From NCBI GenBank assembly GCA_041660605.1, contig JBAZWB010000001.1, forward strand, positions 201,295 through 265,294: 64,000 nucleotides of DNA. The letters run 5' to 3'. The position numbers were made by a program, and so were the translations under genes. The notes beneath the pieces were generated by a model that worked only from the letters and a program-made list of their open reading frames with translations, was not told where the DNA came from and made no database searches. The DNA comes from Patescibacteria group bacterium. GTDB taxonomy: Bacteria; Patescibacteriota; Patescibacteriia; UBA10025; JAHIVO01. Each line of letters begins with the position of its first letter. Within the stretch, counting starts at the first letter, position 1. Shown in pieces: positions 1 to 64,000 of the stretch.

Positions 1-1292
1 TCAAAGAAGATGATATTTTCCTGGCCGGCCTGACAATCAAGAAAGACAGGAGTGTCGGCTATATCGATCGTTTCCGCCACCGGCTGATGTTCCCGATCTG
101 GGATATCCACGGCAATGTCATTGGCTTCGGCGGCCGCTGGCTGGGCGCGGAAAACGACAAAATGGCCAAATACATAAATACTCCGCAAACCGATATTTAT
201 AATAAAAGCCAGGTCCTTTACGGCATTGATAAAGCCAGGCAGGAAATAAAAAAGCAGAAATTGGCCGTCATAGTTGAGGGATATATGGATTGCCTGGCTT
301 CACATCAGGCTGGGGTAATAAACGTGGTCGCTTCTTCCGGCACAGCCCTGACGCTGGAACAGGTGAAATTGCTGAAGCGTTATACTACCAATCTGGCTTT
401 TGCCTTTGACCAGGATCTGGCCGGCGACAGCGCCGCCAAGCGCGGCATTGAGATCGCCTGGCAGGAGGAAATGAACACAAAAATAATTCAGCTGCCGCAG
501 GGCAAGGATCCCGATGAATTGCTGAAAATTGAACCAGCCGCCTGGCCCCGGGCGATTGTTCAGGCCCAATCCGTTATGGAATATTATTTTCAGAAGACTT
601 TTTCCAAGCTGGATCTGAAAAGCGTGGACAATAAAAAAGAAACTGCCCGGATATTACTGCCGGTAATCGCCAAGCTGTCCGATACTATAGAGCAGTCGCA
701 TTATGTCCAAAAATTGGCGGGCCTGCTGAACGTTGAGGAAAGCGTCATCAGGGATAAGCTGAAAAGAATGCAGCTGCAGAAGTCCGGTAAAGCCGACCAG
801 CAGGCAAGCGAACCCGCATACCAGTCTAAAGACCGCTTCATCGCTTTGTCGGAAAATATCATCGGTACGGTGCTGAAAGATAATGAAAAATTTGATGTCA
901 TCGCTGAGCAGCTGCTGCCAGAGCATGTGCCGCTGGAAAAACTAAGCAGGCTTTACAAATTGATGCTAATTTATTATACTAAAAATCAAGCTTTCAACTA
1001 CAAAGAATTTATATCCTCAATACCACAGGCGGACAAGGAACTGGCTACTTATGCGGAGATCTTATCATTAAAGGCCGAACAGGATAACGGTGAGGCCAGT
1101 GAAGATTTTGTTATCCAGGAGATCCGTTCCGGCGTCCACCAAGTGGCGAGAAACCACCTCCAAAAGTCCCTCAAGGGCATAGAGGAGGCTCTGCGTCAGG
1201 CTGAGAAAAGCAATAATAAGCAAAAAGCCGAGCAACTGAACCGCGATTTTTCCGATAAAATCAGCGAGCTCAAACAGCTTGATAATGAGTAA
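1..1292 (+). CDS. dnaG: DNA primase DnaG, C-terminal portion (5' end lies upstream of the window)
   Basis: Frame 3 is open from the window edge. It contains a TOPRIM-like segment '[26 protein letters not shown]' and '[16 protein letters not shown]', and lies directly upstream of rpoD in the classic dnaG-rpoD arrangement. Confidence 0.8.
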
Positions 1293-1306
1293 TATTTTTA
1301 TATAGA

Positions 1307-2518
1307 ATGATGCACAAAAAAATAAAAAAGAAAATAAAGAAGCGAAAAACAACGGCAAAAAGAGACCCCGCTAAAAAAACGCCAAGAAAAAAGAAGAACA
1401 CCGGCAGAAAAACAGAAGTTTCGCCTGTTATCAAACCCATTGATCAGGAAAAAATAAAACGCCTCATTACCAAGGGCCATTCCCGTGGATTTTTAACGGA
1501 AACTGAAATTTTATATAATTTCCCGGATTTAGAGGAATATGTCCCGGAGTTTGAGGCTTTTCTGGACAGACTGGAGTCAGTCGGCGTACAGGTTATCGAG
1601 GGTGCAGGTCATTTTCTGCAAACCGAGCCGGTAAAAGAGGTGAAACCCACCAGGAAGACCGTTGATAAGCGCCGTCTGGATTTGTCCGATATTTCCAATG
1701 ATTCCATACAGATGTATCTGCGTGAAATCGGTAAAGTTCCGCTGTTATCAGGCGATGAAGAACTGCAGCTGGCTAAAAGGAAGGAAAAAGGCGATGTGGA
1801 AGCTCAGCAGAAGCTGGTGGAAGCAAACTTACGCCTGGTCGTTTCCATTGCCAAGAAATTTACCGGCCGTTCGCTGTCTTTATTAGATTTGATCCAGGAG
1901 GGAAATATCGGGTTGTTCCGGGCTGTGGAAAAATTTGATTATCGTAAGGGTTATAAATTTTCCACTTACGCCACCTGGTGGATCCGCCAGGCCATCACCC
2001 GCGCGCTGGCCGACCAGTCCAGGACCATCAGGATTCCGGTGCATATGGTGGAGACGATCAATAAATTCCAGCAGGTAGAGCGGCAATTGATACAGGATCT
2101 GGGACGCGAACCGATGCCCGAGGAAATTGCCGCGGAAATGGACGAACCGGTAGAAAAGATTTATCATATAATGAAAATATCTCAGGATACGGTTTCCCTG
2201 GAGACTTCCGTCGGCGACAGCGATGACGAGGATTCCGTGCTGAGCGATTTCATAGAAGACGTAAAAACCGTAACGCCTGACCGGGTAGCGGCCATGCAGT
2301 TGCTGAAAGATCATGTCCGTGATATTATCAGGCAATTGTCGCCGCGAGAGCAGAAAATACTGGAAATGCGCTTCGGGCTGACTGACGGCGTTTCCCATAC
2401 GCTGGAGGAAGTCGGACAGGAATTCGGCGTGACCCGCGAACGCATCCGCCAGATTGAGGCCAAGGCTCTGGAAAAGATAGAAGACCATCAGGGCATGAGG
2501 AAATTGAAGGACTACTAA
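1307..2518 (+). CDS. rpoD: RNA polymerase primary sigma factor (sigma-70/RpoD)
   Basis: Region 2 '[40 protein letters not shown]', region 1.2 '[16 protein letters not shown]' and a region 4 HTH '[20 protein letters not shown]'. Confidence 0.9.
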
Positions 2519-2524
2519 TACATT

Positions 2525-2556
2525 CGGGAAACCCTTTTTGAGAAAAAGTGTTTCCC
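2525..2556 (+). terminator. Long near-perfect hairpin just after the rpoD stop (cgggaaac-cctttttgagaaaaagt-gtttcccg), with no clear U-tract
   Basis: Inverted repeat read directly from the sequence 7 nt after the rpoD stop. Confidence 0.35.
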
Positions 2557-2733
2557 GGCACCTTTCGTAAAAAAGTCAGAGTGTTCGCGAACTTCAGGAC
2601 CTGGCCGAAGGCCACCCAAAGTTCGCTCACAGATTTGAAAAGTAGATTATACTGCTCGCCTTGGGACCCCTGCTAGAGGCAGGCAAGCGTGAGCTCACGA
2701 TCAATAGGGTTTTAATTAATTATCTACAACATT

Positions 2734-3159
2734 ATGACAAGTCCGGAATATAATCAGGGTCCCGGAGAGCCAAGGGATGAAAGATCTGAGGCGGTTCGGG
2801 CGTCGAATCTCATAAAACGACTGGAAAGATCAAAGATGTTTCCTGCCAATTATTATCGTGATTCTTATCATAGGAAAGATAATTTATCCGTAGCCCTTCA
2901 AAAGTCGACTGAAATATTGCTTAGGGCGCTTGAAGACGAAGACTGGGATTTTATAGATATGCACATAACAGGTGCGCTGGCGCGCGGGTTCGATGATCAA
3001 GGGAAAATGAGCTGGATCCAAAAAAGAGAGTACAGGCAAGTAGTACTGGAACCAATGGTTGCCTATGTTGAAGCCGCGGTAGAGGATGGAACGCTTGAGC
3101 AAGAAAAAGGCGAGGCAATAAAACAAAGCATTAATAGCATTTTTAATAGAGTGAATTAA
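2734..3159 (+). CDS. Hypothetical protein (141 aa)
   Basis: Intact ORF; no recognisable motif. Confidence 0.4.
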   Translation: MTSPEYNQGPGEPRDERSEAVRASNLIKRLERSKMFPANYYRDSYHRKDNLSVALQKSTEILLRALEDEDWDFIDMHITGALARGFDDQGKMSWIQKREYRQVVLEPMVAYVEAAVEDGTLEQEKGEAIKQSINSIFNRVN

Positions 3160-3201
3160 TTATTGCTGGAAGCTTATTGGTCAGCAGTAGATTGATTGGA
3201 A

Positions 3202-3242
3202 AAATAAGTAATTTAACAATTCAATACGCATCAGCCCGCCCG
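3202..3242. repeat. 41-bp direct repeat copy A (aaataagtaatttaacaattcaatacgcatcagcccgcccg)
   Basis: Identical over 40 of 41 nt to copy B at 5499..5539. A 15-nt core (cgcatcagcccgcc) recurs inverted near 6044..6059. Confidence 0.7.
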
Positions 3243-3322
3243 CAACGACTTCGTCGTGCGAAGTCGGGCGAATTGCCAGGTGACCTGTTTCTCTCATAAT
3301 CTAATCCATAACTAAGATATTT

Positions 3323-4426
3323 ATGGAATCACAATTTGGAACAAATACTACGACTTTTTACATTATCCTACCAATTCTAGTCATTGCCGCGGTGGCCATT
3401 GTGTGGTTCGTTTTAAAACTGAAAATGACACCATGGCAAAGAGTAGCGATCACGGTAGGGAGCCTCTTTGCTTTTCTTGGATTCGCAGTGGTTGTACTGG
3501 GTGTGTATTATCAGGTTAATGAGCCGTTTGCCAGCTCGTTTAAATTTTACGCCTTTACGGCATTTGCTCCGGATCAGCGCGATCCCTTTACCGAGCACAG
3601 CGAAACTCAGTCCGTGCTGATGATGCGCACGGTCGGATTTAGTGATGGGGAAGTACGGACGCAATATCATCCGAATCCATACGCTCCTACGATTACCTAT
3701 TTGTTTGTGCCGGGTAAATTTATCACAGCAAATCTTCAAGATAACGTATTAACCTATTTTATCAATAAAGAAGAAGCGGTAGAGAACACTTCACTCTGGT
3801 GGGCGTTGACCAAAGACATGCAGACGATGACATCCGATGCGGCCAATCAGGATCTAGCAACCACTCAGTATCTCGATCTCGGGCATGATTTTTCAAGCCA
3901 AGTGCCGACCGGATGGAAACTGGAAGGCTCGGAGTCAGATGCCATAAACACTGTAAAATTCGGATCACCGGCTGAACGATATAACTTCATTCCCAACACA
4001 GAAAGTATGGATTCAAATGATATGTATACCGGTCCCTTTATTAGCACCTCCTCATTTACCATTGACAGCAGATTGTCGGCTCGTGATGTAGCCAATCTGA
4101 TTCAGGATAGTTCGTCTGCAGACAAGATAGACAATGGCACTGACGAGTGTATATTCTCTGCCGATGTTAGCGTTACCGGTATCGGATATTATGCGTATCT
4201 ATCTGACAATACAGATCTTACGCAATGCGCAGACCAGGGAACTGAAATCGGCAAAAGCATGACACTGGTCCTCAAGAACGAAGGGGATGATCGAGCGGTA
4301 ACGGTGGCGCTTACAGCTAAAAATGATTCAGAGTTTGACGCAGCTTATTATAGTCTTCGTGAGTTTGTAAATTTGATGAATTTGGATAATACTTTATTTC
4401 AATTAAGTCAATTTGGTGCGTCCTAA
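3323..4426 (+). CDS. Hypothetical membrane-anchored/secreted protein (367 aa, two N-terminal TM helices)
   Basis: Hydrophobic N-terminal stretches 'FYIILPILVIAAVAIVWFVL' and 'GSLFAFLGFAVVVLGVYY'. The gene is AT-rich and lies inside the repeat-flanked cassette. Confidence 0.45.
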   Translation: MESQFGTNTTTFYIILPILVIAAVAIVWFVLKLKMTPWQRVAITVGSLFAFLGFAVVVLGVYYQVNEPFASSFKFYAFTAFAPDQRDPFTEHSETQSVLMMRTVGFSDGEVRTQYHPNPYAPTITYLFVPGKFITANLQDNVLTYFINKEEAVENTSLWWALTKDMQTMTSDAANQDLATTQYLDLGHDFSSQVPTGWKLEGSESDAINTVKFGSPAERYNFIPNTESMDSNDMYTGPFISTSSFTIDSRLSARDVANLIQDSSSADKIDNGTDECIFSADVSVTGIGYYAYLSDNTDLTQCADQGTEIGKSMTLVLKNEGDDRAVTVALTAKNDSEFDAAYYSLREFVNLMNLDNTLFQLSQFGAS

Positions 4427-4587
4427 TTTAAGGTGCAGAGAATATATTCTCAAGAAAAAAAGCTATAATAATGGGGTTTTATAAAAGTGAAAATATGTTT
4501 CCCATCAGCATATATCAATTAGACGCGAACGTTCAGATGAGTTATTATCAATATTACAATCAGTATAGTTAAACATAAAATCGTACA

Positions 4588-5253
4588 TTGACTAATAATA
4601 CTCTTATGAAAATAAAATACCTTTTAATCCTAGTAGCCGTGGTAATTGTTTCTGCCGCATTATATGTTTTTGTAATTCTGCCCAATAACGAGGATGGCGC
4701 TACCGATGATAGTCAAGCAAATGGCAATAGTAATTCATCTTTATCAATGACAACTTATCAAAATGATGAGTATCGTTTTACTTTAAGCTATCCATCTGGC
4801 TGGCGGCACAACTCAGTTGATACCAGTGATGCGGCCAGCGGTCCGTATTTTCCGTTTGTATCAATGGCCTTGGAAGAATTTGGATCTGATGATGTTAAAC
4901 AGTCAAAAATTCCTTTCACGGAAAATGATCAACGAATTCATTTTGGTATTGAAGTATATGAGATACCAGAAGAATATTCATCCGAAGGCCTAAAAAGTGA
5001 GTTGGGGTATACTAATACTAATACAAGAGCTAATATATATAAGGGCATGTTTGGTAATTATAGAGCTTTGGTAATGGTGATAGACGATACCAACCATGAA
5101 ATAGAATCAGCTCGCATGTTTAGCCAAAGCTATTTGATACAAAAAAATAGCCTGTGGTATAAAGTTAGTGTTACTGCTCGTCGAGAATCAGTGATAAATG
5201 AAAACAGTACTCTAATTAAGCAAATAGAAAATTCATTTAGGATACTAGAATGA
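4588..5253 (+). CDS. Hypothetical secreted protein with an N-terminal signal anchor (221 aa)
   Basis: N-terminal 'LLILVAVVIVSAALYVFVIL' followed by an AT-rich coding region. Confidence 0.45.
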   Translation: MTNNTLMKIKYLLILVAVVIVSAALYVFVILPNNEDGATDDSQANGNSNSSLSMTTYQNDEYRFTLSYPSGWRHNSVDTSDAASGPYFPFVSMALEEFGSDDVKQSKIPFTENDQRIHFGIEVYEIPEEYSSEGLKSELGYTNTNTRANIYKGMFGNYRALVMVIDDTNHEIESARMFSQSYLIQKNSLWYKVSVTARRESVINENSTLIKQIENSFRILE

Positions 5254-5296
5254 ATAGTATATAGGGTGCGGTATTGACGCGCGTCGTGTTGAATTA

Positions 5297-5485
5297 ATGG
5301 GCGACAATGATTTATCTATCGGTACTTTTTTCATTGATCCACAGGGTAATTATTATAATTTCAACATCGAAATTTTTCCACCCACTTTAGCTGGTGAAAC
5401 AATTGGCACTCATTCGCAGGCGTATCTTGATTCTGTCCGTGATACCTATGATAGTATTATTGAGAGTTTCAAGTTTATAAATTGA
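5297..5485 (+). CDS. Small hypothetical protein (62 aa)
   Basis: ORF only. Confidence 0.25.
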   Translation: MGDNDLSIGTFFIDPQGNYYNFNIEIFPPTLAGETIGTHSQAYLDSVRDTYDSIIESFKFIN

Positions 5486-5498
5486 TACTCTTTAAATA

Positions 5499-5539
5499 AA
5501 ATAAGCAATTTAACAATTCAATACGCATCAGCCCGCCCG
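5499..5539. repeat. 41-bp direct repeat copy B
   Basis: Matches 3202..3242. It lies about 95 nt upstream of tRNA-Asn. Confidence 0.7.
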
Positions 5540-5634
5540 ATACGCTTCGCTAAAGCAACGCGGGGCAAGCAATGGCCCCGCTAGTCAGCGGGGTAAATGC
5601 CGCAACCAAAATATTTTAAATTAAAATACTCTCC

Positions 5635-5706
5635 TCCGCGATAGCTCAATGGTAGAGCAACCGGCTGTTAACCGGTAGGCTGTCGGTTCGAATCCGACTC
5701 GCGGAG
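5635..5706 (+). tRNA. tRNA-Asn (anticodon GTT)
   Basis: Hand-folded cloverleaf: acceptor TCCGCGA/TCGCGGA, D arm GCTC-AATGGTA-GAGC, anticodon arm ACCGG-CTGTTAA-CCGGT, T arm GTCGG-TTCGAAT-CCGAC and discriminator G. No CCA is encoded. The 5' end resembles E. coli tRNA-Asn (UCCUCUG...). Confidence 0.8.
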
Positions 5707-5802
5707 GAGAGTATTTTTTGTTTTAAATGGGCTGCCTGCCCCGCCGAATGGCGGGGTTAACCCCGTATCACAGTTCACTTCGTTCACTGTTCACGGGGCA
5801 AG

Positions 5803-5820
5803 CCGGTAGGCTGTCGGTTC
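5803..5820 (+). repeat. 18-nt duplicate of the tRNA-Asn 3' half (ccggtaggctgtcggttc; original at 5672..5689)
   Basis: Exact 18-nt direct repeat read from the sequence, about 115 nt downstream of the tRNA copy. Confidence 0.7.
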
Positions 5821-6211
5821 TCCCGCCATAAAATTATTTAATTAATAATGAAGGCGGGATCCGCCTCCCTTCGGGTCTGAGCCCCTCAGGGTCGAAGACT
5901 GGCGGAGAATCTTGAGATCAAAAATATAATCAAATGACGAAATCCCGCCGCAAGGCGGGGCGACTCGCCCCGATAGAAATCGGAGATTTCGTACGGGGCT
6001 CGCGGAGTTAGGTGCCTGCCCGCTTTACATTGCAAAAGCAAGGCAGGCGGGCTGATGCGGGGCATGGAGACAATGGAACCTAGCTAGAAGTAATAAACCA
6101 CTGCCTGTCGTGTGGTAATTTTGTAATTTCTAATAGGATTGATTTTTAGCATAAATAATGGGATAATGTCAGCACTGGTTAAGAATCCTATTTTTATTTT
6201 TTATTTATAAT

Positions 6212-6964
6212 ATGTCCCAATACTACAACCCCCAGCGAAAACGCAATCTCTACGACCCAAAAAGTCCGGCTGTGTTCCGGCTTAGCCGTTCGCAAATTGA
6301 TTTATTTTTGAATTGTCAGCGCTGTTTCTATCTTGACCGGCGGCTTGGGGTTGGCCGGCCGCCTGGCTATCCCTTTACGCTGAATTCAGCGGTTGATGAA
6401 CTTTTGAAGCGTGAGTTTGATATTCATCGTGCAAATGGCACGAAACACCCGTTGCAGAAAAAATACGGCATAGACGCCGTTCCGCTGGCGCATGAAAAAA
6501 TGGACGAATGGCGCGACGCCTTGCGGCATGGCATTGCTTTTCATCACGACCGCACAAATTTTTTAATTACCGGCGGCATTGATGATGTCTGGGTCAGGCC
6601 AAACGGCGAATTAATCATCGTTGATTACAAGGCCACATCAAAAAAAGAAGAAGTGAATCTTGATGCTGACTGGCAGATCGGGTACAAGCGGCAGATGGAA
6701 GTCTATCAATGGCTCTTCCGGCAAAACAGGTTTAAGGTTTCCAAAACAGGATACTTCGTCTACTGCAATGGCAACAGCGATGCCAAAGCTTTTGACGGGA
6801 AACTGGAATTTGACGTAAAAGTAATCCCATATGAGGGTGATGATTCATGGGTAGAGCAGGCAATTATTGACGCTCACGCTTGCCTGAATGGCAATAAAAT
6901 TCCCAGGGCTGGCCAGGATTGCGATTATTGCAGTTATATCGCGGCAATAAACAGTAAAAGTTGA
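6212..6964 (+). CDS. PD-(D/E)XK nuclease of the Cas4/RecB-like family with a 4-Cys cluster
   Basis: N-terminal 'SRSQIDLFLNCQRCFYL' (Cas4/AddB-type S.S...C..C), motif 'IIVDYKATS' (hhDYK), 'KRQMEVYQWLF' (Q..Y) and a C-terminal 'CDYCSY'. Confidence 0.6.
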   Translation: MSQYYNPQRKRNLYDPKSPAVFRLSRSQIDLFLNCQRCFYLDRRLGVGRPPGYPFTLNSAVDELLKREFDIHRANGTKHPLQKKYGIDAVPLAHEKMDEWRDALRHGIAFHHDRTNFLITGGIDDVWVRPNGELIIVDYKATSKKEEVNLDADWQIGYKRQMEVYQWLFRQNRFKVSKTGYFVYCNGNSDAKAFDGKLEFDVKVIPYEGDDSWVEQAIIDAHACLNGNKIPRAGQDCDYCSYIAAINSKS

Positions 6965-8349
6965 TGAGACAGGCAGAAGCTTTGGAAATACTAAAAATGG
7001 GGCATAATGTGTTTTTAACCGGCCCGGCAGGCAGCGGCAAGACTTTTTTGTTGAATAAATATATTGGTTATTTAAAGAAAAATAAAGTTGAAATGGCGAT
7101 TACCGCTTCGACAGGGCTGGCGGCTACCCATTTAAACGGCCGGACCATCCATTCCTGGTGCGGCATGGGAATCAGCCAGAGCCTGGATGACGCGCAAATT
7201 AATCATTTGAAAAAAAAGAAACATTTAAATTCAAGCATCAGGCAGGCCAAGGTTTTGATAATAGACGAGATCTCCATGCTTAACGCCAAGCGCCTGGATC
7301 TGGTTAATGCTATTTGCCAGGCTTTCCGGCAGGATGCCAGGCCGTTTGGCGGGATTCAAGTAATTTTTTGCGGAGATTTTTTTCAGCTCCCACCGGTAAC
7401 CAGGAACGAAGATGAAGATGGACGTTTTGTCATTGAGTCGGAGATATGGGGCAATATGGATATAAAGATTTGCTATCTTGAGGAGCAGCACCGGCAAGCA
7501 GACAGGCGGTTTCTGAAAGTATTGAATGATATCAGGTCTAACCAAGTCACGCCCGGTACTGTAAATATTTTGAAAACAAGATTTAATAAGCCGATAGAAA
7601 ATAAAATAAGGCCGACCAAATTATATACGCACAACCATAGCGTTGACGCCGAGAATTTTTCTGAATTAGACAAACTAGAGGGGGCAGAGGTGCCTTATGA
7701 AATGCGCTCTGAGGGCGTACAGCACCTGGTCAAAAGCCTCAAGGACAGCTACTGCCTGGCTCCCGAGACCCTGAAGCTGAAAATTAACGCGGTGGTCATG
7801 TTTGTTAAGAATAATTTTACCAAGGGGTATATCAACGGCACTTTGGGCAGGGTAACGGGATTTGACGGAGAAAGCGGCTTTCCCGTCGTAGAAACGATTT
7901 CCGGCGATAAAATCATCGCCTCTCCCGAAAAGTGGGGCATAGAAGACAATGGCAGCGTTATCGCCTCAGTTATCCAGGTGCCGCTCAGGCTGGCCTGGGC
8001 TATCACGGTCCATAAAAGCCAGGGGATGAGCCTGGATTGCGCGGAAATGGATTTAAGCAAAACATTTGAATACGGCATGGGTTACGTTGCCTTATCCAGA
8101 GTAAAAGCATTGTCAGGCATAAAATTGTCAGGCCTAAACGATTTGGCATTAAAAGTAAATCAAAAAATCGTTGATCTGGATAAAGATTTTTTCAGGATGT
8201 CGCAGAAGCTATTGAAAGGATTAAAGACATTAAGCAAGAAAGAAAAGAAGGATAGGCAGAAGAAATTTATACAAAATAACAGGATTACTGACGACGTGCT
8301 GTATAATTTCAGAACGGAAAGCGCAACAGTCGATGATATTCCATTTTAA
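6961..8349 (+). CDS. Pif1-family SF1B DNA helicase
   Basis: Walker A 'GPAGSGKTF', 'ITASTGLAATHL', 'TIHSWCG', Walker B 'LIIDEISML', the Pif1 signature 'DFFQLPPV' and 'VHKSQGMSLD'. The start overlaps the nuclease stop by 4 nt. Confidence 0.8.
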   Translation: MMRQAEALEILKMGHNVFLTGPAGSGKTFLLNKYIGYLKKNKVEMAITASTGLAATHLNGRTIHSWCGMGISQSLDDAQINHLKKKKHLNSSIRQAKVLIIDEISMLNAKRLDLVNAICQAFRQDARPFGGIQVIFCGDFFQLPPVTRNEDEDGRFVIESEIWGNMDIKICYLEEQHRQADRRFLKVLNDIRSNQVTPGTVNILKTRFNKPIENKIRPTKLYTHNHSVDAENFSELDKLEGAEVPYEMRSEGVQHLVKSLKDSYCLAPETLKLKINAVVMFVKNNFTKGYINGTLGRVTGFDGESGFPVVETISGDKIIASPEKWGIEDNGSVIASVIQVPLRLAWAITVHKSQGMSLDCAEMDLSKTFEYGMGYVALSRVKALSGIKLSGLNDLALKVNQKIVDLDKDFFRMSQKLLKGLKTLSKKEKKDRQKKFIQNNRITDDVLYNFRTESATVDDIPF

Positions 8350-8424
8350 TAATTTTATAAAACGGCATATAATTATTATTCAGAATACAGCCTGGCCGTA
8401 TAATTTAAATAAAGACACCCTCAC

Positions 8425-9897
8425 ATGACCAATGATACCGTAGTCCTTCGCTTTTCCGACGTCACCTTCGCCTACGAGCACGGCAAGAAATTGCTCGACG
8501 AAGCGAATTTTTCCGTCCGCGCCGGCAGCCGCATCACCCTGATGGGCCAGAATGGGGCGGGCAAGAGCTCAATTTTTAAGCTTATTATCGGTGAGCTGGA
8601 GCCGACCGACGGCCGTTTGTCGCGCACCCCGCCGGAGGCCAGCGTCGCTATCGCCCGCCAGGTAATGCCGAAGGAAGCGCTTGAGCTGACCGTGCGGGCT
8701 TACTTTGCCAGCGCTTTTCCCGCAGTGCAGTATAACCTGGATAAGCTGATCAAGGGAGTGTTTGATATCGTCCATTTGGCGCTACCGCTTGACAGGACAA
8801 TCCGTCAGCTTTCCGGCGGTCAGCAGGCGCGGCTGCTCCTGGCGCACGCCCTGATCCAGAATCCGGATATCCTCCTGCTCGACGAACCGACCAACAACCT
8901 CGACCAGTATGGCATTGACCATCTGACTGAGTTCCTCGTCTTGTATGAAAAAACATGCCTGGTCATTTCCCACGACGCCGATTTCCTGAACGCCTTTTCT
9001 GACGGCGTACTCTATCTGGATGCGCGCACCCAGAAGGTTGAGCAATATACCGGCAACTATACTGACGTTGTCGAGGAAATCACCCGGCGGATTGAGCGGG
9101 AGAATTACCAAAATGCCCGGATGCAGCGGCAGATCAAGGAAAAGCGTGCGCAAGCCGAAGTATTTGCCCATAAAGGCGGGAAGCTGCGCGGCGTAGCCAA
9201 GCGGATGCGCGAGGCGGCGGAAGAGGCGGAAGAGAGCATCGTCAGCGTCCGCCAGGAAGACAGAACGATACGGGATTTTTCCATTCCCTGCCAGGAATTC
9301 AGCCCCCACTTCGGCGGAACCATCGTGCAGCTGCAGGCGGCGACGGTTGTTCGCGACCACCAGCCAGTGGAGAAAAAATTAGACGTCACGATCCGCAAGG
9401 GCAATCACGTCGTCATTGCCGGACCGAACGGCATCGGCAAGAGCACGTTGCTGGCAAAAATCGCCGGCGGGTCTTCGGATCACGCCAAGGTTGCGCCGGA
9501 GGCTGCCATCGGGTACTATCAGCAGGATTTCGGAAATCTTGACGGCGACCAGATCGCCTTCGACGCCTTGCGGGCGGTCATGACGGCTGATGACGAGCAG
9601 TTGCTCCGGTCGACTGCCGCGGGGTTCCTGCTTGACGGCGGGCTGCTGGCCCGGCCGATCCGGGCGCTGTCCGAAGGGCAGAAAGGCCTCCTGTCGTTCT
9701 GCCGGTTTGTATTGCAAAAGCCCGGCTTGCTCATCCTTGACGAGCCGACCAATCACATAAATTTCCGGCACCTGCCGGTCCTGGCCCGGGCGCTGGACGG
9801 GTACCGCGGCGCGCTGATCATGGTTTCTCACATCCCTGAATTTGTCAGTCAGATCAGGATTGATACGGTAGTGGATCTGGAACAGGCGTCGGTTTAG
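8425..9897 (+). CDS. ABC-F family ATPase (tandem NBDs with an arginine-rich linker; translation-factor type)
   Basis: Two Walker A motifs ('GQNGAGKSS', 'GPNGIGKST'), two signature motifs ('LSGGQQARL', 'LSEGQKGLL'), linker 'RRIERENYQNARMQRQIKEKRAQAE' and no TM domain. Confidence 0.8.
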   Translation: MTNDTVVLRFSDVTFAYEHGKKLLDEANFSVRAGSRITLMGQNGAGKSSIFKLIIGELEPTDGRLSRTPPEASVAIARQVMPKEALELTVRAYFASAFPAVQYNLDKLIKGVFDIVHLALPLDRTIRQLSGGQQARLLLAHALIQNPDILLLDEPTNNLDQYGIDHLTEFLVLYEKTCLVISHDADFLNAFSDGVLYLDARTQKVEQYTGNYTDVVEEITRRIERENYQNARMQRQIKEKRAQAEVFAHKGGKLRGVAKRMREAAEEAEESIVSVRQEDRTIRDFSIPCQEFSPHFGGTIVQLQAATVVRDHQPVEKKLDVTIRKGNHVVIAGPNGIGKSTLLAKIAGGSSDHAKVAPEAAIGYYQQDFGNLDGDQIAFDALRAVMTADDEQLLRSTAAGFLLDGGLLARPIRALSEGQKGLLSFCRFVLQKPGLLILDEPTNHINFRHLPVLARALDGYRGALIMVSHIPEFVSQIRIDTVVDLEQASV

Positions 9898-10093
9898 CAG
9901 AGGATGAATTTTTTCTGATAAAATTGGCCGATATTTGACTATTTTCAGGAAATCAACTATAATACCCAACATCATGAAATACTCATTTTTTGTTTTACGC
10001 GATAATTTAAAACAGCACCAACCGGCGTGATTGTCTTATAATTTTTTCACATTAGCCTCCCGCCGACTAAGCGGGATTTTTTAGATAAATAAT

Positions 10094-11854
10094 ATGAAAG
10101 CGAATACCAGGGAAACCATAAATATCTATTGGCAAAGCGTCTGGAAATACAAGACGAGCCTTTTGTTTTCACTGGTGGCGATTATCAGCGCCTCGATTCT
10201 GAATGTCATTACGCCTCTATATTATAAAAAATTCATTGACAGCCTGGCGGGCGGAACCGGACAGGACTCAATTGTTAAAACCCTGATTTCCATCCTGATT
10301 ATTATCGCCATCGTGCGCCTGGCACAGTGGGTCTGCTGGCGCATCGCCACTTTTACGGCCAATTATTTTGAGTCAAAAGCCATGACTGACCTGACTGACA
10401 GTTGCTTCGCATTCCTTCATAAGCATTCATTCGGATTTTTCAATGATAATTTTGTCGGTTCCCTGGTCAAGAAAGTCAAATGGTTCGGCCGGTCGTTTGA
10501 AGTCATCGCCGACCGCCTGTTATGGAACCTCCTGCCGCTGGTGGTGAACATTGCCGTGATAGCCATCATTCTTTTCAAGCGCAGCAGCGGGCTGGGCTTC
10601 GGAGTGGTAGCCTGGGTGATAGTCTTTTTAATCATCAATAGTTTATTCGTCAGATATAAGCTGAAATACGATCTCAAGCGGAGTTTAGCCGAAACTAAAA
10701 CAACGGGCTTCCTGTCCGATTCAGTCGCCAATCACAGCACGGTTAAGCTTTTCGGCGGCTATGGCCGTGAAATCAGCGGTTTTGCCGGCCTTAACGAAAA
10801 GCTCCGCCGTTTAAGGAAATTAACCTGGGATTTAGGATCATTGTTCGAGGCGGTGCAGGGATTATTAATGACTTTTTTGGAAGTAGCGATCTTCTATTTT
10901 GCCATCGGCTTGTGGAAAAAAGGCCTGCTGACCATCGGGGATTTTGTTTTGATCCAGGTTTATCTGATAAACATTTTTGAGCGCGTCTGGGATTTCGGCA
11001 AGTTTATCAGGCAGATATATGAGGGTTTAGCGGACGCAGATGAAATGACGGAGATTCTCCAGACGCCGCTGGAGGTGCAGGATGCCCATGGGGCGAAAGA
11101 ATTAACAGTGACCAGCGGGCAGATAAATTTTAGCGCTGTAGATTTCTGCTACCGGCAGACGCGTGAAATTTTCAACGGATTCAACCTGGATATAAAATCG
11201 CATGAGCGCGTGGCCATCGTCGGTTCTTCGGGCGCCGGGAAAACCACACTGGTAAAGATGCTCCTGCGCCTGCATGACATTTCCTCCGGTGCGATCCTGA
11301 TCGACGGCCAGGATGTGGCCAGGGTAACCCAGGAAAGCCTGCACCGCAATATCGGCCTGGTACCCCAGGATCCGATCCTTTTTCACCGCAGCCTGATGGA
11401 AAATATCCGTTATGGCCGTCCGGAAGCGACAGACGACGAGGTTATCGTGGCAGCCAGAGCGGCACATTGCCATGAATTTATTTCTTCAATTCCCGAAGGC
11501 TATAATACATTTGTCGGCGAACGGGGCGTTAAATTATCCAGCGGCGAACGCCAGCGGGTGGCCATTGCCCGGGCGATTCTCTATAACGCGCCGATTCTTA
11601 TTCTGGATGAAGCGACCTCCAGCCTTGACTCTGAATCGGAACGGCTGATCCAGGACGCGCTGGAGGCATTAATGACAGGGAAAACGGTTATCGCCATTGC
11701 CCACCGCCTCTCAACTATTAAAAAAATGGACCGCATCATCGTAATTGAGAAAGGGAAAATTTCAGAAGAGGGATCTCATGCGTCGCTTTTGCGGAACCAG
11801 GCAGGAGCTTACCGGCACCTCTGGAAATTGCAGGCCGGTGGGTTTATCCAGTAA
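10094..11854 (+). CDS. ABC transporter, fused permease/ATPase (type I exporter)
   Basis: N-terminal 6-TM domain; NBD with 'GSSGAGKTT', 'LSSGERQRVAIARA' and 'ILILDEATS'. Confidence 0.85.
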   Translation: MKANTRETINIYWQSVWKYKTSLLFSLVAIISASILNVITPLYYKKFIDSLAGGTGQDSIVKTLISILIIIAIVRLAQWVCWRIATFTANYFESKAMTDLTDSCFAFLHKHSFGFFNDNFVGSLVKKVKWFGRSFEVIADRLLWNLLPLVVNIAVIAIILFKRSSGLGFGVVAWVIVFLIINSLFVRYKLKYDLKRSLAETKTTGFLSDSVANHSTVKLFGGYGREISGFAGLNEKLRRLRKLTWDLGSLFEAVQGLLMTFLEVAIFYFAIGLWKKGLLTIGDFVLIQVYLINIFERVWDFGKFIRQIYEGLADADEMTEILQTPLEVQDAHGAKELTVTSGQINFSAVDFCYRQTREIFNGFNLDIKSHERVAIVGSSGAGKTTLVKMLLRLHDISSGAILIDGQDVARVTQESLHRNIGLVPQDPILFHRSLMENIRYGRPEATDDEVIVAARAAHCHEFISSIPEGYNTFVGERGVKLSSGERQRVAIARAILYNAPILILDEATSSLDSESERLIQDALEALMTGKTVIAIAHRLSTIKKMDRIIVIEKGKISEEGSHASLLRNQAGAYRHLWKLQAGGFIQ

Positions 11855-11975
11855 TCATTGGCAGCTGAAATAGAGCCAGAGCTGCTATAGTTAAGTCCAC
11901 CTGAAAGAGGGTTGACTCCGTTTGCGTATCTGCTAGAATGTATATCATACATTTCTTACAAGTAGGATAAATATT

Positions 11976-12215
11976 ATGACACCACAAACAAATCACGCAT
12001 TTTATGGGACTACTACCCTGGGAGAGAAAGGACAGGTAGTCATCCCCGCCGGAGCCCGGGAAGCCTTGAAGCTGGGAAAAGGCGAGAAGCTTCTGGTTTT
12101 TTCCATGGGGCATGGCATGCTGGCGCTGGCTAAGCTTGAACACCTGGCTAAATTTGAAAAGCATATGACAGAAAAGCTGGAGGCCATCCGTCAGGCAGTC
12201 AAATCAGTAAAATAA
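11976..12215 (+). CDS. AbrB/SpoVT-like swapped-hairpin DNA-binding protein (79 aa)
   Basis: 'GTTTLGEKGQVVIPAGAREALKLGKGEKLLVF' resembles the AbrB/MazE fold signature. It lies between ABC exporter genes. Confidence 0.4.
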   Translation: MTPQTNHAFYGTTTLGEKGQVVIPAGAREALKLGKGEKLLVFSMGHGMLALAKLEHLAKFEKHMTEKLEAIRQAVKSVK

Positions 12216-12219
12216 ACCT

Positions 12220-13995
12220 ATGAAGCATTTGTTTAAATATTTTAAACCTTATCTTTGGCAATTTTTAATATTGCTGGTCATGGTCTATCTGATGGTGCTG
12301 GCGACACTGGCACTGCCGGACTATATGGCCATCATCATCAATAAGGGGATTGTGGCTGAGGATATGTCCGTGGTCTGGCACAACGGGTGGATCATGCTTT
12401 TATTCGCGCTCGGCGCTGCCGCGGCCAGCGTGGTGATCGGCTGGCTAGCCTCGCGCATCGCGGCCGGTTTTTCCCGGGATATCCGGGAGGCGACTTTCAA
12501 GAAGGTAGAAAGTTTTTCTTTGCATGAATTCAATACCTTTTCCACGGCCTCGCTGATTACCCGCTCAACCAACGACGTCCAGCAGATACAGATGGTATTG
12601 ACAATCCTTTTACGCATGGCCTTGATGGCGCCGATCATGGGCGTCTGGGCGATCATCAGGGCTTACCAGAATGCACCCTCCATGACCTGGTTAATGGGCT
12701 TGGCGGTCGGCGTTTTAATTGCTATAATTGTCATTTTATTTACTATTGCCATCCCGCGGTTCAAGAAACTGCAAAAGCTGGTTGACCGCCTGAATCTGGT
12801 CAGCCGTGAAATCCTGACCGGCTTGCGCGTGATCCGCGCTTTTAACCGCGAACCGGTTGAAGAAAAAAAGTTTGACAGCGCCAACGTCGAATTGACCAGA
12901 ATCAATTTATTCGTAAACCGCATTCTGGTGATCATGCAACCGGTGATGATATTAATCATGAATCTGACGACTCTGGCCGTCATCTGGTACGGCGCCCATC
13001 TTGTTGACCTGGGAAATTTGCAGATCGGGCAGATGCTGGCCTTCATGCAGTACGCCATGCAGGCAATTTTTGCTTTTCTTCTGATTACCATGGTTTTCAT
13101 CATGGTGCCGCGCGCCGCCGTTTCCGCTGACCGGATCGGCGAAGTGCTGGCCACCGAGGCGACCATCAAAGACCCTGAAAAGCCGGCTGACGTTTCCTCG
13201 GCACACGGCGGCCAGGTGGAATTCAAACACGTCAGCTACAGTTATGCCGGGGCGGATGAACCTGTTTTGAATGACATCTCTTTTACCGCCTGGCCCGGCC
13301 AGACCACCGCCATTGTCGGCAGTACCGGCAGCGGCAAGTCTACGCTGATAAATTTAATCCCCAGGTTTTATGACGTCAGCGCCGGCGAGGTTAAAATCGA
13401 TAATATTGATATCCGGAAAATGAGGATGGAAGACGTGAATGCCAAGATCGGCTACGTGCCGCAAAAAGGCGTTTTATTTTCCGGCACCATTGAGAGTAAT
13501 CTTAAATATGGCGCGCCCCAGGCTTCAAATGATGAAGTAAAACAAGCAGCGGAAATCGCCCAGGCTAAAGATTTCATCGAAAAATTAAATGGAAAATACC
13601 AGGCCGGAATTTCGCAGGGCGGCGCCAACGTGTCTGGCGGGCAAAAACAGCGCCTGGCCATTGCCCGGGCGATCATGCGCCAGCCCGAAATTTACATCTT
13701 TGACGACAGTTTTTCCTCTTTGGATTTCACCACGGACGCGAAATTACGGCAGGCTCTGTCCGCGGCTATAAAAAATAAAACAGTTATCATCGTGGCCCAG
13801 CGCATCAGCACCATCATGAACGCGGAAAAAATCATCGTGCTGGATGAAGGCCGGATAGTCGGGCAGGGAACGCATAATGAACTGATTAAGTCATGCGCGG
13901 TTTACCGGGAAATTGCCTCTTCTCAATTGTCCGAAGAAGAATTAAAAAGTCATCCCGGACGCACGGGGCGGCTGGTAAAGGAGGCGACCACATGA
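12220..13995 (+). CDS. ABC transporter, fused permease/ATPase (exporter; probable heterodimer partner of the next gene)
   Basis: TM domain plus NBD with 'GSTGSGKST', 'VSGGQKQRLAIARA' and 'IYIFDDSFS'. Confidence 0.85.
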   Translation: MKHLFKYFKPYLWQFLILLVMVYLMVLATLALPDYMAIIINKGIVAEDMSVVWHNGWIMLLFALGAAAASVVIGWLASRIAAGFSRDIREATFKKVESFSLHEFNTFSTASLITRSTNDVQQIQMVLTILLRMALMAPIMGVWAIIRAYQNAPSMTWLMGLAVGVLIAIIVILFTIAIPRFKKLQKLVDRLNLVSREILTGLRVIRAFNREPVEEKKFDSANVELTRINLFVNRILVIMQPVMILIMNLTTLAVIWYGAHLVDLGNLQIGQMLAFMQYAMQAIFAFLLITMVFIMVPRAAVSADRIGEVLATEATIKDPEKPADVSSAHGGQVEFKHVSYSYAGADEPVLNDISFTAWPGQTTAIVGSTGSGKSTLINLIPRFYDVSAGEVKIDNIDIRKMRMEDVNAKIGYVPQKGVLFSGTIESNLKYGAPQASNDEVKQAAEIAQAKDFIEKLNGKYQAGISQGGANVSGGQKQRLAIARAIMRQPEIYIFDDSFSSLDFTTDAKLRQALSAAIKNKTVIIVAQRISTIMNAEKIIVLDEGRIVGQGTHNELIKSCAVYREIASSQLSEEELKSHPGRTGRLVKEATT

Positions 13996-16034
13996 ATAAA
14001 TCCACCAAAAAAACTCCACCGCAGCAGAATTTAGACTCTTCGGCTAAACCGCCGCCAATCGGTCCGATGGGCCGTGGCAGTCCTATGGGCATGATGATGC
14101 CTTTCCAGAAAGCCAAGAATTTCAAAAAGACGATGAAACAGCTCGGCGGTTACCTCAAACCTTTTTGGCTGTCATTAACCGTGGTTGTTTTCTTTACCAT
14201 CGCCAGTACGGCCTTTGCCATTGCCAGCCCGAAAATCCTCGGCCAGATGACCAACCAGGTAGTCGATGATTTTGTCCACCGCACTGCCTATGACCAGCTG
14301 GCGGGGAATCTTCCGCCAGGCACGCCATTACCGGCCGGCACCACTGGCGCTGACCTCTTAAACAAATTGCCGCCGTCTGTCACGGAAAAAATCCCCTCGG
14401 CCGCCCGCAGCAGCATTGCCAATCTTGACCTGTCCAAGCGCCCGGATTTTGACTATCAAAAATTAATGAGTATCGCTATCGTGCTGCTGGCACTGTACGG
14501 TTTTAGCGCCATCTTCAGCTATATCCAGAGCTGGATCATGACAAATGTCACGCAGAAAATCACTTACCAGTTTCGCCAGGAAATTTCCACCAAGATCGGG
14601 CGCCTGCCGCTGAAATATTTCGACCAGACGACCCATGGCGAAGTGCTGAGCCGGATAACAAATGACGTGGATACAGTCAGCCAGACCCTGAACCAATCCC
14701 TGACCCAGATTATCACCTCGGTCACCATGATTATCGGCATTTTAGCCATGATGCTGTCCATCAGTTGGCAAATGACGCTGGTCGCCATTGTCACCCTGCC
14801 CTTGAGTTTCGGCCTGATCGGCCTGGTGGTGAAACGCTCCCAGCGATATTTCAAATTGCAGCAGGACACGCTCGGCCACCTCAATGGCCATATCGAGGAA
14901 ATGTACGGCGGGCATATTGTCATGAAAGTGTTTAACGGCCAAGCCCGCTCCCTGGCCACCTTTTCCAAACATAACGCGGAATTATACGGCAGCGCCTGGC
15001 GTTCGCAATTCCTCTCCGGCCTGCTGTTCCCGATCCTGAATTTTGTGGGAAATATCGGCTATGTCGGCGTGACGGTGCTGGGCGGGTACCTGGCCATCCA
15101 GGGCCGCATTAATATTGGCGACATCCAGGCTTTTATCCAGTACGTCAGCCAGTTTAACCAGCCGATAGTCCAGACCGCCAACGTGGCGAATATCCTGCAG
15201 TCCACCGCCGCTGCCGCAGAAAGGGTTTTTGAGTTTTTGGCAGAACCAGAGGAATCTCCTGATCCAGAGTCTGCCAAAGCGCTGGTCAGCGTACACGGCA
15301 AAGTTGAATTTGACCATGTGCATTTCGGCTATAGTCCGGATAAAACCATTATCCATGACTTTACCGCCAAAATCGAGCCTGGCCAACGCGTGGCCATAGT
15401 CGGACCGACCGGCGCCGGCAAGACAACTATGGTTAATTTGCTAATGCGGTTTTATGACATCAACAGCGGCGTGATAAAAGTTGACGGCGTTGACATACAC
15501 TCTATGAAACGCTCTGATGTCCGGAAACTTTTTGGCATGGTTTTGCAGGATACCTGGCTTTTCAACGGCACTATCCGGGAAAATCTGGCTTATGGCAAGC
15601 CCGAGGCCACTGACGAGGAAGTTTTTGAAGCAGCCAAGGCCGCTCATGTTGATCATTTCATTCACTCATTGCCGCACGGCTACGATATGGTACTTGATGA
15701 GGAAACCAATAATATTTCCCAGGGTGAAAAGCAATTGCTGACTATTGCCCGCGCCATGCTGATCAAGACGCCGATGCTTATCCTTGACGAGGCCACCAGT
15801 TCTGTTGATACCCGTACGGAAGTATTGATCCAGAAAGCTATGGAGCGCCTGATGAAAGGCAAAACCAGCTTTGTCATTGCTCACCGGCTTTCCACCATCA
15901 GGAATGCCGATTTGATCCTCGTCATGCGCGACGGAAACATCGTTGAGCAGGGGAAACACCATGAGCTGCTGGAAAAAAACGGTTTTTACGCTTCGCTCTA
16001 CAACAGCCAGTTTACGGCACCGGTATCTGCCTAA
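13992..16034 (+). CDS. ABC transporter, fused permease/ATPase (exporter)
   Basis: ATG at 13992 overlaps the upstream stop. TM domain plus NBD with 'GPTGAGKTT', 'ISQGEKQLLTIARA' and 'ILDEATSSVD'. Confidence 0.85.
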   Translation: MNKSTKKTPPQQNLDSSAKPPPIGPMGRGSPMGMMMPFQKAKNFKKTMKQLGGYLKPFWLSLTVVVFFTIASTAFAIASPKILGQMTNQVVDDFVHRTAYDQLAGNLPPGTPLPAGTTGADLLNKLPPSVTEKIPSAARSSIANLDLSKRPDFDYQKLMSIAIVLLALYGFSAIFSYIQSWIMTNVTQKITYQFRQEISTKIGRLPLKYFDQTTHGEVLSRITNDVDTVSQTLNQSLTQIITSVTMIIGILAMMLSISWQMTLVAIVTLPLSFGLIGLVVKRSQRYFKLQQDTLGHLNGHIEEMYGGHIVMKVFNGQARSLATFSKHNAELYGSAWRSQFLSGLLFPILNFVGNIGYVGVTVLGGYLAIQGRINIGDIQAFIQYVSQFNQPIVQTANVANILQSTAAAAERVFEFLAEPEESPDPESAKALVSVHGKVEFDHVHFGYSPDKTIIHDFTAKIEPGQRVAIVGPTGAGKTTMVNLLMRFYDINSGVIKVDGVDIHSMKRSDVRKLFGMVLQDTWLFNGTIRENLAYGKPEATDEEVFEAAKAAHVDHFIHSLPHGYDMVLDEETNNISQGEKQLLTIARAMLIKTPMLILDEATSSVDTRTEVLIQKAMERLMKGKTSFVIAHRLSTIRNADLILVMRDGNIVEQGKHHELLEKNGFYASLYNSQFTAPVSA

Positions 16035-16076
16035 GATAAAAAATTTAGGCGATAATTTACTTATTAGCGAATAAAA

Positions 16077-16967
16077 ATGAACTGGATTTTCGTCGCTTTA
16101 CTAGAACCGATTTTTCATGCTTTTGCCAATATTTTGGACAGCAACCTGGCCAATCGCCTGTTTAAAAACGCCTGGCTGCTGTCGCTGATTATAACCGTTG
16201 CCGTAACGATTTTTACGCCTTTTGTCTGGCTGCTGGATCCGCCAAAGTTTTTCCCGTTGCACCTGCTACCGTATTTCATCATCGTGGGAGCTATCGAGCT
16301 GTTGTACGTGTATCCTTATTTTAAAGCCTTGCAGGGCGACGATACTTCAGTAGCTACTTCATTATTCTCCTTGGGCAAGATATTGGTACCGATACTCGCG
16401 TTTTTTCTGATAGGCGAGACGTTGCGTCCCGTGCAGTACGCCGGTTTTTTACTGATAATCGCGGCCTCAGTCGCACTGACCTTCAATCCAAAGGCCCGGC
16501 TTTGGTTTAACCGGACATTTTTTTACATCTTATTGTCTTCGGCGCTACTGGCAGTGGAAGTCGTTATTTTTAAATATATTTTTACGCAAGTAAGCTGGGG
16601 TACGGGTTATGTCTGGACGGTGGTAATTGCCAGCGCCATAGCATTAGCGGCTTTACTGCCACAACTTAGGCGTACGGATACAAGGCAGGAACTGGTGGCG
16701 CTGAAAAAAAATTACTGGCTGATTTTGCTGGTGGGAGGCGCGAGTTTTTTAGGCAATATCGGCTTCAGTTACGCCATTTTCGCGGTGCCGGCCACGGTCT
16801 CGCGGAGCATAGATTCTTTCCAGCCGTTTTTTGTCCTCTTATATGCGATACTTTTCAAGCGCTATTTCCCTCTGGCCTTCAAAGAATCAACCAATAGGCG
16901 GAGCTTGATAAAAAAGATTGTCCTTTTCGCTGTAATGGTGATTGGGGTGATTTTAACGGTAAGATAA
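16077..16967 (+). CDS. Polytopic membrane protein, possibly a DMT/EamA-like permease (296 aa, about 10 TM)
   Basis: Hydrophobicity pattern only; size and two-halves organisation fit the DMT superfamily. Confidence 0.35.
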   Translation: MNWIFVALLEPIFHAFANILDSNLANRLFKNAWLLSLIITVAVTIFTPFVWLLDPPKFFPLHLLPYFIIVGAIELLYVYPYFKALQGDDTSVATSLFSLGKILVPILAFFLIGETLRPVQYAGFLLIIAASVALTFNPKARLWFNRTFFYILLSSALLAVEVVIFKYIFTQVSWGTGYVWTVVIASAIALAALLPQLRRTDTRQELVALKKNYWLILLVGGASFLGNIGFSYAIFAVPATVSRSIDSFQPFFVLLYAILFKRYFPLAFKESTNRRSLIKKIVLFAVMVIGVILTVR

Positions 16968-17088
16968 TTTTTTAAGGATTTTAAACCGGCAAGTTGAAAC
17001 ATTTCCTAGGACAAAGGGTTACAGCGGCCCTGAAGTTGCGCCATTAAGGCAGTAGCGTTAAATAATAATTGTGTGCTAATGTATATCC

Positions 17089-18345
17089 ATGACTAACATT
17101 CCAACAACTCCCGGCTTTTCCGGCCTGGGCATCGCTCCGAGCCTGCTTGACGCGCTTGACCGCCTGCATTTTACCGAACCGACGCCGGTGCAGCGCCGTT
17201 CCATACCCATTGCCATTGAGGGACAGGACCTGATTGCCATTGCCCAAACCGGCACCGGCAAGACCATGGCTTTCGGTATTCCCATGATCCAGCGCCTGGC
17301 CCAGGTAAAAGGCCGCGGCTTGATAATCTTGCCAACACGAGAATTAGCCATACAGGTTGACGAAGCTTTGCAGACAATTGGCCATGCTTTAGGTTTGCGA
17401 ACGGCGGTATTAATCGGCGGGGCGCCGATGGGGAAGCAAAAGCAGAGCCTGCAGAGGAAACCGCACGCGATCATTGCCACGCCAGGCAGATTGCTCGACC
17501 ATATGGAGCAGAGGACGATTTCATTGAATGACGTTACAATTTTAATATTGGATGAAGCGGACAGGATGCTGGATATGGGCTTTGCTCCGCAGATCAAGAA
17601 AATATTAGCCGAAGTGCCGAAGAAACGGCAGACTATGCTTTTCTCAGCCACCATGCCGAAGGCGATCGTAGAAATCGCGCATAAATATATGGCCGTGCCT
17701 ATTCACGTAGAAATCGCGCCATCCGGCACAGCCGTAGAAAAAGTTACCCAGGAAGTTTTTTTCCTTAATAAAGAGGCAAAACCGCAGCTGCTGGAAAAAC
17801 TTCTGAAAGAGCACCTCGGTTCAGTTTTAGTTTTTGTCAGAACCAAGCATATGGCCAGGAAACTCACCCGCCGCGTATCGGATATGGGCCACACTGCCGC
17901 GGAGATTCATTCTAACCGGAGCCTGGGCCAGCGCCGCGCGGCTTTGGACGGTTTTAAATCCGGGAAGTTCCGCGTATTAATAGCTACGGATATTGCGGCC
18001 CGGGGGATTGACGTTACCGGCATTGAACTGGTTGTGAATTTTGATTTGCCATCCACGGCTGATGATTATATCCACCGGATCGGGCGGACGGCTCGCGCCG
18101 GACGCCAGGGCATGGCAATTTCCTTTGCCACTTTTGACCAGCGCGGCGATATCAGAAGCATTGAGCGGCTGTTGCGCAAGTCTTTGCCAGTGCGGCAATT
18201 GCCAAATCTGCCCGCCGCGCGGCATTTCACTGATCCGGGAGAGGCGCCGCGACAGTTTTTTAGCCGCCGGAGGCAGGGTAGTTCGCAGCCGGGCGGGAGA
18301 TTTCAGCGCCGGCGGGGGTTTAGCAGTTCGCGGCGCAGATACTAG
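17089..18345 (+). CDS. DEAD-box ATP-dependent RNA helicase with an RG-rich C-terminal tail
   Basis: Q motif 'FTEPTPVQRRSIP', 'AQTGTGKT', 'PTRELA', 'DEAD' ('ILDEADRML'), 'SAT' and 'HRIGRTARAG'. Confidence 0.9.
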   Translation: MTNIPTTPGFSGLGIAPSLLDALDRLHFTEPTPVQRRSIPIAIEGQDLIAIAQTGTGKTMAFGIPMIQRLAQVKGRGLIILPTRELAIQVDEALQTIGHALGLRTAVLIGGAPMGKQKQSLQRKPHAIIATPGRLLDHMEQRTISLNDVTILILDEADRMLDMGFAPQIKKILAEVPKKRQTMLFSATMPKAIVEIAHKYMAVPIHVEIAPSGTAVEKVTQEVFFLNKEAKPQLLEKLLKEHLGSVLVFVRTKHMARKLTRRVSDMGHTAAEIHSNRSLGQRRAALDGFKSGKFRVLIATDIAARGIDVTGIELVVNFDLPSTADDYIHRIGRTARAGRQGMAISFATFDQRGDIRSIERLLRKSLPVRQLPNLPAARHFTDPGEAPRQFFSRRRQGSSQPGGRFQRRRGFSSSRRRY

Positions 18346-18432
18346 GCACTCTTGCATTTTCGTCATATATTTGCTATCATCTTACCAATACCCGGTCCTT
18401 TGAGAGGACAGTTTTAATATCCAAAAAATTAT

Positions 18433-18465
18433 ATGGAAATAAGAAATATTGCTATCATTGCGCAC
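18433..18465 (+). repeat. 33-bp near-duplicate of the typA start (atggaaataagaaatattgctatcattgcgcac versus 18537..18569)
   Basis: 30 of 33 nt identical. It opens a 34-codon uORF whose TAA overlaps the typA ATG (taATGg). Confidence 0.6.
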
Positions 18466-18536
18466 CCTTCGACTTCGTCCCTCAATTCCATTCGGGACTT
18501 CGCTCAGGGCAGGTTACAATCTAATATACATTCATA

Positions 18537-20318
18537 ATGGAAATACGGAATATTGCTATCATTGCGCATGTTGATCACGGGAAAACATTGCTGACCGATT
18601 CGATCTTACGCCAAACCGGCATGGTCACCGATGAAAGCGTCAGCATGGATTCCAATGCCCTGGAAAAAGAGCGCGGCATTACGATTTATTCAAAAAATAC
18701 CTCGGTCTTTTATCGCGGGACAAAAATTAACATTGTTGATACTCCCGGGCACGCGGATTTCGGCTCAGAAGTGGAGCGCGTGCTGCGTTCAATTGACAGC
18801 GTGCTTCTGGTCGTTGACGCGCAGGAAGGCCCCATGCCTCAGACCCGTTTCGTGCTGAAAAAATCCCTGGAGCTTGGATTAAAACCAATTGTGGTTATAA
18901 ATAAAATAGATAAACCGGCAGCTAATCCGGATCTGGCGCAGGAAGAAGTCTATGAGCTTTTCCTGGATCTGGGCGCTAATGACGAGCAGCTTGATTTTAC
19001 CGTTGTTTACGCGGTCGGACGCGACGGCATTGCCAAATTAAATTTAGCTGACGAGTCAAAAGATCTGACTCCGCTTCTGGATACTATTTTATTAAAAGTC
19101 CGTCCGGCGCTGGCTGATGTAAATGCGCCATTCCGTTTCCAGCCTTTCAACCTGGCTTATGATAATTTTTTAGGCCGTCTGGCAATCGGCAGGATGTATG
19201 AGGGCACGCTTAAAAACGGCCAACCTGCTGTTTTAAAATCAACCAACGGCACGGTTCAGAACGGCAAAATTACCAAGCTATTTTCCTTCAAAGGAATGCA
19301 GCGGCAATCTGTTGAAGAAGCGTATGCCGGCGACATTGTCATGGTGGCCGGGTTTCCGGAAATTGATATTGGCGATACGATCTGCCAGAGTGCAGAACAA
19401 GCGGCTTTACCAGCCATTACCATTGATGAGCCGACTATTTCCCTGAATTTTTTAGTGAATAATTCGCCGTTTGGCGGACGCGAGGGGACCTACGTGACCA
19501 GCCGGCAATTGCGTGAGCGTTTGAAAAAGGAGCTAGAGGTTAATGTCGGCCTGAGGATAGATTTTTCGCATGACTCATTCAAAGTCTATGGCCGGGGCGA
19601 GCTGCATATCTCCATTCTGCTGGAAAATATGCGGCGCGAAGGCTATGAAATGCAGGTTTCCCAGCCGCAGGTAATTATCAAGGAAATTGACGGCCACAAG
19701 CAGGAGCCGTTTGAAGAGGTGACGGTTGACGTGCCCGAAGCCCTGTCCGGTCCGGTCATTGAAAAACTGGGAAAACGCAAGGGCGTAATGGAAAATATGA
19801 AGAATGAAGCTGGCCAGGCCCGGATGATTTTTTCCATACCCACGCGCGGTTTGCTCGGCTATCGCAGCGAATTTATCGTGGATACAAAAGGCGAGGGCAT
19901 CCTCTGCTCGCGCTTTATCGGATTCCGCCCGTATGCCGGCGAATTTAAGAAACGCGATGTCGGCTCGATGATTTCCATGATTACCGGCAAAGCGCTCGGT
20001 TATTCATTGAATGGTCTGCAGGAGCGCGGAACATTATATATTTTGCCGGCCACGGAAGTGTATGAGGGCATGGTCATTGGCAATACCTCCAAAGGAATTG
20101 ATATGGCCGTGAATCCTATCAAAGGCAAGCGCCTGACCAATATGCGCGCTTCCGGAACCGATGACGCCATCCAACTGGCACCGCCGATTGCTTTAACTAT
20201 CGAACGCGGGTTGGAAATCATGGCGGAGGACGAGTATCTGGAGATCACGCCAAAAAGCGTTCGTCTGCGCAAACAGTTTCTGACAGAACTGGAACGAAAC
20301 AGGACCAGGCGGAAGTAG
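18537..20318 (+). CDS. typA: Translational GTPase TypA/BipA
   Basis: '[14 protein letters not shown]', '[19 protein letters not shown]', 'NKIDK' and EF-G-like C-terminal domains; 593 aa. Confidence 0.9.
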
Positions 20319-20444
20319 GTTGGGTCTTATAGTATAAAATAGATACTGCAAGTAAGGTTTAAACTAACTTATAGTTTGTTTTACGAAAAAAGAAGCTTGC
20401 TTGATATCCCGGCAAAACCGAATCTGGAAAAATAATTGAAAAAG

Positions 20445-20475
20445 ATTAATGTGAATTGGTATAAGTAGGGATTAA
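20445..20475. repeat. 31-nt imperfect direct repeat, copy 1 (attaatgtgaattggtataagtagggattaa)
   Basis: 27 of 31 nt match copy 2 at 22231..22261. The two copies flank the DUF4143 ATPase gene. Confidence 0.55.
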
Positions 20476-20766
20476 AAAATATTAACGCGGGATTACCTCT
20501 GATTGGTGATGCTGAATTTTTTAGTTTGACCAGTCTGGGGCTAACCTTTATTATACGTTCAATTTCTACTCTCAATGTATAGAGGCACCTTAACCTCAGT
20601 GGTTTACTTTGCTTAAAAACAATAAGGATTACCGCTTCGCAGCATCTTTAGTAAATATGGTGAAAACGCCTTTATTACCGGCCTAAAGAGGACACTTGAC
20701 TTTTCTATATCAGTAGAGTAATATAGTAAGTGATGTTACTATATCAGCTTAAAAAGATAGAAAAAT

Positions 20767-22200
20767 ATGGAAGAAATTCTTAAATATGTTCAAAACCAAC
20801 TTGTTCAGGCGCCTTTCCGTCTTAGATCCTACATCCAGGATGAGCAAGGTAAAAAATATCCCCAAAGAAATATTTACGTTAAAATCGATAAGTACTTTTT
20901 GGATTTTTTGCATAATCCAAGCGCTCGAGACCGCTGGATTGTAATTCCGGGACTCCGTGGCGTTGGTAAAACCACAATTCTCGCACAGCTTTTTTTAAAC
21001 CACTATCAAGAAGCTGGCGATCGGAGAATGCTTTATGTCTCATTAGATGAAGTTGTAAATGTAATTGGCTCGTCGCTGAAAGATGTCCTGAGTGCATATG
21101 AAAAAATAATTGGTGAAAGTTTTGAAAAGCTCACAAGACCGGTTTTTATTTTTATTGATGAAGCACAATATGATCCTAAGTGGGCATCGGTATTAAAGTC
21201 GGTGTATGACCGGTCAAATAAAGTCTTTGTTGCATGTAGCGGTTCATCGGCCGTTTCCCTGCAGACTAACCCTGATGTTATCCGGCGATCCATTTTCGAA
21301 AAGCTCTTCCCGACCAGCTTTTCTGAATTCTTAATGATTCGTGACAATAAGTTTCCGGTTACGGGTCTTAAGAAAAACATAAAAGACGCTTTATTCAACG
21401 CCGACTCCGCTAAAGACGCTTATGAAAAGCTAAAAAGATGCGAACAAAGCGTAGTGAGCGCCTGGTCATCTATAGATCGCCATTATGTTGATGAATATTT
21501 AAAAATCGGCACTTTACCGTTTGCTATCCGGATTAAAGACGAAGTACGAGTGTACCAAACCATTACTTTGTTATTAGATAAAGTAATCAATCAAGACGTG
21601 CAGGGCTTGGGTCGTTTTGATACCAAAACACTCGTCCATATCAAAAGGGTATTGTTTTTGTTAGCCGAATCCGACGTGGTGAGTATTCAAAAACTCGCCA
21701 AGACGCTTGGGACCAGCATAAACACTATTTCTAATATTCTTGAAGTGTTGGAGCAGGCGGAGTTGCTGATTCGCATTATGCCTTATGGTTCGAATGCAAA
21801 AAAAGTCAGGAAGCCGTCACGCTATCAATTCATGTCTAGCGCAATGCGCTCGGCATTTCTTTCCGTTGCCGGCAACGAACAGATTTTTGCCGGTCAGAAA
21901 GGCCGGCTTATGGAGGATATCGTCGCGATGACCTTGTATCGGGAATTCGTAGCCAATAGCCGCGGTGCATTAAATTATGACAGTTCAAGAGCTGGCGCTG
22001 ATTTCATTCTGACCATTGCCGGTAAAAATATTATTCCAATTGAAGTTGGCATGGGTGAAAAGCTGGGCACGCAAGTGCGAAGCACGATGAAAAAAGTCGG
22101 ATCAGCCAGGTATGGCGTAGTAATTTGCCGTAACACGCTCACATTGCTAGAGGATGCGAATGTAGTTAAAGTCCCACTGGATTTCTTTCTCTTAATATAA
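20767..22200 (+). CDS. AAA+ superfamily ATPase of the COG1373 / DUF4143 type
   Basis: Walker A 'IPGLRGVGKTT', Walker B 'IFIDEAQY'; C-terminal region typical of DUF4143 proteins. Confidence 0.6.
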   Translation: MEEILKYVQNQLVQAPFRLRSYIQDEQGKKYPQRNIYVKIDKYFLDFLHNPSARDRWIVIPGLRGVGKTTILAQLFLNHYQEAGDRRMLYVSLDEVVNVIGSSLKDVLSAYEKIIGESFEKLTRPVFIFIDEAQYDPKWASVLKSVYDRSNKVFVACSGSSAVSLQTNPDVIRRSIFEKLFPTSFSEFLMIRDNKFPVTGLKKNIKDALFNADSAKDAYEKLKRCEQSVVSAWSSIDRHYVDEYLKIGTLPFAIRIKDEVRVYQTITLLLDKVINQDVQGLGRFDTKTLVHIKRVLFLLAESDVVSIQKLAKTLGTSINTISNILEVLEQAELLIRIMPYGSNAKKVRKPSRYQFMSSAMRSAFLSVAGNEQIFAGQKGRLMEDIVAMTLYREFVANSRGALNYDSSRAGADFILTIAGKNIIPIEVGMGEKLGTQVRSTMKKVGSARYGVVICRNTLTLLEDANVVKVPLDFFLLI

Positions 22201-22230
22201 GCAGGTATTACTAAAATAGGCATGAAAAAA

Positions 22231-22261
22231 ATTAATCCTGATTGGTATAAATAGGGATTAA
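22231..22261. repeat. 31-nt imperfect direct repeat, copy 2 (attaatcctgattggtataaatagggattaa)
   Basis: See copy 1. Confidence 0.55.
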
Positions 22262-22280
22262 TTTTAGTATTGATAGGTCG

Positions 22281-22625
22281 CTACTGAAGGGCGTCAAAGC
22301 ATTTGGCACAGAAATATTTTTTTGTGCCGGTTTTTGATTCTCCCAGGTACGCCTGGCTGCCTTTCGCTATCTCGTTATGGCAGCGCTCGCAGGCCGTGTC
22401 CTTGGCGAGGATGATTTTCTGGTAGTGCAGCATGTTACCGCTGCTTTTTTCCTCGTTACCGAAAATATCCTGTTTAATGTCTTTGAAAATTTCGTAACTG
22501 TCGTTCAGCGTTTTTCTCACCAGGCTGGATAAAGATTCGCTTTCTTCTTTCGCTTTGGCTTTCAGCTTGCGGTAGGTTTCTTTGGAAACCCGGATGTTGA
22601 TAATGTATTCCTTGTTGTTGTCCAT
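22281..22625 (-). CDS. Small protein with an N-terminal ribbon-helix-helix-like segment and a C-terminal CxxC...CxxC zinc ribbon (114 aa)
   Basis: 'INIRVSKETYRKLKAKAKEESESLSSLVRKTL' followed by 'CERCH...CAKC'. Confidence 0.4.
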   Translation of the reverse strand: MDNNKEYIINIRVSKETYRKLKAKAKEESESLSSLVRKTLNDSYEIFKDIKQDIFGNEEKSSGNMLHYQKIILAKDTACERCHNEIAKGSQAYLGESKTGTKKYFCAKCFDALQ

Positions 22626-22660
22626 ATTATTTATATTAATGATTTAATGTTGCAGTTGTG

Positions 22661-24079
22661 TTATTTTTGTTGGGTGCCGTCAAACGGCGTTTTTACCGCG
22701 GCGGCAATGCGTGAGAGCGCAGCCAGCGGATTTTCCAGAAAACTGACGATCATTTCCGGCGTCCGTCCGGCTTCCCGGCTGAGAGCATAAGCCAGCCGCA
22801 GCCAGTCGCCGTTGGTTATGTTTTTAATGGTTTCCTTGATAGCCTGCCTTTTTAGCTCCACTCCGACTATGTCCAAGGTGGTCTGCTCCGGCAGGTAGGT
22901 GCGGGCCAAGCCGTCCAGCACCAGGTTGGTCCGGCCGAAAGTCGTTAAAAAAAGTGGAAATTTTATCCTGTGCTTGATCATTATTTTGGTAAATTCCATG
23001 AACCAGAAGCCCAGGCCCTCGTTCTGCGATTGCTCCAGGTAAATTTCCAGGTCTGGTTTTAATGTGGCGGCATATTTCCCGTAGCTGACGCCGGTCATCT
23101 GCGTGGCGATTCTGACGGTTCTTTCTATGTCTCTCAGATAAACGGCGATGATGAGGCTTTTGCACATCTCTATTTCCTTTCTGGACAATTCGGATACCAG
23201 GCCGCAATCGATGTTGGCGACGTCGCCGTGCGGCAGTGCCATGACGTTGGAAAGGTGTGGATCTCCCTGGAACAGGTAAGTGGGAATGTCGTCGCGGAAC
23301 CAGTTGCGCATGGCCGCGTTAATGTAGGTTTTCAGGCTTTTCTCAATGTCGTAGTCGGGGTTGGCCAGGATCTCGTCTTTCCGGCTCATGGGTATGCCGT
23401 CAACAAAATCCATGACCACGACGTTTTCCGTACACAGATTTTCGTGCGGCGCCATGAAGACTCCCTTGCCCAGGTCGCTGCGAAAATTAACGGCTCCGAA
23501 ATCGTACTGCTCCCTGATCCTCCTCATGTTCTTCGCCTCCAGGACGAAGTTCAGGTCTTGCCTGATCCAGCTTTCAAACTGGCCGACCAGCTCAGTGATC
23601 TGCACGTGGCGCAGGGTAGGGGAGAACAGGGCAGCGACGCGTGACAGTATTTTTAATATTTTTATGTCCTCGAGGAATTTATCATCAACGCCCGGACGTT
23701 TGACTTTAACGGCCACCACCGAGCCATCCGGCAGTACGGCTTTGTGAACCTGGCTGACCGAGGCTGAACCCAGAGGCACGGCTTCAAGCACGCGAAAAAC
23801 TTCGCGCCAGGGGCGTCCGTATTCTTTTTTAATAATTTCTACGATGTTGTTAAATTCAATCGGCTTGACCCGGTCCAGCAGTTCCTGCAATGATTCGCAG
23901 TCTTTCCGGGAAAGCAAATCATACCTCATGGAAAGGATCTGGCCGATTTTGATGAACGTCAGTCCCAGTTCCTCAAAGGCTATCTTCAGGCGCCTGCCGA
24001 AGTTTTGTCGGCGCGCAGAAGTGAATCCGTAAAAAACGGTATATTTGGATAATATCCAACAGATTTGGATTATTCGCAT
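22661..24079 (-). CDS. ABC1/UbiB-family atypical protein kinase
   Basis: 'PLGSASVSQVHKAVLPDGSVVAVKVKRPG' (ABC1 glycine-rich loop region) and 'DPHLSNVM'; 472 aa. Confidence 0.7.
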   Translation of the reverse strand: MRIIQICWILSKYTVFYGFTSARRQNFGRRLKIAFEELGLTFIKIGQILSMRYDLLSRKDCESLQELLDRVKPIEFNNIVEIIKKEYGRPWREVFRVLEAVPLGSASVSQVHKAVLPDGSVVAVKVKRPGVDDKFLEDIKILKILSRVAALFSPTLRHVQITELVGQFESWIRQDLNFVLEAKNMRRIREQYDFGAVNFRSDLGKGVFMAPHENLCTENVVVMDFVDGIPMSRKDEILANPDYDIEKSLKTYINAAMRNWFRDDIPTYLFQGDPHLSNVMALPHGDVANIDCGLVSELSRKEIEMCKSLIIAVYLRDIERTVRIATQMTGVSYGKYAATLKPDLEIYLEQSQNEGLGFWFMEFTKIMIKHRIKFPLFLTTFGRTNLVLDGLARTYLPEQTTLDIVGVELKRQAIKETIKNITNGDWLRLAYALSREAGRTPEMIVSFLENPLAALSRIAAAVKTPFDGTQQK

Positions 24080-24313
24080 ATAGTTAAAATTTGTATTACA
24101 ATTGTATTACAAATGTTTATGCAAGTCAAGCTATATTCTGCAGTACAAGAAAAACATCCTCAACTAAAGACTGGTCTACCTCCTGGTGGGGGGTTAATGG
24201 TTGAATGATTTCCTTCAGAGCTTGCAAAAATACTGAATCTTAGCTAAAATCTAAGTGTTTTTTACGTTTGATCGAGGTTTCAACAAACAACTACCATATT
24301 ATAAAATCGCTAA

Positions 24314-24332
24314 GTAAGGTTTGAATCCTTAC
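24314..24332 (+). promoter_or_regulatory. Perfect 6-bp stem hairpin (gtaagg-tttgaat-ccttac) about 35 nt upstream of the KAP NTPase ATG
   Basis: Inverted repeat read from the sequence. Confidence 0.3.
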
Positions 24333-24366
24333 ATTTTTGCTTCAGGTTATACATTTTCTTAAAATA

Positions 24367-27300
24367 ATGAAGACAATATTTAAGCCAATTCCCATAATGA
24401 GCTTGAACACCCATTTATTGATGATAGTGCTTGGTATTGTTGTATCAGAGGTTTTGTATTTGTCACATACAATTTCGCTGCCGATCAGCCACCGAATAAT
24501 AGAAGGGGGGCATGAATATTTATCACCCATTTTAATCAGCTTAGGTATTTTATTGCTTCTTTTCTACTTAGTTAAAAGGGATTTTTTTAAAAGATCAATT
24601 ATTATATTAAAAAGTGGACGATGGGAATTATTAATCCCAATTGCTTTTGGAATTATTATCAGTGTGTCCTTTGGTGGGGTTGGTACGAAAATATATTCCG
24701 CAATTGCATCGTCACTCAACATCTTCCAGCTAATTATTTTTACTTCACTACCCTTCATTGTCGTACTTCTGATTCTTTTGAGTGGTCTAAATGAATATAT
24801 TTGGCACTATAAAAGGGGAAATCAAACTGCACCATTCTTTATTAGTGATGAGGAAAAAGAGGAACTAGAGGATGATCAGCTAGGGTATTCTAAACTTTCA
24901 GAAAAATTCGCTGACAGAATATTAAACCGAGGATCAGTAGATAGCTTGGTTTTTGGTATTGACGCTCCTTGGGGAGTTGGGAAGTCTACCTTCATTAATT
25001 TTTGTATACAATATTGGAAAAAGTCCGAAAACACACAACCAATTATCTATAAATTCAATCCCATCAGGTATGAAGATAAAAATAAACTCATAGAGAAGTT
25101 TGTGGATGGGTTAATCCGAAGTATTCAGAAAGAGATATTTTTGCCAGAAATCAAACCCCTTCTATCCAGGTATACGTATTTATTTAGAAAAACAAAGGCT
25201 ACCTTCTCTTTTTTTGGTATTAATGTCGAATTGTTTTCTAGTGGATACACAGCGGATGACGCATTAGAGGATCTGAAATTGGTACTTAACGGATTTAATA
25301 GAAAAATAATTATTATTGTTGATGACTTGGATAGACTTAACTTTTCTACCATTAAAGATGTTCTATTTGCAATAAATAAGAGTTTTGCACTACCCAATAT
25401 CTCATATGTTTTATGTTATGATACGGCAAACATTAATGCCTTAGAAAAAGAAAAACCTGAAATTGAGAAAATAAGTGAGTTTTTTGAAAAATTTGTAAAC
25501 ATTAAAATAAATCTTTATATTGATAGCGATAAACTCAAAAACTTTATTTCCGAAAGTCAAATCTCTCTTCAAAGTCATAACCCCCAAGTAGACCCCCTTC
25601 TTGTCGGGCAAGCAATGGGGGGGCTAAAAGACATTTTCAACTCAAACGAATACTATAATTATTCACCTTTCATTGGAGATATTAGAAAGTTAAAGCGATT
25701 AATGAATACCGTGATGTTATTGGAAATAGAAAAAACTGATTTTAAAAATAGTGACTTCAACAAAGAAGACCTGGCCCACCTTTTACTCCTATATATTAAT
25801 TACCCAAATATATTTAGAAAAGTATACTACACAGAGACACAGGGAAGAAGAGGATTCTTTTCTGCAGTAACCCCATTTGATATGGCAGACTACCCTAAGG
25901 AAAATGGAAGATCGCCATTTGATGAAAAAGAATTTAAAAATTCTATAAAGTATACAGAGTATATTAAAAGTCTATCATCCATTGAACAACGATTCTTGTT
26001 AAATAAAATTTTTAATGTGGCTGCAAGGCTTCCAAGTGGGGCACGAATTGATGGGATTACGGAAGAGATAAAAAAATCTTATGCATGCTTTAATGGCAGC
26101 CCCTTTTCAGGTAGTGGGAACAACTTGGAAGAGTATCTTAACCTTATTGTTAACCAGTCTAAACCACAAAAAGAAATTCAATATAGATTTTACTTAAATA
26201 AGATCAATGAAATTAAACAAGGAACGCCAATTGATCGGATACTAGCAGAACAAGAATTCGCAATCGAAAAAGGCGAAATGTGCCAGGAGCATCTTTGGAG
26301 AGCAATTCTTAACAGCCTATACGAATTTAACGGAGAAACAGGAAGGCAATTAATAACGTATGTTTTGACGAATATCCACCATTATTCATTCTTTACCAAT
26401 AAAAAGATTGGAGTCGGTTTTAGGGACGACTTAAGTTTATACCTGGTAAAAATGCTAGACACTGATGGCTGGGTTGACCAAAACGGTGGTCATCGTAGGA
26501 ATGACAACAACAATATCAAAGAGATTGCTGAATGGGTCTTTGGTGAGGGAAGGCATGCCAATGATGGAGTTATTCAGACGCTATCCAGTGAAGACAGGGG
26601 CGTGCTCGGGCTTTACGATTTACTTTGTTTTAGACTCTTTTGTAGCGCCGATCGGGGCGGAGATATTTTTAATGTAAGTCGAGCCATCGCATTGCATGGG
26701 GATCCTAAAGCTCCAACTGATGGCCCAACAAAGGACATTGCAGTTGAGGAAATGAGAGAAATTTCGCAGAAGGTATTTCAAATTTTCAACAAACAATATA
26801 TAGACACAAATACTAATATACTTAAACAAATTGACGAACTAAAGCTATCAGATATTACGGGTAGATACGATAGTCTTATACAAACAAAGATCCAGGCTGG
26901 GGAGATTGAAGATGTTGATGCCACAGTTGGTCGTCACATAACCCAGATAAAATCCTTTACTGTCTATCAGTTGGGTAATTCCGAAATTTTTTCGGGTATT
27001 GGTTGTGGTTATTATGACCCAGAAGGACAAGACGATGACCAGGGGATAAAAAAACTCATCAATGACTACCTATTTAATATTTGTTTTAACCCAAGCTTTG
27101 ATAGTGAAAATTATAAGAGGTTTTTGGATTATTTGCTTATTCATTTTGCTAATGTATCTGAACGTGACGGGCATGGGTATATCCCCCATATCAATGAATT
27201 CACCAAAGTTTTAATAAAAGAGAGGCTGGCCCAGTATTGGACTAACAACAATATTGCGATCAAAGAACTGAATCTTACTCAACAAGATAAAAAAATTTAC

Positions 27301-27375
27301 CAAGCCAATTATGTTGCCAATTATAATACTGATTTACAACTAGTGTTTAATGAACTTGATAAGCTTCTTGTTTAG
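24367..27375 (+). CDS. KAP-family P-loop NTPase with an N-terminal 4-TM module and a long helical C-terminal region
   Basis: KAP hallmark Walker A 'GIDAPWGVGKSTF' (G.WG.GKS.F), Walker B 'IIIVDDLDRLN' (hhhhDDLDR) and a KAP-type N-terminus 'DQLGYSKLSEKFADRI'. The gene is AT-rich. The first in-frame ATG is at 24367; the track ORF begins with TTG at 24337. Confidence 0.7.
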   Translation: MKTIFKPIPIMSLNTHLLMIVLGIVVSEVLYLSHTISLPISHRIIEGGHEYLSPILISLGILLLLFYLVKRDFFKRSIIILKSGRWELLIPIAFGIIISVSFGGVGTKIYSAIASSLNIFQLIIFTSLPFIVVLLILLSGLNEYIWHYKRGNQTAPFFISDEEKEELEDDQLGYSKLSEKFADRILNRGSVDSLVFGIDAPWGVGKSTFINFCIQYWKKSENTQPIIYKFNPIRYEDKNKLIEKFVDGLIRSIQKEIFLPEIKPLLSRYTYLFRKTKATFSFFGINVELFSSGYTADDALEDLKLVLNGFNRKIIIIVDDLDRLNFSTIKDVLFAINKSFALPNISYVLCYDTANINALEKEKPEIEKISEFFEKFVNIKINLYIDSDKLKNFISESQISLQSHNPQVDPLLVGQAMGGLKDIFNSNEYYNYSPFIGDIRKLKRLMNTVMLLEIEKTDFKNSDFNKEDLAHLLLLYINYPNIFRKVYYTETQGRRGFFSAVTPFDMADYPKENGRSPFDEKEFKNSIKYTEYIKSLSSIEQRFLLNKIFNVAARLPSGARIDGITEEIKKSYACFNGSPFSGSGNNLEEYLNLIVNQSKPQKEIQYRFYLNKINEIKQGTPIDRILAEQEFAIEKGEMCQEHLWRAILNSLYEFNGETGRQLITYVLTNIHHYSFFTNKKIGVGFRDDLSLYLVKMLDTDGWVDQNGGHRRNDNNNIKEIAEWVFGEGRHANDGVIQTLSSEDRGVLGLYDLLCFRLFCSADRGGDIFNVSRAIALHGDPKAPTDGPTKDIAVEEMREISQKVFQIFNKQYIDTNTNILKQIDELKLSDITGRYDSLIQTKIQAGEIEDVDATVGRHITQIKSFTVYQLGNSEIFSGIGCGYYDPEGQDDDQGIKKLINDYLFNICFNPSFDSENYKRFLDYLLIHFANVSERDGHGYIPHINEFTKVLIKERLAQYWTNNNIAIKELNLTQQDKKIYQANYVANYNTDLQLVFNELDKLLV

Positions 27376-27589
27376 CTGAAAGTTTTAGGAGATACCAGAA
27401 AGGTGGGCTAGTGTTCTCATAAACTTATGAAGTAGCTCAAAAGTGAGTTTTGAGTGATCAGGACGTACCAATAAGTAAAACCATTTAATTATGGAAAGTG
27501 ATTTTTTTGTGCCTAGATTATTATTCCCCTTGACACCCACCTCACCCTGTGATATCATAGTGATATCATTATAATTAACCAATAAAAAC

Positions 27590-28459
27590 ATGACTTCCGA
27601 ACGCGTAACTATGCACCAGCCAGGCATTAAAATGGCTGTGATATTGTTCATTTTACTTGTAATTTGGGTGGGCATATTAATGTGGGCGGGCGTGGCTGAA
27701 AACCCCGTCGTTATAACCGTCGCTACTATTTTAATGCTAGCAACGCTGTTTTGCTGCCGCGGGTTTATCATTGTCAATCCGAACCAAGCGGTAGTGGTCC
27801 AGCTTTTCGGCAAGTATGTCGGCTCCGTCAAGCAGAACGGTTTTTGGTGGGTGAATCCGTTTACCAACCGTAAAATGTTTTCACTCCGAATACACAATTT
27901 CGAAACCGGCAAACTGAAAGTCAATGACCATGACGGCAATCCCATTGAAATCGCGGCCGTGGTTGTCTGGAACGTAATGGATACGGCCGAAGCGGCTTTT
28001 AACGTGGAGGATTACAAAGATTTCGTGCGTGTGCAGAGCGAATCGGCCGTGCGCAATCTGGCCACCTCATTTCCTTATGACGCCCATGATGATGGGAAGC
28101 AATCTCTCCGAAGCAATACCAATGAGATTGCCGGCGAGCTGAAAAAAGAAATTCAGGATCGTTTGTCCAAGGCCGGCATTGAAGTGATAGAGGCGCGCAT
28201 CAGCCACCTGGCTTACGCGCCGGAAATAGCCAGCGCCATGTTAAGGCGGCAGCAGGCGAATGCCATCATCGCCGCGCGACAGCTGATTGTCAAAGGCGCG
28301 GTCAGCATGGTGGAAATGGCGCTGCAGCAGCTGGAAGAATCGAAGATGGTCAAGCTGGATGACGAGAGAAAAGCTTCTATGGTTTCCAATTTACTGGTAG
28401 TCCTGACCAGCGACCGTGACGCGCAGCCAGTGGTCAATACCGGCTCGCTTTACCAATAA
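27590..28459 (+). CDS. SPFH/band-7 (stomatin/prohibitin-like) membrane protein
   Basis: N-terminal TM, then '[33 protein letters not shown]...' and coiled-coil regions typical of the SPFH domain. Confidence 0.7.
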
Positions 28460-28461
28460 TA

Positions 28462-28626
28462 ATGACGGAAAAAAATAAATCAAAACGTTTTCTGCTGCGG
28501 CTGGATGCAGAGGTCTACGATTCCCTGCAGCGGCTGGCGCGCGACGAGTTCCGCAGCGTCAACGGTTTGATTGAATGGATGATTGCGGATGCGTTGAGGA
28601 AGAGGGGACGGTTTAAGAGTAGGTAG
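28462..28626 (+). CDS. Small Arc/MetJ-type ribbon-helix-helix protein (54 aa; absent from the ORF track because it is under 60 aa)
   Basis: 'KRFLLRLDAEVYDSLQRLARDEFRSVNGLIEWMI'. The start is 3 nt after the SPFH stop. Confidence 0.45.
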   Translation: MTEKNKSKRFLLRLDAEVYDSLQRLARDEFRSVNGLIEWMIADALRKRGRFKSR

Positions 28627-28714
28627 TAAGTTGTAAGTAGTGTGTTGTTGGTTGTAGGTGGTAGGTAGCTCTGAGCGAAGGCCCCTGCCTGCGCTCCAAT
28701 CCAAATATAAAAAG

Positions 28715-28743
28715 ACGTCCGTATAAAAAAGCGGGCGTTTTTT
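28715..28743 (+). terminator. Rho-independent terminator-like hairpin plus T-run (acgtccg...cgggcgtttttt)
   Basis: Imperfect 7-bp stem followed by T6. Confidence 0.35.
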
Positions 28744-29129
28744 AAATTGTAAAATATTCACTTTATAATATTACCAGGTCAAGGGTTAGGTAGCTCTTGA
28801 CATTTCCAAATCCTGATGCTAGTATATTAAGAATAAAAAATGATGCTCAAAAATTGAGATGGAGTTAATGAAATGTTTCCTGACAGCGGATTTAATGAAG
28901 TACTTTCCCGGCTACGGAATAAGGTACAGCCAGAAACCTCTTCTCGCGGTCCTGCCACTGCACAGGAAAGTCAGAATGTCCGAGAGGGCTTCCAACTTTT
29001 TGCTCTTTATCTTATTGAGGTGATCGATGGAACAGGCGTTGTAGTAAGTTAGTGGATATTATCCAATAACAAAACTAAACGTCAGCGGGCAAGGTTACTT
29101 GGCCGCTTTTTTGAATAGCAAAAGCAGGT

Positions 29130-29158
29130 TTGACAAAGACCTTTTTTTAAGCTATAAT
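29130..29158 (+). promoter_or_regulatory. Consensus sigma-70 promoter (TTGACA-17-TATAAT) upstream of the glycoside hydrolase gene
   Basis: Exact hexamers with a 17-nt spacer, about 35 nt before the 29191 ATG. Confidence 0.5.
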
Positions 29159-29190
29159 TAGGTAAGAATATTTACAAAACCAAAACAAAA

Positions 29191-31014
29191 ATGATTAAGA
29201 CTATAATTAATTTTCGGGCGCCAGCCATATATGCTTTTATTGCAGCGCCGATATTTTTTATATTTTTAATGATTGCCCCACACGCACAAGCCGCTACCGG
29301 TGAAGAGGGCGTTTTTGGCGTAAATGTCGGATTAGAATTGCGTTACCAGCAAAATGAGGAAGAAACGGCAATTGATAAAATCAATAGCCTGAATATCAAA
29401 TGGGTGCGCGAAGAATTCAACTGGAACGTGATCGAACCCTCTGAAGGCGTCTATGACTGGAATGGCTTTGGCAGGATAATGGGGCAATACGACCAGGCCG
29501 GAATAAATGTCCTCGGAGTCCTGGCCTATAGCGCCGATTGGGCTTCTACGGCTCCGGATGACATTACGACAAATAGAGACAAATATGCTCCGCAAACCGA
29601 GGCCTGGGCAAGCTTTGTTACCGCGGTAGTCAGCCGCTATCCGGAAATAAAATACTGGGAAGTATGGAATGAGCCGAATCATTCAGCTTTTTTAATAGCC
29701 GATGATCCGGTCACGGAGTATAAAAATATTCTTCAGACGGCCTCGCAGGCGATCCGTTCCGCCAATACTTCCGCCAAGGTTGTGACCGGAGGCTTGTCCG
29801 GCTCTGACTCCGATTTTATCCGGCGCCTGTACTGGAGCGGGGCCAATGAATATTTTGACATTATCGCCATCCATCCCTACCGGTCTAACAACGGCTTGGG
29901 AATTTACGCTCCGGAAGAGAAGCAATTCGGCCTTAACAGCCTGGTCAATGATATTTACGTGATGAGAAGCATGATCAGGGCTTATGATCCCACCCCTGCG
30001 CCCATCTGGATCACGGAACTCGGCTGGTCAACTTACACCGGCGGCGTTTCCGAGGCCGCCCAGGCAAACTATCTGCAAAGGAGTTTCCTCCAGAGCCGCA
30101 TGTATCCGCAGGTAGAAAAAATCTTCTGGTACAATCTGCGGGACGATGAAGAGGCGGACAGCCAGGATAAAAATTTCGGCCTTTTTGATTACAACTGGAG
30201 GGAAAAACAGTCTGCCCGTGGCCTCAGGCAGTTAGCCACCTCGTACCCGTCATTAGCCGTCCAGGAAGACAGCGAATTATTCGACAAGCCGATCGAGGAA
30301 TTCCTGAATCCGGAACGCATTTCCGTGGAGTCGTATGATAACGGCAAACTGACGGGCAAGCAATCGGTAGCCAGACGTCCTGATATCAAAGCTGTCCGGG
30401 GCAAGGGCAGCGTGGGATTCCACTATGAATTCGCCAACAACGACGCCGCGCAATACAGAAAAATTATAATTCAGGGGATACCTTATTCCTGGTATGATAC
30501 GTTTGACCTCTGGTTATGGAGCGACGGCGGTATCCAGCCTGTCCGCTTCCGGATGAAAGACTCCACCGGCGAAATATTCCAGGTAAATGTGGGTTATACA
30601 GGCTACGGCTGGACAAGATTGAACCTCTCATTAAAAGATATTGAAAATAATTTTGTCTCCTGGGGAGGCAACGCCGACAAAAAGGTTGATTTTCCGGCAA
30701 CCTTAGACAGCATTATTATTGAAAAAAATCCAGAATCGCCAATTTTTTCTGGAGATATAGTCTTGAGCCGATTCACTTACCGCCGGCTTAGCCAGGCTTA
30801 CAGCCTCCGCTTCCAGCAAGCCGGCCGGAACATCTGGTCATTCTGGAAACAAAGCGGCCTGCCGGAAGTGGCCACGACTTATACTCCGCTGGACCGCCCG
30901 ATGAGCATGTGGAACCTGCGCGATACCGGCTTCCGCAATTTGCTGATTGTTGATATGCCGGTCCGCGATGTCATTATGTTCGGTCTGGAGGAGCAGCCGA
31001 TATTTATACAATAA
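29191..31014 (+). CDS. Secreted glycoside hydrolase, clan GH-A type (GH5/GH39-like TIM barrel) with a C-terminal accessory domain
   Basis: Signal/TM N-terminus; 'EVWNEPN' (acid/base Glu in NEP) and 'ITELGWS' (nucleophile Glu) with the spacing typical of clan GH-A. Confidence 0.55.
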   Translation: MIKTIINFRAPAIYAFIAAPIFFIFLMIAPHAQAATGEEGVFGVNVGLELRYQQNEEETAIDKINSLNIKWVREEFNWNVIEPSEGVYDWNGFGRIMGQYDQAGINVLGVLAYSADWASTAPDDITTNRDKYAPQTEAWASFVTAVVSRYPEIKYWEVWNEPNHSAFLIADDPVTEYKNILQTASQAIRSANTSAKVVTGGLSGSDSDFIRRLYWSGANEYFDIIAIHPYRSNNGLGIYAPEEKQFGLNSLVNDIYVMRSMIRAYDPTPAPIWITELGWSTYTGGVSEAAQANYLQRSFLQSRMYPQVEKIFWYNLRDDEEADSQDKNFGLFDYNWREKQSARGLRQLATSYPSLAVQEDSELFDKPIEEFLNPERISVESYDNGKLTGKQSVARRPDIKAVRGKGSVGFHYEFANNDAAQYRKIIIQGIPYSWYDTFDLWLWSDGGIQPVRFRMKDSTGEIFQVNVGYTGYGWTRLNLSLKDIENNFVSWGGNADKKVDFPATLDSIIIEKNPESPIFSGDIVLSRFTYRRLSQAYSLRFQQAGRNIWSFWKQSGLPEVATTYTPLDRPMSMWNLRDTGFRNLLIVDMPVRDVIMFGLEEQPIFIQ

Positions 31015-31129
31015 TTTAATAAATTATCTTTTAGAATTTTTAAGGCGCCTGTGGCCGGATAAGCAGGGCGTGCTTTTTTGTAAATGCAAGTCACTTGCAT
31101 TTAATCATGGTTAATATTATAATACTGTC

Positions 31130-31519
31130 ATGGAAAACGAGGCTAACAAAATAATCAAGCAGGCAGGCCTGAAAATAACCCCTGGCCGGGTAGCTATATT
31201 AGGATATTTAATTAATACTGAAAATCCGGTATCAGCTGAAGCGATTTTTAAACAATTAGATAGGAAGTTTGATTTAGTGACAATTTACCGAAATCTCGCT
31301 TCATTTGCCGAAAAAGGGATTGTTTTCCAGGAAGCGATCGACCGGTCGGATCGCTATTATTATGCCAAAGCAGAACACCACCACATAGTCTGCCGCTCGT
31401 GCCATACGGTGGCTTGCGTACCCTGCACGCATGTCTTAAAAAAAGTCAACAATTTTACCAAGGTTACCCACCAGTTTATTCTCCGGGGCTTGTGCGCGAA
31501 ATGCAGCGCCAAGCAGTAA
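31130..31519 (+). CDS. Fur-family metalloregulator, likely Zur given the adjacent znuABC
   Basis: 'PGRVAILGYL', 'VTIYRNLASFAEKGIV' and 'HHHIVCRSCHTVACVPCTH'. Confidence 0.7.
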   Translation: MENEANKIIKQAGLKITPGRVAILGYLINTENPVSAEAIFKQLDRKFDLVTIYRNLASFAEKGIVFQEAIDRSDRYYYAKAEHHHIVCRSCHTVACVPCTHVLKKVNNFTKVTHQFILRGLCAKCSAKQ

Positions 31520-31540
31520 TGATTTATTTTAATTATTCCA

Positions 31541-32464
31541 ATGAATAAAAAAGCGGCACTTTTCTTAATAATAGTTTTTTTGCTGGCCGGCGGGGTGATT
31601 TATTTCAAACAGCGGGGGAGCAACAGCGTTAATAATTCGCAAACGCAAAAAGTTGTCGTGGCGGCCACGATTTTTCCTTTATCTGACATTACCAGGCAGA
31701 TCGGCGGTGATTTAATTGAAGTAAAAAATATCCTGCCATCGGGAGCCAGTCCGCATACTTTTGAACTGCGGCCATCGGATATCGCCGGGCTGCGGTCAGC
31801 TAAAATAATATTTGCCATTGGCAACAACCTTGATTCTTGGGTGGATGAGGCGGTGCAAAACAGCAGCCAGGCCCGTCTGGTGTCGGTTGACCAGGGCGTG
31901 CAGCTGAAAAATTTTCCTCCGCTAGACGCTTCCCTAGAATCAAGCGAGGCCGGCGGCATTGATCCGCACTACTGGCTGTCAATTATCAATGCCCGTTTGA
32001 TCGCCCGCACCATTACTGATAATTTAATTGCACTACAGCCGGAAAATGCGGATGAATTCAATAATAATTTAAAACAATATCAAGGGGAATTAGATTCGTT
32101 GGAAACGGAAATGAAAGGTTTGTTATCAGATAAGAGGATAGGTGATTTGATCGTTTTCCATGAATCATGGGCGTATTTTGCCGATGAATTCGGCCTGACT
32201 ATTGCTGGCGTGTTTGAGCCGCGGCCGGGCCAGGAACCCACGCCGAAATATCTGCAGGCGCTTTATAAATCAGCCAAAGATCATAATGTCAAAGTTGTTT
32301 TCACTGAGCCTCAGCTGGCTTCGGATTTGATCAATCCATTTGTGCAGGATTTGGGCTTAAGCATCTCCACCCTTGACCCGTTGGGCGGCAGCGGGCAGCG
32401 CGACAGCTATATCAATATGATGCGATACAATGCCCGGGAAATTCATAATGCTTTTATAAAATAA
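31541..32464 (+). CDS. Metal ABC transporter substrate-binding protein (ZnuA/TroA family)
   Basis: Signal anchor, 'IDPHYWLS', and an operon position with ZnuC and ZnuB. Confidence 0.7.
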   Translation: MNKKAALFLIIVFLLAGGVIYFKQRGSNSVNNSQTQKVVVAATIFPLSDITRQIGGDLIEVKNILPSGASPHTFELRPSDIAGLRSAKIIFAIGNNLDSWVDEAVQNSSQARLVSVDQGVQLKNFPPLDASLESSEAGGIDPHYWLSIINARLIARTITDNLIALQPENADEFNNNLKQYQGELDSLETEMKGLLSDKRIGDLIVFHESWAYFADEFGLTIAGVFEPRPGQEPTPKYLQALYKSAKDHNVKVVFTEPQLASDLINPFVQDLGLSISTLDPLGGSGQRDSYINMMRYNAREIHNAFIK

Positions 32465-33183
32465 TGAACGACAAACCAAAAATTTTAGAAATGGAAAAAG
32501 TCAGCGTCACGCTGGGCGGCGCCGTGATTGTCAATAATATCAGCGCGGTCGTGGAGCAGGGCGAGGTGCTGGCGATTATCGGGCCAAACGGCGCCGGCAA
32601 GACCACGCTGGTCAAAGCCATTCTCGGCTTCCTGCCTTTCACCGGCAGGATCCGGTTGTTCGGACAGGGACCGCAAAAAAGCCTGCAGCGCGTGGGATAT
32701 GTGCCCCAGCGCTTCAGCTTTGACAAAAGCTTTCCCATTACCGTCAGGGAATTTATCCGTTTTTCCATGCACCAGAAGGATCCGAAAAGGCTGGAGCATT
32801 CATTATGGGAAGTGGAAATGGTATCACATCAAGACAAGCTTTTAGGAGATCTATCGGGTGGCCAGCTGCAGAGAGTTTTAATCGCGCGGGCGCTGGTTAA
32901 TAAGCCGGAAATATTATTTTTAGACGAGCCGACAGCCGGGATCGATCTGGGAGGAGAAAAGGATTTTTATCAGATCATGCAGCACCAGAATATTAAACAT
33001 CACCTGACCATCATTATGATTTCCCATGAAGTGAATATGGTTTATACCTATGCTACGCAGGTTTTGTGTTTAAATAAGGATTTATTCTGCTTCGGCCGGC
33101 CGAAAGAAGCGATCACGCAGGAAGTTTTGAAACAATTATACAGCGAGCGGGTGAAAATCACTCCGCATCATCATTCGCAGTAA
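32464..33183 (+). CDS. Metal ABC transporter ATPase (ZnuC-like)
   Basis: 'GPNGAGKTTL', 'LSGGQLQRVLIARAL' and 'LFLDEPTAGID'. Confidence 0.8.
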   Translation: MNDKPKILEMEKVSVTLGGAVIVNNISAVVEQGEVLAIIGPNGAGKTTLVKAILGFLPFTGRIRLFGQGPQKSLQRVGYVPQRFSFDKSFPITVREFIRFSMHQKDPKRLEHSLWEVEMVSHQDKLLGDLSGGQLQRVLIARALVNKPEILFLDEPTAGIDLGGEKDFYQIMQHQNIKHHLTIIMISHEVNMVYTYATQVLCLNKDLFCFGRPKEAITQEVLKQLYSERVKITPHHHSQ

Positions 33184-33188
33184 AAAAT

Positions 33189-34004
33189 ATGGAGTTAATA
33201 GAAATAATAAAATTGCCATTTATGCAGCGCGCGTTAATAGCCGGCGTACTGCTGGCGGCTTTGCTGGCACTGCTCGGTATTTTCGTGATGCTGAAGAAAA
33301 TGGCTTTTTTCGCCGATGGCATTGCCCATGCCTCGCTGGCCGGCGTGGCCGTGGGGATTTTATTTTCCTGGAGCCCGCTGGGCGTGGCCCTCGCTGTCAG
33401 CGTCATATTTTCCCTGATCGTTTATTACCTGGAAACCAAGCACCATCTGGCATCAGACACCACTATCGGCATAATTTTCACTACTGGCATGGCTCTGGGC
33501 GTAATATTGCTAAGCTTTTCTCCGGGCTATCAGCCGGAGCTGATCAGTTTTCTATTCGGCAATGTTTTGAGCGTCAGCAATGGCGAGCTCTGGCTGATAA
33601 TGATCGTCAGTGTCGTGGCTTACGCTTTTATCCTTAAATATTTAAAAAGCCTGACGCTGATGACTATGGACGTGGAAATGGCCAGACTGACGGGAGCCAG
33701 GATAAATATTTTACAGCCGGCACTTTATGTTATCCTGGCAGTGGCGGTGGTGCTGGGCATCAAAGTGTTGGGTATTATTTTAGTCAGCGGCCTGCTAATC
33801 ATCCCGGTGGCGGTGGCCCGCCTTTTTTCCAGCTCCTTCCGGCAGTTTTCCATCTGGGGCATTGTCATGGCAGAGACGATGGTTGTTTTGGGAATTATCT
33901 TTTCCTATTTATTTGATCTGCCGACCGGGCCGGCGATTATTTTAACGGGTTCAATAATGTTCGTTATCGGCATTGGCATGTCTTTTTTCGGGAAGAAACG
34001 ATAA
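33189..34004 (+). CDS. Metal ABC transporter permease (ZnuB-like)
   Basis: 8-TM ABC-3 type permease pattern. Confidence 0.7.
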   Translation: MELIEIIKLPFMQRALIAGVLLAALLALLGIFVMLKKMAFFADGIAHASLAGVAVGILFSWSPLGVALAVSVIFSLIVYYLETKHHLASDTTIGIIFTTGMALGVILLSFSPGYQPELISFLFGNVLSVSNGELWLIMIVSVVAYAFILKYLKSLTLMTMDVEMARLTGARINILQPALYVILAVAVVLGIKVLGIILVSGLLIIPVAVARLFSSSFRQFSIWGIVMAETMVVLGIIFSYLFDLPTGPAIILTGSIMFVIGIGMSFFGKKR

Positions 34005-34107
34005 GGGTTAGTCCACCCAGCAGAGCAACCTGCCCGCCATAGCTCCGCTAGGAGCGGCAGGCGGGGCTCTGCACCTACACATATTAAATAGTGCTATAAT
34101 TAAATAT

Positions 34108-34920
34108 ATGGAATTCAAATACGCCATTAAAAACGGCGAATTAATTGAAAAAGAAAAAGCCAATGTCTCTATTTACAATAAGCCGTATTTTTTTGATTTT
34201 TGCGTTTATTCAAACATAAAAGTAGTGCAGGGGAAAATGTTCATGCCGGAAGTGGAGATCGACCGTTTGTTTGCTTCCGCGGGGATCATCGGCCTGCAGC
34301 ATCCATTTGCCAAAGAAAAAATCAGGCAGTGGGTTAGTCAGTTGATTGAGAAAAATAATATTACCGACGCCTTAATCAGGCTTTTACTAATTGGTCCAGA
34401 TAAGGAAAACGAAGCTTTGCTGTTTTTATTTCCCGTTGGCCTGACTTTTTACCGCAAAGAATGGTATAAGGACGGCGCTAAATTAATAACTTTTCACGGC
34501 GAGCGTTTCATGCCTACGGCCAAGGTAAAAAGCCTGTTCATGTCTTATATGGGTTACAGCCGGGCACAGGAGCAGGGAGCTTATGACGCGCTTTTAATTG
34601 ACCGCGACGGAAATATTACCGAGGGCACGCGCTCCAGTTTTTTTGTGATCAAAGGCGACGTTTTAATCGCACCGCCGGCTGAAAAAGTGCTGGTCGGCGC
34701 CACTCGCACTATACTGATGAAAATCGCGCCGAAGATTTTAAAAGTTAAAGAGGCGGACATTCCCCTGGCGGAAATTAAAAATTTTGATGAATATTTTGTG
34801 ACTGGCACTTCAGTCAAGATCATGCCGGTGCGGCAGATTGACGATATTTTGCTGATTAATAAAGCCAGCGAAAAGATTAAGCAATTAAGCCAGACTTTTA
34901 GGGAATATTGCGCTAACTAG
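34108..34920 (+). CDS. Class IV (fold-type IV) aminotransferase / aminodeoxychorismate-lyase-like protein
   Basis: 'EGTRSSFFVIKGDVLIAPP' and 'YFVTGTSVKIMPV' motifs. Confidence 0.5.
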   Translation: MEFKYAIKNGELIEKEKANVSIYNKPYFFDFCVYSNIKVVQGKMFMPEVEIDRLFASAGIIGLQHPFAKEKIRQWVSQLIEKNNITDALIRLLLIGPDKENEALLFLFPVGLTFYRKEWYKDGAKLITFHGERFMPTAKVKSLFMSYMGYSRAQEQGAYDALLIDRDGNITEGTRSSFFVIKGDVLIAPPAEKVLVGATRTILMKIAPKILKVKEADIPLAEIKNFDEYFVTGTSVKIMPVRQIDDILLINKASEKIKQLSQTFREYCAN

Positions 34921-34944
34921 TTATTAAATAGAAAAATAAATGTT

Positions 34945-35715
34945 ATGTGGGTACATGAAAATGTGGCAATAATTTTGTTAGCGCTCATTTCTGGCTTGAC
35001 CACTATCATCGGCGTTTGGTTAGCTTACATTATCCACAGATTCCAGAAATTAATCGTGGCCGGCATTGGTTTTTCCACCGGCATAATGGTTTTAATATCG
35101 GTATTTGATTTAATTCCCGAATCCGCCGGTCAACTCGGGCTGTTAAGAACACTGCTCTTTGCTGCTGGTGGCGCGACGTTTTCTGCATTAATGAACCTGG
35201 CTATTCCTCACATGCATCTGATAAAAGAGCACGTGCGGCAACAAAATGGCAAACGCTTAGGAAATTTATCAATAACTGCCGCGTATTTAATTGCTTTTGG
35301 ATTAATCTTACACGATGTGCCCGAGGGATTTGCCATGGCTAATTCATACATCCATACCGCCTCATTGGGAATATTAGTGGCTATAGCCATCGCCTTGCAT
35401 AATATTCCGGAAGAGTTTGCTATGGCTTTGCCAATGATTGCCATGGGAAAAAGCCGAAAATTTTTATTTAGATTGGCGGTCATTTCTGGACTGGCTGAGC
35501 CGGTTGGCGCTGTTTTAGGTTTACTGGCGGCAAATTGGTTCACGGGAATAAATCATTTTTTACTGGCTTTCACGGCTGGCATTATGCTTTTTATTGCCTT
35601 GCATGAATTATGGCCAATGGCTTTGAAATACAAAAAATATGACTGCTTAATTTATGGGATTATGGCCAGTTTAGTAGTTTTTATCGTGTTACACGCAGCC
35701 ATACCAAGCCATTAA
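34945..35715 (+). CDS. ZIP-family divalent metal transporter (ZupT-like)
   Basis: Two 'H(D/N)xPEGFAMA' motifs ('LHDVPEGFAMA', 'LHNIPEEFAMA'); 8 TM. Confidence 0.7.
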   Translation: MWVHENVAIILLALISGLTTIIGVWLAYIIHRFQKLIVAGIGFSTGIMVLISVFDLIPESAGQLGLLRTLLFAAGGATFSALMNLAIPHMHLIKEHVRQQNGKRLGNLSITAAYLIAFGLILHDVPEGFAMANSYIHTASLGILVAIAIALHNIPEEFAMALPMIAMGKSRKFLFRLAVISGLAEPVGAVLGLLAANWFTGINHFLLAFTAGIMLFIALHELWPMALKYKKYDCLIYGIMASLVVFIVLHAAIPSH

Positions 35716-35855
35716 ACAAGTATTTCAAAAACTTGACATTCTAACCTGTCAGGAGTATGTTTAGTTATGGGTATATATTCATAATGTTGATAAGTTAAAT
35801 AATATGTTTTTGGCGAGTATAGGTAATATCAGGCTAATAATTTGTTATTAAAAAT

Positions 35856-36113
35856 ATGCCATATTTTGAAAAAGAAGGACAACTACGGCAAAAAACACTG
35901 GATATGGAGCGCGCCTCCAGATCATTGCGCGAAGAGCTGGAAGCGGTTGATTACTACCAGGAGCGGGTTGACGCGACTAAAGATGAGGAGTTAAAAAAGA
36001 TATTGGCTCACAACCGCGATGAGGAAAAAGAGCACGCGGCCATGTTGATTGAATGGATGCGGAAAAACGATCCGACTTTTGACAAGGAGTTTTCTGAACA
36101 TGATAAAGTGTAG
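35856..36113 (+). CDS. Small ferritin-like protein resembling encapsulated-ferritin (EncFtn)
   Basis: 'ELEAVDYYQERVDA...ILAHNRDEEKEHAAMLIEWMRKND' closely matches the EncFtn metal-site region as I recall it. There is no C-terminal cargo peptide and no shell gene nearby. Confidence 0.4.
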   Translation: MPYFEKEGQLRQKTLDMERASRSLREELEAVDYYQERVDATKDEELKKILAHNRDEEKEHAAMLIEWMRKNDPTFDKEFSEHDKV

Positions 36114-36298
36114 CGAAGAATTTTTAATTTCTAAATCCTAATTTCTAGACAATATCTAATGTATAAAATTCTAATGTTCCAAACAGTGCAAATAAATAAG
36201 TCTATAATTTAGAACATTTGAATTTGGAATTTATTTAGGATTTCGTACTTCGAATTTTTTTAAAGGTCGTTTTAATCAATAAATAAGGAAATAAATTT

Positions 36299-36601
36299 AT
36301 GCCAAGGAAAAATGGGCAAGGTCCTGTCTGGGGCGGCGGCCCGGGTGCTGGTTGGGGCGCTGGTCCGTGTGGAGCTGGTAGAGGCGCGCGCGGCGGGTTG
36401 GGTAGGGGTTTCGGACGGGGCAAAGGCTGCGGCCTGGGCTGGGGCTTCATACCTGGCCGTATGTATGACGGCTATAACTACGGTTACCAGCTAAGCAAAG
36501 ACGAGGAGCTGAAAATGATGGAAGATGAGGAAGCGGCATTAAAAGAAGAATTGGAGGCTTTGCAAAAAGCCAAACAACAGCTGCAATCTGTGAAAAAATA
36601 A
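36299..36601 (+). CDS. Gly/Arg-rich small protein with a C-terminal coiled coil, DUF5320-like
   Basis: 'MPRKNGQGPVWGGGPGAGWG...GRGFGRGKGCGLGWG' then 'EELKMMEDEEAALKEELEALQK'. Confidence 0.4.
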   Translation: MPRKNGQGPVWGGGPGAGWGAGPCGAGRGARGGLGRGFGRGKGCGLGWGFIPGRMYDGYNYGYQLSKDEELKMMEDEEAALKEELEALQKAKQQLQSVKK

Positions 36602-36694
36602 GGTAGTCCCGCTTATAATAACACTAAGGTTGGGCTAAAGAATATGAATTACAGCGGGACTATCCAGCCCAACTATATTGATGAAGAATAATTT

Positions 36695-36970
36695 ATGCCA
36701 AGACCGAGATTAAGAAGAAAGCTGTGCATCAACCCCGACGTATTTTATTTCAAACCACGGGGCGTGCCCTTAAACCAATTGAAAGTAATATCAGTTACCA
36801 GGGAAGAGCTGGAGGCTTTTTGGCTGGTAGATGTAAAAGGATACGAGCAAACCAGAGCGGCCCGGCATATGGGGACTTCACAGAGCACGATACAGCGCAT
36901 CCTTCAGTCGGCAAGAAAAAAAACAGCTCAAGCTCTTATCGAAGGCAAGGCGGTTGCTATTGAAAAATAA
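36695..36970 (+). CDS. DUF134/UPF0251 family predicted DNA-binding protein
   Basis: 'MPRPRLRRK...YFKPRGVPL...LEAFWLVDVKGYEQTRAARHMGTSQSTIQRIL'. Confidence 0.55.
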   Translation: MPRPRLRRKLCINPDVFYFKPRGVPLNQLKVISVTREELEAFWLVDVKGYEQTRAARHMGTSQSTIQRILQSARKKTAQALIEGKAVAIEK

Positions 36971-37060
36971 TAGGATATCAGATGTAAGTAATATTTTCGC
37001 AGAATCAGTTTTTATTTGTGTTAATGTAAGTTTGATCGGGTATTAAAAGGCGTTAGATTC

Positions 37061-38233
37061 ATGAATAAACCATATTTTTTTAAAATTTTATTTTTTGGTT
37101 TGCTTATAGTGCCTGTGATGGTCTCCTTTTCAGATGGCGCTAAAGCCCAGACAGGCGAGGAGACGTTTAATGCCCGCGTGGCTGAAGTCTTGGAGCAAAA
37201 AACCGTCCCTTCAGAGGATGGCGCTCCTATTATTCAGCAAAAACTTAAATTAAAGGGTTTGTCCGGCAGTTGGGACGATAAGGAGATTATTTTTGACGGT
37301 ACGCAGCACGAAGTAATCTCCGCCAGCACTTATCAGGTGGGCGATAAGGTCATGGTTAATAGTTCCAAAGACGCGGATGGCAATGACGTGTTTTACGTCA
37401 CAGACTACGTCCGGCAGGGCGCGATCTACTGGCTGGCAGCATTATTCGCCTTGGTCGTGGTCGCTGTCGGCAGACTGAAAGGATTCCGGGCATTAATTGT
37501 TTTAATACTGACATTCTTGGTAATTCTGAAATTCATTGTTCCTAGAATCCTGGCAGGCAACAGCCCTTTATTTATCAGCATCGTCGGTTCATTATTTATT
37601 CTGGTTGTATCCGTCTATATCACCGAGGGATTTAAGCGCACCTCCACGGTGGCTGTTTTTTCAATATTCATCGCTTTAGTCATAACCGGACTTTTGTCCG
37701 TGTGGTTTACGGCTTTGACAAAATTAACCGGATTCGCCAGCGATGAGGCGATTTATTTGATGGGGCTAGCAGGCCAAAATATCAATGTTCAGGGATTGCT
37801 TTTAGCTGGCATTATTATAGGCGCACTTGGTGTTCTGGATGACGTAATTATTTCTCAGGTAATATTAGTAAAAGAATTAAAGCAAGCTAATTTACGGCTA
37901 TCTAACAGGCAGGTTTTTAGCCAAGCCATGAAAGTCGGTGTTTCCCATATGAGTGCCATGGTCAATACTTTATTTTTAGCTTATGCCGGGGCGGCCTTAC
38001 CACTGCTGATTTTATTCAGCGTCAAGGAACCGCCATTTTTAACTTTCAGTCAGGTTTTAAATAATGAAATAGTGGCCACGGAAATTGTCAGGACTTTGAC
38101 CGGCAGTGTCGGCTTGGTATTAGCTATGCCGATTGCCACCATACTGGCGGTATTTTTTATTTCAGCAAGTCATCAAACTCCAATTACACAAGAAAAAACT
38201 GTTCGAGATTATCAATCAGAATTGGAAAAATAG
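37061..38233 (+). CDS. YibE/F-like polytopic membrane protein with an N-terminal extracytoplasmic domain
   Basis: Signal peptide, about a 120-aa soluble domain, then 7 TM with a 'GVLDDVIIS' motif. Confidence 0.35.
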   Translation: MNKPYFFKILFFGLLIVPVMVSFSDGAKAQTGEETFNARVAEVLEQKTVPSEDGAPIIQQKLKLKGLSGSWDDKEIIFDGTQHEVISASTYQVGDKVMVNSSKDADGNDVFYVTDYVRQGAIYWLAALFALVVVAVGRLKGFRALIVLILTFLVILKFIVPRILAGNSPLFISIVGSLFILVVSVYITEGFKRTSTVAVFSIFIALVITGLLSVWFTALTKLTGFASDEAIYLMGLAGQNINVQGLLLAGIIIGALGVLDDVIISQVILVKELKQANLRLSNRQVFSQAMKVGVSHMSAMVNTLFLAYAGAALPLLILFSVKEPPFLTFSQVLNNEIVATEIVRTLTGSVGLVLAMPIATILAVFFISASHQTPITQEKTVRDYQSELEK

Positions 38234-38243
38234 CCATAATAAA

Positions 38244-38648
38244 ATGCAAAAACAACACGCACAAAAAAGTCTACTATTCATCGTCATAATTCCTGTAATT
38301 ATTATTTTATTTGGAATTGCTTTAGGTTTTTATTATTCATCATTGTCCGTACACCATCCGCAGAAAAATAAACAATCATGCGAAAGCGTTGGCGGAGAAT
38401 GGTCTGGTGATCAAAATAAATGTCTTTTGGCAAATAAAAAAGCCGGTGAAACTTGTACTGACGGAGCCCAATGCGAAAGCGGGATTTGCTTTCCACCGAC
38501 TTTAACTGACGAACAAAAAATTACGCTTGCTAAGGAGCCAATAAAAAATATAATCGGAATATGCTATTCGGATAATTTTCCAACTGGCTGCATCAAGCAG
38601 GTAATTATGGGCACAATTTCAAAAGAATCAATGTGCTTAGATGATTAA
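38244..38648 (+). CDS. Small Cys-rich secreted protein (134 aa)
   Basis: N-terminal TM followed by 8 Cys in the mature part. Confidence 0.35.
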   Translation: MQKQHAQKSLLFIVIIPVIIILFGIALGFYYSSLSVHHPQKNKQSCESVGGEWSGDQNKCLLANKKAGETCTDGAQCESGICFPPTLTDEQKITLAKEPIKNIIGICYSDNFPTGCIKQVIMGTISKESMCLDD

Positions 38649-38657
38649 ATTTAAACT

Positions 38658-39758
38658 ATGAAAAAGATTCTCAATAAAAAAAGTTTTTTTGCATCATTAG
38701 GCTGCTTAGTGCTGATCGTTACCGCTTTATTTTTATTTATGGCTCCCTCCAAAGCCCAGACTAAGCCGGGAATGATCCTGTATTTTGGCCAGGGATGTCC
38801 CCACTGCGCCGTTGTAGAGCAATATATCCAGGATAATAAACTTGACGATACCTTTTCCATCATTCGCAAAGAAGTATATTCCAATTCGCAAAATGCCCAG
38901 GAACTCACTCAATATTTTATAGAAAATAATGTGCCGTCCGAGCAACAAGGAGTTCCATTTGCCGTAATTAGCGGCCATTATTATGTCGGCGATGGACCAA
39001 TTATTTCCGCTCTGGAGAATCCATCTAATCAGATTACCCGGCCAGTGCCGACCAACACAAACGCAGCGCAGACACCAACGACAACGGAAAAACACCTGAA
39101 CTTTTTAATCGTTACCGGAGCGGCGTTGGTTGACGCGATTAACCCGTGCGAATTCGCTGTCTTGATAATACTTATGGCTACGGTACTGGCTGCCAGCCAT
39201 CGCCGACGCGCCTTACTGTCAGGTCTGTTGTTTTCGTTGGCTGTTTACATTTCATATTTAGCGATGGGGCTAGGTCTTTTTTCGGCTATTGCGGCTGTTG
39301 GCGTGACGTCTTGGATCCAGCGAGTAGCTGGCGGATTAGCCGTCGTACTTGGTCTGTTCAACCTCAAAGACGCCATTTGGTATGGCAAAGGATTTTTATT
39401 GGAAGTGCCTTTCAGTTGGCGACCGCGCATGAAAAGGCTGTTGCAATCCGTGACTAATCCATTCGCCGCGCTGTTGATTGGATTCGTGGTCAGCCTGTTC
39501 CTGCTGCCCTGCACCTCCGGACCGTACATCGTCATCGTTGGCATGCTGGGTAAGGAATCGACGTTCTCCCAGGCCTTGTGGTGGCTTATCTATTACAACC
39601 TCATTTTCATCCTGCCAATGTTAACAATAACTTTTGCTGTATTTTTTGGGTTTAAACCGGAATCCCTTGAGTCCATTCGGCAGAAACGCCTGCGACTGCT
39701 GCACGCTGTAGCGGGCATACTATTATTGGCTTTAGGCATTTACCTGGTCGTCTATTAA
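38658..39758 (+). CDS. Thioredoxin-like domain fused to a CcdA/DsbD-type thiol:disulfide transmembrane electron transporter
   Basis: N-terminal 'GQGCPHCAVVEQY' (CxxC). The TM region has the paired Cys typical of CcdA ('INPCEFAV', 'LLPCTSGPY'). Confidence 0.65.
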   Translation: MKKILNKKSFFASLGCLVLIVTALFLFMAPSKAQTKPGMILYFGQGCPHCAVVEQYIQDNKLDDTFSIIRKEVYSNSQNAQELTQYFIENNVPSEQQGVPFAVISGHYYVGDGPIISALENPSNQITRPVPTNTNAAQTPTTTEKHLNFLIVTGAALVDAINPCEFAVLIILMATVLAASHRRRALLSGLLFSLAVYISYLAMGLGLFSAIAAVGVTSWIQRVAGGLAVVLGLFNLKDAIWYGKGFLLEVPFSWRPRMKRLLQSVTNPFAALLIGFVVSLFLLPCTSGPYIVIVGMLGKESTFSQALWWLIYYNLIFILPMLTITFAVFFGFKPESLESIRQKRLRLLHAVAGILLLALGIYLVVY

Positions 39759-39781
39759 ATAATAATTTAAATAAAAGAATT

Positions 39782-40150
39782 ATGGCTTGTTTCATCGCTC
39801 CGACAACCGCGGCAATTATTGTGACAGTTGCCAGGAAAAAAATTCCGCCTTATTATCACATTAAATGGCTTCTCGCCTTGCTCTGGGGCGGAGTAGCCTG
39901 GCTCATACCGGAACACATCTACCATGGAGAAGTAGTGTTCTATCCGCCTTTCTTTACCGCTGGTCTTCATGGAATAATCCCGGAAGTTCTTCAGGTTGGC
40001 ATTCCTATGACCATTGCCGTGATTATTGTCTGGCTGGTCTTGGTGGCTGCAGCAACTTTTTTCAAGGAAAAAAAATTCCAGCTGCGTTTTGTTCATCTTA
40101 TGGTCGTCGGAGCAGTGATTATGATTTTTGTAGATAAAATATTCGCATAA
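39782..40150 (+). CDS. Small membrane protein (122 aa)
   Basis: Three hydrophobic helices. Confidence 0.3.
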   Translation: MACFIAPTTAAIIVTVARKKIPPYYHIKWLLALLWGGVAWLIPEHIYHGEVVFYPPFFTAGLHGIIPEVLQVGIPMTIAVIIVWLVLVAAATFFKEKKFQLRFVHLMVVGAVIMIFVDKIFA

Positions 40151-40261
40151 TAACCCGCCAATCATATTGGGCAATGTATTTGATACTTATTCTTCCACCG
40201 GACTGGGCATCTAGTCCTTTTATTGATTTTTTTATGAAAGATATCAGCTTAAATAAGCGTA

Positions 40262-40657
40262 TTGATGAGTGAAGTTAAGGCATTAATTCTAATAATTATG
40301 AGGATAAGAAAGTTTCTAATTTTTCCCGCCGTTTTGGCAAGTCTTTTAATACCCGTGGCTGCCCTGGCTTTTGTTGATAACGACTTTAGCCGGCGTGGTA
40401 ATATGATGTCCGGCGGTTTTGACGGGGGGTGGTTGATGATGATATTATTCTGGATTTTATTGATCGGCGCTATTGCCCTGTCGGTAAAATGGATGTACGG
40501 CGCGGGTTCAATGAAAAAAGAGCAAATGGAGAAAAAGATGATTTCAGGCAAGATTTCGGATAAAGCCATGGATATTCTCAGGGAAAGATTTGCCCGTGGC
40601 GAGATAGGCGAGGAAGAATTTGAAAAAAGGAAAAACAAGCTGGCCAGCGGGCAGTAG
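40262..40657 (+). CDS. Membrane protein with a C-terminal SHOCT domain
   Basis: 'ILRERFARGEIGEEEFEKRKNKL' matches the SHOCT consensus. Confidence 0.5.
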   Translation: MMSEVKALILIIMRIRKFLIFPAVLASLLIPVAALAFVDNDFSRRGNMMSGGFDGGWLMMILFWILLIGAIALSVKWMYGAGSMKKEQMEKKMISGKISDKAMDILRERFARGEIGEEEFEKRKNKLASGQ

Positions 40658-40852
40658 GCAAATATATTTTATAAAGTAAAAAATTTACCCATACTTTTAT
40701 AGTGGCGAGTGTTTTTAAATTATTATGAAGAACAGTCAAATAATAAATGAAAGTGACGTTAGCTTTTTAGCTAACTTTCGTATAAAATGAAAGGCAGGCG
40801 CGTATTTTTGCGTAGTAATGGACAACTGGCGTTTTAAAAGCTGTATAAATTT

Positions 40853-41842
40853 ATGAAACAATTGAGAGCAAAAATATTAAATATCAGAGCGATCAGCCCG
40901 ACGGCTGTTGAAATATCCATGGTCAGGGCCAATGGACGGAATTTTTTCGGATTCCTGCCCGGCCAGTACGCGACTCTGAGCTTTCCCGGGCACGACCGGC
41001 TGCGCGGGGAAAGGTCTTTTTCCATTACCAGCGCGCCTGAGGATCTCTCGACCTTGAGATTCGGCATCCGCATCTACGGGAGATATACCAGAGCCCTGCT
41101 AAATCTCCGGCCAGGCGACCCGGCTTTGGTAGCCGGCCCTTTCGGGCAATTCACTTTTGTCCCGGCCCGAGACGAGTCAGCCGTATTTCTCGCCGGCGGC
41201 ATCGGCATCACGCCTTTTCTCAGCATGATCCAGTCAGCTGCCAACCAGCGTTTGCCGAATAAACTTAATCTTTTTTACAGCGTAAAGACGTTGTCTGACG
41301 CTCCATATATCCAGGAACTGCAGGAGCTGGGAAAGATAAATCCTGCTTTACGCACTGTATTTGCGGTGAGCAATGACGAGGTGACCGGTAAGGACGGCAG
41401 TTTTGTGCGCGGGCGGATCAGCCGGGATCTGATCGCGGAAAAACTTGAGGGAGATTATCTCAACCGCACGTATTTCATCTGCGGCCCGCCGCCTTTTATG
41501 AAATCCATGAAAGAAATACTGGGTTCGCTGGGAGTGCCGTCTTTTGAATTAAAAAGCGAGCGCTTCGGCGTCGGTTCGTCCGCTTTTATAGAACGCGGCA
41601 CCCCGGTGCCGAAATATATTTTTGCCGCCTGGGGAGTGACGGCTATGATTCTGCTGGGCGTGGTTATCAGGGTGGAAAGCCTCAGGCGGGCTAATGCCCA
41701 GACCGCTAACACTGTCCCCTCAACACAGGTTAATACCAATGCCAGCCCTTCCATTTCAAACAATCAAAATAGTAACAGTACCAATATCCAGCAGACCTCG
41801 CCCGCGCCGGTCAGGCCTATTCCCCGCACAGCGGTTTCATAA
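40853..41842 (+). CDS. FNR-like FAD/NAD(P)H oxidoreductase with a C-terminal TM helix and an S/N/Q/T-rich tail
   Basis: 'FLPGQYATL', 'RSFSITS' (RxYS), 'GPFGQF', 'LAGGIGITPFLSM' and 'ICGPPPFMKSM'. Confidence 0.75.
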   Translation: MKQLRAKILNIRAISPTAVEISMVRANGRNFFGFLPGQYATLSFPGHDRLRGERSFSITSAPEDLSTLRFGIRIYGRYTRALLNLRPGDPALVAGPFGQFTFVPARDESAVFLAGGIGITPFLSMIQSAANQRLPNKLNLFYSVKTLSDAPYIQELQELGKINPALRTVFAVSNDEVTGKDGSFVRGRISRDLIAEKLEGDYLNRTYFICGPPPFMKSMKEILGSLGVPSFELKSERFGVGSSAFIERGTPVPKYIFAAWGVTAMILLGVVIRVESLRRANAQTANTVPSTQVNTNASPSISNNQNSNSTNIQQTSPAPVRPIPRTAVS

Positions 41843-41859
41843 AAAATTTACTGTCAATT

Positions 41860-42810
41860 ATGCAAGAAAAAATCCAGACTTTTACCGGCAATTTTTTCGC
41901 CTTAAATACCACGATTGAGGGCGGTTTTCGGACTAAACAGGATTTAGCCAAGGATTTGTGGCGGCTGGTCAGCCGGGAGGTTAAAAAATTCGAACAAAGA
42001 TTCAGCCGTTTTCTGCCTGATTCGGAGCTGTCGCGCGTGAACAAAAATGCCGGCAAGAGAGTAAAGGTCAGCCGGGAATTTTTTGATTTGCTCAGAGCCG
42101 CCCAGCGCATCTGGTCGGCCACCAGCGGATTGATCGACCCGACCATCGGCCGCGCGCTGGCAGACGCCGGTTACGACGCCTCATTCGAGCTGCTGGAGAA
42201 AAAAAATCGGGTTAATAGATTGCCAGGCAGCTTCAAAGCTGTTACGCTGGCCGATTTGTCCGTTGATAAATCAGCCAGCACCGTTAAAATGCCGGAAGGC
42301 GTGAGCCTGGATTTCGGCGGCCTGGGAAAAGGCTATCTGCTTGATCAATTAGCCGGGAAGATAGAAAAAAGTACGGAAGATTACTGGTTGTCTCTCGGCG
42401 GCGATCTGATCATCTCCGGCACAGATGAGATGAATCAAGCCTGGCCGGTTAATGTCCAGAATCCGGCCGTGCCTGAACTAGATTTGTTCCAGCTACGGCC
42501 GGTCAGCGGCCGCTGGGGCATAGCCACCTCAGGCACCACGAAAAGACGCGGAGAAAGATCGGGAGTGCCGTGGCATCATATTATTAACCCGCGCACCGGC
42601 CGTCCGGCGGACACAGATTTATGCGCAGTAACGGTTCTGGCCGAGACAGCCCTGGAAGCGGACGCTTTTGCCAAGGTAGTATTGCTGCGCGGATCCCGTG
42701 ACGGCCTGAACTGGGCCAGGCATCAGCACCAGGTGGAGGCCTTAGCCATTACCAATGACGGCAAAGTGAAGGCTACGCAGCGCATGAAATCATATATTAT
42801 ACGTTTATGA
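41860..42810 (+). CDS. apbE: FAD:protein FMN transferase (ApbE)
   Basis: 'SRFLPDSELSRVN', 'IATSGTTKRRGE' and 'HHIINPRTG'. Confidence 0.85.
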   Translation: MQEKIQTFTGNFFALNTTIEGGFRTKQDLAKDLWRLVSREVKKFEQRFSRFLPDSELSRVNKNAGKRVKVSREFFDLLRAAQRIWSATSGLIDPTIGRALADAGYDASFELLEKKNRVNRLPGSFKAVTLADLSVDKSASTVKMPEGVSLDFGGLGKGYLLDQLAGKIEKSTEDYWLSLGGDLIISGTDEMNQAWPVNVQNPAVPELDLFQLRPVSGRWGIATSGTTKRRGERSGVPWHHIINPRTGRPADTDLCAVTVLAETALEADAFAKVVLLRGSRDGLNWARHQHQVEALAITNDGKVKATQRMKSYIIRL

Positions 42811-43580
42811 AATTAAAGATATTATTATTTGCAGGTTTATTGGCTTTGCTCTTGCCTTTGCATGCGCACGCGGCCTCCGTGCTGGCGGAAGAATCAGAGC
42901 GTGATGATTTTGAGCAGGAAGATGTTCAAGCGCCAATTCAGGCTGTTCCCCTGAATACGCAGAATAATGCCGTTAACGCACCCGGCAGTACAGTGAATTC
43001 AAATACCGCACCGGCGCCTGCCATATCCAGTTCCTTTCCCTGGGCTTGGACAGTTACGCGTTCTGCCGGTATCGCCTCATATTTATTACTGGGAATTTTA
43101 ACCATCTCCGGCATTTTATTGAGCACGGGTTTATTTTTCCGTATTTTTGATCCGGCTACCGCCTGGTCGATACATCGGGCGATCGCTTCGGTTCTGCTGG
43201 TGTCCGTTTTGCTTCATGTCGGCGCCCTGCTCTTTGACCATTTTATCGGCCTGCATATTTTGGACGTACTAGTGCCTTTTGTCTCTTCATACCGCCCGGC
43301 GCTGGTGGCTCTGGGCATAGCCGGTTTTTACTTATTATTGTTATTGCTGATCACCTCGCTATACACCATGACTAAGCATCCACGTTTTTGGAGGATTGTG
43401 CATTATTCGGGTTTTATAATGTTTTCTGCGATTTTTGTGCATGGCCTGCTGATCGGCACTGACATGAAGCTTGCCTGGATAAAAGCAATTTACTGGATTA
43501 TGGCTGTTCTGGTCTTGGCCGCCGTTATTTACCGTCTGTGGTGGAGACATCGCGGACCCCAGCTGGATATTGGCAATTAA
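42807..43580 (+). CDS. Ferric-reductase-domain (FRD; NOX/MsrQ-like) di-heme transmembrane protein
   Basis: His pairs in TM helices, 'HVGALLFDHFIGLH' and 'HYSGFIMFSAIFVHG' (H-x13-H); 4-bp overlap with apbE. Confidence 0.5.
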   Translation: MKLKILLFAGLLALLLPLHAHAASVLAEESERDDFEQEDVQAPIQAVPLNTQNNAVNAPGSTVNSNTAPAPAISSSFPWAWTVTRSAGIASYLLLGILTISGILLSTGLFFRIFDPATAWSIHRAIASVLLVSVLLHVGALLFDHFIGLHILDVLVPFVSSYRPALVALGIAGFYLLLLLLITSLYTMTKHPRFWRIVHYSGFIMFSAIFVHGLLIGTDMKLAWIKAIYWIMAVLVLAAVIYRLWWRHRGPQLDIGN

Positions 43581-43722
43581 TTAAAAAAAATATAACCAGC
43601 CGGCAGAAGGCTGTATAGTTTTTTTGTATTTCAAATATCTACCGGCTGCCTTGACAATCCAATCGGTTTGGATTTATAGTGTTTGTTAATGGTACCTTTT
43701 AACGCTTTTTGGAGGATGAAAA

Positions 43723-43965
43723 ATGTGCCATACCGAAGATCCAACCGCCAAAGAGGTGCTGGATAATAATCTTCATCAGATTGAAGAAGCGCTGGGTGAT
43801 GATAACCGTTATTTTGCCAATCAATACTATCAAGAGCATTTTAGTCGCAACACCGAAAATGATACGGAAGTGATTTTATACTACATAAATAACGGCGGAG
43901 CCAAGGGGCATCGTCAGCGTATGGAGGAGAGGTTATCTGCAGAACAACCGCCTACGGGCGAATGA
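43723..43965 (+). CDS. Small hypothetical protein (80 aa)
   Basis: ORF only. Confidence 0.25.
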   Translation: MCHTEDPTAKEVLDNNLHQIEEALGDDNRYFANQYYQEHFSRNTENDTEVILYYINNGGAKGHRQRMEERLSAEQPPTGE

Positions 43966-44106
43966 CGGGGGAGCGAGAATTGAAGCCTGCTCTCCCCTTT
44001 TTTTATTCAAATTTTTTTAATGCCTGAAACTCATCAGCGAAGGGTTGCTTACTTCGGTTATTGGGTTTAAAATTGAGATGATGATTATTAATTAATATGC
44101 AATTTT

Positions 44107-44418
44107 ATGTTTTTCCGGCGACCGTTAAAAGCTACTCCAGCCAAGCATTATACTTATTTAATCGCGGCGACTATCCTGGGTGTTTTTTTAAGTTTGCTGG
44201 CGCATATAATTATTGAAACAAACTATTTGCGCTGGGCGCAGGATGCCGGCCGGAAAATCGTCTGGTACGGTGGCTGCTCGCTGCATCCCCTGATTCAGAT
44301 CGGCCTGCTGGTCGTCGGCGCGGCCGGCGGGTTCTTAATAGGGCGGCTGTGGTGGCGCTGGCTGTATATTGATCATCGGTGGGGGAAAAAGCCGGATAGT
44401 GACGTAAAGGGCAAATAG
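44107..44418 (+). CDS. Small membrane protein (103 aa)
   Basis: Two TM helices. Confidence 0.3.
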   Translation: MFFRRPLKATPAKHYTYLIAATILGVFLSLLAHIIIETNYLRWAQDAGRKIVWYGGCSLHPLIQIGLLVVGAAGGFLIGRLWWRWLYIDHRWGKKPDSDVKGK

Positions 44419-44586
44419 TGAAATTATTTATAATCACCCATCAGACAGCTTTACAAAATATTCAAGCGGCAAGCGAGGGCTTGCCGCAACCCGATTAGAA
44501 AACCAATACAAAAATTATTATGAGAATGTTTGATTTTTGGCAGATTATGAGCTAAAATTCATTTATAATAGGCTAAAATAAATAAC

Positions 44587-47500
44587 ATGAAAAAAACACT
44601 AATAATTGGCGTGGCCGCGGCAGTTGTGATTGCCGGCGGTATTTTTGCGGTGGTCTTCATCAATCAACCGGAGAAAACTCCGGTAAAAAACAACCGGACT
44701 GTGCCGGTTATTTATACCCAGGCAGACAATCAATTCACGCTGAAAGCGGACAAAGCCGATGCCCTGGGCGTGGAATCGGACAGCACTTTTACTCTCTCCA
44801 CCAAAGAGCCGGTGAGCGCAGATTTGATCAAGGGCAACCTGGCAGTTGAGCCGAAAATCGCCTATAAGGTGCAGTCGTCTGACAGCAATACTTTCAGCAT
44901 CACTCCTGAATCCGCGCTGGAAAAAAACACTGTTTATACTTTTTCCGTCGTGGCGCAAGCAGAAGGCGCGGCTACCAAGCGGGAATACCAGTGGGCTTAT
45001 CAGATTAAGGATAATTTTAAAATTACCGGCACCCTGCCCAGGGACAAAACCGCCAACATCCCTCAGAATACCGGGATTGAAATAATTTTTTCCCACGAAA
45101 ATTACACTGACTTTGAGAATTTCATTACTATCACCCCGCAAGTCAGCGGCAGATTTGAACAGCACCGCAAGACTTTAGCCTTCGTCCCGGATAGCCTGGC
45201 ACCCGGCACGCTTTATACTGTTTTGGTGAAGAAAGGCCTGCCTTTGTCCGGTAGCAGCGATACTCTGGCGGAGGACTACAGTTTTCAGTTTGAAACCGAC
45301 ACTCAGCAGGCTCCCCAGGGAGGCCTGTCGTTCAGCAAAGATTTTTTTGAATATCCCTCCAATGAAGCGCCGATCCTGACAATGCAGCAATATAGCGATA
45401 ATCCGGGTGAGGTGCAGGTGGAAGCTTTTAAATATCCAACCTTTGAAGCTTTTGCTGAAGCCGTGAAAAGCCTGGACGCAGTGCCGTATTGGGCTTATTA
45501 TGCCAGGCGCAACAGTTCTTATTCCACTGACGGTTTGATTTCAGCAGTTACCTTCCAGGCTGAGGTAAAGCAGTCGGATTACCAGCGATACATCGAATTT
45601 CCTGAACAGCTGAGCACTGGCCAATATTTAATCCAGATTACCAGGGATAATAATACCGCTCAGGCTTTTCTGCAGGTGGGCAATCTGACGGCCAGCTATC
45701 AGGGCGGCAAAGAAAATTCATTCATCTGGGCGCACAGCCTGGACACCCAGAAACCAGCGTCGGGTACGACTGTTTCCTTTTCGCACGATAGACAGTTCAC
45801 TGCCAAGACAGACAAGGAAGGCCTGGCGGAATTTGCCAGTCCCGCGTTAACTACTGACGAGAGCGAAGGCCTGACCAGCACTTATTATTTCACACTTGAT
45901 AATAACGGCGAAAAATTATTACTGCCGGTGGTAAATCACTATGGCACGTGGATGAGTTCAACTGCGTCAGAAGACTATTGGTCTTATTTATATACGAACC
46001 GGACGTTGTATTCGCCGACGGACAGCATTAAATTCTGGGGCGTTATTAAATCCCGCAGCGATAAACAGGAAGCCCAGGAGCTGCAGGTAAGGTTAGTCAG
46101 CTACGGGTATTATTATAATGAAGATTCAAATCCGATCATTGACCAGAAAACTCTGCCAGTTTCTTCATTTGGCACGTTTACCGGATCATTCGACTATGCC
46201 AACCTGAACCCTGGCGGTTATTCGATACAGGTTTTGGCCGGTGGAGAGGAAATCCTGAGCACCTGGGTGGATGTCGCCACCTACACCAAGCCGCCGTACA
46301 AGATTGAAGTAACGACGGAGAAGAAGGCGATTTTTGAAGGAGAGGATGCGGTCTTCAATATTAAATCAGCGTTTTTTGACGGCACTCCGGTGGCTAATCT
46401 GGACCTGGAATATACCGGCGCGCTCGGCAGCGGACAGGTAAAAACCGACGTTAACGGCCAGGCGCAGGTAACCTTGCAGTCAAGCTACACTAACGCCGGT
46501 TATTATCCGAATTATGCATATTTTTCCATTCATCCGGTCAAATCGGAGATCTCGGAAATAAGCACGGACGCGAACATTTACACTTTTGGGCCGCACTACG
46601 ACCTGCAATCCACCATAGACAATGACGGGCTGGTGTCCGGCAGCGTGCATCAGGTTGACCTGGCTTCCATCAATAAGGAAGGCGGAGACTTCAAATGGGA
46701 ATATCAGGGCGATCCGGTAGCCAATTTGAATCTGGGAATAAAAATTTACCGCGAGTATTACACCAAAACAGAAACCGGAACTTTTTATGATTTTATCAAT
46801 AAGAAAACCAATAAGACCTATAACTACGATTTCCATTCTGATTTTACCAAGGAGTCCACGGCTGTCAGTGATAAGGATGGCAAGTTCACTTACGATTTTA
46901 AAGCGGAGACTAATGATAACTATAAAATTGAAATTACCGCTACGGACGCTGAGGGGCGCCAGGCGAAGAGTTACGCGTATTATTACCAGGGACCGCGATT
47001 CTACGGCTATAATTCGGGGTATGATAATTATTATCTTATAACTTCGCAGGTAGCGGAGACGGAGAACCAGCCCGTGTATCAGCCGGGGCAGGATATTACC
47101 CTGAATTTCAACAAAAACGAAGAGCTTCTCGCCGGTGCAGACCAGAAAAATTTCGTTTATTTCAAGGCGCAGAAAAATTTCTTCGACATAGAAGTTTCCA
47201 AAAATCCGACAATAGAATTCAAATATAAGGATTCCTACGCGCCAAATATTTACGCCTATGGAATTTATTTTGACGGCCGCAGCTATCACCTGACCGATTC
47301 CCTGAACATGAAATACGACACCAGCCTGAAGAAATTAAATATTGACATTCAGCAGGATAAAAAGTTCTACCGTCCGGGCGAAAAGGTGACCATGAATTTA
47401 AATGTGACTGATAAAGATAAAAGACCAGTGCGGGCGGAAGTCAACATTTCCGCCATTGATGAAGCTTTGGCCGCCATTCAATGGGAAAATCCCATCAACA

Positions 47501-49845
47501 TATTGAGCACGCTTTACCAGAATCTGCCGACGCCGCTGGCTTTCGTATACCAAAGCTATGATAAAGCCCTGACTGCCAATGCGGAGGGCGGCGGCTGTTT
47601 CACCGGTGAGACGGAAATTCTCATGTCAGACGGCAGTAAAAAGAACATTGCAGATATTAAAATCGGCGATGAAGTGCTGACCAGGCGTTCGCCGCAGAGC
47701 GATGAGATGGCCGCGGCCAAAGTCACAAATAAGCTGGTGCACATGGTTGATTCTTATCTGACGATCAACGGGTTTCTCAATGTCACCCCGGAGCATATAG
47801 TTTATTTGAATGGTGATTGGCAGACAATCGGAACGGCGAAAATCGGCGATGAGCTCATGGATTATTCGGGCAATAAAATTGTCATTGAATCCATTGTCGC
47901 TCATCATCTGCCCACTGCCGTTTATAATTTGAAAATCCAGAATTACCATACTTTCATCGCCGACGGCATCTATGTGCACAATGAAAAGGGCGGCGGCCGG
48001 GAAAATTTCCAGGATATCGCTTATTTCGGCTCTGCGGAAACCGGCAGCGACGGCCAGGCTACTGTCCAATTCACCTTGCCGGATAACGTTACTTCCTGGC
48101 AGACCGCCGTTCACGCTTTAACCAAGGATCTGCAGGCAGACGCAACCCAGACAGCGGTCATCTCCACTTTGCCTTTCTTCGTTGATGTTTCCGCTTCTGC
48201 CAATTATCTGGTAGGCGATAAGCCGACCGTTAAATTAAGGAGCTTCGGCACAGGATTAAAAACCGGAGAAAATGTCATATATGACATAACTTACCCAGGC
48301 TTCAGCGAGGAGACCCAGACATTGCAGGGCGGAGCCGCGGATCCGGTGGAATTTACGCTTCCGGATTTTGCCGAAGGCGACCATTCGATCAAGGTCAAAG
48401 CCCACCAGGGCAATTCGGAAGATACGGTTACCAAAAAAATTATGTACCGCACTTCCAATATCACCACGGGGGTGACACGGCATTATCTGCTAGCGCCGCA
48501 GGTGCAGATAGAAGGCAGCAGCGCCGGCCGCACTAATCTGACGTTTGTCAGCGAGGACAGGGGGCAATATTATAATTACCTTAAATATTTGTCCTTCGCC
48601 GGCAGCGACAGGGTTGACCAGAAAGTCGCTAATTTTGCTTCCGCAAGTTTATTGAACCAATATTTCGGGGAAAATAACACGGCCGAAGCGATCAACTTCA
48701 CTGATTATCAGGTCGGGGAAGGGGGATTGTCATTACTGCCTTATTCTTCCGCAGATTTATTGTTAACTGCCAAAGCCATGGAAATGGCCGGCGACCAGTT
48801 TGACACCCAATTGGCGAAAAGCTATTTCCGGGGAATTCTGGATAATAAATCCAGCAATATAGATGAAGTCGCTTACGCGCTTTTTGGCCTGGCTAATCTG
48901 CATGAACCGGTACTGACTGACATTAATTTATTAATCGACAATAATGAAGTACCACCGGAGCTGATGCTCTACCTGGCCAGGGCCGTCTCCAACCTGGGCG
49001 CCACCGAATACGCCGCCACTCTGCTACAGCAGGTAATTAACGACCATGGCGTGCAGTCCGATCCTTATCTAAAAATAGATCTGGGCACCACGCAGGATGA
49101 CAATACTGAATACACCTATCAGGCGGCAATTTTGGCAGCGGCGGTTTCATCCGACCAGGCAGGCAAGCTTTTTGACTATGCTCAGGAAAATCCCGCCCGC
49201 GATCAGCTTAATGTTTTAGACGAGCTGGCTTACATTAAAACCAGCCTGCCTCTTTTGACAGACAATAAGGTCAGTTTTTCCTATACTTTGGGAGCTGAAA
49301 CTAAACCCATAGAATTAACCAACAATCAGGCACTGACGGTTTCCGTCACTCCGGAGCAGCTGCAGCAAATAACATTCAGCGCGATTGACGGCCAGGTTGG
49401 CGTGATCGCCTCTTATCAGCAGGCGGCTGATTGGCGTCAGCTGCCAACGGATAATTTAGTATCAGTCAAAAGGGAGTATCTGGTTAACGGCCAGGCCGTC
49501 ACGAAGTTCAATGAAAGCGATATTGTGCAGATAAACCTGACTCCCACTATCGCCGAAAAAGCGCTGGATAATGAATATCAGCTGACTGACTATCTGCCGG
49601 CAGGTCTGAAACTGCTGACCAATATTACTTCGCGCGGATTGGATTATGACCAGCAGCTGGGCTTCCCTTACGAGGTCAACGGTCAGGCGGTTAAATTCTG
49701 GACCGGCAAACCGGCCAAGGCATTCCACTATTACGCGATAGTCGTAGGCAAAGGCCAATATAAGGCTGAACCGGCGGAGATCCAGGGCTTTGTCGCCAAG
49801 GACAGCAGGAATTTCAGCCAGGCACTGGATATCACTATCAATTAA
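44587..49845 (+). CDS. Giant secreted multidomain protein with alpha-2-macroglobulin/MG-domain-like architecture and an embedded Hint (intein-like) domain
   Basis: Signal anchor; repeated beta-rich domains; 'FTLPDNVTSWQ' resembling the A2M 'PDSITTW' motif; helical TED-like C-terminal region with no CxEQ. The Hint domain has blocks 'CFTGETEIL', 'TPEHIVYL', 'VYNLKIQNYHTFIADG' and 'IYVHN'. Confidence 0.55.
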   Translation: MKKTLIIGVAAAVVIAGGIFAVVFINQPEKTPVKNNRTVPVIYTQADNQFTLKADKADALGVESDSTFTLSTKEPVSADLIKGNLAVEPKIAYKVQSSDSNTFSITPESALEKNTVYTFSVVAQAEGAATKREYQWAYQIKDNFKITGTLPRDKTANIPQNTGIEIIFSHENYTDFENFITITPQVSGRFEQHRKTLAFVPDSLAPGTLYTVLVKKGLPLSGSSDTLAEDYSFQFETDTQQAPQGGLSFSKDFFEYPSNEAPILTMQQYSDNPGEVQVEAFKYPTFEAFAEAVKSLDAVPYWAYYARRNSSYSTDGLISAVTFQAEVKQSDYQRYIEFPEQLSTGQYLIQITRDNNTAQAFLQVGNLTASYQGGKENSFIWAHSLDTQKPASGTTVSFSHDRQFTAKTDKEGLAEFASPALTTDESEGLTSTYYFTLDNNGEKLLLPVVNHYGTWMSSTASEDYWSYLYTNRTLYSPTDSIKFWGVIKSRSDKQEAQELQVRLVSYGYYYNEDSNPIIDQKTLPVSSFGTFTGSFDYANLNPGGYSIQVLAGGEEILSTWVDVATYTKPPYKIEVTTEKKAIFEGEDAVFNIKSAFFDGTPVANLDLEYTGALGSGQVKTDVNGQAQVTLQSSYTNAGYYPNYAYFSIHPVKSEISEISTDANIYTFGPHYDLQSTIDNDGLVSGSVHQVDLASINKEGGDFKWEYQGDPVANLNLGIKIYREYYTKTETGTFYDFINKKTNKTYNYDFHSDFTKESTAVSDKDGKFTYDFKAETNDNYKIEITATDAEGRQAKSYAYYYQGPRFYGYNSGYDNYYLITSQVAETENQPVYQPGQDITLNFNKNEELLAGADQKNFVYFKAQKNFFDIEVSKNPTIEFKYKDSYAPNIYAYGIYFDGRSYHLTDSLNMKYDTSLKKLNIDIQQDKKFYRPGEKVTMNLNVTDKDKRPVRAEVNISAIDEALAAIQWENPINILSTLYQNLPTPLAFVYQSYDKALTANAEGGGCFTGETEILMSDGSKKNIADIKIGDEVLTRRSPQSDEMAAAKVTNKLVHMVDSYLTINGFLNVTPEHIVYLNGDWQTIGTAKIGDELMDYSGNKIVIESIVAHHLPTAVYNLKIQNYHTFIADGIYVHNEKGGGRENFQDIAYFGSAETGSDGQATVQFTLPDNVTSWQTAVHALTKDLQADATQTAVISTLPFFVDVSASANYLVGDKPTVKLRSFGTGLKTGENVIYDITYPGFSEETQTLQGGAADPVEFTLPDFAEGDHSIKVKAHQGNSEDTVTKKIMYRTSNITTGVTRHYLLAPQVQIEGSSAGRTNLTFVSEDRGQYYNYLKYLSFAGSDRVDQKVANFASASLLNQYFGENNTAEAINFTDYQVGEGGLSLLPYSSADLLLTAKAMEMAGDQFDTQLAKSYFRGILDNKSSNIDEVAYALFGLANLHEPVLTDINLLIDNNEVPPELMLYLARAVSNLGATEYAATLLQQVINDHGVQSDPYLKIDLGTTQDDNTEYTYQAAILAAAVSSDQAGKLFDYAQENPARDQLNVLDELAYIKTSLPLLTDNKVSFSYTLGAETKPIELTNNQALTVSVTPEQLQQITFSAIDGQVGVIASYQQAADWRQLPTDNLVSVKREYLVNGQAVTKFNESDIVQINLTPTIAEKALDNEYQLTDYLPAGLKLLTNITSRGLDYDQQLGFPYEVNGQAVKFWTGKPAKAFHYYAIVVGKGQYKAEPAEIQGFVAKDSRNFSQALDITIN
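47596..47982 (+). other. Hint/BIL domain (Cys1 to terminal Asn; 129 aa) inside the 44587..49845 protein
   Basis: Intein blocks A, B, F and G are recognisable. It is flanked by GGG on both sides ('AEGGG|C...VHN|EKGGG'); the +1 residue is Glu. Confidence 0.65.
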
Positions 49846-49846
49846 A

Positions 49847-50767
49847 ATGAGAAAGAAATTCTTAATTTACTGCGGCCTTGTTTTTGCTGTCTTCGTGGCC
49901 GGTGCTGTCGGCTGGCATTTTAGCTCGGCAAAAATTAGGATGGATTCTGCAAATGATAATGCCCCGGCTTTAAAAGGCGCTGTAACTTTGGAAGTGAAAT
50001 ACTTCTATCAGCACCAGTTTGATTTATCCGTTCAAAAAGCGGAGAAAATGGAAAATAATTTTCCTGCGGCACCCATTCGCGGAGGCATTTTTCCCCATGA
50101 CATTACCCAGGGGCAGTTTATCGCGCATTTCTTCCAGGCGCTGGCCAAACAAAAACCTGAGCGCATTATAATTATCGGGCCCAACCACTTTGAGCTTAGC
50201 GGCAGCAATGTTATCACCACGCGCGCCAATTGGCAGACCGAATACGGTTTAGTCAAATCCGACCAGATGGCAGTCGCAAGGCTGTTGGAAAAGAGCGCTA
50301 TTACGCAAAACGACGATGTTGCCGCCAACGAGCATTCAATGGCGGCGATCATGCCTTTTGTTTCTTATTACTTGTCGGAGGCCACGGTTGTACCGATTAT
50401 ACTGAAGTCAGAAATCAATTTACAGGATATAAACGTCCTTTCAGACTTGATAAACGAAATTTCTGATAGCAAAACGGTGGTTGTCGCCTCGGTTGATTTT
50501 TCCCATTATCTTTCCGCCGCCCAGGCAGAACGAAATGACCAGGAAACGCTGGAAATGCTGCGGACTCTGGATTATAAAAAAATAATGTCATTCGGCCCCA
50601 GATTCAATGACTACGTTGATTCTCCGCCATCCATCGCTCTGCTGCTATATTGGCTGTCAGAAAATAATATAAAAGGATTCAGCCTGATAAATCACGCGAA
50701 TTCAGGAATATTGTCCGGCAATACGGCTGCCCCGACCACCAGCTATTTTGAGGCAGTTTATTTTTAA
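49847..50767 (+). CDS. MEMO1-family protein (AmmeMemoRadiSam system protein B-like) with an N-terminal TM anchor
   Basis: 'IIIGPNHF', 'NEHSMAAIMPFVSYY' and 'SVDFSHY' match Memo motifs. Confidence 0.5.
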   Translation: MRKKFLIYCGLVFAVFVAGAVGWHFSSAKIRMDSANDNAPALKGAVTLEVKYFYQHQFDLSVQKAEKMENNFPAAPIRGGIFPHDITQGQFIAHFFQALAKQKPERIIIIGPNHFELSGSNVITTRANWQTEYGLVKSDQMAVARLLEKSAITQNDDVAANEHSMAAIMPFVSYYLSEATVVPIILKSEINLQDINVLSDLINEISDSKTVVVASVDFSHYLSAAQAERNDQETLEMLRTLDYKKIMSFGPRFNDYVDSPPSIALLLYWLSENNIKGFSLINHANSGILSGNTAAPTTSYFEAVYF

Positions 50768-50823
50768 TTATTACCAGTAGATAGGATGTATGGCGGCTTT
50801 ATTTTTCTAATTATAATCTTCAT

Positions 50824-51375
50824 ATGAAAGGTGCGACACATGCCGCTATCGGAGCAAATATGGCCTGGGTGCCGCTGTTATTCGGATTAACAGTTCAACC
50901 CTGGTTTACTATTGTCGGAGCGTTTGCCGCGCTCTTGCCGGATCTGGATGCCTCTGAATCAAAAATAAAAAATATTACGCTTGGCGGCAGAGTGGCTGGG
51001 ATCAAGGTCGGCTTCAAACCCCTGGCTCCGCTGGCCATGATCCTGTCCGGCATTTTCGGGCACCGCGGGGCTTTGCACTCGCTGTCTTTTGTTATTTTGG
51101 TAGCAATAGGTGCTGGTTTTCTGATTCCTCATTTTACTCTGTCATTATGGCTAGTGGTGGTTTTTGGTTATCTCAGCCATCTAATACTGGATAGCCTGAC
51201 CAAGTCAGGTGTGGAATTTTTCTGGCCCTATAAAAAGAATTTTGGGCTGTTACCGCATTGGCTGCGTCTGCACACCGGGGGTTTCTTTGATTATTTAATA
51301 ATGCTGATAGGATTTGCCGGCGTGATTTTATTTTTATATTATAATTTCAGCAATGTCCCTCTTCCATTGTTCTGA
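50824..51375 (+). CDS. Membrane-bound metal-dependent hydrolase (YdjM/DUF457-like)
   Basis: 'MKGATHAAIGA...LLPDLD' and 4 TM. Confidence 0.45.
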   Translation: MKGATHAAIGANMAWVPLLFGLTVQPWFTIVGAFAALLPDLDASESKIKNITLGGRVAGIKVGFKPLAPLAMILSGIFGHRGALHSLSFVILVAIGAGFLIPHFTLSLWLVVVFGYLSHLILDSLTKSGVEFFWPYKKNFGLLPHWLRLHTGGFFDYLIMLIGFAGVILFLYYNFSNVPLPLF

Positions 51376-51566
51376 TTGACACATTTGTTTATTTTTACTA
51401 AGTTTACGCCATTAGATCATTCATTTACAGTCGGAGGGAGACTCAGTGGCAACATTAGGCTTTCAATTTGCGTATTTGTCAGGCGGACGCCTTATCTGAC
51501 CTTGGCCAAGGACGAGTGGCTGACGTAATCAGCTTCCTTAACCTGGTTAAGGGAAAGGAGGCGTCT

Positions 51567-51632
51567 ATGTCACGTGAAAACGGTGGCAGCTCTGATAGCA
51601 GCCGTTCATTCGGCGCTGGTTCAGATTGCTGA
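51567..51632 (+). CDS. Possible 21-aa small ORF (MSRENGGSSDSSRSFGAGSDC) with a strong SD
   Basis: 'aaggagg' 6 nt upstream of the ATG; the intrinsic terminator lies about 25 nt downstream. Confidence 0.2.
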   Translation: MSRENGGSSDSSRSFGAGSDC

Positions 51633-51655
51633 TCGCCAGTCTGATGTAATGTCGC

Positions 51656-51693
51656 GAGGCGGAGCAGAGTGAGACTGCACCGCCTCTTTTTTT
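51656..51693 (+). terminator. Rho-independent terminator (gaggcggagcag-agtgaga-ctgcaccgcctc + T7)
   Basis: 12-bp stem with one mismatch plus TTTTTTT. Confidence 0.6.
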
Positions 51694-51730
51694 ATTGCAG
51701 TATGATTTTTACAGTTTACCCATTGACAAA

Positions 51731-51758
51731 ATAATAAATTCTGTTAAAATGGTCTGTT
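51731..51758 (+). promoter_or_regulatory. Sigma-70-like promoter (TTGACA-16-TAAAAT) upstream of 51853
   Basis: Hexamers read from the sequence. Confidence 0.35.
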
Positions 51759-51852
51759 GCTTATAATCATATTAATATTGGTTATTTGCTAGATTGGATT
51801 GAACCTTTGACACTGAATTAGTAAACACGAACGTATACCAAGAGGAGTTATT

Positions 51853-52791
51853 ATGCGCAGAGGGTTTCTGTTTGTTCCAGTTGTGCTTGCAATACTTTTT
51901 TGCATAGCCATTATTTCTCTGTCCGTAATGGAGAGAACCTACAGAGTTGTCAGTCGTGATCAGCTGCTTGCTGAGGAGGTCGGCTATTCTTTGCCATCCT
52001 TTGGCCAGCAGTACTTTTGGGTGACTTACAATTACCCAAACAACTATTTTGCGGATACCGTTTTCATTGACTCGACTTCGAGTACTCATCTCTCGATCGT
52101 TAAGACCTACTCAATGAACAAGCTGCCGAATCAATTTACGGGGCTTATCTTTGACGGTGGAGTGCTTGTTAATCCGCCACACGATTCCAACCGGTATTAT
52201 TTCCAACTCGGCGACAGCAACTGGGCGTGGCTGCCAGCATTTGCGGTAACGAGTGACCCTCGCTTGACGCGACGCTGGCAAAAGATGGTAGATAGCCTGA
52301 TGGTATGGAAAAATCAAATGAGCTTGTATGATTTCGTAGGAAAAGCGGCTTGTACCTTGCCCCTGCCCGCAATGGTGACAGATACGATTGTAGAGCACAT
52401 CTGCCGTACCGTTGATCTACCTAAGCCATACCGGCCAAAGGATCTGATTAAGTCCCATGAGGTTTACAGAATCATGTCGGCCTATACTGCGCCAGCCCTG
52501 AATTATCAGAAAGGAAGGATTCGCGCCCAGCTTGCCGGCCACGAGATTACCAGGGACAGCCTGTCTACTATCCGTGCCGGTGATACATTGGTACAGTATT
52601 ACCATCATTTCCTGCCGATGGTGGATCAGCCGCTGGTGATGGTTGTGGAACAGGCATATGGCGACAGTTTGGCGCTAAGAACGGTCGCTCCAGTCTTTGG
52701 CGACCTGTTCCCGTATACAACGGTCGATACATGGTTTTCTCGTTTTGAGAGCAATTTGGAGTATCTTGCTCTAAGGCGAGCCGCAATTTAG
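51853..52791 (+). CDS. Hypothetical protein with an N-terminal TM anchor (312 aa)
   Basis: ORF plus hydrophobic N-terminus. Confidence 0.4.
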   Translation: MRRGFLFVPVVLAILFCIAIISLSVMERTYRVVSRDQLLAEEVGYSLPSFGQQYFWVTYNYPNNYFADTVFIDSTSSTHLSIVKTYSMNKLPNQFTGLIFDGGVLVNPPHDSNRYYFQLGDSNWAWLPAFAVTSDPRLTRRWQKMVDSLMVWKNQMSLYDFVGKAACTLPLPAMVTDTIVEHICRTVDLPKPYRPKDLIKSHEVYRIMSAYTAPALNYQKGRIRAQLAGHEITRDSLSTIRAGDTLVQYYHHFLPMVDQPLVMVVEQAYGDSLALRTVAPVFGDLFPYTTVDTWFSRFESNLEYLALRRAAI

Positions 52792-52922
52792 CTCTTTGTT
52801 TCTTCAGGCAAATATCAGTAATGTAATTACAAGCTGTACAGCCTTCTGTACAGCTTTTTTTGTTGACAATTTATTTATCAGCAGATAAACTAAAAGTTAA
52901 TAATCCAATATTTATTAATTTT

Positions 52923-53162
52923 ATGCCAGGAAAAAAGAATAAAACAACAAAAAAATCACCCAAGTCAAAGAAGATAAGCAAAAATATTTTGATCGGCGAA
53001 TTGCTTGAAAAATATCCCAAATCATTTGAAATATTGTCCAAGCACGGGTTTCACTGTATAGGCTGTTCAGTTTCTCCATACGAATCGCTGGCGGCCGGAG
53101 CGGCAGTGCATGGCATTCCCGTTGAGCCGCTGATTGAGGAATTAAATAAATCAATCAAATAG
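52923..53162 (+). CDS. DUF1858-like (hybrid-cluster-protein-associated redox disulfide) small protein with a Lys-rich N-terminus
   Basis: 'LLEKYPKSFEILSKHGFHCIGC...ESLAAGAAVHGI'. Confidence 0.4.
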   Translation: MPGKKNKTTKKSPKSKKISKNILIGELLEKYPKSFEILSKHGFHCIGCSVSPYESLAAGAAVHGIPVEPLIEELNKSIK

Positions 53163-53268
53163 TTTTTTCTGGCCAGCCAGTTTGGTTGCTGGATTTTTTT
53201 GTTTTCATTGAATTAAACCAAAAAATCGGTTATAATCTATAATGAAAGTTTAAAGTTATTTATCCAAT

Positions 53269-54774
53269 ATGTCTTTTTATCTTAAGGCACGCAAGCTGGA
53301 CATCTCCTCAGGCGGCCAGCCCTGGGTGATAGTCCTCCAGGAACAGGAAGCGCGGTCTTTTGGCGTGGTCATGGGCGATCTGATAGAAATACGCTGGGGC
53401 CGGCAGAGAGCTATGGTCGTAGCCTATTATACCCGGCGCAAAGTCCAGCGCGGAGAGATCGGTTTTTTCCGCGAAATCTGGAAATACCGGCACGTGGCCA
53501 CCGGAGAGGCTGTGTCCATAAAAGTGCTGTCCCGTCCGCCGTCAATCGAGGCCATACGCAAGAAATTATTGGGCCAACCGATTACTTACCCGGAGATGCA
53601 TGCCATTATCAGCGATATAGTCCAGCATAAACTAGGCAGCGTGGAAATAACTTATTTCGTCGCTTCCAGCTTTATCAAGGATTTTTCTGATGAGGAGCTT
53701 TTTTATATGACTAAGGCTATGGCCGATACCGGCGAAACGCTGAAAATGCCGAGTAAAATTGTGGCTGACAAGCATTCTGTCGGCGGGGTGGCCGGCAATC
53801 GCACTACCATGGTGGTCATCCCCATTGTCGCCTCATACGGCGTCTGCATTCCCAAGACTTCCTCGCGGGCCATAACCTCGCCGGCCGGCACAGCCGATAC
53901 CATGGAGGTGCTGGCGCCGGTTTCCCTGCCAATAAAAAAGGTGGAACAGATTATCAAGGATATCAAGTGCTGTCTGATCTGGGGAGGCAGTTTTCGCCTG
54001 GCGCCGGCGGATGATTATATTATCCGCGTGCAGCATTCTATGGCCATTGAGCCGTTTGATAAGATGGTCGTCAGCATCATGTCGAAGAAGATCGCCATGG
54101 GCGTGACGCATCTGGTGGTTGATCTGCCCTACGGCCCGACGGTGAAGATTCAGAGCCGGCGCGATGCCCTGGAAGTAAAAAGAAAATTTCAATATCTGGC
54201 CAGGCGGTTTGGCATAAAGATAGAAGTGGTGCTGACGGAAACTAAGGAACCAGTGGGGCGGGGCATCGGCCCATCCCTGGAAGCACGGGATGTTTTGCGC
54301 GTCCTGCAGCAGAAAGATTATCGTCCGGCAGATCTGGCCAATAAGTCAATCAAACTTTCCGGCAAGCTGCTGGAACTGGTGGGCAAAGCGAAAAAAGGCA
54401 AAGGCCATATGCTGGCCGCAGAAGCTCTGGCTTCGGGCCGTGCCTGGAAAAAAATGCAGGAGATCATCAAAGCCCAGGGCGGCAAGCCCAACATTGATTC
54501 CGAAGATCTGACCATGGCGGCCATCCGGCACCGGTTTCACGCTCCGCACGCTGGACGCGTGGTCAGCATTGATGATAAAATGGTTGATCAGATAGCCCGT
54601 ACGCTTGGAGCGCCACACGAGAAATTAGCCGGAATCTACATCAATAAAAGAATAGGACAGAAAGTCCGCAAAGGTGAGCGACTTTTCACGCTCTACGCGC
54701 AGAATAAGGACCGCATTGATATGGCTTTGGCCGCTTTAAGGAAGAAATGGATATTTGATATTAAGAAAATTTAA
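53269..54774 (+). CDS. AMP phosphorylase (archaeal-type, thymidine-phosphorylase family with an N-terminal extension)
   Basis: 'SRAITSPAGTADTME' and 'KHSVGGVAGN', with an additional N-terminal domain of roughly 90 aa; 501 aa. Confidence 0.6.
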   Translation: MSFYLKARKLDISSGGQPWVIVLQEQEARSFGVVMGDLIEIRWGRQRAMVVAYYTRRKVQRGEIGFFREIWKYRHVATGEAVSIKVLSRPPSIEAIRKKLLGQPITYPEMHAIISDIVQHKLGSVEITYFVASSFIKDFSDEELFYMTKAMADTGETLKMPSKIVADKHSVGGVAGNRTTMVVIPIVASYGVCIPKTSSRAITSPAGTADTMEVLAPVSLPIKKVEQIIKDIKCCLIWGGSFRLAPADDYIIRVQHSMAIEPFDKMVVSIMSKKIAMGVTHLVVDLPYGPTVKIQSRRDALEVKRKFQYLARRFGIKIEVVLTETKEPVGRGIGPSLEARDVLRVLQQKDYRPADLANKSIKLSGKLLELVGKAKKGKGHMLAAEALASGRAWKKMQEIIKAQGGKPNIDSEDLTMAAIRHRFHAPHAGRVVSIDDKMVDQIARTLGAPHEKLAGIYINKRIGQKVRKGERLFTLYAQNKDRIDMALAALRKKWIFDIKKI

Positions 54775-54780
54775 AAAATT

Positions 54781-54969
54781 ATGAAAAAACCAATTGTAAA
54801 TAAAGAATTATGCAGCGGCTGCGGCACGTGCGTCGCCCTGTGCCCAGACGCTTTTGAGCTGGATGAAGACGGTAAATCCCGCGTCATTGAACAGAGCGAT
54901 TATATTGATTTACCGATCCAGGAATGCATCGATAGCTGCCCGCAGCAAGCGATCAGCTGGAGCGAATAA
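54781..54969 (+). CDS. Small single-cluster ferredoxin
   Basis: 'CSGCGTCVALCP ... CIDSCP'. Confidence 0.7.
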   Translation: MKKPIVNKELCSGCGTCVALCPDAFELDEDGKSRVIEQSDYIDLPIQECIDSCPQQAISWSE

Positions 54970-55115
54970 AAAGAATTAGTAATAAAAATGCGCTTTTTAA
55001 CTGGGGCGCATTTGTGTTTAACCAAATATTGGCTCCGTCCGTTCATAGAATATTAATTATCGTAGCTGTATAATTAGCTAAGTGTAACGAAAAATAAGCC
55101 GTAACGATATAATAA

Positions 55116-55676
55116 TTGAACATGCTTCAAGAAGGGGAAATCCAAAAATTGGTTGCCCGGGCGCAGTCAGGCCGGTCTGACAGCATATCAGGGATATATG
55201 AGGTTTTTAAAGACCGGATTTATCGCTTTTTTTTATTCCGTTCGGAAAACAGGGAAACAGCGGAAGATCTGACCCAGAGCGTATTTCTTGAAATGATTCG
55301 CTCCCTCCCACGATATAAGGAACAGAGCAACGCGAAATTTTCTACCTGGCTTTTCCAGATCGCCAGATTCAGATTGATAGATTATTACCGCAAAGCCAGG
55401 AAAAAGGTTAATTTAGACGACCTGGAAGGCGAAAGGCACCCCTCCCTGACAACAGAGCCAGAGGAAGTGGCAATAGATACCCGTTATGAAGCAGCGAGAA
55501 AGATTTTGAAAGAATTACCGGAAAAATACCAAACCGTTATTCATCTGACGATTATTGAGGAATTCAGCCTGGCCGAAACTGCAAAAATAATGTCAATCAC
55601 TATAATCAATGTCAGGGTCCTGAAATTCCGGGCGTTAAAAAAGATTCGTTTAATAATGGAACAAGATGAAAAATAA
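55116..55676 (+). CDS. ECF (sigma-24-type) RNA polymerase sigma factor
   Basis: Region 2 'DLTQSVFLEMI...WLFQIARFRLIDYYRKARK' and a region 4 HTH 'FSLAETAKIMSITI'. Confidence 0.8.
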   Translation: MNMLQEGEIQKLVARAQSGRSDSISGIYEVFKDRIYRFFLFRSENRETAEDLTQSVFLEMIRSLPRYKEQSNAKFSTWLFQIARFRLIDYYRKARKKVNLDDLEGERHPSLTTEPEEVAIDTRYEAARKILKELPEKYQTVIHLTIIEEFSLAETAKIMSITIINVRVLKFRALKKIRLIMEQDEK

Positions 55677-56793
55677 CATTACCAATGAGGAAATAAAAAA
55701 AATATTAGAGTCAGTGAACAATATCCGCCTGGACCAGGCGCCTGCTCAGCGTATAAAAGGTGTTTTGCTGAGCCAGTTTGAAAATCTGGAAAATCAGGGG
55801 GATCTAAAAAATAATCACTTTAACGAAAATAGAAAAGTTTCAATATTTAATTCATTAATGTTAAAACCCATGATACCAATTTTAATCGCTCTTATCATTT
55901 TTGCCGGAACGACCGGTACAGTCGTGGCTGCAGAAAACTCAAAACCCGGAGATGCATTATTCGGAGTTGAAAGGGCCTGGGAGCAGACACAGCTTAATTT
56001 TTCCCTGAGTGATGAGGCTAAGGCGGAGCGCTGGCTGAAAATCGCCCAGGAGAGAGAGCAGGAGCAAAAAGCTCTCTTGATCAGTAATCAAACTGATGAA
56101 GCTAATACCGCCGAAGGTATTGCCAGTAATGCGCTGCAGAATGCCCAGGAAGTAATTGCCCGCGTCAAGGCAAAGCATGAAGAGAACGGCCGTGAGCAGG
56201 CCTCGGAGTCATTGAATAAGGTTGAGCATAAACTGCAGGAACTAAGCGACCGTTTTGAAGAAAGGAAGCGCGAGCAGACCGAGCGGCGGCTGGAGAATGA
56301 GTTTGGCAGCACCGATCTGGAGGTAGAAGTAGAGGATGGACAAGCACGGATTAATTTGGAAGCGGGAGGCAAAAAATATGAATACTCCCTTGAAACTTCC
56401 GACACCCAGGAAATTGTTGACTCAATACAAGAAAAAACAGGCATCAGCACCGAAGATGTCAGGACGCTCATAAAAATTGACAACCATAGTAACAGCGATA
56501 ACAGCAGCGATAATGCAGCCAATGATGAGAGCAATACAAACCAGTCACCTGATTCTGTTGATGGCAGCCAGGGCGACGACAGTGCGGATGACAGCAGCCA
56601 GAATATAAATGACGATTCCTCGGGTCAGGATCAGCCGGATTCTGAAAACACCAACAGCAATGAAAATATAAATGATGATCAAGGCGATAATGGGACGGAA
56701 GATAGCGCTAATGAAAACGAGAACAGAAATACCAACCAGGGACAGCAACAGAACAGCGAGGATGAGGTAACTGAAGGACAAAGCAGAGATTAA
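55666..56793 (+). CDS. Putative membrane anti-sigma factor with a coiled-coil ectodomain and a D/S/N-rich acidic tail
   Basis: Overlaps the sigma gene by 11 nt; single TM 'IPILIALIIFAGTTGTVVA'. Confidence 0.4.
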   Translation: MKNNITNEEIKKILESVNNIRLDQAPAQRIKGVLLSQFENLENQGDLKNNHFNENRKVSIFNSLMLKPMIPILIALIIFAGTTGTVVAAENSKPGDALFGVERAWEQTQLNFSLSDEAKAERWLKIAQEREQEQKALLISNQTDEANTAEGIASNALQNAQEVIARVKAKHEENGREQASESLNKVEHKLQELSDRFEERKREQTERRLENEFGSTDLEVEVEDGQARINLEAGGKKYEYSLETSDTQEIVDSIQEKTGISTEDVRTLIKIDNHSNSDNSSDNAANDESNTNQSPDSVDGSQGDDSADDSSQNINDDSSGQDQPDSENTNSNENINDDQGDNGTEDSANENENRNTNQGQQQNSEDEVTEGQSRD

Positions 56794-56872
56794 TCCAACA
56801 TTACAATTAACATAAAGCCGCTCAAAGATATTGGGCGGTTTTATTATATATATCAATATTCATCGTTAGCCT

Positions 56873-56901
56873 TTGACATATTAAATGTAGGGGATTATAA
56901 T
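56873..56901 (+). promoter_or_regulatory. Consensus sigma-70 promoter (TTGACA-17-TATAAT) upstream of the fur-suf operon
   Basis: Exact hexamers read from the sequence. Confidence 0.5.
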
Positions 56902-56939
56902 ACTTATTGATAATAATTACTAATAAGGATTAATAATAT

Positions 56940-57503
56940 ATGACAAATAAATCAGTTAAAACAAGCAAAAAGGACAAGGACTTCCGCCTGACTAAGCAAA
57001 GAATAGTCATTTTAGAGCAGGTCAGGAGGGATGATTCTCATCCGACTGCCAATGCTATTTATTCCGCGGTCAGGACAAAATATCCCCAAATCAGTTTTGG
57101 CACGGTTTACAGGAACTTAAACTTTTTAACCGAGCACGGATTGCTGAAGGAATGCGTGATAGATAAAAAATCCCGCTATGAAGCCAGAGTGGATTCGCAC
57201 GTGCACTTCGTCTGCGAAGAATGCCACAGTATCATGGACATGGACAGCCAGCAGGATGATCAATTGATCCGCGAACTGCAGAATTTAGCTTCCAGCAAGA
57301 AGTTCATGATCCGCTCGGAAAATTATGAGATCCGGGGTGTTTGTAAAAACTGCCAGAAAACCGCCCTGCCGAAAAAAGCCGTACCGGAGCTCTTCTGCAT
57401 CGCCTGCGGCAGCCTGCTGGAAGATCTGGAGAAAGAAGCGCCGGTCTGCCGGGAATGCTGCTTCCAGATAAACTGCAGCTATTATCCCAAAGCAAATAAG
57501 TAA
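56940..57503 (+). CDS. Fur-family regulator with a Cys-rich C-terminal extension
   Basis: 'TANAIYSAVRTKYPQISFGTVYRNLNFLTEHGLL' and 'HVHFVCEECHSIMDMD'; extra 'CKNC...CIAC...CREC'. Confidence 0.7.
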   Translation: MTNKSVKTSKKDKDFRLTKQRIVILEQVRRDDSHPTANAIYSAVRTKYPQISFGTVYRNLNFLTEHGLLKECVIDKKSRYEARVDSHVHFVCEECHSIMDMDSQQDDQLIRELQNLASSKKFMIRSENYEIRGVCKNCQKTALPKKAVPELFCIACGSLLEDLEKEAPVCRECCFQINCSYYPKANK

Positions 57504-57511
57504 TTAAAAAT

Positions 57512-58270
57512 ATGAACCAGCTGCAAATAAAAAATCTGCACGTCGCCATTGAGGGCAAGGAAATTCTGAAAGGCGTTAATCTGACGATAAAAGACGGAGA
57601 GACGCAGGCCTTAATGGGGCCAAATGGTTCTGGAAAATCCACGCTAGCTTCAACTATCATGGGGCATCCAAATTTCCACGTTACCAAAGGCTCAATTTTT
57701 TTATACGGCCAACGTTTGAATAAATTAAAACCAGACGAGCGCGCGAAAAAGGGGATTTTCCTGTCTTTCCAGAACCCCATTGAGGTGGCTGGCCTTTCGA
57801 TCAAGCATTTCCTGCGGGCGGCATTCAATAATCTTAATCCCGAGTCAAAACTGTCCCCGTTTGAATTTGAAAAATTATTCGAGGAAAAAATCAAACTCCT
57901 GAAGATAAATAAAAATTTCGGCGGGAGATCGCTAAACGAAGGCTTTTCCGGCGGGGAAAGGAAAAAACTGGAAATACTGCAAATGGCCATTTTGCAGCCT
58001 TGTTTAGTTATCCTGGATGAAGCCGATTCCGGGCTGGACATTGACGCCTTAAGAGACGTTACCCAGGCTATTAACCGCCTTAAAAAAGCTAAGAAAGCCG
58101 GCAAGAATAGAATGAGCGTTTTATTGATAACCCATTACAACAGGATTTTAAAATATATAAAACCTGACAAAGTGCATATTTTGATGCACGGCCGGGTGGT
58201 TAAATCGGGAGGGCGCCAGCTGGCCACCCAGGTGGAGAAGAGAGGATATGATTGGCTGGGTTCAAAATAA
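57512..58270 (+). CDS. sufC: Fe-S cluster assembly ATPase SufC
   Basis: 'GPNGSGKST', 'FSGGERKKLEILQ' and 'ILDEADSGLD'. Confidence 0.9.
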   Translation: MNQLQIKNLHVAIEGKEILKGVNLTIKDGETQALMGPNGSGKSTLASTIMGHPNFHVTKGSIFLYGQRLNKLKPDERAKKGIFLSFQNPIEVAGLSIKHFLRAAFNNLNPESKLSPFEFEKLFEEKIKLLKINKNFGGRSLNEGFSGGERKKLEILQMAILQPCLVILDEADSGLDIDALRDVTQAINRLKKAKKAGKNRMSVLLITHYNRILKYIKPDKVHILMHGRVVKSGGRQLATQVEKRGYDWLGSK

Positions 58271-58273
58271 TTT

Positions 58274-59674
58274 ATGAAAGTAAATCTGCAACAACTTAAC
58301 AGGCAGGCGCAAAAGGAAAAACCGGACGAGATGGATTATTTTCATACTTCGGCCAAAGGCCTGACGGATAAGACAGTCAAGGAGATTTCTCATTATAAAA
58401 ACGAACCAGCGTGGATGCAGGAGGAAAGATTCAGGGCTTACCAGACTTTTTTGAGGCAGCCAATGCCGGCCTGGGGTCCGGATTTGTCAAAAATTGATTT
58501 TAATGACCTGTATTATTATTTGCGGCCGACCGGCCAGACAGCCCGTTCCTGGTCGGAAGTGCCTGAAGCAATCCGCCATACTTATGACCGACTGGGCTTG
58601 CCTGAGGCAGAGAAGAAATACCTGGGAGGCGTCATGGCGCAATACGAGTCTGACGCGGTGTATCACAGTGTGCAGAAAAAGCTGGAAAAAAAGGGAGTAA
58701 TTTTTACCGATATGGATACCGGATTGCGGCGTTATCCGGAAATTGTCAGGAAATATTTTTCTACGGTTGTGCCCGCTGGAGACAATAAGTTTGCCGCCCT
58801 GAACACCGCGGTTTGGTCCGGAGGCAGCCTGTTATACATACCAGCCGGAGTAAAAGTGGAATTTCCTTTGCAGGCATATTTCCGCATCAACGCCGAGAAA
58901 GTCGGCCAGTTTGAGCGTACTTTGATAATCGCCGAGCCGGGCAGTTTCGTGCATTACGTGGAGGGCTGCACCGCGCCGGTTTATTCTACTGGGTCATTGC
59001 ACGCGGCAGTGGTGGAAATAATAGTAAAGCCGGGAGCCCGCGTGCGCTATACGACGGTGCAGAACTGGTCAAAAAACGTTTACAATATAGTAACCAAAAG
59101 GGCTTTTGTTATGGAAGAAGGCGTGATGGAATGGGTGGATGGTAATCTAGGCAGCAAAGTAACGATGAAATATCCTTCCGTCTATTTGCTTGGCAGGAAG
59201 GCCAGAGGAGAGGTCCTATCCATTGCTTTTGCCGGCTCGGGCCAGCACCAGGATGCTGGCGGCAAGGCCATTCATGGCGCGCCGGAAACATCCTCGTCAA
59301 TTATTTCCAAGTCAGTCTCCCGCGGCAGCGGCCGCACTTCTTACCGCGGCCTGGTGCGCGTAGCCAAGGGTATGGCCGGCTGCAGATCAAACGTCGTCTG
59401 CGACGCCCTGCTGATGAACAAAAATTCGCGTTCTGACACTTATCCCACGATGGATATCAGGGAAAGCGCCACCCGCGTGAGCCATGAGGCGACGGTCGGC
59501 AGGGTGGGCGAAGAGCAATTGTTTTATTTAATGAGCCGCGGCTTGTCCGAACAGGAGGCGATGTCTATGATTATCTCCGGCTTCATTGAGCCGATTGCCC
59601 GGCAGCTGCCGGTGGAATTCGCCGCTGAACTGAATAAATTAATTGAGCTGGAAATGGGAGGCAGGGTAGGTTAA
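58274..59674 (+). CDS. sufB: Fe-S cluster assembly scaffold SufB
   Basis: 466 aa with SufB-typical repeat-helix core; follows sufC. Confidence 0.85.
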   Translation: MKVNLQQLNRQAQKEKPDEMDYFHTSAKGLTDKTVKEISHYKNEPAWMQEERFRAYQTFLRQPMPAWGPDLSKIDFNDLYYYLRPTGQTARSWSEVPEAIRHTYDRLGLPEAEKKYLGGVMAQYESDAVYHSVQKKLEKKGVIFTDMDTGLRRYPEIVRKYFSTVVPAGDNKFAALNTAVWSGGSLLYIPAGVKVEFPLQAYFRINAEKVGQFERTLIIAEPGSFVHYVEGCTAPVYSTGSLHAAVVEIIVKPGARVRYTTVQNWSKNVYNIVTKRAFVMEEGVMEWVDGNLGSKVTMKYPSVYLLGRKARGEVLSIAFAGSGQHQDAGGKAIHGAPETSSSIISKSVSRGSGRTSYRGLVRVAKGMAGCRSNVVCDALLMNKNSRSDTYPTMDIRESATRVSHEATVGRVGEEQLFYLMSRGLSEQEAMSMIISGFIEPIARQLPVEFAAELNKLIELEMGGRVG

Positions 59675-59685
59675 ATATAAAAAAT

Positions 59686-60378
59686 ATGAAAAAGCTGATC
59701 ATAAAAAAAGACCGAACCATTGAGCTGGAAAAAGTGGAAAAACCCGGCGGCATTAATATAGTCATTCAGCCGGGCGTAAAAGGGAATTTGATCTTTCGCG
59801 GCGGCCTGGAAGAGGCCATAGTCACGGTGATGAGGGGCGCGGTGTTTAATTTATTCTGCTTAATGACCGACTTAGACAGTGATGACAGTAAGATAGTCAT
59901 CAATTTAATAGAACCATTGGCGCAGGCTCATGTTCATGGAATTTTTCACGGCCAGCAGGAAGATAAGCATTTTTTTAATATTATCATGCATCACCAGGCA
60001 AAAGAGACCAAGGGTGATATAATTATAAAAGGTGTGTATGAAAATATGTCCAGAGGCTCATTTTCCGGATTGATAAAGATTGATAAAGCGTCACAGAAAG
60101 CCGTCTCGCATTTTTCCGATGAAATCCTCCTGTCCGATGAAGCCATAGCTTTATCAGTGCCGACGCTGGAAATTTCCGCCAACGACGTCAGGGCTTCCCA
60201 CCGGTCCACTACCAGCCAGATTGACGAGGAGCAGCTGTTTTATCTGGCTTCGCGCGGATTAAATCAGCAGCAGGCCCGGCAGATGATCATCAAGGGATTT
60301 TTTAAATCAATTACCGACAAATTACCCGTTAATATAAAGAATAAATTTTATGCGCAAACAGCTGGGGCAGAATATTAA
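59686..60378 (+). CDS. SufD-like (SufBD family), short form
   Basis: C-terminal region parallels SufB ('EEQLFYLASRGL'). Confidence 0.6.
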   Translation: MKKLIIKKDRTIELEKVEKPGGINIVIQPGVKGNLIFRGGLEEAIVTVMRGAVFNLFCLMTDLDSDDSKIVINLIEPLAQAHVHGIFHGQQEDKHFFNIIMHHQAKETKGDIIIKGVYENMSRGSFSGLIKIDKASQKAVSHFSDEILLSDEAIALSVPTLEISANDVRASHRSTTSQIDEEQLFYLASRGLNQQQARQMIIKGFFKSITDKLPVNIKNKFYAQTAGAEY

Positions 60379-61576
60379 AAAGGACTTCCCGATTTTCAAA
60401 AATAATCCGGGATTGGTTTTTCTGGATTCCGGCGCCAGTGCCCAGAAGCCGCAGGCGGTGATCCGGGCCATTACCGATTGTTACGAAAAATATTACGCCA
60501 ATGTGCACCGCGGTATTTATAAATTATCGGAAAAGTCTTCAGCCGCCTATGAAAGCGTGCGTGCCAAGGCGGCCGGTTTTATCAACGCCGGCAGCGAGAA
60601 ACGCATAGTTTTTACGCGTAATACGACAGAAAGCATCAATTTAGTAGCTTATACCTGGGGCCGGCAGAATATCCGGGCTGGCGATGAAATTTTGCTCACC
60701 GAAATGGAGCATCACGCCAATATGCTGCCCTGGCGGGTTTTGGCCAAAGAAAAAAAAGCCAGCGTTAAATACTGGCCTATTAATCAGGAGGGCCGGCTGG
60801 ATTTGAATGAACTTGATAAGCTGCTGACCAAAAAAACTAAACTAGTGGCGTTTACGCAGATGTCCAATGTTTTGGGCACGATTAATCCGGCGAAAGAGAT
60901 TATAAAAAAAATCAGGAGCCAGGGCAGCGCTTTGGTTTTAATTGACGGAGCGCAGTCAGTTCCGCATTTTTCCGTTGACGTACGGGATTTGGATGCAGAT
61001 TTTTATGTTTTTTCCTCGCATAAAATGTGCGGTCCGACCGGCGTGGGCGTTTTGTACGCTAAGGATGAAATTCTGGAAAAAATGAATCCATTTCTATATG
61101 GCGGTGATATGATTGCCAATGTAACTTTGCAGGAAATGGAGTGGAGCGAAGTACCGGCAAAATTCGAGGCAGGGACGCCGGCCATTGCCGAGGTAATCGG
61201 TTTTGGCGCGGCTATCGATTATTTGCAGGATATCGGCATGGACAATGTCTTTAAATATGAAGAAGAAATGGTTAAAGCCGGACTGAGGGCATTATTATCA
61301 GTAGAGGGATTGAAACTTTTCGGCCCGCACGAGCCGGAGGCTCGCGGCGCGGTCTTTGCCTTCGAAATTCCCGGTGTGCATCCGCATGATGCCGCCTCCA
61401 TTTTTGACGAGCAGAACATCGCGGTCCGCGCCGGACATCACTGCGCCCAGCCCCTACATCAGAAACTGGGGATCCCGGCCAGTCTCCGCGCCAGTTTTTA
61501 CCTCTACAACACTTTAGAAGATTTAAATAAATTAATCAGCGGCATTAAAAAAGCCCAGGAAATTTTTGGCCTATGA
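60350..61576 (+). CDS. sufS: Cysteine desulfurase SufS
   Basis: PLP-Lys 'FSSHKMCGPTGVGVL' and 'RAGHHCAQP'. Confidence 0.9.
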   Translation: MRKQLGQNIKKDFPIFKNNPGLVFLDSGASAQKPQAVIRAITDCYEKYYANVHRGIYKLSEKSSAAYESVRAKAAGFINAGSEKRIVFTRNTTESINLVAYTWGRQNIRAGDEILLTEMEHHANMLPWRVLAKEKKASVKYWPINQEGRLDLNELDKLLTKKTKLVAFTQMSNVLGTINPAKEIIKKIRSQGSALVLIDGAQSVPHFSVDVRDLDADFYVFSSHKMCGPTGVGVLYAKDEILEKMNPFLYGGDMIANVTLQEMEWSEVPAKFEAGTPAIAEVIGFGAAIDYLQDIGMDNVFKYEEEMVKAGLRALLSVEGLKLFGPHEPEARGAVFAFEIPGVHPHDAASIFDEQNIAVRAGHHCAQPLHQKLGIPASLRASFYLYNTLEDLNKLISGIKKAQEIFGL

Positions 61577-61959
61577 CCTACGACATGTACAGAGAAATAA
61601 TCATTGACCATTATAAGGATCCGCATAATTTCGGTATTATTAAGGACGCCGATAAATCAGCCAATAAAAAAAATCCGCTGTGCGGCGATGAAATGCAGAT
61701 CACCGTCAAGCTGGACAAAAAGAAAAAAATTTCCGACATAAAATTCACCGGGGCCGGGTGCAGCGTGTCGCGGGCTGGGGGATCGATTTTGACAGATATT
61801 GTGAAAGGCAAGCGGATCAGTGAGTTAAAAAAATATACTGACCGCCAATTCATCCAGGATATGGGCGTGCCTATAACCCCAGCCAGAAAAAAATGCGCCT
61901 TATTATCCCTGGAAACGCTGAGAAAAGCCCTGAATATCACTAAACCAAGCGTAAAATAG
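61573..61959 (+). CDS. sufU: SufU/IscU-like sulfur acceptor
   Basis: 'IIDHYKDPHNFG', 'CGDEM' and 'GAGCSVS'. Confidence 0.8.
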   Translation: MTYDMYREIIIDHYKDPHNFGIIKDADKSANKKNPLCGDEMQITVKLDKKKKISDIKFTGAGCSVSRAGGSILTDIVKGKRISELKKYTDRQFIQDMGVPITPARKKCALLSLETLRKALNITKPSVK

Positions 61960-62041
61960 CCGTTTTAATTAATCATATCTTAATTATTAAATGGTATTTT
62001 TAATGCATAAGAAAGTGTTAATTTACTAAGGAAATAATATT

Positions 62042-62656
62042 ATGAATAAGAAATTTACTACACCTGATTTGCCCTACGGTTACGACGCTCTCGAGCCATA
62101 TATTGACGAAGCGACCATGAAAATTCATCATGACAAGCATCATGTTGCTTATACGACTAAACTTAATGCGGCAGTGGAAAAGCATCCCGAGCTTTTTGCC
62201 AAAGACCCAGTTGATTTATTAAAAGATTTAAATTCAGTACCCGAAGATATCAGGCTGGCAGTGCGAAATAACGGCGGCGGCCACGTTAATCACATGTTGT
62301 ATTGGGAGGTGATGGGCCCTGACGCCGGCGGCGAACCTGAGGGAAAACTGCTGGAGGCCATTAAAAATGGATTTGGCGGTTTTGAGAAGTTTCAGGAGCT
62401 ATTTGAGGATGCAGCCACGACGCAGTTCGGTTCCGGCTGGGCCTGGCTCTCGGTTGAAATGGGAAAATTAGTGATTGAAAAAACATCCAATCAGGATACG
62501 CCCCTTTCTGCCGGTCGCTTGCCGATACTGGCGCTGGATGTCTGGGAGCATGCGTATTACCTGAAATATCAGAACAAGCGGCCGGAATACATAAAAGCTT
62601 TCTGGAATGTGATAAATTGGGAGTCAGTCGGAGACAAGTATGATTCATTTATATAA
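62042..62656 (+). CDS. Fe/Mn-family superoxide dismutase
   Basis: 'HHDKHHVAY' and 'DVWEHAYYL'. Confidence 0.9.
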
Positions 62657-62678
62657 TCTCAGCATTAAAAATAATTCT

Positions 62679-63170
62679 ATGATAAACAAAAAAGTTGAAA
62701 AAGCCATAAACGGGCAAATCCAAGCCGAGCTTTATTCGTCATATCTTTATCTGGCAATGTCGGCGTATTGCACTTCGCTGAATTTCAAAGGCTTTGCCAA
62801 ATGGCTGAAAGTTCAGGCCGGCGAAGAGATAAAACATGCGATGAAGTTCTATGATTTTCTGCATGACCGCAGCGGGCAGGTTGAACTGCTGGCTTTGCAA
62901 AAACCGCCGGTAAATTTCACTTCTCCAACCAAGGTCTTCCAGCAGGCGTATGGCCATGAAAAGAAAATTACCGGCATGATAAATGGCTTGTATGAACTGG
63001 CAAAACAGGAAAAGGACTACGCTTTTGAGGAATTCTTGCACTGGTTTCTGGATGAACAGGTAGAAGAGGAAGCGCAGACTTATGAAGTAGCCAGCGTCTT
63101 GGAGAAAATCGGCGAAAAAGGCAGCGGCATCTGGATGCTTGACCATCAGCTGGGTGAACGAAAAGAGTAG
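62679..63170 (+). CDS. Ferritin (non-heme, Ftn-like)
   Basis: 'ELYSSYLYLAMS', 'EEIKHAMKFYDF' and 'EEFLHWFLDEQVEEE'. ATG at 62679. Confidence 0.8.
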   Translation: MINKKVEKAINGQIQAELYSSYLYLAMSAYCTSLNFKGFAKWLKVQAGEEIKHAMKFYDFLHDRSGQVELLALQKPPVNFTSPTKVFQQAYGHEKKITGMINGLYELAKQEKDYAFEEFLHWFLDEQVEEEAQTYEVASVLEKIGEKGSGIWMLDHQLGERKE

Positions 63171-63255
63171 CAGGAGCAGCAAGTCCGCTTATTAATAATT
63201 AACACAGCATGTGCTATAATTAGCGCGTGCTGTTTAGCATTAACGGAAATAAATT

Positions 63256-63465
63256 ATGAAAATAAAATTACTGAAAGATAAGTGTATTTCTGCCGGTACC
63301 TGCGTAGCTATTGCTCCGGATGTGTTTGAGCTTGATGGTGATGGCAAGGTAAGCCTGAAAAACCCCACTGGCGCTGATGACGCGACTATCCTGGATGCCG
63401 CAAAATCCTGCCCGACGCAGGCTATTGAAATTTATGATGATGAGGATAAAAGAATATTTCCTTGA
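63256..63465 (+). CDS. Small ferredoxin
   Basis: 'CISAGTCVAIAP...CPTQAI'. Confidence 0.65.
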   Translation: MKIKLLKDKCISAGTCVAIAPDVFELDGDGKVSLKNPTGADDATILDAAKSCPTQAIEIYDDEDKRIFP

Positions 63466-63473
63466 TAAAAATT

Positions 63474-64000
63474 ATGGAGAATAATTCTCTCGCACCAGAC
63501 GGCGGCAGCCCGGCGCCAGTTGGCAAGAAAAAAACCAGAAAAATAATAATCATCGCGGCACTATTGGCACTGTTTTTTTTGGCCGCCTATTTTTTTTCCC
63601 TGATACGTAAGAATATAAATAATCTTAATGGCAGCAGTAACGGCAATACTAACACGCCTACCATTGAAACAAGCGACGATCCGTATGCAGGCAATCCTGA
63701 TGCTAAGGTGGTGATAGTTGAATTTGGGGATTTCGAGTGCCCCTATTGCTTCCAGTCATTTCCGGTAGTCAGAGAGCTGATAGCGGAATATAAAGATCAA
63801 ATAAAATTTATTTATCGCGATTTCCCCTTAGCCGCTTCTCACGCCCATGCGGAAATGGCCGCCGAAGCCGCCGAATGCGCGCACGAGCAGGGTAAATTCT
63901 GGGAAATGCATGATAAGCTCTTTATTAACCAGCAGAACCTAGAGAATTCCGATTTAAAAATTTATGCCCGGGAGATCGGGTTGAACGCGAATGTTTTCGA
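63474..64000 (+). CDS. DsbA-family thiol:disulfide oxidoreductase (secreted; 3' end beyond the window)
   Basis: TM anchor; 'EFGDFECPYCFQ' (CPYC). It has no stop within the window, so it is absent from the ORF track. Confidence 0.6.
   Translation, partial: MENNSLAPDGGSPAPVGKKKTRKIIIIAALLALFFLAAYFFSLIRKNINNLNGSSNGNTNTPTIETSDDPYAGNPDAKVVIVEFGDFECPYCFQSFPVVRELIAEYKDQIKFIYRDFPLAASHAHAEMAAEAAECAHEQGKFWEMHDKLFINQQNLENSDLKIYAREIGLNANVF

Follow-up and report, generated by a model that had tools for sequence, protein, structure and literature searches.

A tRNA-Asn gene of a Patescibacteria chromosome with a leader-trailer helix kept by compensatory changes, and the probable origin of the adjoining GC-rich hairpin field from further tRNA-Asn copies

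Introduction

A large share of bacterial diversity belongs to the CPR bacteria (Patescibacteria), the group of the ultra-small bacterium described here. They do not grow in culture by themselves, and their machinery for RNA processing is both reduced and divergent. Genes for tRNA-Asn are classic integration sites, for example of the Yersinia HPI, and the GOLLD and ROOL RNAs adjoin tRNAs. In about two thirds of the circularised CPR genomes of one study the RNase P RNA lacks the CCA-binding UGG motif, and CPR rRNA and tRNA genes are known to contain introns (PMC8172020). Pairing between the leader and the 3' end is reported to inhibit bacterial RNase P (PMC9433436). Leader-trailer helices of CPR tRNAs were not found described in the literature that was searched.

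The locus described here, a tRNA-Asn gene embedded in such a helix and followed by GC-rich hairpins, was found in a stretch of 64,000 nucleotides, hereafter called the window. Three readings were offered in the original prediction: a decayed integration site, a structured ncRNA or an unusual pre-tRNA processing signal. The last is the best supported of the three with regard to the helix, which is kept by covariation in relatives.

Results

Genomic setting of the tRNA-Asn gene

The window comes from the chromosome of a Patescibacteria (CPR) member and represents the dnaG-rpoD neighbourhood, with dnaG and rpoD identified at 87-2518 by a Pfam scan of the window ORFs. A PsbP-like domain encoded in the window had, along with the GC-rich hairpins, raised the possibility of a cyanobacterial host; this was discarded in view of homologues and of exact matches to the proteins in an NCBI Patescibacteria MAG. 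A functional tRNA-Asn(GUU) of 72 nt, including the discriminator G5706, is located at 5635-5706 on the + strand, as are all features described below. ARAGORN called tRNA-Asn(GTT) at 5634-5707, and Rfam RF00005 matched 5635-5706 with 76.1 bits (gathering score 29), consistent with the cloverleaf of an elongator tRNA. CCA is not encoded, GAG being found directly 3' of the discriminator, and a CCA-adding enzyme is therefore required.

Related loci, of which about 10 were sampled, were compared via their linkage to rpoD. The alternative route, via the nuclease gene downstream, homologues of which are found in many CPR MAGs, was abandoned, as its 80 related loci were non-syntenic, had no upstream tRNA-Asn and showed no similarity to the hairpin block. 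The tRNA is found 20-90 nt downstream of rpoD in five relatives, with no obvious promoter between. The rpoD-linked tRNA-Asn of relatives L157, L168, L170, L171 and L175 differs from that of the window at 1-2 positions over 72 nt. The rpoD-ileX arrangement of E. coli is not a comparable parallel, since ileX is 700 nt downstream with mug between.

The intergenic region containing the tRNA (5254-6211) is the longest of the window and by far the most structured (z about -14), with 24 motifs of the CCCGC/GCGGG type, compared to 0-3 in any other intergenic region of the window. At the left edge of the hairpin block lies a 42-nt direct repeat (5498-5539), the second copy of which (3201-3242, 41/42 identical) is the only recurrence of block sequence within the 64 kb, whereas dispersed palindromic repeats (REP/MITE-like) would be found in many scattered intergenic copies. 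The two copies flank a 2.3-kb lineage-specific segment beside the block.

A contig break in Logan at window position 5662 was considered as a possible rearrangement and ruled out by k = 31 arithmetic: the break is explained by a co-occurring relative, the tRNA of which is the same as far as the A/G difference in the T-loop. Phage origin was also rejected, blastn against 50,697 phage records giving matches to the tRNA body only. Viral contigs scanned with the 5' half of the tRNA yielded unrelated tRNA-Asn genes with unpaired flanks; a scan of viral contigs with a 16-mer of the block gave 37 single-copy raw hits.

The leader-trailer helix

The leader strand AAAATACTCTCC (5623-5634) and the trailer strand GGAGAGTATTTT (5706-5717), which begins at the discriminator, had been predicted to be perfectly complementary and to extend the acceptor stem to a continuous helix of about 19 bp without an encoded CCA. 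The inverted repeat is indeed 100 % complementary, and the helix (5623-5641/5699-5717, 19 nt) consists of the seven acceptor pairs and 12 leader/trailer pairs, the first of the latter, C5634:G5706, joining C(-1) to the discriminator (G73). By our own arithmetic, twelve perfect pairs in a fixed register would occur by chance with a probability of about 4^-12 = 6e-8. The minimum free energy fold of 5605-5735 is a cloverleaf on the 19-bp stem (z = -7.2), and none of 200 shuffles was as stable. A U-rich tract, ATTTTTTGTTTT (5713-5724), overlaps and follows the 3' arm, giving a terminator-like context.

Six rpoD-linked tRNA-Asn genes, those of the window and of L157, L168, L170, L171 and L175, were aligned. 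The four stems of the tRNA are invariant and the helix keeps its position; the flanks are entirely different in sequence, yet still complementary. Double, compensatory changes were found in 11 of the 12 extension pairs, and 93 % of the cells in the alignment were paired, compared to 31-41 % when the partner strand was slid. The covariation score was reached by 0/500 shuffles. G:U pairs are tolerated on the tRNA-sense strand. Additionally, GAGAGTGTTTTTTG, the same trailer as in the window, is found 3' of the second tRNA copy in L171.

Helices of this kind are not limited to the rpoD-linked gene. In the intron-bearing tRNA-Asn genes the helix is 17 bp (L179) and 11 bp (L167#1), in tRNA-Ser genes 14 bp (L167), 13 bp (L171) and about 13 bp (L175), and in the tRNA-Gln of L040 16 bp. 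Other tRNAs without encoded CCA in this clade (Ser, Gln and the second Asn) have helices that range from about 10 to 17 pairs; in the longest of these a few G:U pairs or one or two mismatches are included. Flank pairing is only 0-2 bp in CPR tRNAs with encoded CCA, with one offset exception, and likewise only 0-2 bp in 22 bacterial or phage tRNA-Asn genes from unrelated contigs. On this comparative sequence evidence the leader-trailer helix is a real, selected RNA structure.

Preservation of the helix by compensatory mutations in relatives indicates that it is probably a signal for precursor processing or for termination. Purely intrinsic, rho-independent termination of a dnaG-rpoD-tRNA transcript, with the tRNA in the hairpin "loop" and no processing role, would agree with the T-run which the 3' arm enters or precedes in the window and in L157, L168, L170, L171, L175 and L177, with the five relatives in which the tRNA follows rpoD closely without an apparent promoter, and with the leader A-tract which, in L170 as in the window, is the counterpart of the U-tract. 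However, no U-run adjoins the tRNA-Ser helices of L167, L171 and L175, the T-run is absent after the tRNA-Asn helices of L167#1 and L179, and L179 has a separate canonical terminator 10 nt past its helix; T-runs are, moreover, common in AT-rich spacers. Termination cannot therefore be the general role of these helices, and as the sole function of the one in the window it appears unlikely. The site was also not called by a simple terminator scan, the loop limit of which (3-8 nt) accounts for the miss.

We infer instead that the helix is a double-stranded processing stem, possibly acting as a terminator besides. It would keep the two ends of the precursor together, like the stems of rRNA operons cut by RNase III, and by analogy RNase III or another enzyme is the candidate for the cut. 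The ends would subsequently be completed by RNase P, by a 3' nuclease and by the enzyme that adds CCA. Together with the U-run, the helix may also halt transcription at rpoD-linked genes.

The GC-rich hairpin block

The 18-nt copy of part of the tRNA that had been reported downstream of the gene is exact (5672-5689 = 5803-5820, 18/18; blastn E = 6e-4 against the whole window), and the GC-rich hairpins that had been named are all present. The block 5718-6062 alone folds with z = -6.35, none of 100 dinucleotide shuffles folding as well. The fold of 5500-6120 (z = -8.4) is closed at its ends by a helix and shows, on the + strand, loops of the GNRA (GCAA) and UUCG types; folded by itself, the upstream part (5520-5622) has no significant structure (z = -1.2). 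Beyond the features predicted originally, a perfect 14-bp long-range inverted repeat was found to enclose the whole block, and additional tRNA fragments were located, namely CGACTCGC (5961-5968), CTCGCGGAG (5999-6007) and a degenerate 5' fragment (5533-5575).

The 5' strand of the enclosing helix, CGCATCAGCCCGCC (5524-5537), which pairs with GGCGGGCTGATGCG (6046-6059), appears to be the relic leader and acceptor of a second tRNA-Asn gene. It is homologous to the leaders of intron-bearing tRNA-Asn genes in L167 (L167#2, CACATCAGC) and L179 (CACATAAGC), and two compensatory differences were found in comparison with the L179 trailer GCTTATGTG. Of the second gene with this kind of leader, L179 has a complete version, whereas in L167 the contig ends within it, and a group I intron is present in both (RF00028 at L167 11614-11841, 46.4 bits, E = 2e-10). 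The group I introns of the relatives are accompanied by an HNH-type gene (an HNH-like protein in L167 and L179). No match to RF00028 was found in 5200-6400 of the window at E <= 10.

Within the outer helix, the degenerate 5' fragment at 5533-5575 consists of CCCGATACGCT (about tRNA positions 2-12), a 23-nt insert and the D-loop sequence CAATGG. In L168 and L173 exact tRNA positions 1-12, an insert and the fragment CAATGGTA enclose the same 33-nt stretch of non-tRNA sequence (5543-5575), which is 88-91 % conserved in these relatives (L168 11242-11274, 33 nt, 91 % identical), with neighbouring leaders that cannot be aligned. Its conservation hints at some constraint. The hairpin CCCCGC-tagtca-GCGGGG (5576-5593) is directly 3' of the D-loop remnant.

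Downstream of the intact tRNA, AAATGG, resembling a D-loop remnant, and GCTGCCTG (5725-5738) were tentatively identified by eye as the collapsed 3' end of an insert found in the D-loop of second copies in relatives. This insert starts after AATGG in L157 or TAGC in L171 and ends with GCTGCCC(A/T)GG; the second tRNA copies of L171 and L175 both carry a D-loop insert. The perfect hairpin CCCCGCC-gaat-GGCGGGG (5739-5756) is followed by a hairpin beginning with GGGTTAACCCCGTAT (5754-5798, CCCCG...CGGGG), the start of which is homologous to L171 11501-11515 (GGGTCAACCCCGTAT), located after the trailer of the second L171 copy.

The 18-nt copy itself (5803-5820) corresponds to tRNA positions 38-55, i.e. 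the 3' anticodon stem, the variable loop, the 5' T-stem and TTC of the T-loop. In L157 the second copy consists of four exact pieces (14, 20, 12 and 17 nt) parted by three inserts, and its equivalent of the 18-mer, GGCTGTCGGTTC, breaks at the same point, after the C of GGTTC. The two genomes can be aligned from here into the T-loop insert (5809-5866 compared with L157 4008-4066, 68 % identical, E = 0.001), the first hairpin of which, TCCCGCC - AT-rich loop - GGCGGGA (5820-5859), is homologous to TCCGCC - AT-rich - GGCGGA in L157 (4020-4058).

The next hairpin (5860-5907, TCCGCC...GGCGGA(G)) contains nested CUUCGG and CUGAG-ccc-CUCAG stems and ends like a T-loop and 3' acceptor strand (GGGTCGAAGACTGGCGGAG). 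Its local alignment to the tRNA had p about 0.07 against shuffles, which leaves its reading as a collapsed tRNA copy tentative. A remnant extending from the T-loop to the tRNA 3' end (5938-6007) consists of CGAAATCC and the two short fragments at 5961-5968 and 5999-6007; two hairpins, CCCGCC-gcaa-GGCGGG (5944-5959) and GCCCCG...CGGGGC (5967-5999), break it up. The last hairpin, A' (6014-6048, GCCTGCC...GGCAGGC), is a paralogue of the element at 5531-5566 and of 3234-3270, with 71 % identity in register and C>T and G>A changes that preserve the stem; a related hairpin is found in L083. The fragments in the window cover tRNA positions 33-39, 38-55, 61-68 and 64-72. The idea that every hairpin is a collapsed tRNA copy was not adopted beyond a tentative suggestion, as the hairpins were not individually significant in local alignments with the tRNA (p from 0.07 to 0.9), and neither were the fragment assignments at 5725-5738, 5860-5907 and 6014-6048.

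Origin of the hairpin block

The sequence comparisons with relatives speak against a separate RNA gene: the GC-rich hairpin field is best read as the wreck of further tRNA-Asn copies, most of the hairpins being located within or between their broken parts. The 5' fragment upstream (5533-5575) and the 3'-half fragments downstream (5803-5820, 5961-5968, 5999-6007) would be its surviving parts, separated by hairpin-forming inserts at sites matching the D-loop, the 3' anticodon stem and the T-loop of the better-preserved copies in relatives. The helix around the whole (5524-5537/6046-6059) would be what is left of the leader-trailer pairing of a second tRNA-Asn gene.

The 18-nt duplicate is a genuine relic of another tRNA-Asn copy and not a chance match, and analogous partial copies are present in relatives. 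The original interpretation of this relic as an attL/attR duplication at a decayed integration site was right in spirit but was not supported in its details. In its fuller form, the partial copies would be scars of integrative elements using tRNA-Asn as attB, and the hairpins would be element remnants. Besides the known use of tRNA-Asn genes for integration, the breaks in the T-loop agree with such scars: the window copy ends with ...GGTTC, a fragment in L083 runs from GAATCC to the 3' end (17/18 identical), and fragments from the T-loop to the 3' end are also found in the spacers of L167 and L179. The locus is also variable between close relatives, and the 42-nt repeat flanks the lineage-specific segment next to the block. 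However, Pfam scans of the long ORFs of the window revealed no integrase, recombinase, phage or island genes, be it within 25 kb, in the range of 1-31 kb or in the remainder of the 64 kb. The 18-mer stops in the T-loop, short of the tRNA 3' end, the terminus being found only as separate pieces of 8-9 nt, 140-180 nt further on, and it is itself one piece of a copy broken up by insertions at three loop or stem sites. The supposed elements would have been only 100-170 nt, with 131 nt between the copies. The att reading is further weakened because 5'-half fragments upstream of the tRNA, and D-loop and anticodon-stem breaks common to several species, fit duplicated genes with insertions better. We regard integration scars as a distinctly improbable origin.

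A structured ncRNA had also been suggested, and in its strongest form the whole of 5524-6059 would be one functional RNA of about 535 nt on a tRNA scaffold. It would be GOLLD/ROOL-like, or else would mimic a tRNA or serve as a decoy or regulator, with the 14-bp helix closing its ends. The stability of 5500-6120 with its closing helix and GCAA and UUCG loops would fit such an RNA, as would the identity of the tRNA-derived pieces to the resident tRNA in four genomes, the conservation of the 33-nt insert in three species and the position beside a tRNA, shared with GOLLD and ROOL. No Rfam 15 family other than tRNA (GOLLD, ROOL, HEARO, OLE and others) reached the gathering threshold, however, and nothing relevant was found at E <= 10, weak hits to Plastid-ycf2 and mir-3660 being the tRNA or the long hairpin itself. 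The D-loop insert, homologous in four relatives, gave no consensus structure or covariation (RNAalifold -1.2 kcal/mol, no compensatory pairs), and the structure z-scores of L157, L168, L171 and L175 were only -1 to -2.4, the strong excess of hairpins being limited to the window and the close relative L083. Damage also differs from genome to genome: L157 lacks the 5' acceptor strand, L168 has only a truncated 3' strand, L171 has other sequence in place of the T-arm, L175 has lost the 3' half, and nothing is present in L170. Relatives thus share an architecture but no consensus structure, and a single functional RNA seems very unlikely.

The interrupted copy could also be imagined as a split or multi-intron tRNA-Asn gene of the archaeal type, from which a second functional tRNA would arise by splicing. 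The inserts do occur at the same three sites across species (D-loop, 3' anticodon stem, T-loop after C56), the "exons" of L157 are exact, a true group I intron is present in the tRNA-Asn of relatives, and introns are on record for CPR rRNA and tRNA genes (PMC8172020). The joined pieces never make a complete tRNA, however: positions 1-4 and about 40-43 are missing from L157, as is most of the 5' half from the window, and the 3' acceptor strand of L168 is truncated. In addition, the inserts of the window carry no group I signal. A splicing endonuclease is not known from bacteria. Splicing of this kind is thus scarcely credible here.

Derivation from further tRNA-Asn copies leaves two features that simple decay does not predict. 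One is the number of perfect GC-only hairpins (z = -6.4). The other is that the variable-loop C/T and T-loop A/G differences track between the copies in four genomes, so that within each genome the fragments of the second copy still match the intact one exactly; gene conversion or selection must be invoked for this.

Discussion

A selected helix acting as a processing stem, combined with a hairpin field left by the wreckage of further tRNA-Asn copies, is the joint explanation that we favour and consider reasonably probable. A more far-reaching proposal is that tRNAs without encoded CCA in this Patescibacteria clade are made from precursors with their ends locked in a duplex of about 10-17 pairs, continuous with the acceptor stem (C-1:G73), and that maturation would start with a double-strand-specific cut, as in rRNA operons, and not with RNase P or RNase Z. 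This would constitute a distinct bacterial pathway. In addition, the hairpin array, being identical in part to the resident tRNA, may be kept for that reason as a partner in recombination or as a decoy, and not as mere debris. We put this forward as a speculative proposal that is probably too broad as it stands. If true, the pathway would match the absence of the CCA-binding motif from the divergent RNase P RNAs of CPR bacteria.

A covariation-supported duplex sealing the ends of certain pre-tRNAs is a testable clue to the maturation of tRNAs without encoded CCA in CPR bacteria; it would also account for RNase P RNAs that dispense with CCA recognition, and provides annotators with a signature for such tRNA genes. 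The block shows a single tRNA locus gathering partial copies nested in one another and inserts that form hairpins, to which group I introns and an HNH-type gene are added in relatives. It is relevant to tRNA gene finding and to breaks in metagenome assembly, and is a warning that a GC-rich spacer is not necessarily an ncRNA because it folds strongly.

Among known systems, GOLLD and ROOL resemble the block in being large, strongly structured non-coding stretches beside a tRNA, closed by a terminal helix, whereas the block has no Rfam match and no structure conserved across relatives, and its content is recognisable tRNA-gene fragments. The tRNA attachment sites of P4-family integrases and of the Yersinia HPI in asn tRNA genes share with the locus partial copies downstream of an intact tRNA-Asn, breaks in the T-loop and variability between relatives; they differ in that the window has no integrase or element, a copy short of the 3' end, 5' fragments upstream and several internal inserts. 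Group I introns are known from bacterial tRNA anticodon loops, as in the cyanobacterial tRNA-Leu(UAA), and the tRNA-Asn(GUU) of L167 and L179 contains such an intron (RF00028, E = 2e-10). The outer helix of the window appears to be a relic of the flanks of an intron-bearing gene of this type, but the window lacks a group I signal and its inserts are short hairpins elsewhere in the tRNA.

The helix is like an intrinsic terminator in having a G+C-containing stem followed by a U-run, with an upstream A-tract as in bidirectional terminators, but its "loop" is a whole cloverleaf, and several other helices of this type lack a U-run. Short pairings between the leader and the 3' end of pre-tRNAs, such as the bacterial leader-RCCA pairing (PMC9433436) and the leader-trailer interaction of the MALAT1 tRNA-like element (PMC8457004), similarly extend the acceptor stem and affect end processing. 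The known pairings are a few bp and are usually treated as a nuisance or modulator, whereas the helices of this clade have about 10-17 pairs, are kept by covariation and are nearly confined to genes in which CCA is not encoded.

The leader-trailer stems of rRNA operons, RNase III substrates around 16S and 23S rRNA, are a further comparison. The duplex described here differs from them in flanking a single tRNA of 72 nt with only about 11-17 bp, in being coaxial and continuous with the acceptor stem, the discriminator pairing with position -1, and in that cleavage by RNase III is putative. In both cases a stable RNA has flanks that pair with each other at long range, perfectly or nearly so, the duplex is kept by compensatory change, as was found here, and, by analogy, both ends of the precursor would be brought together for endonucleolytic release.

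The tRNA-Asn gene and the GC-rich block

One tRNA and one Rfam family were found in all in the 64-kb window with ARAGORN and Rfam, both being the tRNA-Asn(GUU) at 5635-5706 (76.1 bits). The CCA end is not encoded, since GAG comes after the discriminator G5706. A 19-nt inverted repeat with 100 % complementarity (5623-5641/5699-5717) was identified by the repeat finder and consists of the 7-bp acceptor stem and 12 leader/trailer pairs, the first of which is C5634:G5706. The region 5605-5735 folds as a cloverleaf atop a long stem (z = −7.2). The tRNA, the complementarity of its flanks and the absence of an encoded CCA are all as originally described from the sequence.

The predicted 18-nt tRNA duplicate at 5803-5820 is an exact direct repeat of 5672-5689 (repeat finder). 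The GC-rich hairpins, which had been said to stand out from their surroundings, do so: the field downstream of the tRNA (5718-6062) has a fold z of −6.35, with 0 of 100 dinucleotide shuffles folding equally well, and the spacer 5254-6211 (958 nt), which exceeds all other intergenic regions of the window in length and, by a wide margin, in structure, contains 24 CCCGC/GCGGG-type motifs, compared with 0-3 in each other spacer. Two features had been missed: a perfect 14-bp outer inverted repeat, CGCATCAGCCCGCC, at 5524-5537 and 6046-6059, which encloses the whole block, and small tRNA pieces at 5961-5968 and 5999-6007. Three other spacers of the window (34005-34107, 44419-44586 and 51376-51852) are also more stable than their shuffled versions (z near −4 as a rough estimate, 8 shuffles each) and have no Rfam matches.

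Related loci

A metagenome scan with the 18-mer gave mostly unrelated matches, namely coding sequence and CCA-encoding tRNA-Asn genes of other bacteria with ordinary terminators, and one key locus, L157, in which dnaG-rpoD is directly followed by a tRNA-Asn differing by one base from that of the window. RpoD homologues, 81-87 % identical to RpoD of the window, led to nine further loci from six further genomes of the clade (L167, L168/169, L170, L171/172, L173/174, L175/176, L177/178 and L179). The distance from rpoD to tRNA-Asn is 20-90 nt in L157, L168, L170, L171, L175 and L177; in the window the two are about 3 kb of extra genes apart. In two unrelated metagenome contigs (L136 1127-1188 and L144 807-868) the 18-mer occurs twice, inverted and 44 nt apart, within a larger perfect palindrome, which is probably coincidental. 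Three Logan assemblies end within the tRNA-Asn gene (the start of L002, corresponding to window position 5662, and the ends of L173 and L174), consistent with k-mer branching from repeated tRNA segments or from co-occurring relatives sharing the tRNA, and calling for caution in binning and assembly at this locus.

Conservation of the leader-trailer helix

In an ungapped alignment of six intronless rpoD-linked tRNA-Asn genes the tRNA varies at three positions only, none of them in stems. The flanks cannot be aligned by sequence, yet they are complementary in all six genomes, as seen from leader and trailer of the window (AAAATACTCTCC and GGAGAGTATTTT), L157 (CCCTATAGCGC and GCGCTATAGGG) and L175 (AACCCCAAAGC and GCTTTGGGGTT). 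Two-sided changes were found in 11 of the 12 extension pairs, for which 93 % of the cells are paired; shifting the 3' partner by 1-3 columns lowers this to 31-41 %. The covariation score was reached by none of 500 shuffles. On these alignments the helix is judged to be an RNA structure under selection, and the G:U pairs occurring in the tRNA sense point to selection at the RNA level. The proposal that the helix is a processing signal was supported, and its covariation in the relatives strengthened it further.

The intron-bearing tRNA-Asn genes also have helices (L179, 17 bp including 2 G:U; first gene of L167, 11 bp). Helices of 13-16 bp, at genes without encoded CCA, were found at tRNA-Ser(GGA) in L167 (7089-7175, 14 perfect pairs), L171 (3523-3609) and L175 (1700-1786), and at tRNA-Gln of the more distant L040 (minus strand as fetched, 1551-1620 after reverse-complementing; 16 pairs, 3 G:U). 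CCA-encoding tRNAs, in CPR (Patescibacteria) loci and in unrelated bacterial and viral contigs, have 0-2 pairs, with one exception: the CCA-encoding tRNA-Asn of L177 (7245-7356) has a 17-bp helix beginning at C75; a 3-nt internal loop, in which leader positions −1 to −3 face G73-C74, lies between it and the acceptor stem. The opposite exceptions, tRNA-Ser of L170 and a cluster in L082, have neither encoded CCA nor helix. A second, distinct tRNA-Asn(GUU) (acceptor TCTGGGG), located 4.6-7.6 kb downstream of the rpoD-linked gene in L170 (15870-15941) and L171 (18832-18904), encodes CCA in L170 and not in L171, and is not present in the window; in L171 its helix is weaker, with 7 contiguous pairs.

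Truncated tRNA-Asn copies

The pattern was clearest in L157, in which the intact gene is followed by a second copy without positions 1-4, in exact pieces (CGATAGCTCAATGG, AGAGCAACCGGCTGTTAACC, GGCTGTCGGTTC and GAGTCCGACTCGCGGAG), the last with the same trailer as the intact copy. Three GC-rich inserts part the pieces: one interrupts the D-loop, one the 3' anticodon stem and one the T-loop, following GGTTC. The window 18-mer stops at exactly this T-loop break point, and the hairpin after it (TCCCGCC-AT-rich-GGCGGGA) is homologous to that of L157 (TCCGCC-AT-rich-GGCGGA). In L171 and L175, too, a second copy is present, and its D-loop insert is homologous. L168 has an exact 53-nt 3' copy downstream of its intact gene and, upstream, a 5' fragment of tRNA positions 1-12, a 30-nt insert and CAATGGTA, also found in L173/174. 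Window positions 5543-5575 have 91 % identity with the upstream element of L168, and the window therefore has an upstream 5' fragment as well.

L179 (complete) and L167 (5' part, up to the contig end) have a second tRNA-Asn gene, whose leader-trailer helix is homologous to the outer 14-bp helix of the window. The leaders are ACGCATCAGC (window), CACATCAGC (L167) and CACATAAGC (L179), and the trailers GCTGATGCG (window) and GCTTATGTG (L179), with two compensatory differences between window and L179. In both L167 and L179 the anticodon loop of the second gene is interrupted by a group I intron (RF00028, 46.4 bits, E = 2e-10, just below the gathering score of 50). The intron-bearing tRNA-Asn(GUU) genes (L167 11591-11887 and from 12137; L179 8596-8880), broken between CTGT and TAA by an intron of about 240 nt, were not called by ARAGORN. 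Only these two intron-bearing genomes have an HNH-like ORF of 105-107 amino acids directly after rpoD (L167 11254-11571; L179 7324-7647; 70 % identical; PF01844, 21.2 bits, borderline), a candidate free-standing homing endonuclease. Taken with the split copies of the relatives, the fragments in the window and the homology of the outer helix, the block reads as tandem or nested tRNA-Asn units, one intact and the rest truncated and full of hairpin inserts: an unusual kind of gene graveyard, but one that can be explained.

Neighbouring genes and integration

DnaG (87-1292) and RpoD (1307-2518) are followed by three lineage-specific ORFs, and past the block by a PD-(D/E)XK nuclease, a Pif1-type helicase and ABC proteins. 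Pfam scans of the long ORFs of the window detected neither integrase nor phage genes, and the remaining content is ordinary chromosomal. The sequence matches an ENA contig without differences over the 6.75 kb compared, and two of its proteins recur unaltered in a Patescibacteria MAG at NCBI. The nuclease gene (PF12705, Cas4/AddB-like, 6212-6964) overlaps the helicase gene (6961-8349). Among 555 confirmed relatives, the best 80 come from MAGs spread over many CPR classes and share 69-87 % protein identity with the nuclease; so marked a conservation is unusual for a CPR protein. At these 80 loci gene order is not conserved and nothing resembles the block. Elsewhere in the window, a 1752-amino-acid alpha-2-macroglobulin-like protein (44587-49845) has a Hint/PT-HINT domain inserted at about residues 1003-1132, possibly a module of the intein-like or pretoxin type.

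A 42-nt direct repeat (3201-3242/5498-5539, 41 of 42 identical), with a GCCCGCCCG... hairpin after both copies, encloses a 2.3-kb lineage-specific segment (ORFs 3323-4426, 4588-5253 and 5297-5485), which is absent where the tRNA-Asn of relatives comes directly after rpoD; the repeat pair looks like the boundary of an insertion or duplication. Such a flanked segment would suit an origin of the block and its tRNA copies as scars of integrase crossover, as would the T-loop break points and an 18-nt fragment from T-loop to 3' end at a locus without the tRNA in L083, both of them traces of the kind that crossovers leave. However, the window has no integrase, the 18-mer ends short of the tRNA 3' end, 5' fragments sit upstream of the tRNA, and different species share the breaks in D-loop and anticodon stem. 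Integration is considered a minor contributor rather than the main explanation: of the predicted attL/attR-type target duplication, the copy stands as a relic, and the mechanism does not.

Possible function of the block

The block was also suggested to be a structured ncRNA, which was not upheld. It has no Rfam match besides the tRNA, even at E ≤ 10; the shared D-loop insert lacks both a consensus fold and compensatory pairs; and damage to the second copy differs in each relative, L170 having no copy. Only the window (z −5.6 to −6.4) and L083, its closest relative (−4.9), show a strong excess of structure; z is −1 to −2.4 in L157, L168, L171 and L175. Some probability of a function is left, because second-copy fragments follow the lineage-specific substitutions of the intact copy (variable-loop C/T in four genomes, T-loop G in L157), three species have conserved a 33-nt insert, and decay alone does not account for many perfect stems made of G and C only and sharing a CCGCC/GGCGG core. 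Such stems might derive from units now deleted, as the collapsed remains of their acceptor or leader-trailer stems, which the alignments do not prove.

Proposed role of the helix

In the window and six relatives the 3' arm is overlapped or followed by a U-run, so at rpoD-linked genes transcription of dnaG-rpoD-tRNA may also end at the stem. Termination is excluded as a general role, because some other helices lack a U-run and L179 has a separate terminator.

A continuous 18-19-bp duplex in which position −1 pairs with the discriminator would be a poor substrate for RNase P; pairing between leader and 3' end inhibits the bacterial enzyme (PMC9433436). RNase Z, too, would be expected to act poorly on such a duplex. 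The nearest working analogue of the helix is the leader-trailer stem of rRNA operons, opened by RNase III, and with both enzymes disfavoured we propose by analogy that a double-strand-specific nuclease would make the first cut in the tRNA-Asn precursor, which RNase P, 3' trimming and CCA addition would follow. The published context fits: in about two thirds of the circularised CPR genomes of PMC8172020 the RNase P RNA lacks the UGG motif that binds CCA. A literature search found no description of these CPR tRNA leader-trailer helices; apparently undescribed for CPR tRNAs, the helix belongs with the leader-trailer processing stems.

Follow-up and report, generated by a model that had tools for sequence, protein, structure and literature searches.

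A stand-alone Cas4-like nuclease and a Pif1 helicase encoded side by side in a Patescibacteria genome: probably two resident CPR genes beside an incidental tRNA-Asn

The window, as the whole 64-kb stretch of Patescibacteria DNA analysed here is called, carries two overlapping genes downstream of a tRNA gene and a non-coding spacer. The features are as follows (positions are those of the window).

5634–5707, + strand: tRNA-Asn, anticodon GTT (ARAGORN; Rfam tRNA 76.1 bits)
5708–6211, + strand: non-coding spacer rich in G+C hairpins (folding and promoter scan)
5803–5820, + strand: exact 18-nt direct copy of tRNA positions 5672–5689 (two matches in the window)
6212–6964, + strand: stand-alone Cas4-like RecB-family PD-(D/E)XK nuclease, 250 aa (PF12705, alignment and model)
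6964–8349, + strand: Pif1-family SF1B helicase, 461 aa (PIF1 and Pif1_2B; best solved relatives PIF1/Pif1)

Upstream of the pair lie dnaG, rpoD and genes for three hypothetical proteins, downstream lie genes for ABC-F and ABC exporters, and an EamA gene is also among the neighbours (genes between 87 and 16967). No integrase, recombinase, phage or other mobile-element gene was found within 6 kb of the pair. GC content over 6–8 kb is 0.452–0.465, compared with about 0.46 for the whole window, and the 64 kb contain no CRISPR repeat array.

The first gene product is 100% identical to a Patescibacteria MAG protein. A sequence-only reading of the locus had called it a PD-(D/E)XK nuclease, and this identification is borne out. 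PF12705 (PDDEXK_1) is matched over residues 23–243 with 59.3 bits against a cut-off of 22 (E 7.5e-16), and the catalytic motifs are conserved in an alignment of 54 sequences with identity down to 34%. The catalytic set comprises D124/D125, D138 and K140 together with a QxxxY motif (Q161, Y165). D124, K140 and Y165 are invariant in the alignment, and 90% or more of its sequences have D125, D138 and Q161. The fold is consistent with this. An AlphaFold2 model (pLDDT 95.4) has as its best Foldseek matches in the PDB the AdnAB nuclease domain, RecE, Cas4, lambda exonuclease, Exo5 and AddB. The Foldseek probability is 1.00 for AdnAB, RecE and Cas4 (SSO0001, Pcal_0546), with modest TM-scores of 0.4–0.5; the AdnAB match has an E-value of 1.7e-05 and a TM-score of 0.47 normalised to the query. 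A single-sequence search against PDB sequences gave only noise, and a profile search gave a weak match to the Cas4 protein SSO0001 (E 0.002), the alignment of which spans only the C-terminal CxxC.

One aspect that needed revision is the cysteine signature, described earlier as being of the Cas4/AddB type. The four cysteines are indeed conserved in the 54 sequences (C35 and C237 without exception, C38 and C240 in 90% or more). However, they are laid out as two pairs, C35-x2-C38 ... C237-x2-C240, and this 2+2 layout is not the canonical 1+3 of Cas4/AddB. Canonical Cas4 proteins have one N-terminal cysteine followed by C-x2-C-x5-C, and a conserved cysteine six residues past C240 was not found in the alignment. 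To our knowledge, the 2+2 layout is unlike every characterised Cas4, AddB, Dna2 or Exo5 cluster. The four conserved cysteines and the presence of the SUF assembly gene for SufB in the same window (58274–59674) are compatible with an Fe-S cluster, which is the most likely occupant of the predicted metal site; zinc is equally compatible with the sequence.

Cas4 proper was considered as an identity for the nuclease and rejected. Scores with both Cas4 models are under threshold (TIGR00372, 31 bits against 65; PF01930, 14.4 against 22.7), and the CxxC...CxxC layout is not the canonical one. JGI names the protein Cas4 nonetheless, and PADLOC-DB 2.0 returns Cas4 models only, weakly, at about 30 bits. 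No cas families occur among the Pfam families listed for the neighbours in 73–74 related loci.

The second gene encodes a Pif1 helicase, as had been proposed. PF05970 (PIF1) is matched with 136.8 bits against a cut-off of 25.9 (E 1.1e-39) and Pif1_2B with 26.6 bits against 23.9. The protein has a Walker A motif (GPAGSGKT), DEISM, the Pif1 signature region ...PFGGIQVIFCGDFFQLPPV, a 2B domain and, at the C-terminus, a basic linker and a tail ending VDDIPF. Among proteins of solved structure it is closest to human PIF1 (E 2.8e-74, residues 3–403) and yeast Pif1 (E 5.7e-73); Bacteroides Pif1 is a more distant match (E 5e-49, against about 1e-74). It is predicted to have 5'-3' helicase activity. 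PADLOC gives it generic RecD-like and P-loop matches to several unrelated systems, and neither protein specifically matches components of one known anti-phage system in PADLOC-DB 2.0.

In the public annotation the helicase begins at ATG 6964 (461 aa, a 100% match to P0121), which produces a 1-nt overlap with the nuclease stop codon TGA at 6962–6964 (TGATG). The proteins identical to the nuclease and the helicase are both encoded on a 904,720-bp Patescibacteria MAG contig. An alternative start is TTG 6961 (ORF 6961–8349, 462 aa). The stop/start overlap noted from the sequence is therefore real, but the 4 nt given for it apply only with TTG. A promoter scan finds a sigma-70-like match ahead of the nuclease gene, at 6139–6167. 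Since the stop and start codons overlap and a single promoter-like site precedes both genes, the nuclease and Pif1 are probably made together.

Is the pair an old and conserved unit? The nuclease itself is clearly widespread. A relative is encoded in at least 555 species genomes, and the best 80 of these (69–87% identical) come from Microgenomates, Parcubacteria, Gracilibacteria, Peregrinibacteria and other classes; identity across many CPR classes is 69–89%. A neighbour-joining tree largely follows CPR taxonomy, with groups corresponding to Moranbacteria, Paceibacteria, Microgenomates, a Peregrini/Gracili group, and Kerfeldbacteria plus the window, the nearest nucleases to that of the window being those of Kerfeldbacteria. 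The high identity across classes and a tree mostly along taxonomy argue for vertical inheritance and against island cargo.

Adjacency is another matter. When the window Pif1 was compared by tblastn with 80 nuclease loci of other species (6 kb flanks), 79 had no Pif1 and the sole match was a convergent fragment at a contig edge. That the two genes are not neighbours in 79 of the 80 related genomes counts against cooperation of the nuclease with Pif1. In four other CPR Pif1 contexts no nuclease adjoins the Pif1 orthologue. The orthologues at loci L084 and L086 sit amid housekeeping genes, and two Pif1 loci come after type IIG restriction-modification genes. Adjacency recurs only in the closest relatives, L081/L082 and L083, and in the distant L096. 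In L081/L082 the nuclease is 89% and Pif1 67% identical to those of the window, and the genes overlap by 1 nt. L083 has a remnant, with Pif1 83% identical and the nuclease gene reduced to its last ~60 nt. In L096, a viral-labelled contig, the nuclease is 60% and the Pif1-family helicase 32% identical, and the gap between them is 2 nt. Fusions tell a similar story. Among ten long nuclease homologues none is fused to a helicase, and the identifiable extra domains are DUF2779, TIR, NUDIX or HD. The earlier likening of the pair to a two-gene version of Dna2-type or Pif1-nuclease fusions holds at the level of folds, but the pair is not a conserved two-gene module.

What emerges is that gene 1 is a CPR-wide stand-alone Cas4-like nuclease and gene 2 a CPR-wide Pif1 helicase. 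The explanation that we regard as the best overall, and as likely, is that two resident CPR genes have become neighbours in one lineage, that their position near tRNA-Asn is incidental and, as an inference, that their products act jointly in DNA-end processing. Pif1 would move 5'-3' on single-stranded DNA and peel open ends or flaps, and the nuclease would degrade the displaced 5' strand. The two might then resemble a loose two-protein Dna2, or one arm of AddAB/AdnAB. Candidate substrates are chromosome breaks or the linear DNA pieces that restriction enzymes leave behind.

The main competitor comes from what lies upstream of the nuclease gene in other genomes. The first upstream gene, scored in 73 loci, is an OLD-family AAA_15 gene in seven (OLD TOPRIM in five), SMC-like AAA_23 in seven and YgjP-like in four. 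Other kinds are UvrD, restriction endonuclease, reverse transcriptase, GmrSD, Schlafen helicase and C5-methylase genes. The second upstream gene (67 loci) is ResIII in 11, HsdR in 5–6 and an N6/N4 methylase in three, with GmrSD, HNH and Vsr also represented. The first downstream gene (74 loci) is mostly housekeeping, with GT2 glycosyltransferases in seven. The nuclease gene thus typically closes a variable slot of restriction-modification, OLD-family or SMC-like genes across CPR. In the window this slot holds only the tRNA and the hairpin-rich spacer.

Perhaps, then, the nuclease serves chiefly the variable defence operons of CPR, as a downstream component that they have in common, for example one that degrades or processes DNA cut by restriction-modification or OLD-type systems. 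Pif1 would be a recent or incidental neighbour, and the window would have lost its defence partner and kept the spacer. Defence genes are strongly enriched upstream and not downstream, and of 73 upstream genes, 61 are co-oriented with the nuclease and 30 lie no more than 20 nt from it. Type I restriction-modification genes and an SMC-like ATPase gene directly precede the nuclease-Pif1 pair in L081, type III restriction-modification genes lie upstream of the pair in L096, and the type IIG genes ahead of two Pif1 loci fit as well. One long homologue, P0286, is a TIR-nuclease fusion. The same proposal has been made for the stand-alone Cas4 of DPANN (PMC5704561). However, the upstream partners come from many systems with no relation to one another, and a hotspot for insertion beside a conserved gene would account for this equally well. 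More than half of the loci, the window among them, have no recognisable defence gene upstream. Identity of 70–89% across CPR classes is unlike that of arms-race genes, and the weak PADLOC Cas4 matches correspond to no known system. Moreover, co-orientation of the upstream gene is weak evidence because CPR genomes have a strong gene strand bias. On balance we consider a primarily defensive role of this kind unlikely, at perhaps a one-in-five level of belief. As a separate observation, the upstream enrichment could mean that the nuclease partners those defence systems and not Pif1.

A bolder version of the slot idea was also entertained. In this hypothetical scenario a hotspot for defence islands exists throughout the phylum, with the CPR-wide nuclease gene as its fixed anchor. 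Incoming cassettes sometimes recombine at the 5' end of that gene, and the nuclease (with Pif1 where linked) is an end-processing partner shared by the varied restriction systems of the small CPR genomes. The recombination-site part derives from locus L014, where, as assembled, four direct copies of the first 48–80 nt of the nuclease gene bound cassettes encoding GmrSD/DUF2779, an unknown protein and AbiE. A peptide scan of 96 loci for N-terminal duplications of this type returned L014 only, and DNA scans added a shorter copy of the nuclease 5' end (~13 codons) in L037. No second copy of the nuclease 5' end was found in the window. The duplication is an anecdote and not a pattern, and we judge the hotspot scenario as a whole doubtful. 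Direct repeats flanking the nuclease in L030, L063, L027 and L013 had also been candidates for cassette ends; they resemble repeated promoter/operator or hairpin motifs and were rejected as such.

Two further explanations invoke mobile DNA. One is that the pair marks or ends a CPR prophage, either as an attachment region or as phage-borne replication and recombination genes. Phage genes (terminase large subunit, a small terminase-like gene and a ParB-methylase) do lie convergent right behind Pif1 in L081, L083 and L096, all three of them loci with adjacency; in L083 a large serine recombinase gene accompanies them, the L096 contig is listed in a viral catalogue, and Pif1-type helicases are common in phages. 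However, the window has the ABC-F and ABC exporter genes after Pif1 and no phage genes, the L084 and L086 orthologues have their housekeeping surroundings, and a search of 50,697 deposited phage genomes returned no match to the nuclease. In a viral-contig catalogue the nuclease is on only five contigs, and a scan of the same catalogue for Pif1 gave no match. A prophage origin is accordingly very improbable.

The other is the suggestion of the sequence-only reading that the pair was brought in by, or is left over from, a mobile element or defence island integrated at tRNA-Asn, with a duplicated tRNA segment as the former att site. The pair does lie downstream of tRNA-Asn (5634–5707) and a hairpin-rich, repeat-rich spacer, the distance from the end of the tRNA to the start of the nuclease being 504 nt. 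The leader and trailer prolong the acceptor stem by ~11 bp, giving a 19-nt perfect inverted repeat (5623–5641/5699–5717). In the spacer, 5708–6080 is strongly structured when folded as RNA (z-score –5.45). The only family matched by Rfam at E up to 1 over 5300–6300 is tRNA; mir-3660, Plastid-ycf2 and DUF3800-XI were rejected as families for the spacer RNA, with Rfam scores far under their thresholds. A blastn search with 5486–6211 against all fetched related loci found nothing significant, so the spacer appears to be lineage-specific.

The duplicate is real as an exact 18-nt copy and is non-random, in that none of 100 dinucleotide shuffles reached two matches. However, it is not the 3' half of the tRNA that had been described. 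It is an internal segment (approximately positions 39–56, from the 3' strand of the anticodon stem to the 5' strand of the T-stem), and the copy diverges from the tRNA before the T-loop and acceptor end, so that the tRNA 3' end is missing. The copy and its source are 131 nt apart and enclose 113 nt of non-coding DNA but no gene. No third copy was found across the 64 kb with up to three mismatches allowed. The 18-nt copy may be a decayed scar. In some relatives the nuclease gene does border mobile or defence DNA. Nevertheless, the absence of integrase, recombinase and phage genes within 6 kb, the typical GC content, the lack of tRNA-Asn near the nuclease in any of 64 relatives scanned, the nuclease tree along taxonomy and the missing phage homologues together leave arrival with an element at the tRNA with hardly any credence. 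Half of what the sequence-only reading had named as grounds for its own rejection applies: the two genes are conserved residents unconnected with a tRNA island, yet they do not form a conserved operon either.

What do two resident genes with a proposed shared task in DNA-end processing signify? Because the mobile split Dna2-like module at a tRNA fails, the original framing matters little, and CPR stand-alone Cas4 has been on record since 2017. However, identity of ~70–89% across CPR classes is striking for a nuclease without a known role, and the protein also has a variant 2+2 cysteine site. In a large share of CPR genomes this nuclease gene marks the downstream border of a variable slot for defence genes, and a few lineages show translational coupling between it and a eukaryote-like Pif1. 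It could serve as a conserved landmark with which to locate defence islands in CPR metagenomes. The nuclease and Pif1 are also a concrete protein pair for DNA-end processing in a group whose recombination and defence biology is almost unknown.

The closest known counterparts of the nuclease are the solo-Cas4 proteins, which are common in CPR and DPANN, are mainly inherited vertically and in DPANN lie beside restriction-modification genes (Hudaiberdiev et al., 2017; PMC5704561). The helicase links reported for them in that study are of UvrD and YprA type only, not Pif1. Like these and other pfam12705 nucleases, the window protein has a RecB PD-(D/E)XK core with QxxxY and four cysteines that link N- and C-terminal helices. 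Shared traits are also a location apart from CRISPR-cas, frequent occurrence in CPR and DPANN organisms with small genomes, mostly vertical inheritance and, in some cases, restriction-modification neighbours. It differs in falling under the Cas4 HMM thresholds and in having CxxC...CxxC instead of C...CxxCx5C.

Systems that combine a nuclease with a helicase offer looser parallels. With eukaryotic Dna2 plus Pif1, which process flaps and ends, and with Exo5, one of the fold matches of the nuclease, the window pair would share the combination of a RecB-like 5' nuclease that carries an Fe-S cluster and an SF1B helicase of 5'-3' polarity. However, Dna2 has its nuclease fused to its own helicase, whereas the window proteins are separate and are neighbours in few lineages. 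AdnAB nuclease domains are the best structural matches of the nuclease, and AddB matches too. In AddAB and AdnAB, bacterial end-resection machines that are large heterodimers, a UvrD-like SF1A motor is fused to each nuclease, whereas the window nuclease is free, at 250 aa, and the motor beside it is an SF1B Pif1. Hachiman HamAB, Gabija GajAB and Nhi also combine a nuclease and a helicase, often in defence islands. In contrast, the window genes are conserved vertically and not patchily, and their PADLOC matches to such systems are to the generic P-loop only (HamB, E 0.002; Nhi, E 6.9e-06). Finally, the helicase is like BaPif1 of Bacteroides and Thermus oshimai Pif1 in its compact core of ~430–460 aa, its 1A, 2A and 2B domains and its signature motif. 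Unlike these, the CPR helicase carries the basic C-terminal linker ending VDDIPF and has a nuclease as its genomic partner.

Both open reading frames of the pair exist as the sequence-only reading had described them, with coordinates and domain matches in agreement. Together with the adjacent tRNA gene they are arranged as follows:

5634-5707: tRNA-Asn(GTT)
6212..6964, + strand: nuclease, 250 aa
6961..8349, + strand: Pif1 helicase, 462 aa counted from TTG

The nuclease stop codon is the TGA at 6962-6964, and the helicase could start at TTG 6961 or ATG 6964. The ATG is used in public annotation (P0121, the deposited helicase, 461 aa, 100% identical). A Patescibacteria (CPR) MAG encodes both proteins at 100% identity, and both genes are already annotated in public records as nuclease and Pif1 helicase. 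Nearly all window genes are on the + strand. The genes neighbouring the pair are housekeeping ones. Upstream come dnaG, rpoD and genes for three hypothetical proteins; downstream, an ABC-F ATPase is followed by three ABC exporters and EamA. The GC content of the pair (0.45-0.47) is typical for the window.

The identity of the nuclease is clear. Pfam assigns it PDDEXK_1 (59.3 bits, cut-off 22), with Cas4 models matching below threshold (TIGR00372, 31 bits vs 65; PF01930, 14.4 bits vs 22.7). Its AlphaFold2 model is confident (pLDDT 95.4), and the best PDB matches found by Foldseek are AdnAB nuclease domains, RecE, Cas4 (SSO0001, Pcal_0546), lambda exonuclease, the Argonaute-associated Cas4-family protein ACE1, human Exo5 and AddB. 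In an alignment of 54 sequences, with identity down to 34%, ten residues are invariant (C35, K66, R73, W100, D124, K140, Y165, W213, P231, C237) and five more are kept in at least 90% (C38, D125, D138, Q161, C240). Judging from this conservation, the catalytic D...DxK, the QxxxY and four cysteines are features of the family. Four cysteines had been noted before, and this part stands, but their layout has to be corrected to CxxC...CxxC (C35, C38, C237, C240). The fifth window cysteine, C224, is not conserved among homologues. The metal would be Fe-S or zinc; since SufB is encoded in the window (58274-59674), Fe-S assembly is available to the organism.

The nuclease is also widespread. A word-indexed search gave at least 8000 homologues, the best 120 of which are 71-89% identical, and an exhaustive profile search gave 1966 cluster representatives with E values no higher than 0.001. 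When one genome per species was scanned, at least 555 species had a relative. The best 80 of these are 69-87% identical to the window nuclease, with Microgenomates, Parcubacteria, Gracilibacteria, Peregrinibacteria, Doudnabacteria and Kerfeldbacteria among their labels. A neighbour-joining tree restricted to reliably labelled sequences recovers Moranbacteria, Paceibacteria, five Microgenomates lineages and a Peregrini/Gracili/Peri set as groups, and places the window nuclease with Kerfeldbacteria. Mean identity is 73% within superphyla vs 71% between them. Taken together, the tree groups and identities show the pattern expected of vertical inheritance under strong constraint rather than that of island cargo. 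One Kerfeldbacteria MAG (GFS_8656) has two nuclease copies, 87% (L001) and 80% (L004) identical to that of the window, which reflects true paralogy or else a mixed bin. Large genes precede both copies, those for an N6/N4 methylase and an OLD-family protein at L001 and those for 1043-aa and 568-aa proteins at L004.

The idea that the pair arrived with an element integrated at tRNA-Asn is not borne out: there is no integrase among the flanking genes, tRNA-Asn is near the nuclease in 0 of 64 relatives scanned (any tRNA is directly upstream only at one locus, L019), and the nuclease has 0 matches in 50,697 deposited phage genomes. The tRNA duplicate behind the idea is partly real. An exact 18-nt piece of the tRNA (5672-5689) is repeated at 5803-5820 and reproduced by no dinucleotide shuffle, but the piece is internal to the tRNA and not its 3' half. 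It lacks the tRNA 3' end, flanks 113 nt of non-coding DNA only and has no third copy in the window. Perhaps it is an old scar; nothing was found that links it to the two genes. The repeat-rich segment noted between tRNA and nuclease was found as a 504-nt spacer rich in G+C hairpins; its 5708-6080 part has a much more stable fold than shuffled controls do (z-score -5.45).

Other repeats occur here. The tRNA leader and trailer are perfectly complementary (19-nt inverted repeat, 5623-5641 / 5699-5717), lengthening the acceptor stem by ~11 bp. A 42-nt intergenic element (AAATAAG.AATTTAACAATTCAATACGCATCAGCCCGCCCG) is present at 3201-3242 and 5498-5539 with 98% identity, both copies following the end of a gene. 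The tRNA and most of the spacer lie between the arms of a perfect 14-nt inverted repeat (CGCATCAGCCCGCC / GGCGGGCTGATGCG, 5524-5537 and 6046-6059).

The helicase is the textbook Pif1-family member it was taken for. Pfam finds PIF1 (136.8 bits) and the Pif1 2B domain, and the motifs include Walker A GPAGSGKT, DEISM and a Pif1 signature region ending in DFFQLPPV. The closest solved structures are human PIF1 (E 2.8e-74) and yeast Pif1 (E 5.7e-73), followed by Bacteroides Pif1 (E 5e-49). Homologues 56-83% identical are widespread in CPR. After a lysine-rich linker the protein ends in VDDIPF (8329-8346), which matches DDDIPF, the conserved sequence at the tip of the C-terminal tail of bacterial SSB. 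This exact end occurs in 4 of 120 CPR Pif1 homologues and an [IL]PF end in 29 of 120, with GGLF-like tips in many others. The tail may be a partner-docking peptide.

Pairing of the two genes is rare and lineage-specific, and defines neither family, because adjacent loci are few and helicase fusions were not seen. A tblastn survey of the window Pif1 against 80 nuclease loci (6 kb each side) gave as its sole match a convergent piece of 60 aa at the edge of a contig, and no nuclease lies beside the Pif1 orthologues at L084, L086, L088 and L090. Adjacency is found in the closest relative (L081/L082; nuclease 89%, Pif1 67% identical, with the 1-nt overlap of the window), as a remnant at L083 (Pif1 83% identical, the nuclease gene upstream reduced to its last ~60 nt) and on L096, a distant viral-catalogue contig (nuclease 60% identical, a 2-nt gap, then a Pif1-family helicase only 32% identical). 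The pairing is possibly recurrent. Among ten long nuclease homologues scanned none is fused to a helicase; the predicted fusions, in distant homologues, are to other domains:

P0286: TIR plus GYF
P0305: DUF2779
P0246: NUDIX
P0279: HD

Of the two-gene module proposed earlier, the stop/start overlap is real (1 nt from the annotated ATG), but the pairing is kept in few relatives. In all three adjacency-keeping relatives a prophage-like block, convergent to Pif1, directly follows it:

L081:10204-16123
L083:1679-7100
L096:8383-11676

Each block includes genes for a large terminase subunit, a small terminase-like protein and a ParB-methylase; L081 and L083 also have DUF4352 there, and L083 a large serine recombinase. 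Nothing of this kind follows Pif1 in the window.

Co-expression of the two genes is suggested by the overlap between stop and start codon and by a promoter-like site ahead of the nuclease gene (6139-6167). What if their products act together? In this scenario Pif1 would start at DNA ends or flaps and unwind 5'-3', while the 5' strand that it displaces would be degraded by the nuclease; this would leave 3' tails for recombination or destroy linear restriction fragments. We lean somewhat against true cooperation of this kind. The likely overall reading is one of resident conserved genes with lineage-specific adjacency and no tRNA island.

Nuclease neighbours vary widely across related loci, but defence genes are over-represented upstream. 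The first upstream gene (73 loci) includes OLD-family AAA_15 proteins (7/73; OLD TOPRIM 5), SMC-like AAA_23 ATPases (7/73), YgjP-like proteins (4/73), UvrD, restriction endonucleases, reverse transcriptases, GmrSD, Schlafen helicase, RhuM and C5-methylase. The second (67 loci) includes ResIII (11/67), type I HsdR (5-6/67), N6/N4 methylases (3/67), GmrSD, HNH and Vsr. The first downstream gene (74 loci) is mostly housekeeping, with GT2 glycosyltransferases in 7/74 and only scattered RhuM, Fic, Bro-N and AbiV. Of the 73 first upstream genes, 61 share the strand of the nuclease gene and 30 end within 20 nt of its start. The slot holds a type I restriction-modification system and an SMC-like ATPase in L081, a type III system in L096, and only the tRNA and hairpin-rich spacer in the window. 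The nuclease could serve those defence systems, or a very conserved gene could simply lie beside an insertion hotspot.

Some relatives appear to be rearranged at the nuclease gene itself. On one related contig, L014, the nuclease 5' end (first 48-80 nt and some upstream sequence) occurs in four direct copies, two of which reach stop codons after ~20 codons, and there are three copies of the opening 34 nt of the downstream protease gene. The repeats (325-398, 4380-4500, 5976-6049, 6747-6867, 8353-8386) delimit three cassettes, one with GmrSD and DUF2779, one with two unknown genes and one with AbiEi/AbiEii. They may be scars left by insertions that recurred at the nuclease 5' end, or an assembly artefact. 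At L037 (5508-5546) the gene upstream of the nuclease opens with the nuclease's own ~13 first codons (MSQYYNPN...). The remnant at L083 (134-196, ending ...DCNYCSYVGTINSKN and stop) is preceded by the end of a different gene, which may encode the C-terminus of a DUF2779-like protein. The shared start and the remnant point to rearrangements with breaks inside the nuclease gene.

Two other window genes deserve mention. A KAP-family P-loop NTPase (24337-27375, 1012 aa) lies in the lowest-GC stretch (0.31-0.39 over 24-28 kb), which looks like a horizontally acquired insert and is possibly defence-related. In an alpha-2-macroglobulin-like protein (44587-49845, 1752 aa), a Hint / pretoxin-HINT domain forms an intein-like insertion at about residues 1003-1132.

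Stand-alone Cas4 in CPR has already been published, and the main features of the group are in a Cas4 phylogenomics survey, including vertical inheritance as the main mode of evolution and the adjacency of DPANN stand-alone Cas4 genes to restriction-modification genes (PMC5704561). The additions made here are modest: a 2+2 cysteine variant of the stand-alone Cas4-like nuclease, the defence-adjacency remark on DPANN carried over to CPR with counts, and the occasional coupling of the nuclease to a eukaryote-like Pif1.

Follow-up and report, generated by a model that had tools for sequence, protein, structure and literature searches.

In the NOX-like, two-component Fre-MsrQ(-MsrP) system of Escherichia coli, reportedly described by Juillan-Binard et al. 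in 2017, a separate flavin reductase is said to feed an FRD-family cytochrome. Fre, a soluble protein, has its gene at another place in the genome, and the enzyme that MsrQ serves is MsrP, a molybdoenzyme of the periplasm. Meheust et al. (2021, eLife; PMC8238504) described "MsrQ-like" clusters, in which a PF01794 di-heme protein lies beside apbE and an NAD(P)H module (PF00175 or NuoF-like), and proposed that NAD(P)H electrons reach an extracytosolic flavin through them. Their definition asks that a PF01794 gene lie at most five genes from apbE and that ApbE, FMN_bind, DUF3570 or DUF2271 bear a signal peptide or lipidation site, a PF04205 acceptor gene being typical; flavinylation was reported to be "strikingly underrepresented" in CPR. 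The flavin-based extracellular electron transfer of Listeria relies on FmnB/ApbE and PplA (PMC9973259). The target motif of ApbE is [S/T]-G-A-[S/T], and experiments on FMN_red proteins have demonstrated flavinylation of a naturally occurring motif within an unstructured C-terminal extension (PMC11334425). In the engineered "flavin-tag," the motif can be as short as 7 residues and still be modified by ApbE, protein termini being the most favourable positions, and the cytosolic ApbE of Klebsiella pneumoniae, which has no signal peptide, is a genuine flavin transferase (PMC12052999).

Here we analysed a 64-kb stretch of patescibacterial DNA (the window), in which positions 40853-43580 hold one operon of three ORFs on the same (+) strand, where an earlier note had placed it. 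That note spoke of three consecutive, tightly coupled genes, and the ORF calls bear this out, with an 18-nt gap between the genes for protein 1 and ApbE and a 4-nt ATGA overlap between those for ApbE and the FRD protein. The genes appear to be co-transcribed, and the operon is bordered by a 195-bp intergenic region, in which sigma-70-like matches are weak besides an inverted repeat, and by a terminator-like hairpin. The features are as follows.

40658..40852, +: AT-rich intergenic region of 195 bp, 5' of the operon; probable promoter region, predicted from sequence
40758-40775, +: inverted repeat GTTAGCTTTTTAGCTAAC inside the intergenic region (sequence)
40853-41842, +: protein 1, FNR-type reductase with TM anchor and tail, 329 aa (ORF call)
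40853..41569, +: FNR-type FAD/NAD(P)H-binding domain, residues 1-239, predicted cytoplasmic (Pfam, motifs, AlphaFold)
41612..41683, +: single TM anchor of protein 1, hydrophobic core residues 254-277 (hydropathy, AlphaFold)
41684..41821, +: disordered low-complexity tether, residues 278-323, rich in N/S/T/A/P/Q, predicted extracytoplasmic (composition, pLDDT)
41822..41842, +: conserved tip of the tail, P-R-T-A-V-S, and stop codon; Ser329 (possibly Thr326) predicted to be flavinylated by ApbE (homologue conservation)
41860-42810, +: protein 2, ApbE, 316 aa (ORF call, PF02424)
42807-43580, +: protein 3, FRD membrane protein, 257 aa (ORF call)
42807..42875, +: signal-peptide-like N-terminus or first TM segment, residues 1-23, MKLKILLFAGLLALLLPLHAHAA (hydropathy 3.1)
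42876..43037, +: acidic patch SVLAEESERDDFEQEDV and low-complexity linker ahead of the FRD core, clade specific (alignment A2)
43038..43580, +: FRD core; bis-His ligation of two b hemes predicted (invariant His, AlphaFold)
43173-43175, +: His123
43215-43217, +: His137
43401-43403, +: His199
43440-43442, +: His212
43597..43613, +: terminator-like hairpin CAGCCGGCAGAAGGCTG followed by a T-rich run, 17 nt past the FRD stop codon (sequence)

This module is a variant, not previously described, of the known MsrQ-like flavinylation systems. As the definition of those clusters (PMC8238504) asks, its FRD gene lies close to apbE, which it adjoins with a 4-nt overlap; however, the cluster lacks the defining signal peptide or lipidation site, ApbE having none and FMN_bind, DUF3570 and DUF2271 genes being absent. 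The cluster also differs in having no FMN_bind gene, in that the FNR is a separate TM-anchored protein, and in that the candidate acceptor is a short tip without a folded domain; among the window neighbours tested, no gene for a PF04205 FMN-binding domain was found. Like NOX, DUOX and SpNOX, the window FRD has two His pairs (14 and 13 residues apart) and a partner FNR-type FAD/NAD(P)H domain. In contrast to NOX, the FRD and FNR are encoded by separate genes (a fusion occurs in the relative L020), ApbE and the tether-tip are integral to the module, and O2 is only a possible acceptor. The pairing of a separate FNR-family protein with an FRD-family membrane cytochrome recalls E. coli Fre-MsrQ; there is no MsrP-like gene here, and neither ApbE nor a tether belongs to the electron path of the E. 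coli system. The predicted export of electrons from a fermentative, Gram-positive-type cell via an ApbE-flavinylated, membrane-tethered extracytosolic protein is shared with Listeria (PMC9973259), yet that system depends on Ndh2, quinone, EetA/B and folded FMN_bind domains, along with an ApbE secreted as a lipoprotein and an exporter dedicated to FAD, and the window module would need none of them.

Protein 1 belongs, as judged from its domain matches and predicted structure, to the FNR superfamily (PF00970 plus PF00175). Both domains scored above their Pfam gathering cut-offs, NAD_binding_1 (PF00175) with 2.7e-15 and 57.4 bits (cut-off 22) and FAD_binding_6 (PF00970) with 1.8e-5 and 25.4 bits (cut-off 21.1). 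The cofactor motifs of this family are R-x-[YF]-[ST] for FAD and G-G-x-G-x-x-P for NAD(P)H, plus C-G-P; in protein 1 they read R54-S-F-S57, G115-G-I-G-I-T-P121 and C210-G-P212, and in their general forms R-x-F-S, G-G-I-G-x-T-P and C-G-P they are 98 to 100% conserved among 117 homologues. The AlphaFold model of residues 1-239 (pLDDT >94) has the strand and helix pattern expected of a beta-barrel followed by a Rossmann fold. One hydrophobic helix follows, modelled over residues 251-285, and an anchor is found near residue 255 in nearly all 120 FNR homologues; the earlier description of an FNR-family reductase with its own C-terminal TM segment thus stands.

The tail beyond the anchor had been noted only as S/N/Q rich. 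An N/S/T/Q/P-rich stretch is indeed present (pLDDT 45 to 60; 55 to 250 aa long and hypervariable in sequence among homologues), but it is no mere appendage, since it ends in a conserved tip. Alignment divides this part of protein 1 into anchor, tether and tip, a unit in which a hypervariable linker leads to a conserved end that reads PRTxxS-COOH here. P324, R325, T326 and S329 are invariant in alignment A3; in tips of this class (class A), P(-6), T(-4) and S(-1) are invariant and R(-5) is found in 34 of 35 homologues. A PRTxxS C-terminus occurs in 34 of the 120 FNR homologues, and another 60 end in a Cys-bracketed loop (class B), 42 of which contain a [ST]G[AVI][ST] match (mostly SGVT), almost always within the tip itself. 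T326 and S329 are the only conserved Ser/Thr residues of the FNR family outside the cofactor motifs. The tip-class motif of the window occurred 14 times in 1437 six-frame segments, each time in the protein upstream of ApbE (14/14). Some homologues carry an Ig-like domain inside the tail.

The substrate of ApbE had previously been called unclear for want of a flavinylation motif in the neighbours. A motif scan agreed in finding no [ST]GA[ST] in the three operon products or the proteins encoded next to them; of the four matches in other parts of the window, one falls in a metal-binding-protein-like ORF, one is a SufS-like "LDSGAS" site and two lie in probably spurious minus-strand ORFs. Nevertheless, the best candidate substrate is the tip of protein 1, which is most likely the ApbE target and would be an attachment site of a kind not described before. 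Its T-A-V-S (T-x-x-S) departs from the canonical [S/T]GA[S/T] and is connected to it by position and homology only. The positional equivalents of this tip in relatives carry the canonical ApbE motif: of 40 actinobacterial-type loci, 37 have an ORF that runs up to the ApbE start and terminates in [ST]G[AG][ST]-COOH (C-terminal motifs VSGGS, 31; TSGGS, 3; VSGAT, 3; TSGAS, 2; SSGGS, 1). Such endings were found in 52 of 3508 six-frame segments, all 52 on the FRD strand.

The gene arrangement in relatives indicates that the unit is mobile: in loci that have an FRD-FNR fusion or no FNR, it is encoded by a small gene of its own, upstream of ApbE. In L020, with a fused protein of 422 aa (Ferric_reduct, FAD_binding_6 and NAD_binding_1), the separate tether gene ends in "...PQPRTILS"; where the FNR is absent, a stand-alone tether ends in "...KPRTTVS" (L017), "...STTGATVVVP," which contains TGAT (L029), or "...SSTGS" (L030), and in L021 it is likewise a small gene upstream of ApbE. 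The tether thus accompanies differing NAD(P)H modules, either an FNR or a NuoF-like protein plus ferredoxin, and the stand-alone forms have Arg-rich N-termini ahead of the TM segment. ApbE and the FRD are the most constant gene pair (L020 and L021). The complete FNR-ApbE-FRD order, on whose co-conservation the earlier proposal had been made to depend, is found again in over 15 independent patescibacterial loci whose flanks are unrelated (L001, L003, L005, L007, L008 and L009; also L010-L013, L015, L016, L018 and L019). In the six of these with Pfam-annotated gene tables (L001, L003, L005 and L007-L009), no FMN_bind or other known acceptor gene lies within 6 kb.

Protein 2 is an ApbE-family protein (PF02424, 5.6e-56, 190.4 bits, cut-off 25.6) with predicted FAD:protein FMN transferase activity, and it matches the solved ApbEs 7esa (1.5e-27) and 6nxi (5.3e-25). 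The second His of its "WHHIINP" aligns with "YSHIIDP" of 6nxi in the region of the catalytic His, which is conserved in all seven module ApbEs, as are other core motifs; the catalytic base of Vibrio cholerae ApbE is His257 (PMC12052999). In the "ADxL[SA]T" motif, the window ApbE keeps the Asp and has Lys in place of the Thr ("ADAFAK"), as do 99 of 107 members of its clade, Ser being found in the Saccharibacteria copies. We take the Asp and Thr of this motif to be Mg2+ ligands, and since the Thr is Lys, the chemistry of this clade could differ. Most ApbEs, though not all, have an N-terminal lipoprotein signal or signal peptide. The window protein has neither and begins at the first strand of the fold, and none of its 115 closest full-length homologues has a hydrophobic N-terminal segment beyond that strand. 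It is therefore predicted to be cytoplasmic; the earlier note was right to name it ApbE, but it is not a typical extracytoplasmic one.

For protein 3, hydropathy shows five hydrophobic helices after the signal-peptide-like N-terminus. The acidic patch (consensus "LAExExxExExE" in alignment A2) was not found in the FRDs of Saccharibacteria, Fictibacillus or actinobacteria. Two TM helices carry the His pairs 123/137 (i+14) and 199/212 (i+13), the spacing of the NOX di-heme site, and all four His are invariant in 33 homologues, down to 28% identity; the FRD would thus bind two b-type hemes, and the likeness to ferric reductase, NOX and MsrQ that the earlier note saw in the paired histidines is upheld. 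Pfam gave a divided answer: the window protein has no match to PF01794 (Ferric_reduct) and reaches 21.3 bits for PF01292, under the cut-off of 30.1, but 27 of the 33 aligned homologues match PF01794 (best, 7.7e-10). The AlphaFold core has pLDDT >90, Foldseek matched it to Dcytb, DUOX1, SpNOX and STEAP1, and the family profile matched STEAP4 in the PDB. Domains, histidines and gene order therefore agree with a split NOX-like module of FNR, ApbE and di-heme FRD, kin to ApbE-associated electron transfer clusters, as had been claimed.

We propose that the three genes specify an electron transfer chain that is self-contained and needs no quinone, running from NAD(P)H in the cytoplasm via FAD, two hemes and a tip-bound FMN to the cell exterior, a reading to which we give a probability of about 50%. 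The cytoplasmic FNR domain of protein 1 would oxidize NAD(P)H on FAD, and electrons would cross the membrane via two b hemes on the four invariant His of the FRD, as in NOX. At the outer face they would reduce an FMN that ApbE has linked by a phosphoester to the tail tip (predicted Ser329), and the leashed flavin would pass them to an external acceptor, possibly O2, Fe(III) or another. Flow would presumably run outward from NAD(P)H, with such an acceptor as its likely end and the tail lying outside the cell. Since ApbE carries no export signal and the tail is the part synthesized last, flavinylation of the tip probably takes place in the cytoplasm, with the FAD found there, and precedes translocation of the tail. 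With ApbE predicted to be cytoplasmic and the tip predicted to be outside, either a flavinylated tail is exported or one of the topology predictions is wrong. The Arg-rich tether N-termini, the class B Cys-Cys loop and the Ig-like domain in some tails point to an external tail, and short terminal tags suffice for ApbE, of which cytosolic forms exist (PMC12052999). On the other side stand the non-canonical tip, 11 actinobacterial-type loci (several of them short contigs) with a tether and FRD and no detected ApbE, three with ApbE in another position, and FRD residues S160 and [ST]183, which are invariant in ApbE-linked FRDs and are alternative candidate targets.

These residues invite the view that ApbE flavinylates the FRD (e.g., at the invariant Ser160 of the outer "PFxSxYxP" loop or at Thr183, where the fourth helix of the 6-TM fold ends on the inner side) or the FNR domain, with the tail serving only as a spacer or docking peptide. 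The constancy of the ApbE-FRD pair and the invariance of S160, [ST]183 and T218 in nine ApbE-linked FRDs speak for it, as does the annotation of E. coli MsrQ as FMN binding. We nevertheless consider it unlikely: the identical Ser/Thr residues occur in FRDs without a neighbouring ApbE (Methanolobus and E. coli MsrQ), no candidate in the FRD resembles an ApbE motif, T326 and S329 alone are conserved outside the cofactor motifs of the FNR, and the conserved tips, the C-terminal SGAT/SGAS/SGGS of relatives and the stand-alone tether genes would be left unexplained. Were ApbE instead no transferase, it might work in the cytoplasm of a CPR cell auxotrophic for flavin, as a FAD pyrophosphatase or a flavin-handling protein, and supply or load non-covalent flavin for the FNR/FRD pair, an idea that suits its missing signal peptide, the Lys in "ADxL[SA]T," the non-canonical tip and the FAD pyrophosphatase activity reported for Ftp, the Treponema pallidum ApbE homologue. 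This seems quite improbable to us, as the catalytic His and other core motifs are conserved, the canonical motifs directly upstream of ApbE in 37 of 40 loci indicate protein flavinylation, and known cytosolic ApbEs are genuine transferases (PMC12052999).

A flavinylated tip that stays cytoplasmic, its FMN ferrying electrons from the FNR or NuoF-like module to the inner FRD heme, would remove the topological conflict with a cytoplasmic ApbE and would suit a tether found with different NAD(P)H modules. However, the FNR domain and the tail cannot both be cytoplasmic because a single TM helix separates them, the Arg-rich N-termini of stand-alone tethers favour an N-in, C-out orientation, and the Cys-bracketed tips and Ig-like domains suggest an extracytoplasmic site; in NOX enzymes, moreover, FAD reduces the inner heme directly. 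We therefore regard a cytoplasmic tip as very doubtful. Little credence is given, too, to the version in the earlier note, in which the ApbE substrate lies elsewhere in the genome and the split NOX forms a local envelope redox island with an upstream thioredoxin-CcdA fusion and a SHOCT protein. Both neighbours exist (a Trx-like/CcdA-like fusion with a weak DsbD match, 1.2e-6, and PF09851, 7e-9), and the inspected stretch covers 64 kb of a genome of ~0.9 Mb, but the island is unsupported, since the three-gene order recurs with flanks that differ in every relative, the neighbours being conserved in none of the more than 15 loci, and the hairpin and intergenic region bound the operon.

Somewhat less confidently than the exported chain itself, we suggest that the module is a natural counterpart of the flavin-tag, in which a dedicated ApbE without a signal peptide would flavinylate the extreme C-terminal Ser/Thr of a disordered, membrane-anchored tether. 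The tail would be exported and its leashed flavin, reduced at the outer FRD heme, would reach across the cell wall, providing minimal quinone-free extracellular electron transfer and NAD(P)H reoxidation in CPR, where flavinylation would be common and not rare. Such a motif would be natural where that of the flavin-tag is artificial; in FMN_red it folds back onto a flavin-binding domain, whereas here it ends a disordered tail of 50 to 250 residues that lacks one. Similarly, the K. pneumoniae ApbE acts on a soluble cytoplasmic fumarate reductase with FMN_bind, in contrast to the membrane-anchored, predictedly external tail proposed here.

CPR/Patescibacteria are mostly known from genomes alone and are thought to be fermentative, with few outlets for reducing equivalents; to our knowledge, they generally lack quinones and respiratory chains. 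If our reading is true, their physiology would gain a concrete element open to testing, a widespread three-gene conduit that carries electrons from NAD(P)H out of the cell, possibly bearing on CPR-host interaction through iron reduction or the production of reactive oxygen species. ApbE substrates would then include a new class, a C-terminal tip that has no domain of its own and sits on a disordered tether; the minimal flavin-tag would exist in nature, and the question would arise of how a cytoplasmic transferase serves an extracytoplasmic site. Because signal peptides were required in the survey (PMC8238504), it would miss this ApbE group, including hundreds of actinobacterial-type loci with an upstream ORF ending in VSGGS, VSGAT or TSGAS.

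Protein 1 (the FNR-type reductase with its TM helix and tail), protein 2 (ApbE) and protein 3 (the ferric-reductase-domain, or FRD, membrane protein) are encoded by three consecutive ORFs, whose boundaries agree with those read in the earlier note.

Features of the operon
40853-41842, + strand: protein 1, FNR-family, 329 aa
41860-42810, + strand: protein 2, ApbE, 316 aa
42807-43580, + strand: protein 3, FRD, 257 aa
42876-43037, + strand: FRD residues 24-77, acidic patch and linker, from the clade alignment

An 18-nt gap separates protein 1 from ApbE, which overlaps the FRD gene by 4 nt (ATGA). An AT-rich intergenic region of 195 bp lies upstream. A terminator-like hairpin (43597-43613) stands 17 nt after the last ORF, and beyond it the next gene has a strong promoter-like site. 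The tight junctions, the upstream intergenic region and the downstream hairpin therefore delimit a discrete three-gene operon, carried on a 904,720-bp contig of a Patescibacteria (CPR) MAG. The upstream region also holds a perfect 7-bp inverted repeat, GTTAGCT TTTT AGCTAAC (40758-40775), which could be an operator or a hairpin. Two other readings of the gene boundaries were rejected: fusion of FNR and ApbE by frameshift or read-through, as no fusion occurs among 120 FNRs or 120 ApbEs, despite 28 open codons ahead of ApbE in its frame, and an alternative genetic code, as the in-frame stops upstream of ApbE are TAA/TAG and the long ORFs are normal in table 11.

The assignment of protein 1 to the FNR-family FAD/NAD(P)H reductases is borne out by Pfam matches to NAD_binding_1 (2.7e-15) and FAD_binding_6 (1.8e-5), both above the gathering score; its best matches in NCBIfam are reductase components (BenC, MmoC and Hmp, for example), every one of which falls far short of its equivalog cut-off. 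The cofactor motifs R54-x-F-S57, GGIGxTP (115-121) and CGP (210-212) are 98-100% conserved in 117 homologues, and AlphaFold places a confident FNR fold at residues 1-239 (pLDDT > 94), then a single long helix (251-285) and a disordered tail (pLDDT 45-60). Protein 2 is indeed an ApbE (PF02424, 5.6e-56) that can be aligned with solved ApbEs, including the catalytic-His region. No signal peptide, lipobox or TM helix was found in this ApbE, in six ApbEs from the relatives' loci L001-L009 or in the 115 full-length closest homologues, all of which begin at the first strand of the fold; the actinobacterial loci likewise leave no room for a signal peptide on ApbE.

Protein 3 itself has no Ferric_reduct match in Pfam, only a sub-threshold match to cytochrome b561, but PF01794 is matched by 27 of its 33 aligned homologues. 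The di-heme claim withstands the histidine test, with H123/H137 (i+14) and H199/H212 (i+13) invariant in the homologue alignment down to 28% identity. The AlphaFold model of the FRD core is confident, and its only high-probability membrane-protein matches in Foldseek are the di-heme/FRD-type electron carriers Dcytb, DUOX1, SpNOX and STEAP1. With the family profile the best PDB match is the membrane domain of STEAP4; the single-sequence search gave noise and a weak STEAP4 match. If the N-terminal hydrophobic segment is counted, protein 3 probably has the six helices of the NOX topology, the third and fifth of which carry the histidines. In FRDs of the window's clade, the core is preceded by an N-terminal segment resembling a signal peptide, then by an acidic patch that is conserved ('LAExExxExExE') and by a low-complexity linker; this acidic region could bind cations or Fe(III), or could be a docking site for the Arg-containing tip of protein 1. 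In one relative's locus, the corresponding region of the FRD (L017:4502-5410) contains TSP3 calcium-binding repeats of the bacterial type, and between the tether and ApbE lies a gene for a further secreted protein, also acidic (L017:3046-3591).

The three genes are conserved together. Their order and tight junctions are the same in L001, L003 and L005 (the window's clade), L007 (Saccharibacteria), L008 and L009, and likewise in the species-representative genomes L010-L013, L015 and L016 (Kerfeldbacteria and others), L018 (Niyogibacteria) and L019 (Peregrinibacteria). Each locus has different flanks, among them genes for ribosomal proteins, ATP synthase, two-component systems, SOD and a Zip transporter; the Zip, CorA or SOD genes that adjoin the module in some loci are not conserved. 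The 'redox island' of Trx-CcdA and SHOCT genes suggested previously is therefore a coincidence of this genome. The Pfam-annotated gene tables of L001, L003, L005 and L007-L009 list neither FMN_bind nor any other known acceptor of ApbE within 6 kb. Several lineages have a fourth gene after the FRD that the window lacks (L007:8815-9663, L008:8781-9383, L017:5394-5867, L020:6260-6781 and L023:148-1053), which encodes a TM helix and a Big_14 Ig-like domain with two Cys and the motifs 'ENxCPxEPL...W' and 'QPGKY[RK]L', and which may be an extracellular partner or acceptor.

The surroundings of the operon hold further genes. Upstream, three small ones at 35856-36970 (+) encode an EncFtn-like ferritin (3.8e-35), a DUF5320 protein and a DUF134 HTH protein, followed by a YibE/F membrane protein (37061-38233); the stretch 35856-38233 may be a metal-handling neighbourhood, which is not kept beside the module in relatives. 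At 38658-39758 (+), a secreted thioredoxin/glutaredoxin-like domain is fused to a CcdA/DsbD-like membrane domain, with no Pfam match and only weak NCBIfam matches (DsbD, 1.2e-6; YruB, 8e-4). Downstream, 44587-49845 (+) encodes a 1752-aa alpha-2-macroglobulin-like protein (A2M_BRD, MG2, bMG3 and A2M domains), whose sequence is broken at about residues 998-1132 by what looks like an intein-type insertion, a Hint/PT-HINT module. The GC content dips to 0.33 at 24001-26000, against a window average of about 0.46.

The tail of protein 1 belongs to a common plan. All of the 120 closest FNR homologues have an FNR domain, one TM helix around position 255, a low-complexity tail (the tether) that is 55-250 residues long, and a conserved C-terminal tip.

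Tip classes among the 120 closest FNR homologues
Class A (the window's): P-R-T-x-[VML]-S-COOH; strict PRTxxS in 34/120, 35 with one P-Q-T variant
Class B (Saccharibacteria): C-T-T-[TS]-x-S-G-V-T-T-C; Cys-bracketed loop at the end in 60/120
Other: for example SSGGS or TTTxSK[IL]P; 26/120

In class A, P, T and S are invariant and R is present in 34/35; in a 32-sequence alignment the sole invariant tail positions are P317, P324, R325, T326 and S329. A search of 1437 six-frame segments from the CPR loci for the class A ending gave 14 hits, each of them the protein immediately upstream of ApbE. In class B, 42 of the 60 Cys-loop proteins contain a match to [ST]G[AVI][ST], almost always within the tip. 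No tether protein matched a Pfam or NCBIfam family. Some FNR-tether proteins (about 500 aa; P0098, L009:6001-7527) have an Ig-like domain within the tail, before an 'SSGGS' tip.

The anchor-tether-tip unit is mobile. In Wolfebacteria (L020), FNR and FRD are fused in a 422-aa protein (Ferric_reduct, FAD_binding_6 and NAD_binding_1) that has no tail; directly upstream of ApbE, a small gene of its own (100 aa) supplies a TM helix and a Q/P-rich linker ending in '...PQPRTILS'. The L017 locus has no FNR and carries a stand-alone 155-aa tether ending in '...KPRTTVS', and in Fictibacillus (L021) a TM helix with a tail ('...GSSGSSR') precedes ApbE and a minimal 173-aa FRD. In the actinobacterial-type loci L029 and L030, the tether has an Arg-rich N-terminus, a TM helix and an A/P/S/T linker ending in '...STTGATVVVP' or '...SSTGS'. 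The next genes encode ApbE, the FRD and a NuoF-like protein. This last protein (Complex1_51K and NADH_4Fe-4S; L029:5690-7338, L030:5813-7045), sometimes accompanied by a small ferredoxin, is the NAD(P)H module in place of FNR; the electron-input module is therefore interchangeable, with tether, ApbE and FRD constant.

The genome scan was done with FRD alignment A2, alignment A1 being too diverse. A metagenome scan with actinobacterial-type FRDs gave more than 576 relatives. Eighty loci were kept, and 40 of these have ApbE preceded by 400 nt or more of sequence. For 37 of the 40, a GC3-supported ORF with a TM helix and low-complexity linker ends -6 to +81 nt from the ApbE start, its last residues being [ST]-G-[AG]-[ST] (VSGGS 31, TSGGS 3, VSGAT 3, TSGAS 2 and SSGGS 1). 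Such endings occur in 52 of 3508 stop-terminated six-frame segments, all 52 on the FRD strand. L031, of the same type, has two tandem tether ORFs (ends 1408 and 1907), both VVSGGS, ahead of ApbE. An 'SGAT' upstream of ApbE in L022 was discarded as out-of-frame: by GC3 periodicity, coding passes into the frame of ApbE at about 4050-4080, ahead of the motif at 4097. The control that loci without ApbE lack the tether failed, as 11 actinobacterial-type loci in which ApbE was not detected, several of them short contigs, keep a tether ORF immediately ahead of the FRD; in three related loci ApbE is located elsewhere. The tether is thus tied to the FRD, and the control gives no independent support for a link to ApbE.

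The published ApbE target motif is [S/T]GA[S/T] (PMC11334425), and the actinobacterial-type endings are this motif or its A-to-G variant, exactly at the C-terminus. The CPR FNR-tethers that end in SSGGS (L009, P0095, P0098, P0103 and P0108) link the CPR and actinobacterial-type groups. The window tip, T326-A-V-S329-COOH, is non-canonical and by its position and homology reads as a diverged form of the canonical C-terminal motif. In that motif the flavin sits on the last Ser/Thr, which makes Ser329 the predicted site. The substrate scan of this genome covered the 64-kb window, and its [ST]GA[ST] matches at nt 31739, 60428, 18102 and 53921 were rejected as substrates, lying in metal-binding-protein-like, SufS-like or spurious ORFs.

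We propose that electrons would pass from NAD(P)H to the FAD of the cytoplasmic FNR domain, then to the inner and outer hemes of the FRD, and from the outer heme to FMN on the tether tip and an external acceptor. A cytoplasmic location of the tether and its flavin is topologically disfavoured. Four features make an extracellular tail the most likely arrangement: just one TM helix lies between the FNR domain and the tail, the N-termini of stand-alone tethers are rich in Arg, cysteines bracket the class B tips, and an Ig-like domain is present within some tails. With ApbE in the cytoplasm, this creates a topological paradox, and the simplest way out would be for ApbE to flavinylate the tip on the cytoplasmic side, where it has access to FAD, and for the tail to be translocated afterwards. 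Consistent with this order, the tether's 3' end adjoins the ApbE start in almost every locus, and the TM helix of protein 1 emerges only about 50 residues before termination. Cytosolic ApbEs are already known, and tags of as few as seven residues are modified by ApbE, best at a terminus (PMC12052999).

The FRD itself could instead be the ApbE target, given that S160 and [ST]183 do not vary among the ApbE-linked FRDs; however, both also occur in FRDs without ApbE and are unlike any ApbE motif. A 'TRSAGIAS' at the start of the FRD core was likewise dismissed, being a family-wide R-x-x-G motif present in all homologues. It is also conceivable that ApbE handles flavin without being a transferase, a reading prompted by 'ADAFAK' near residue 270, in which Lys replaces the Thr of the conserved motif 'ADxL[SA]T', as it does in 99 of 107 members of the signal-peptide-less clade (Saccharibacteria copies have Ser). 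Against this, the catalytic His is kept, and the acceptor motifs upstream of ApbE argue for transfer. In Vibrio cholerae, activation of the acceptor Thr is aided by a Lys of the substrate, NqrC Lys207 (PMC12052999), and we speculate that the enzyme-borne Lys might take over this role where the substrate has no folded domain.

The module would work like the MsrQ-like flavinylation systems, that is, PF01794 and apbE gene clusters, and like a split NOX. It differs from the MsrQ-like cluster definition in having neither the signal peptide nor the FMN_bind acceptor, and in its architecture. In the literature open without subscription, we found no link of ApbE to Patescibacteria or Saccharibacteria, and no description of a tethered, domain-less ApbE substrate or a 'tethered flavin'. 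Meheust et al. described flavinylation as 'strikingly underrepresented' in CPR and discarded ApbE and acceptor genes without signal peptides (PMC8238504); with its signal-peptide-less ApbE, the module would have been filtered out of that survey. What is novel in this module is the idea that the tip is flavinylated, and it is testable.
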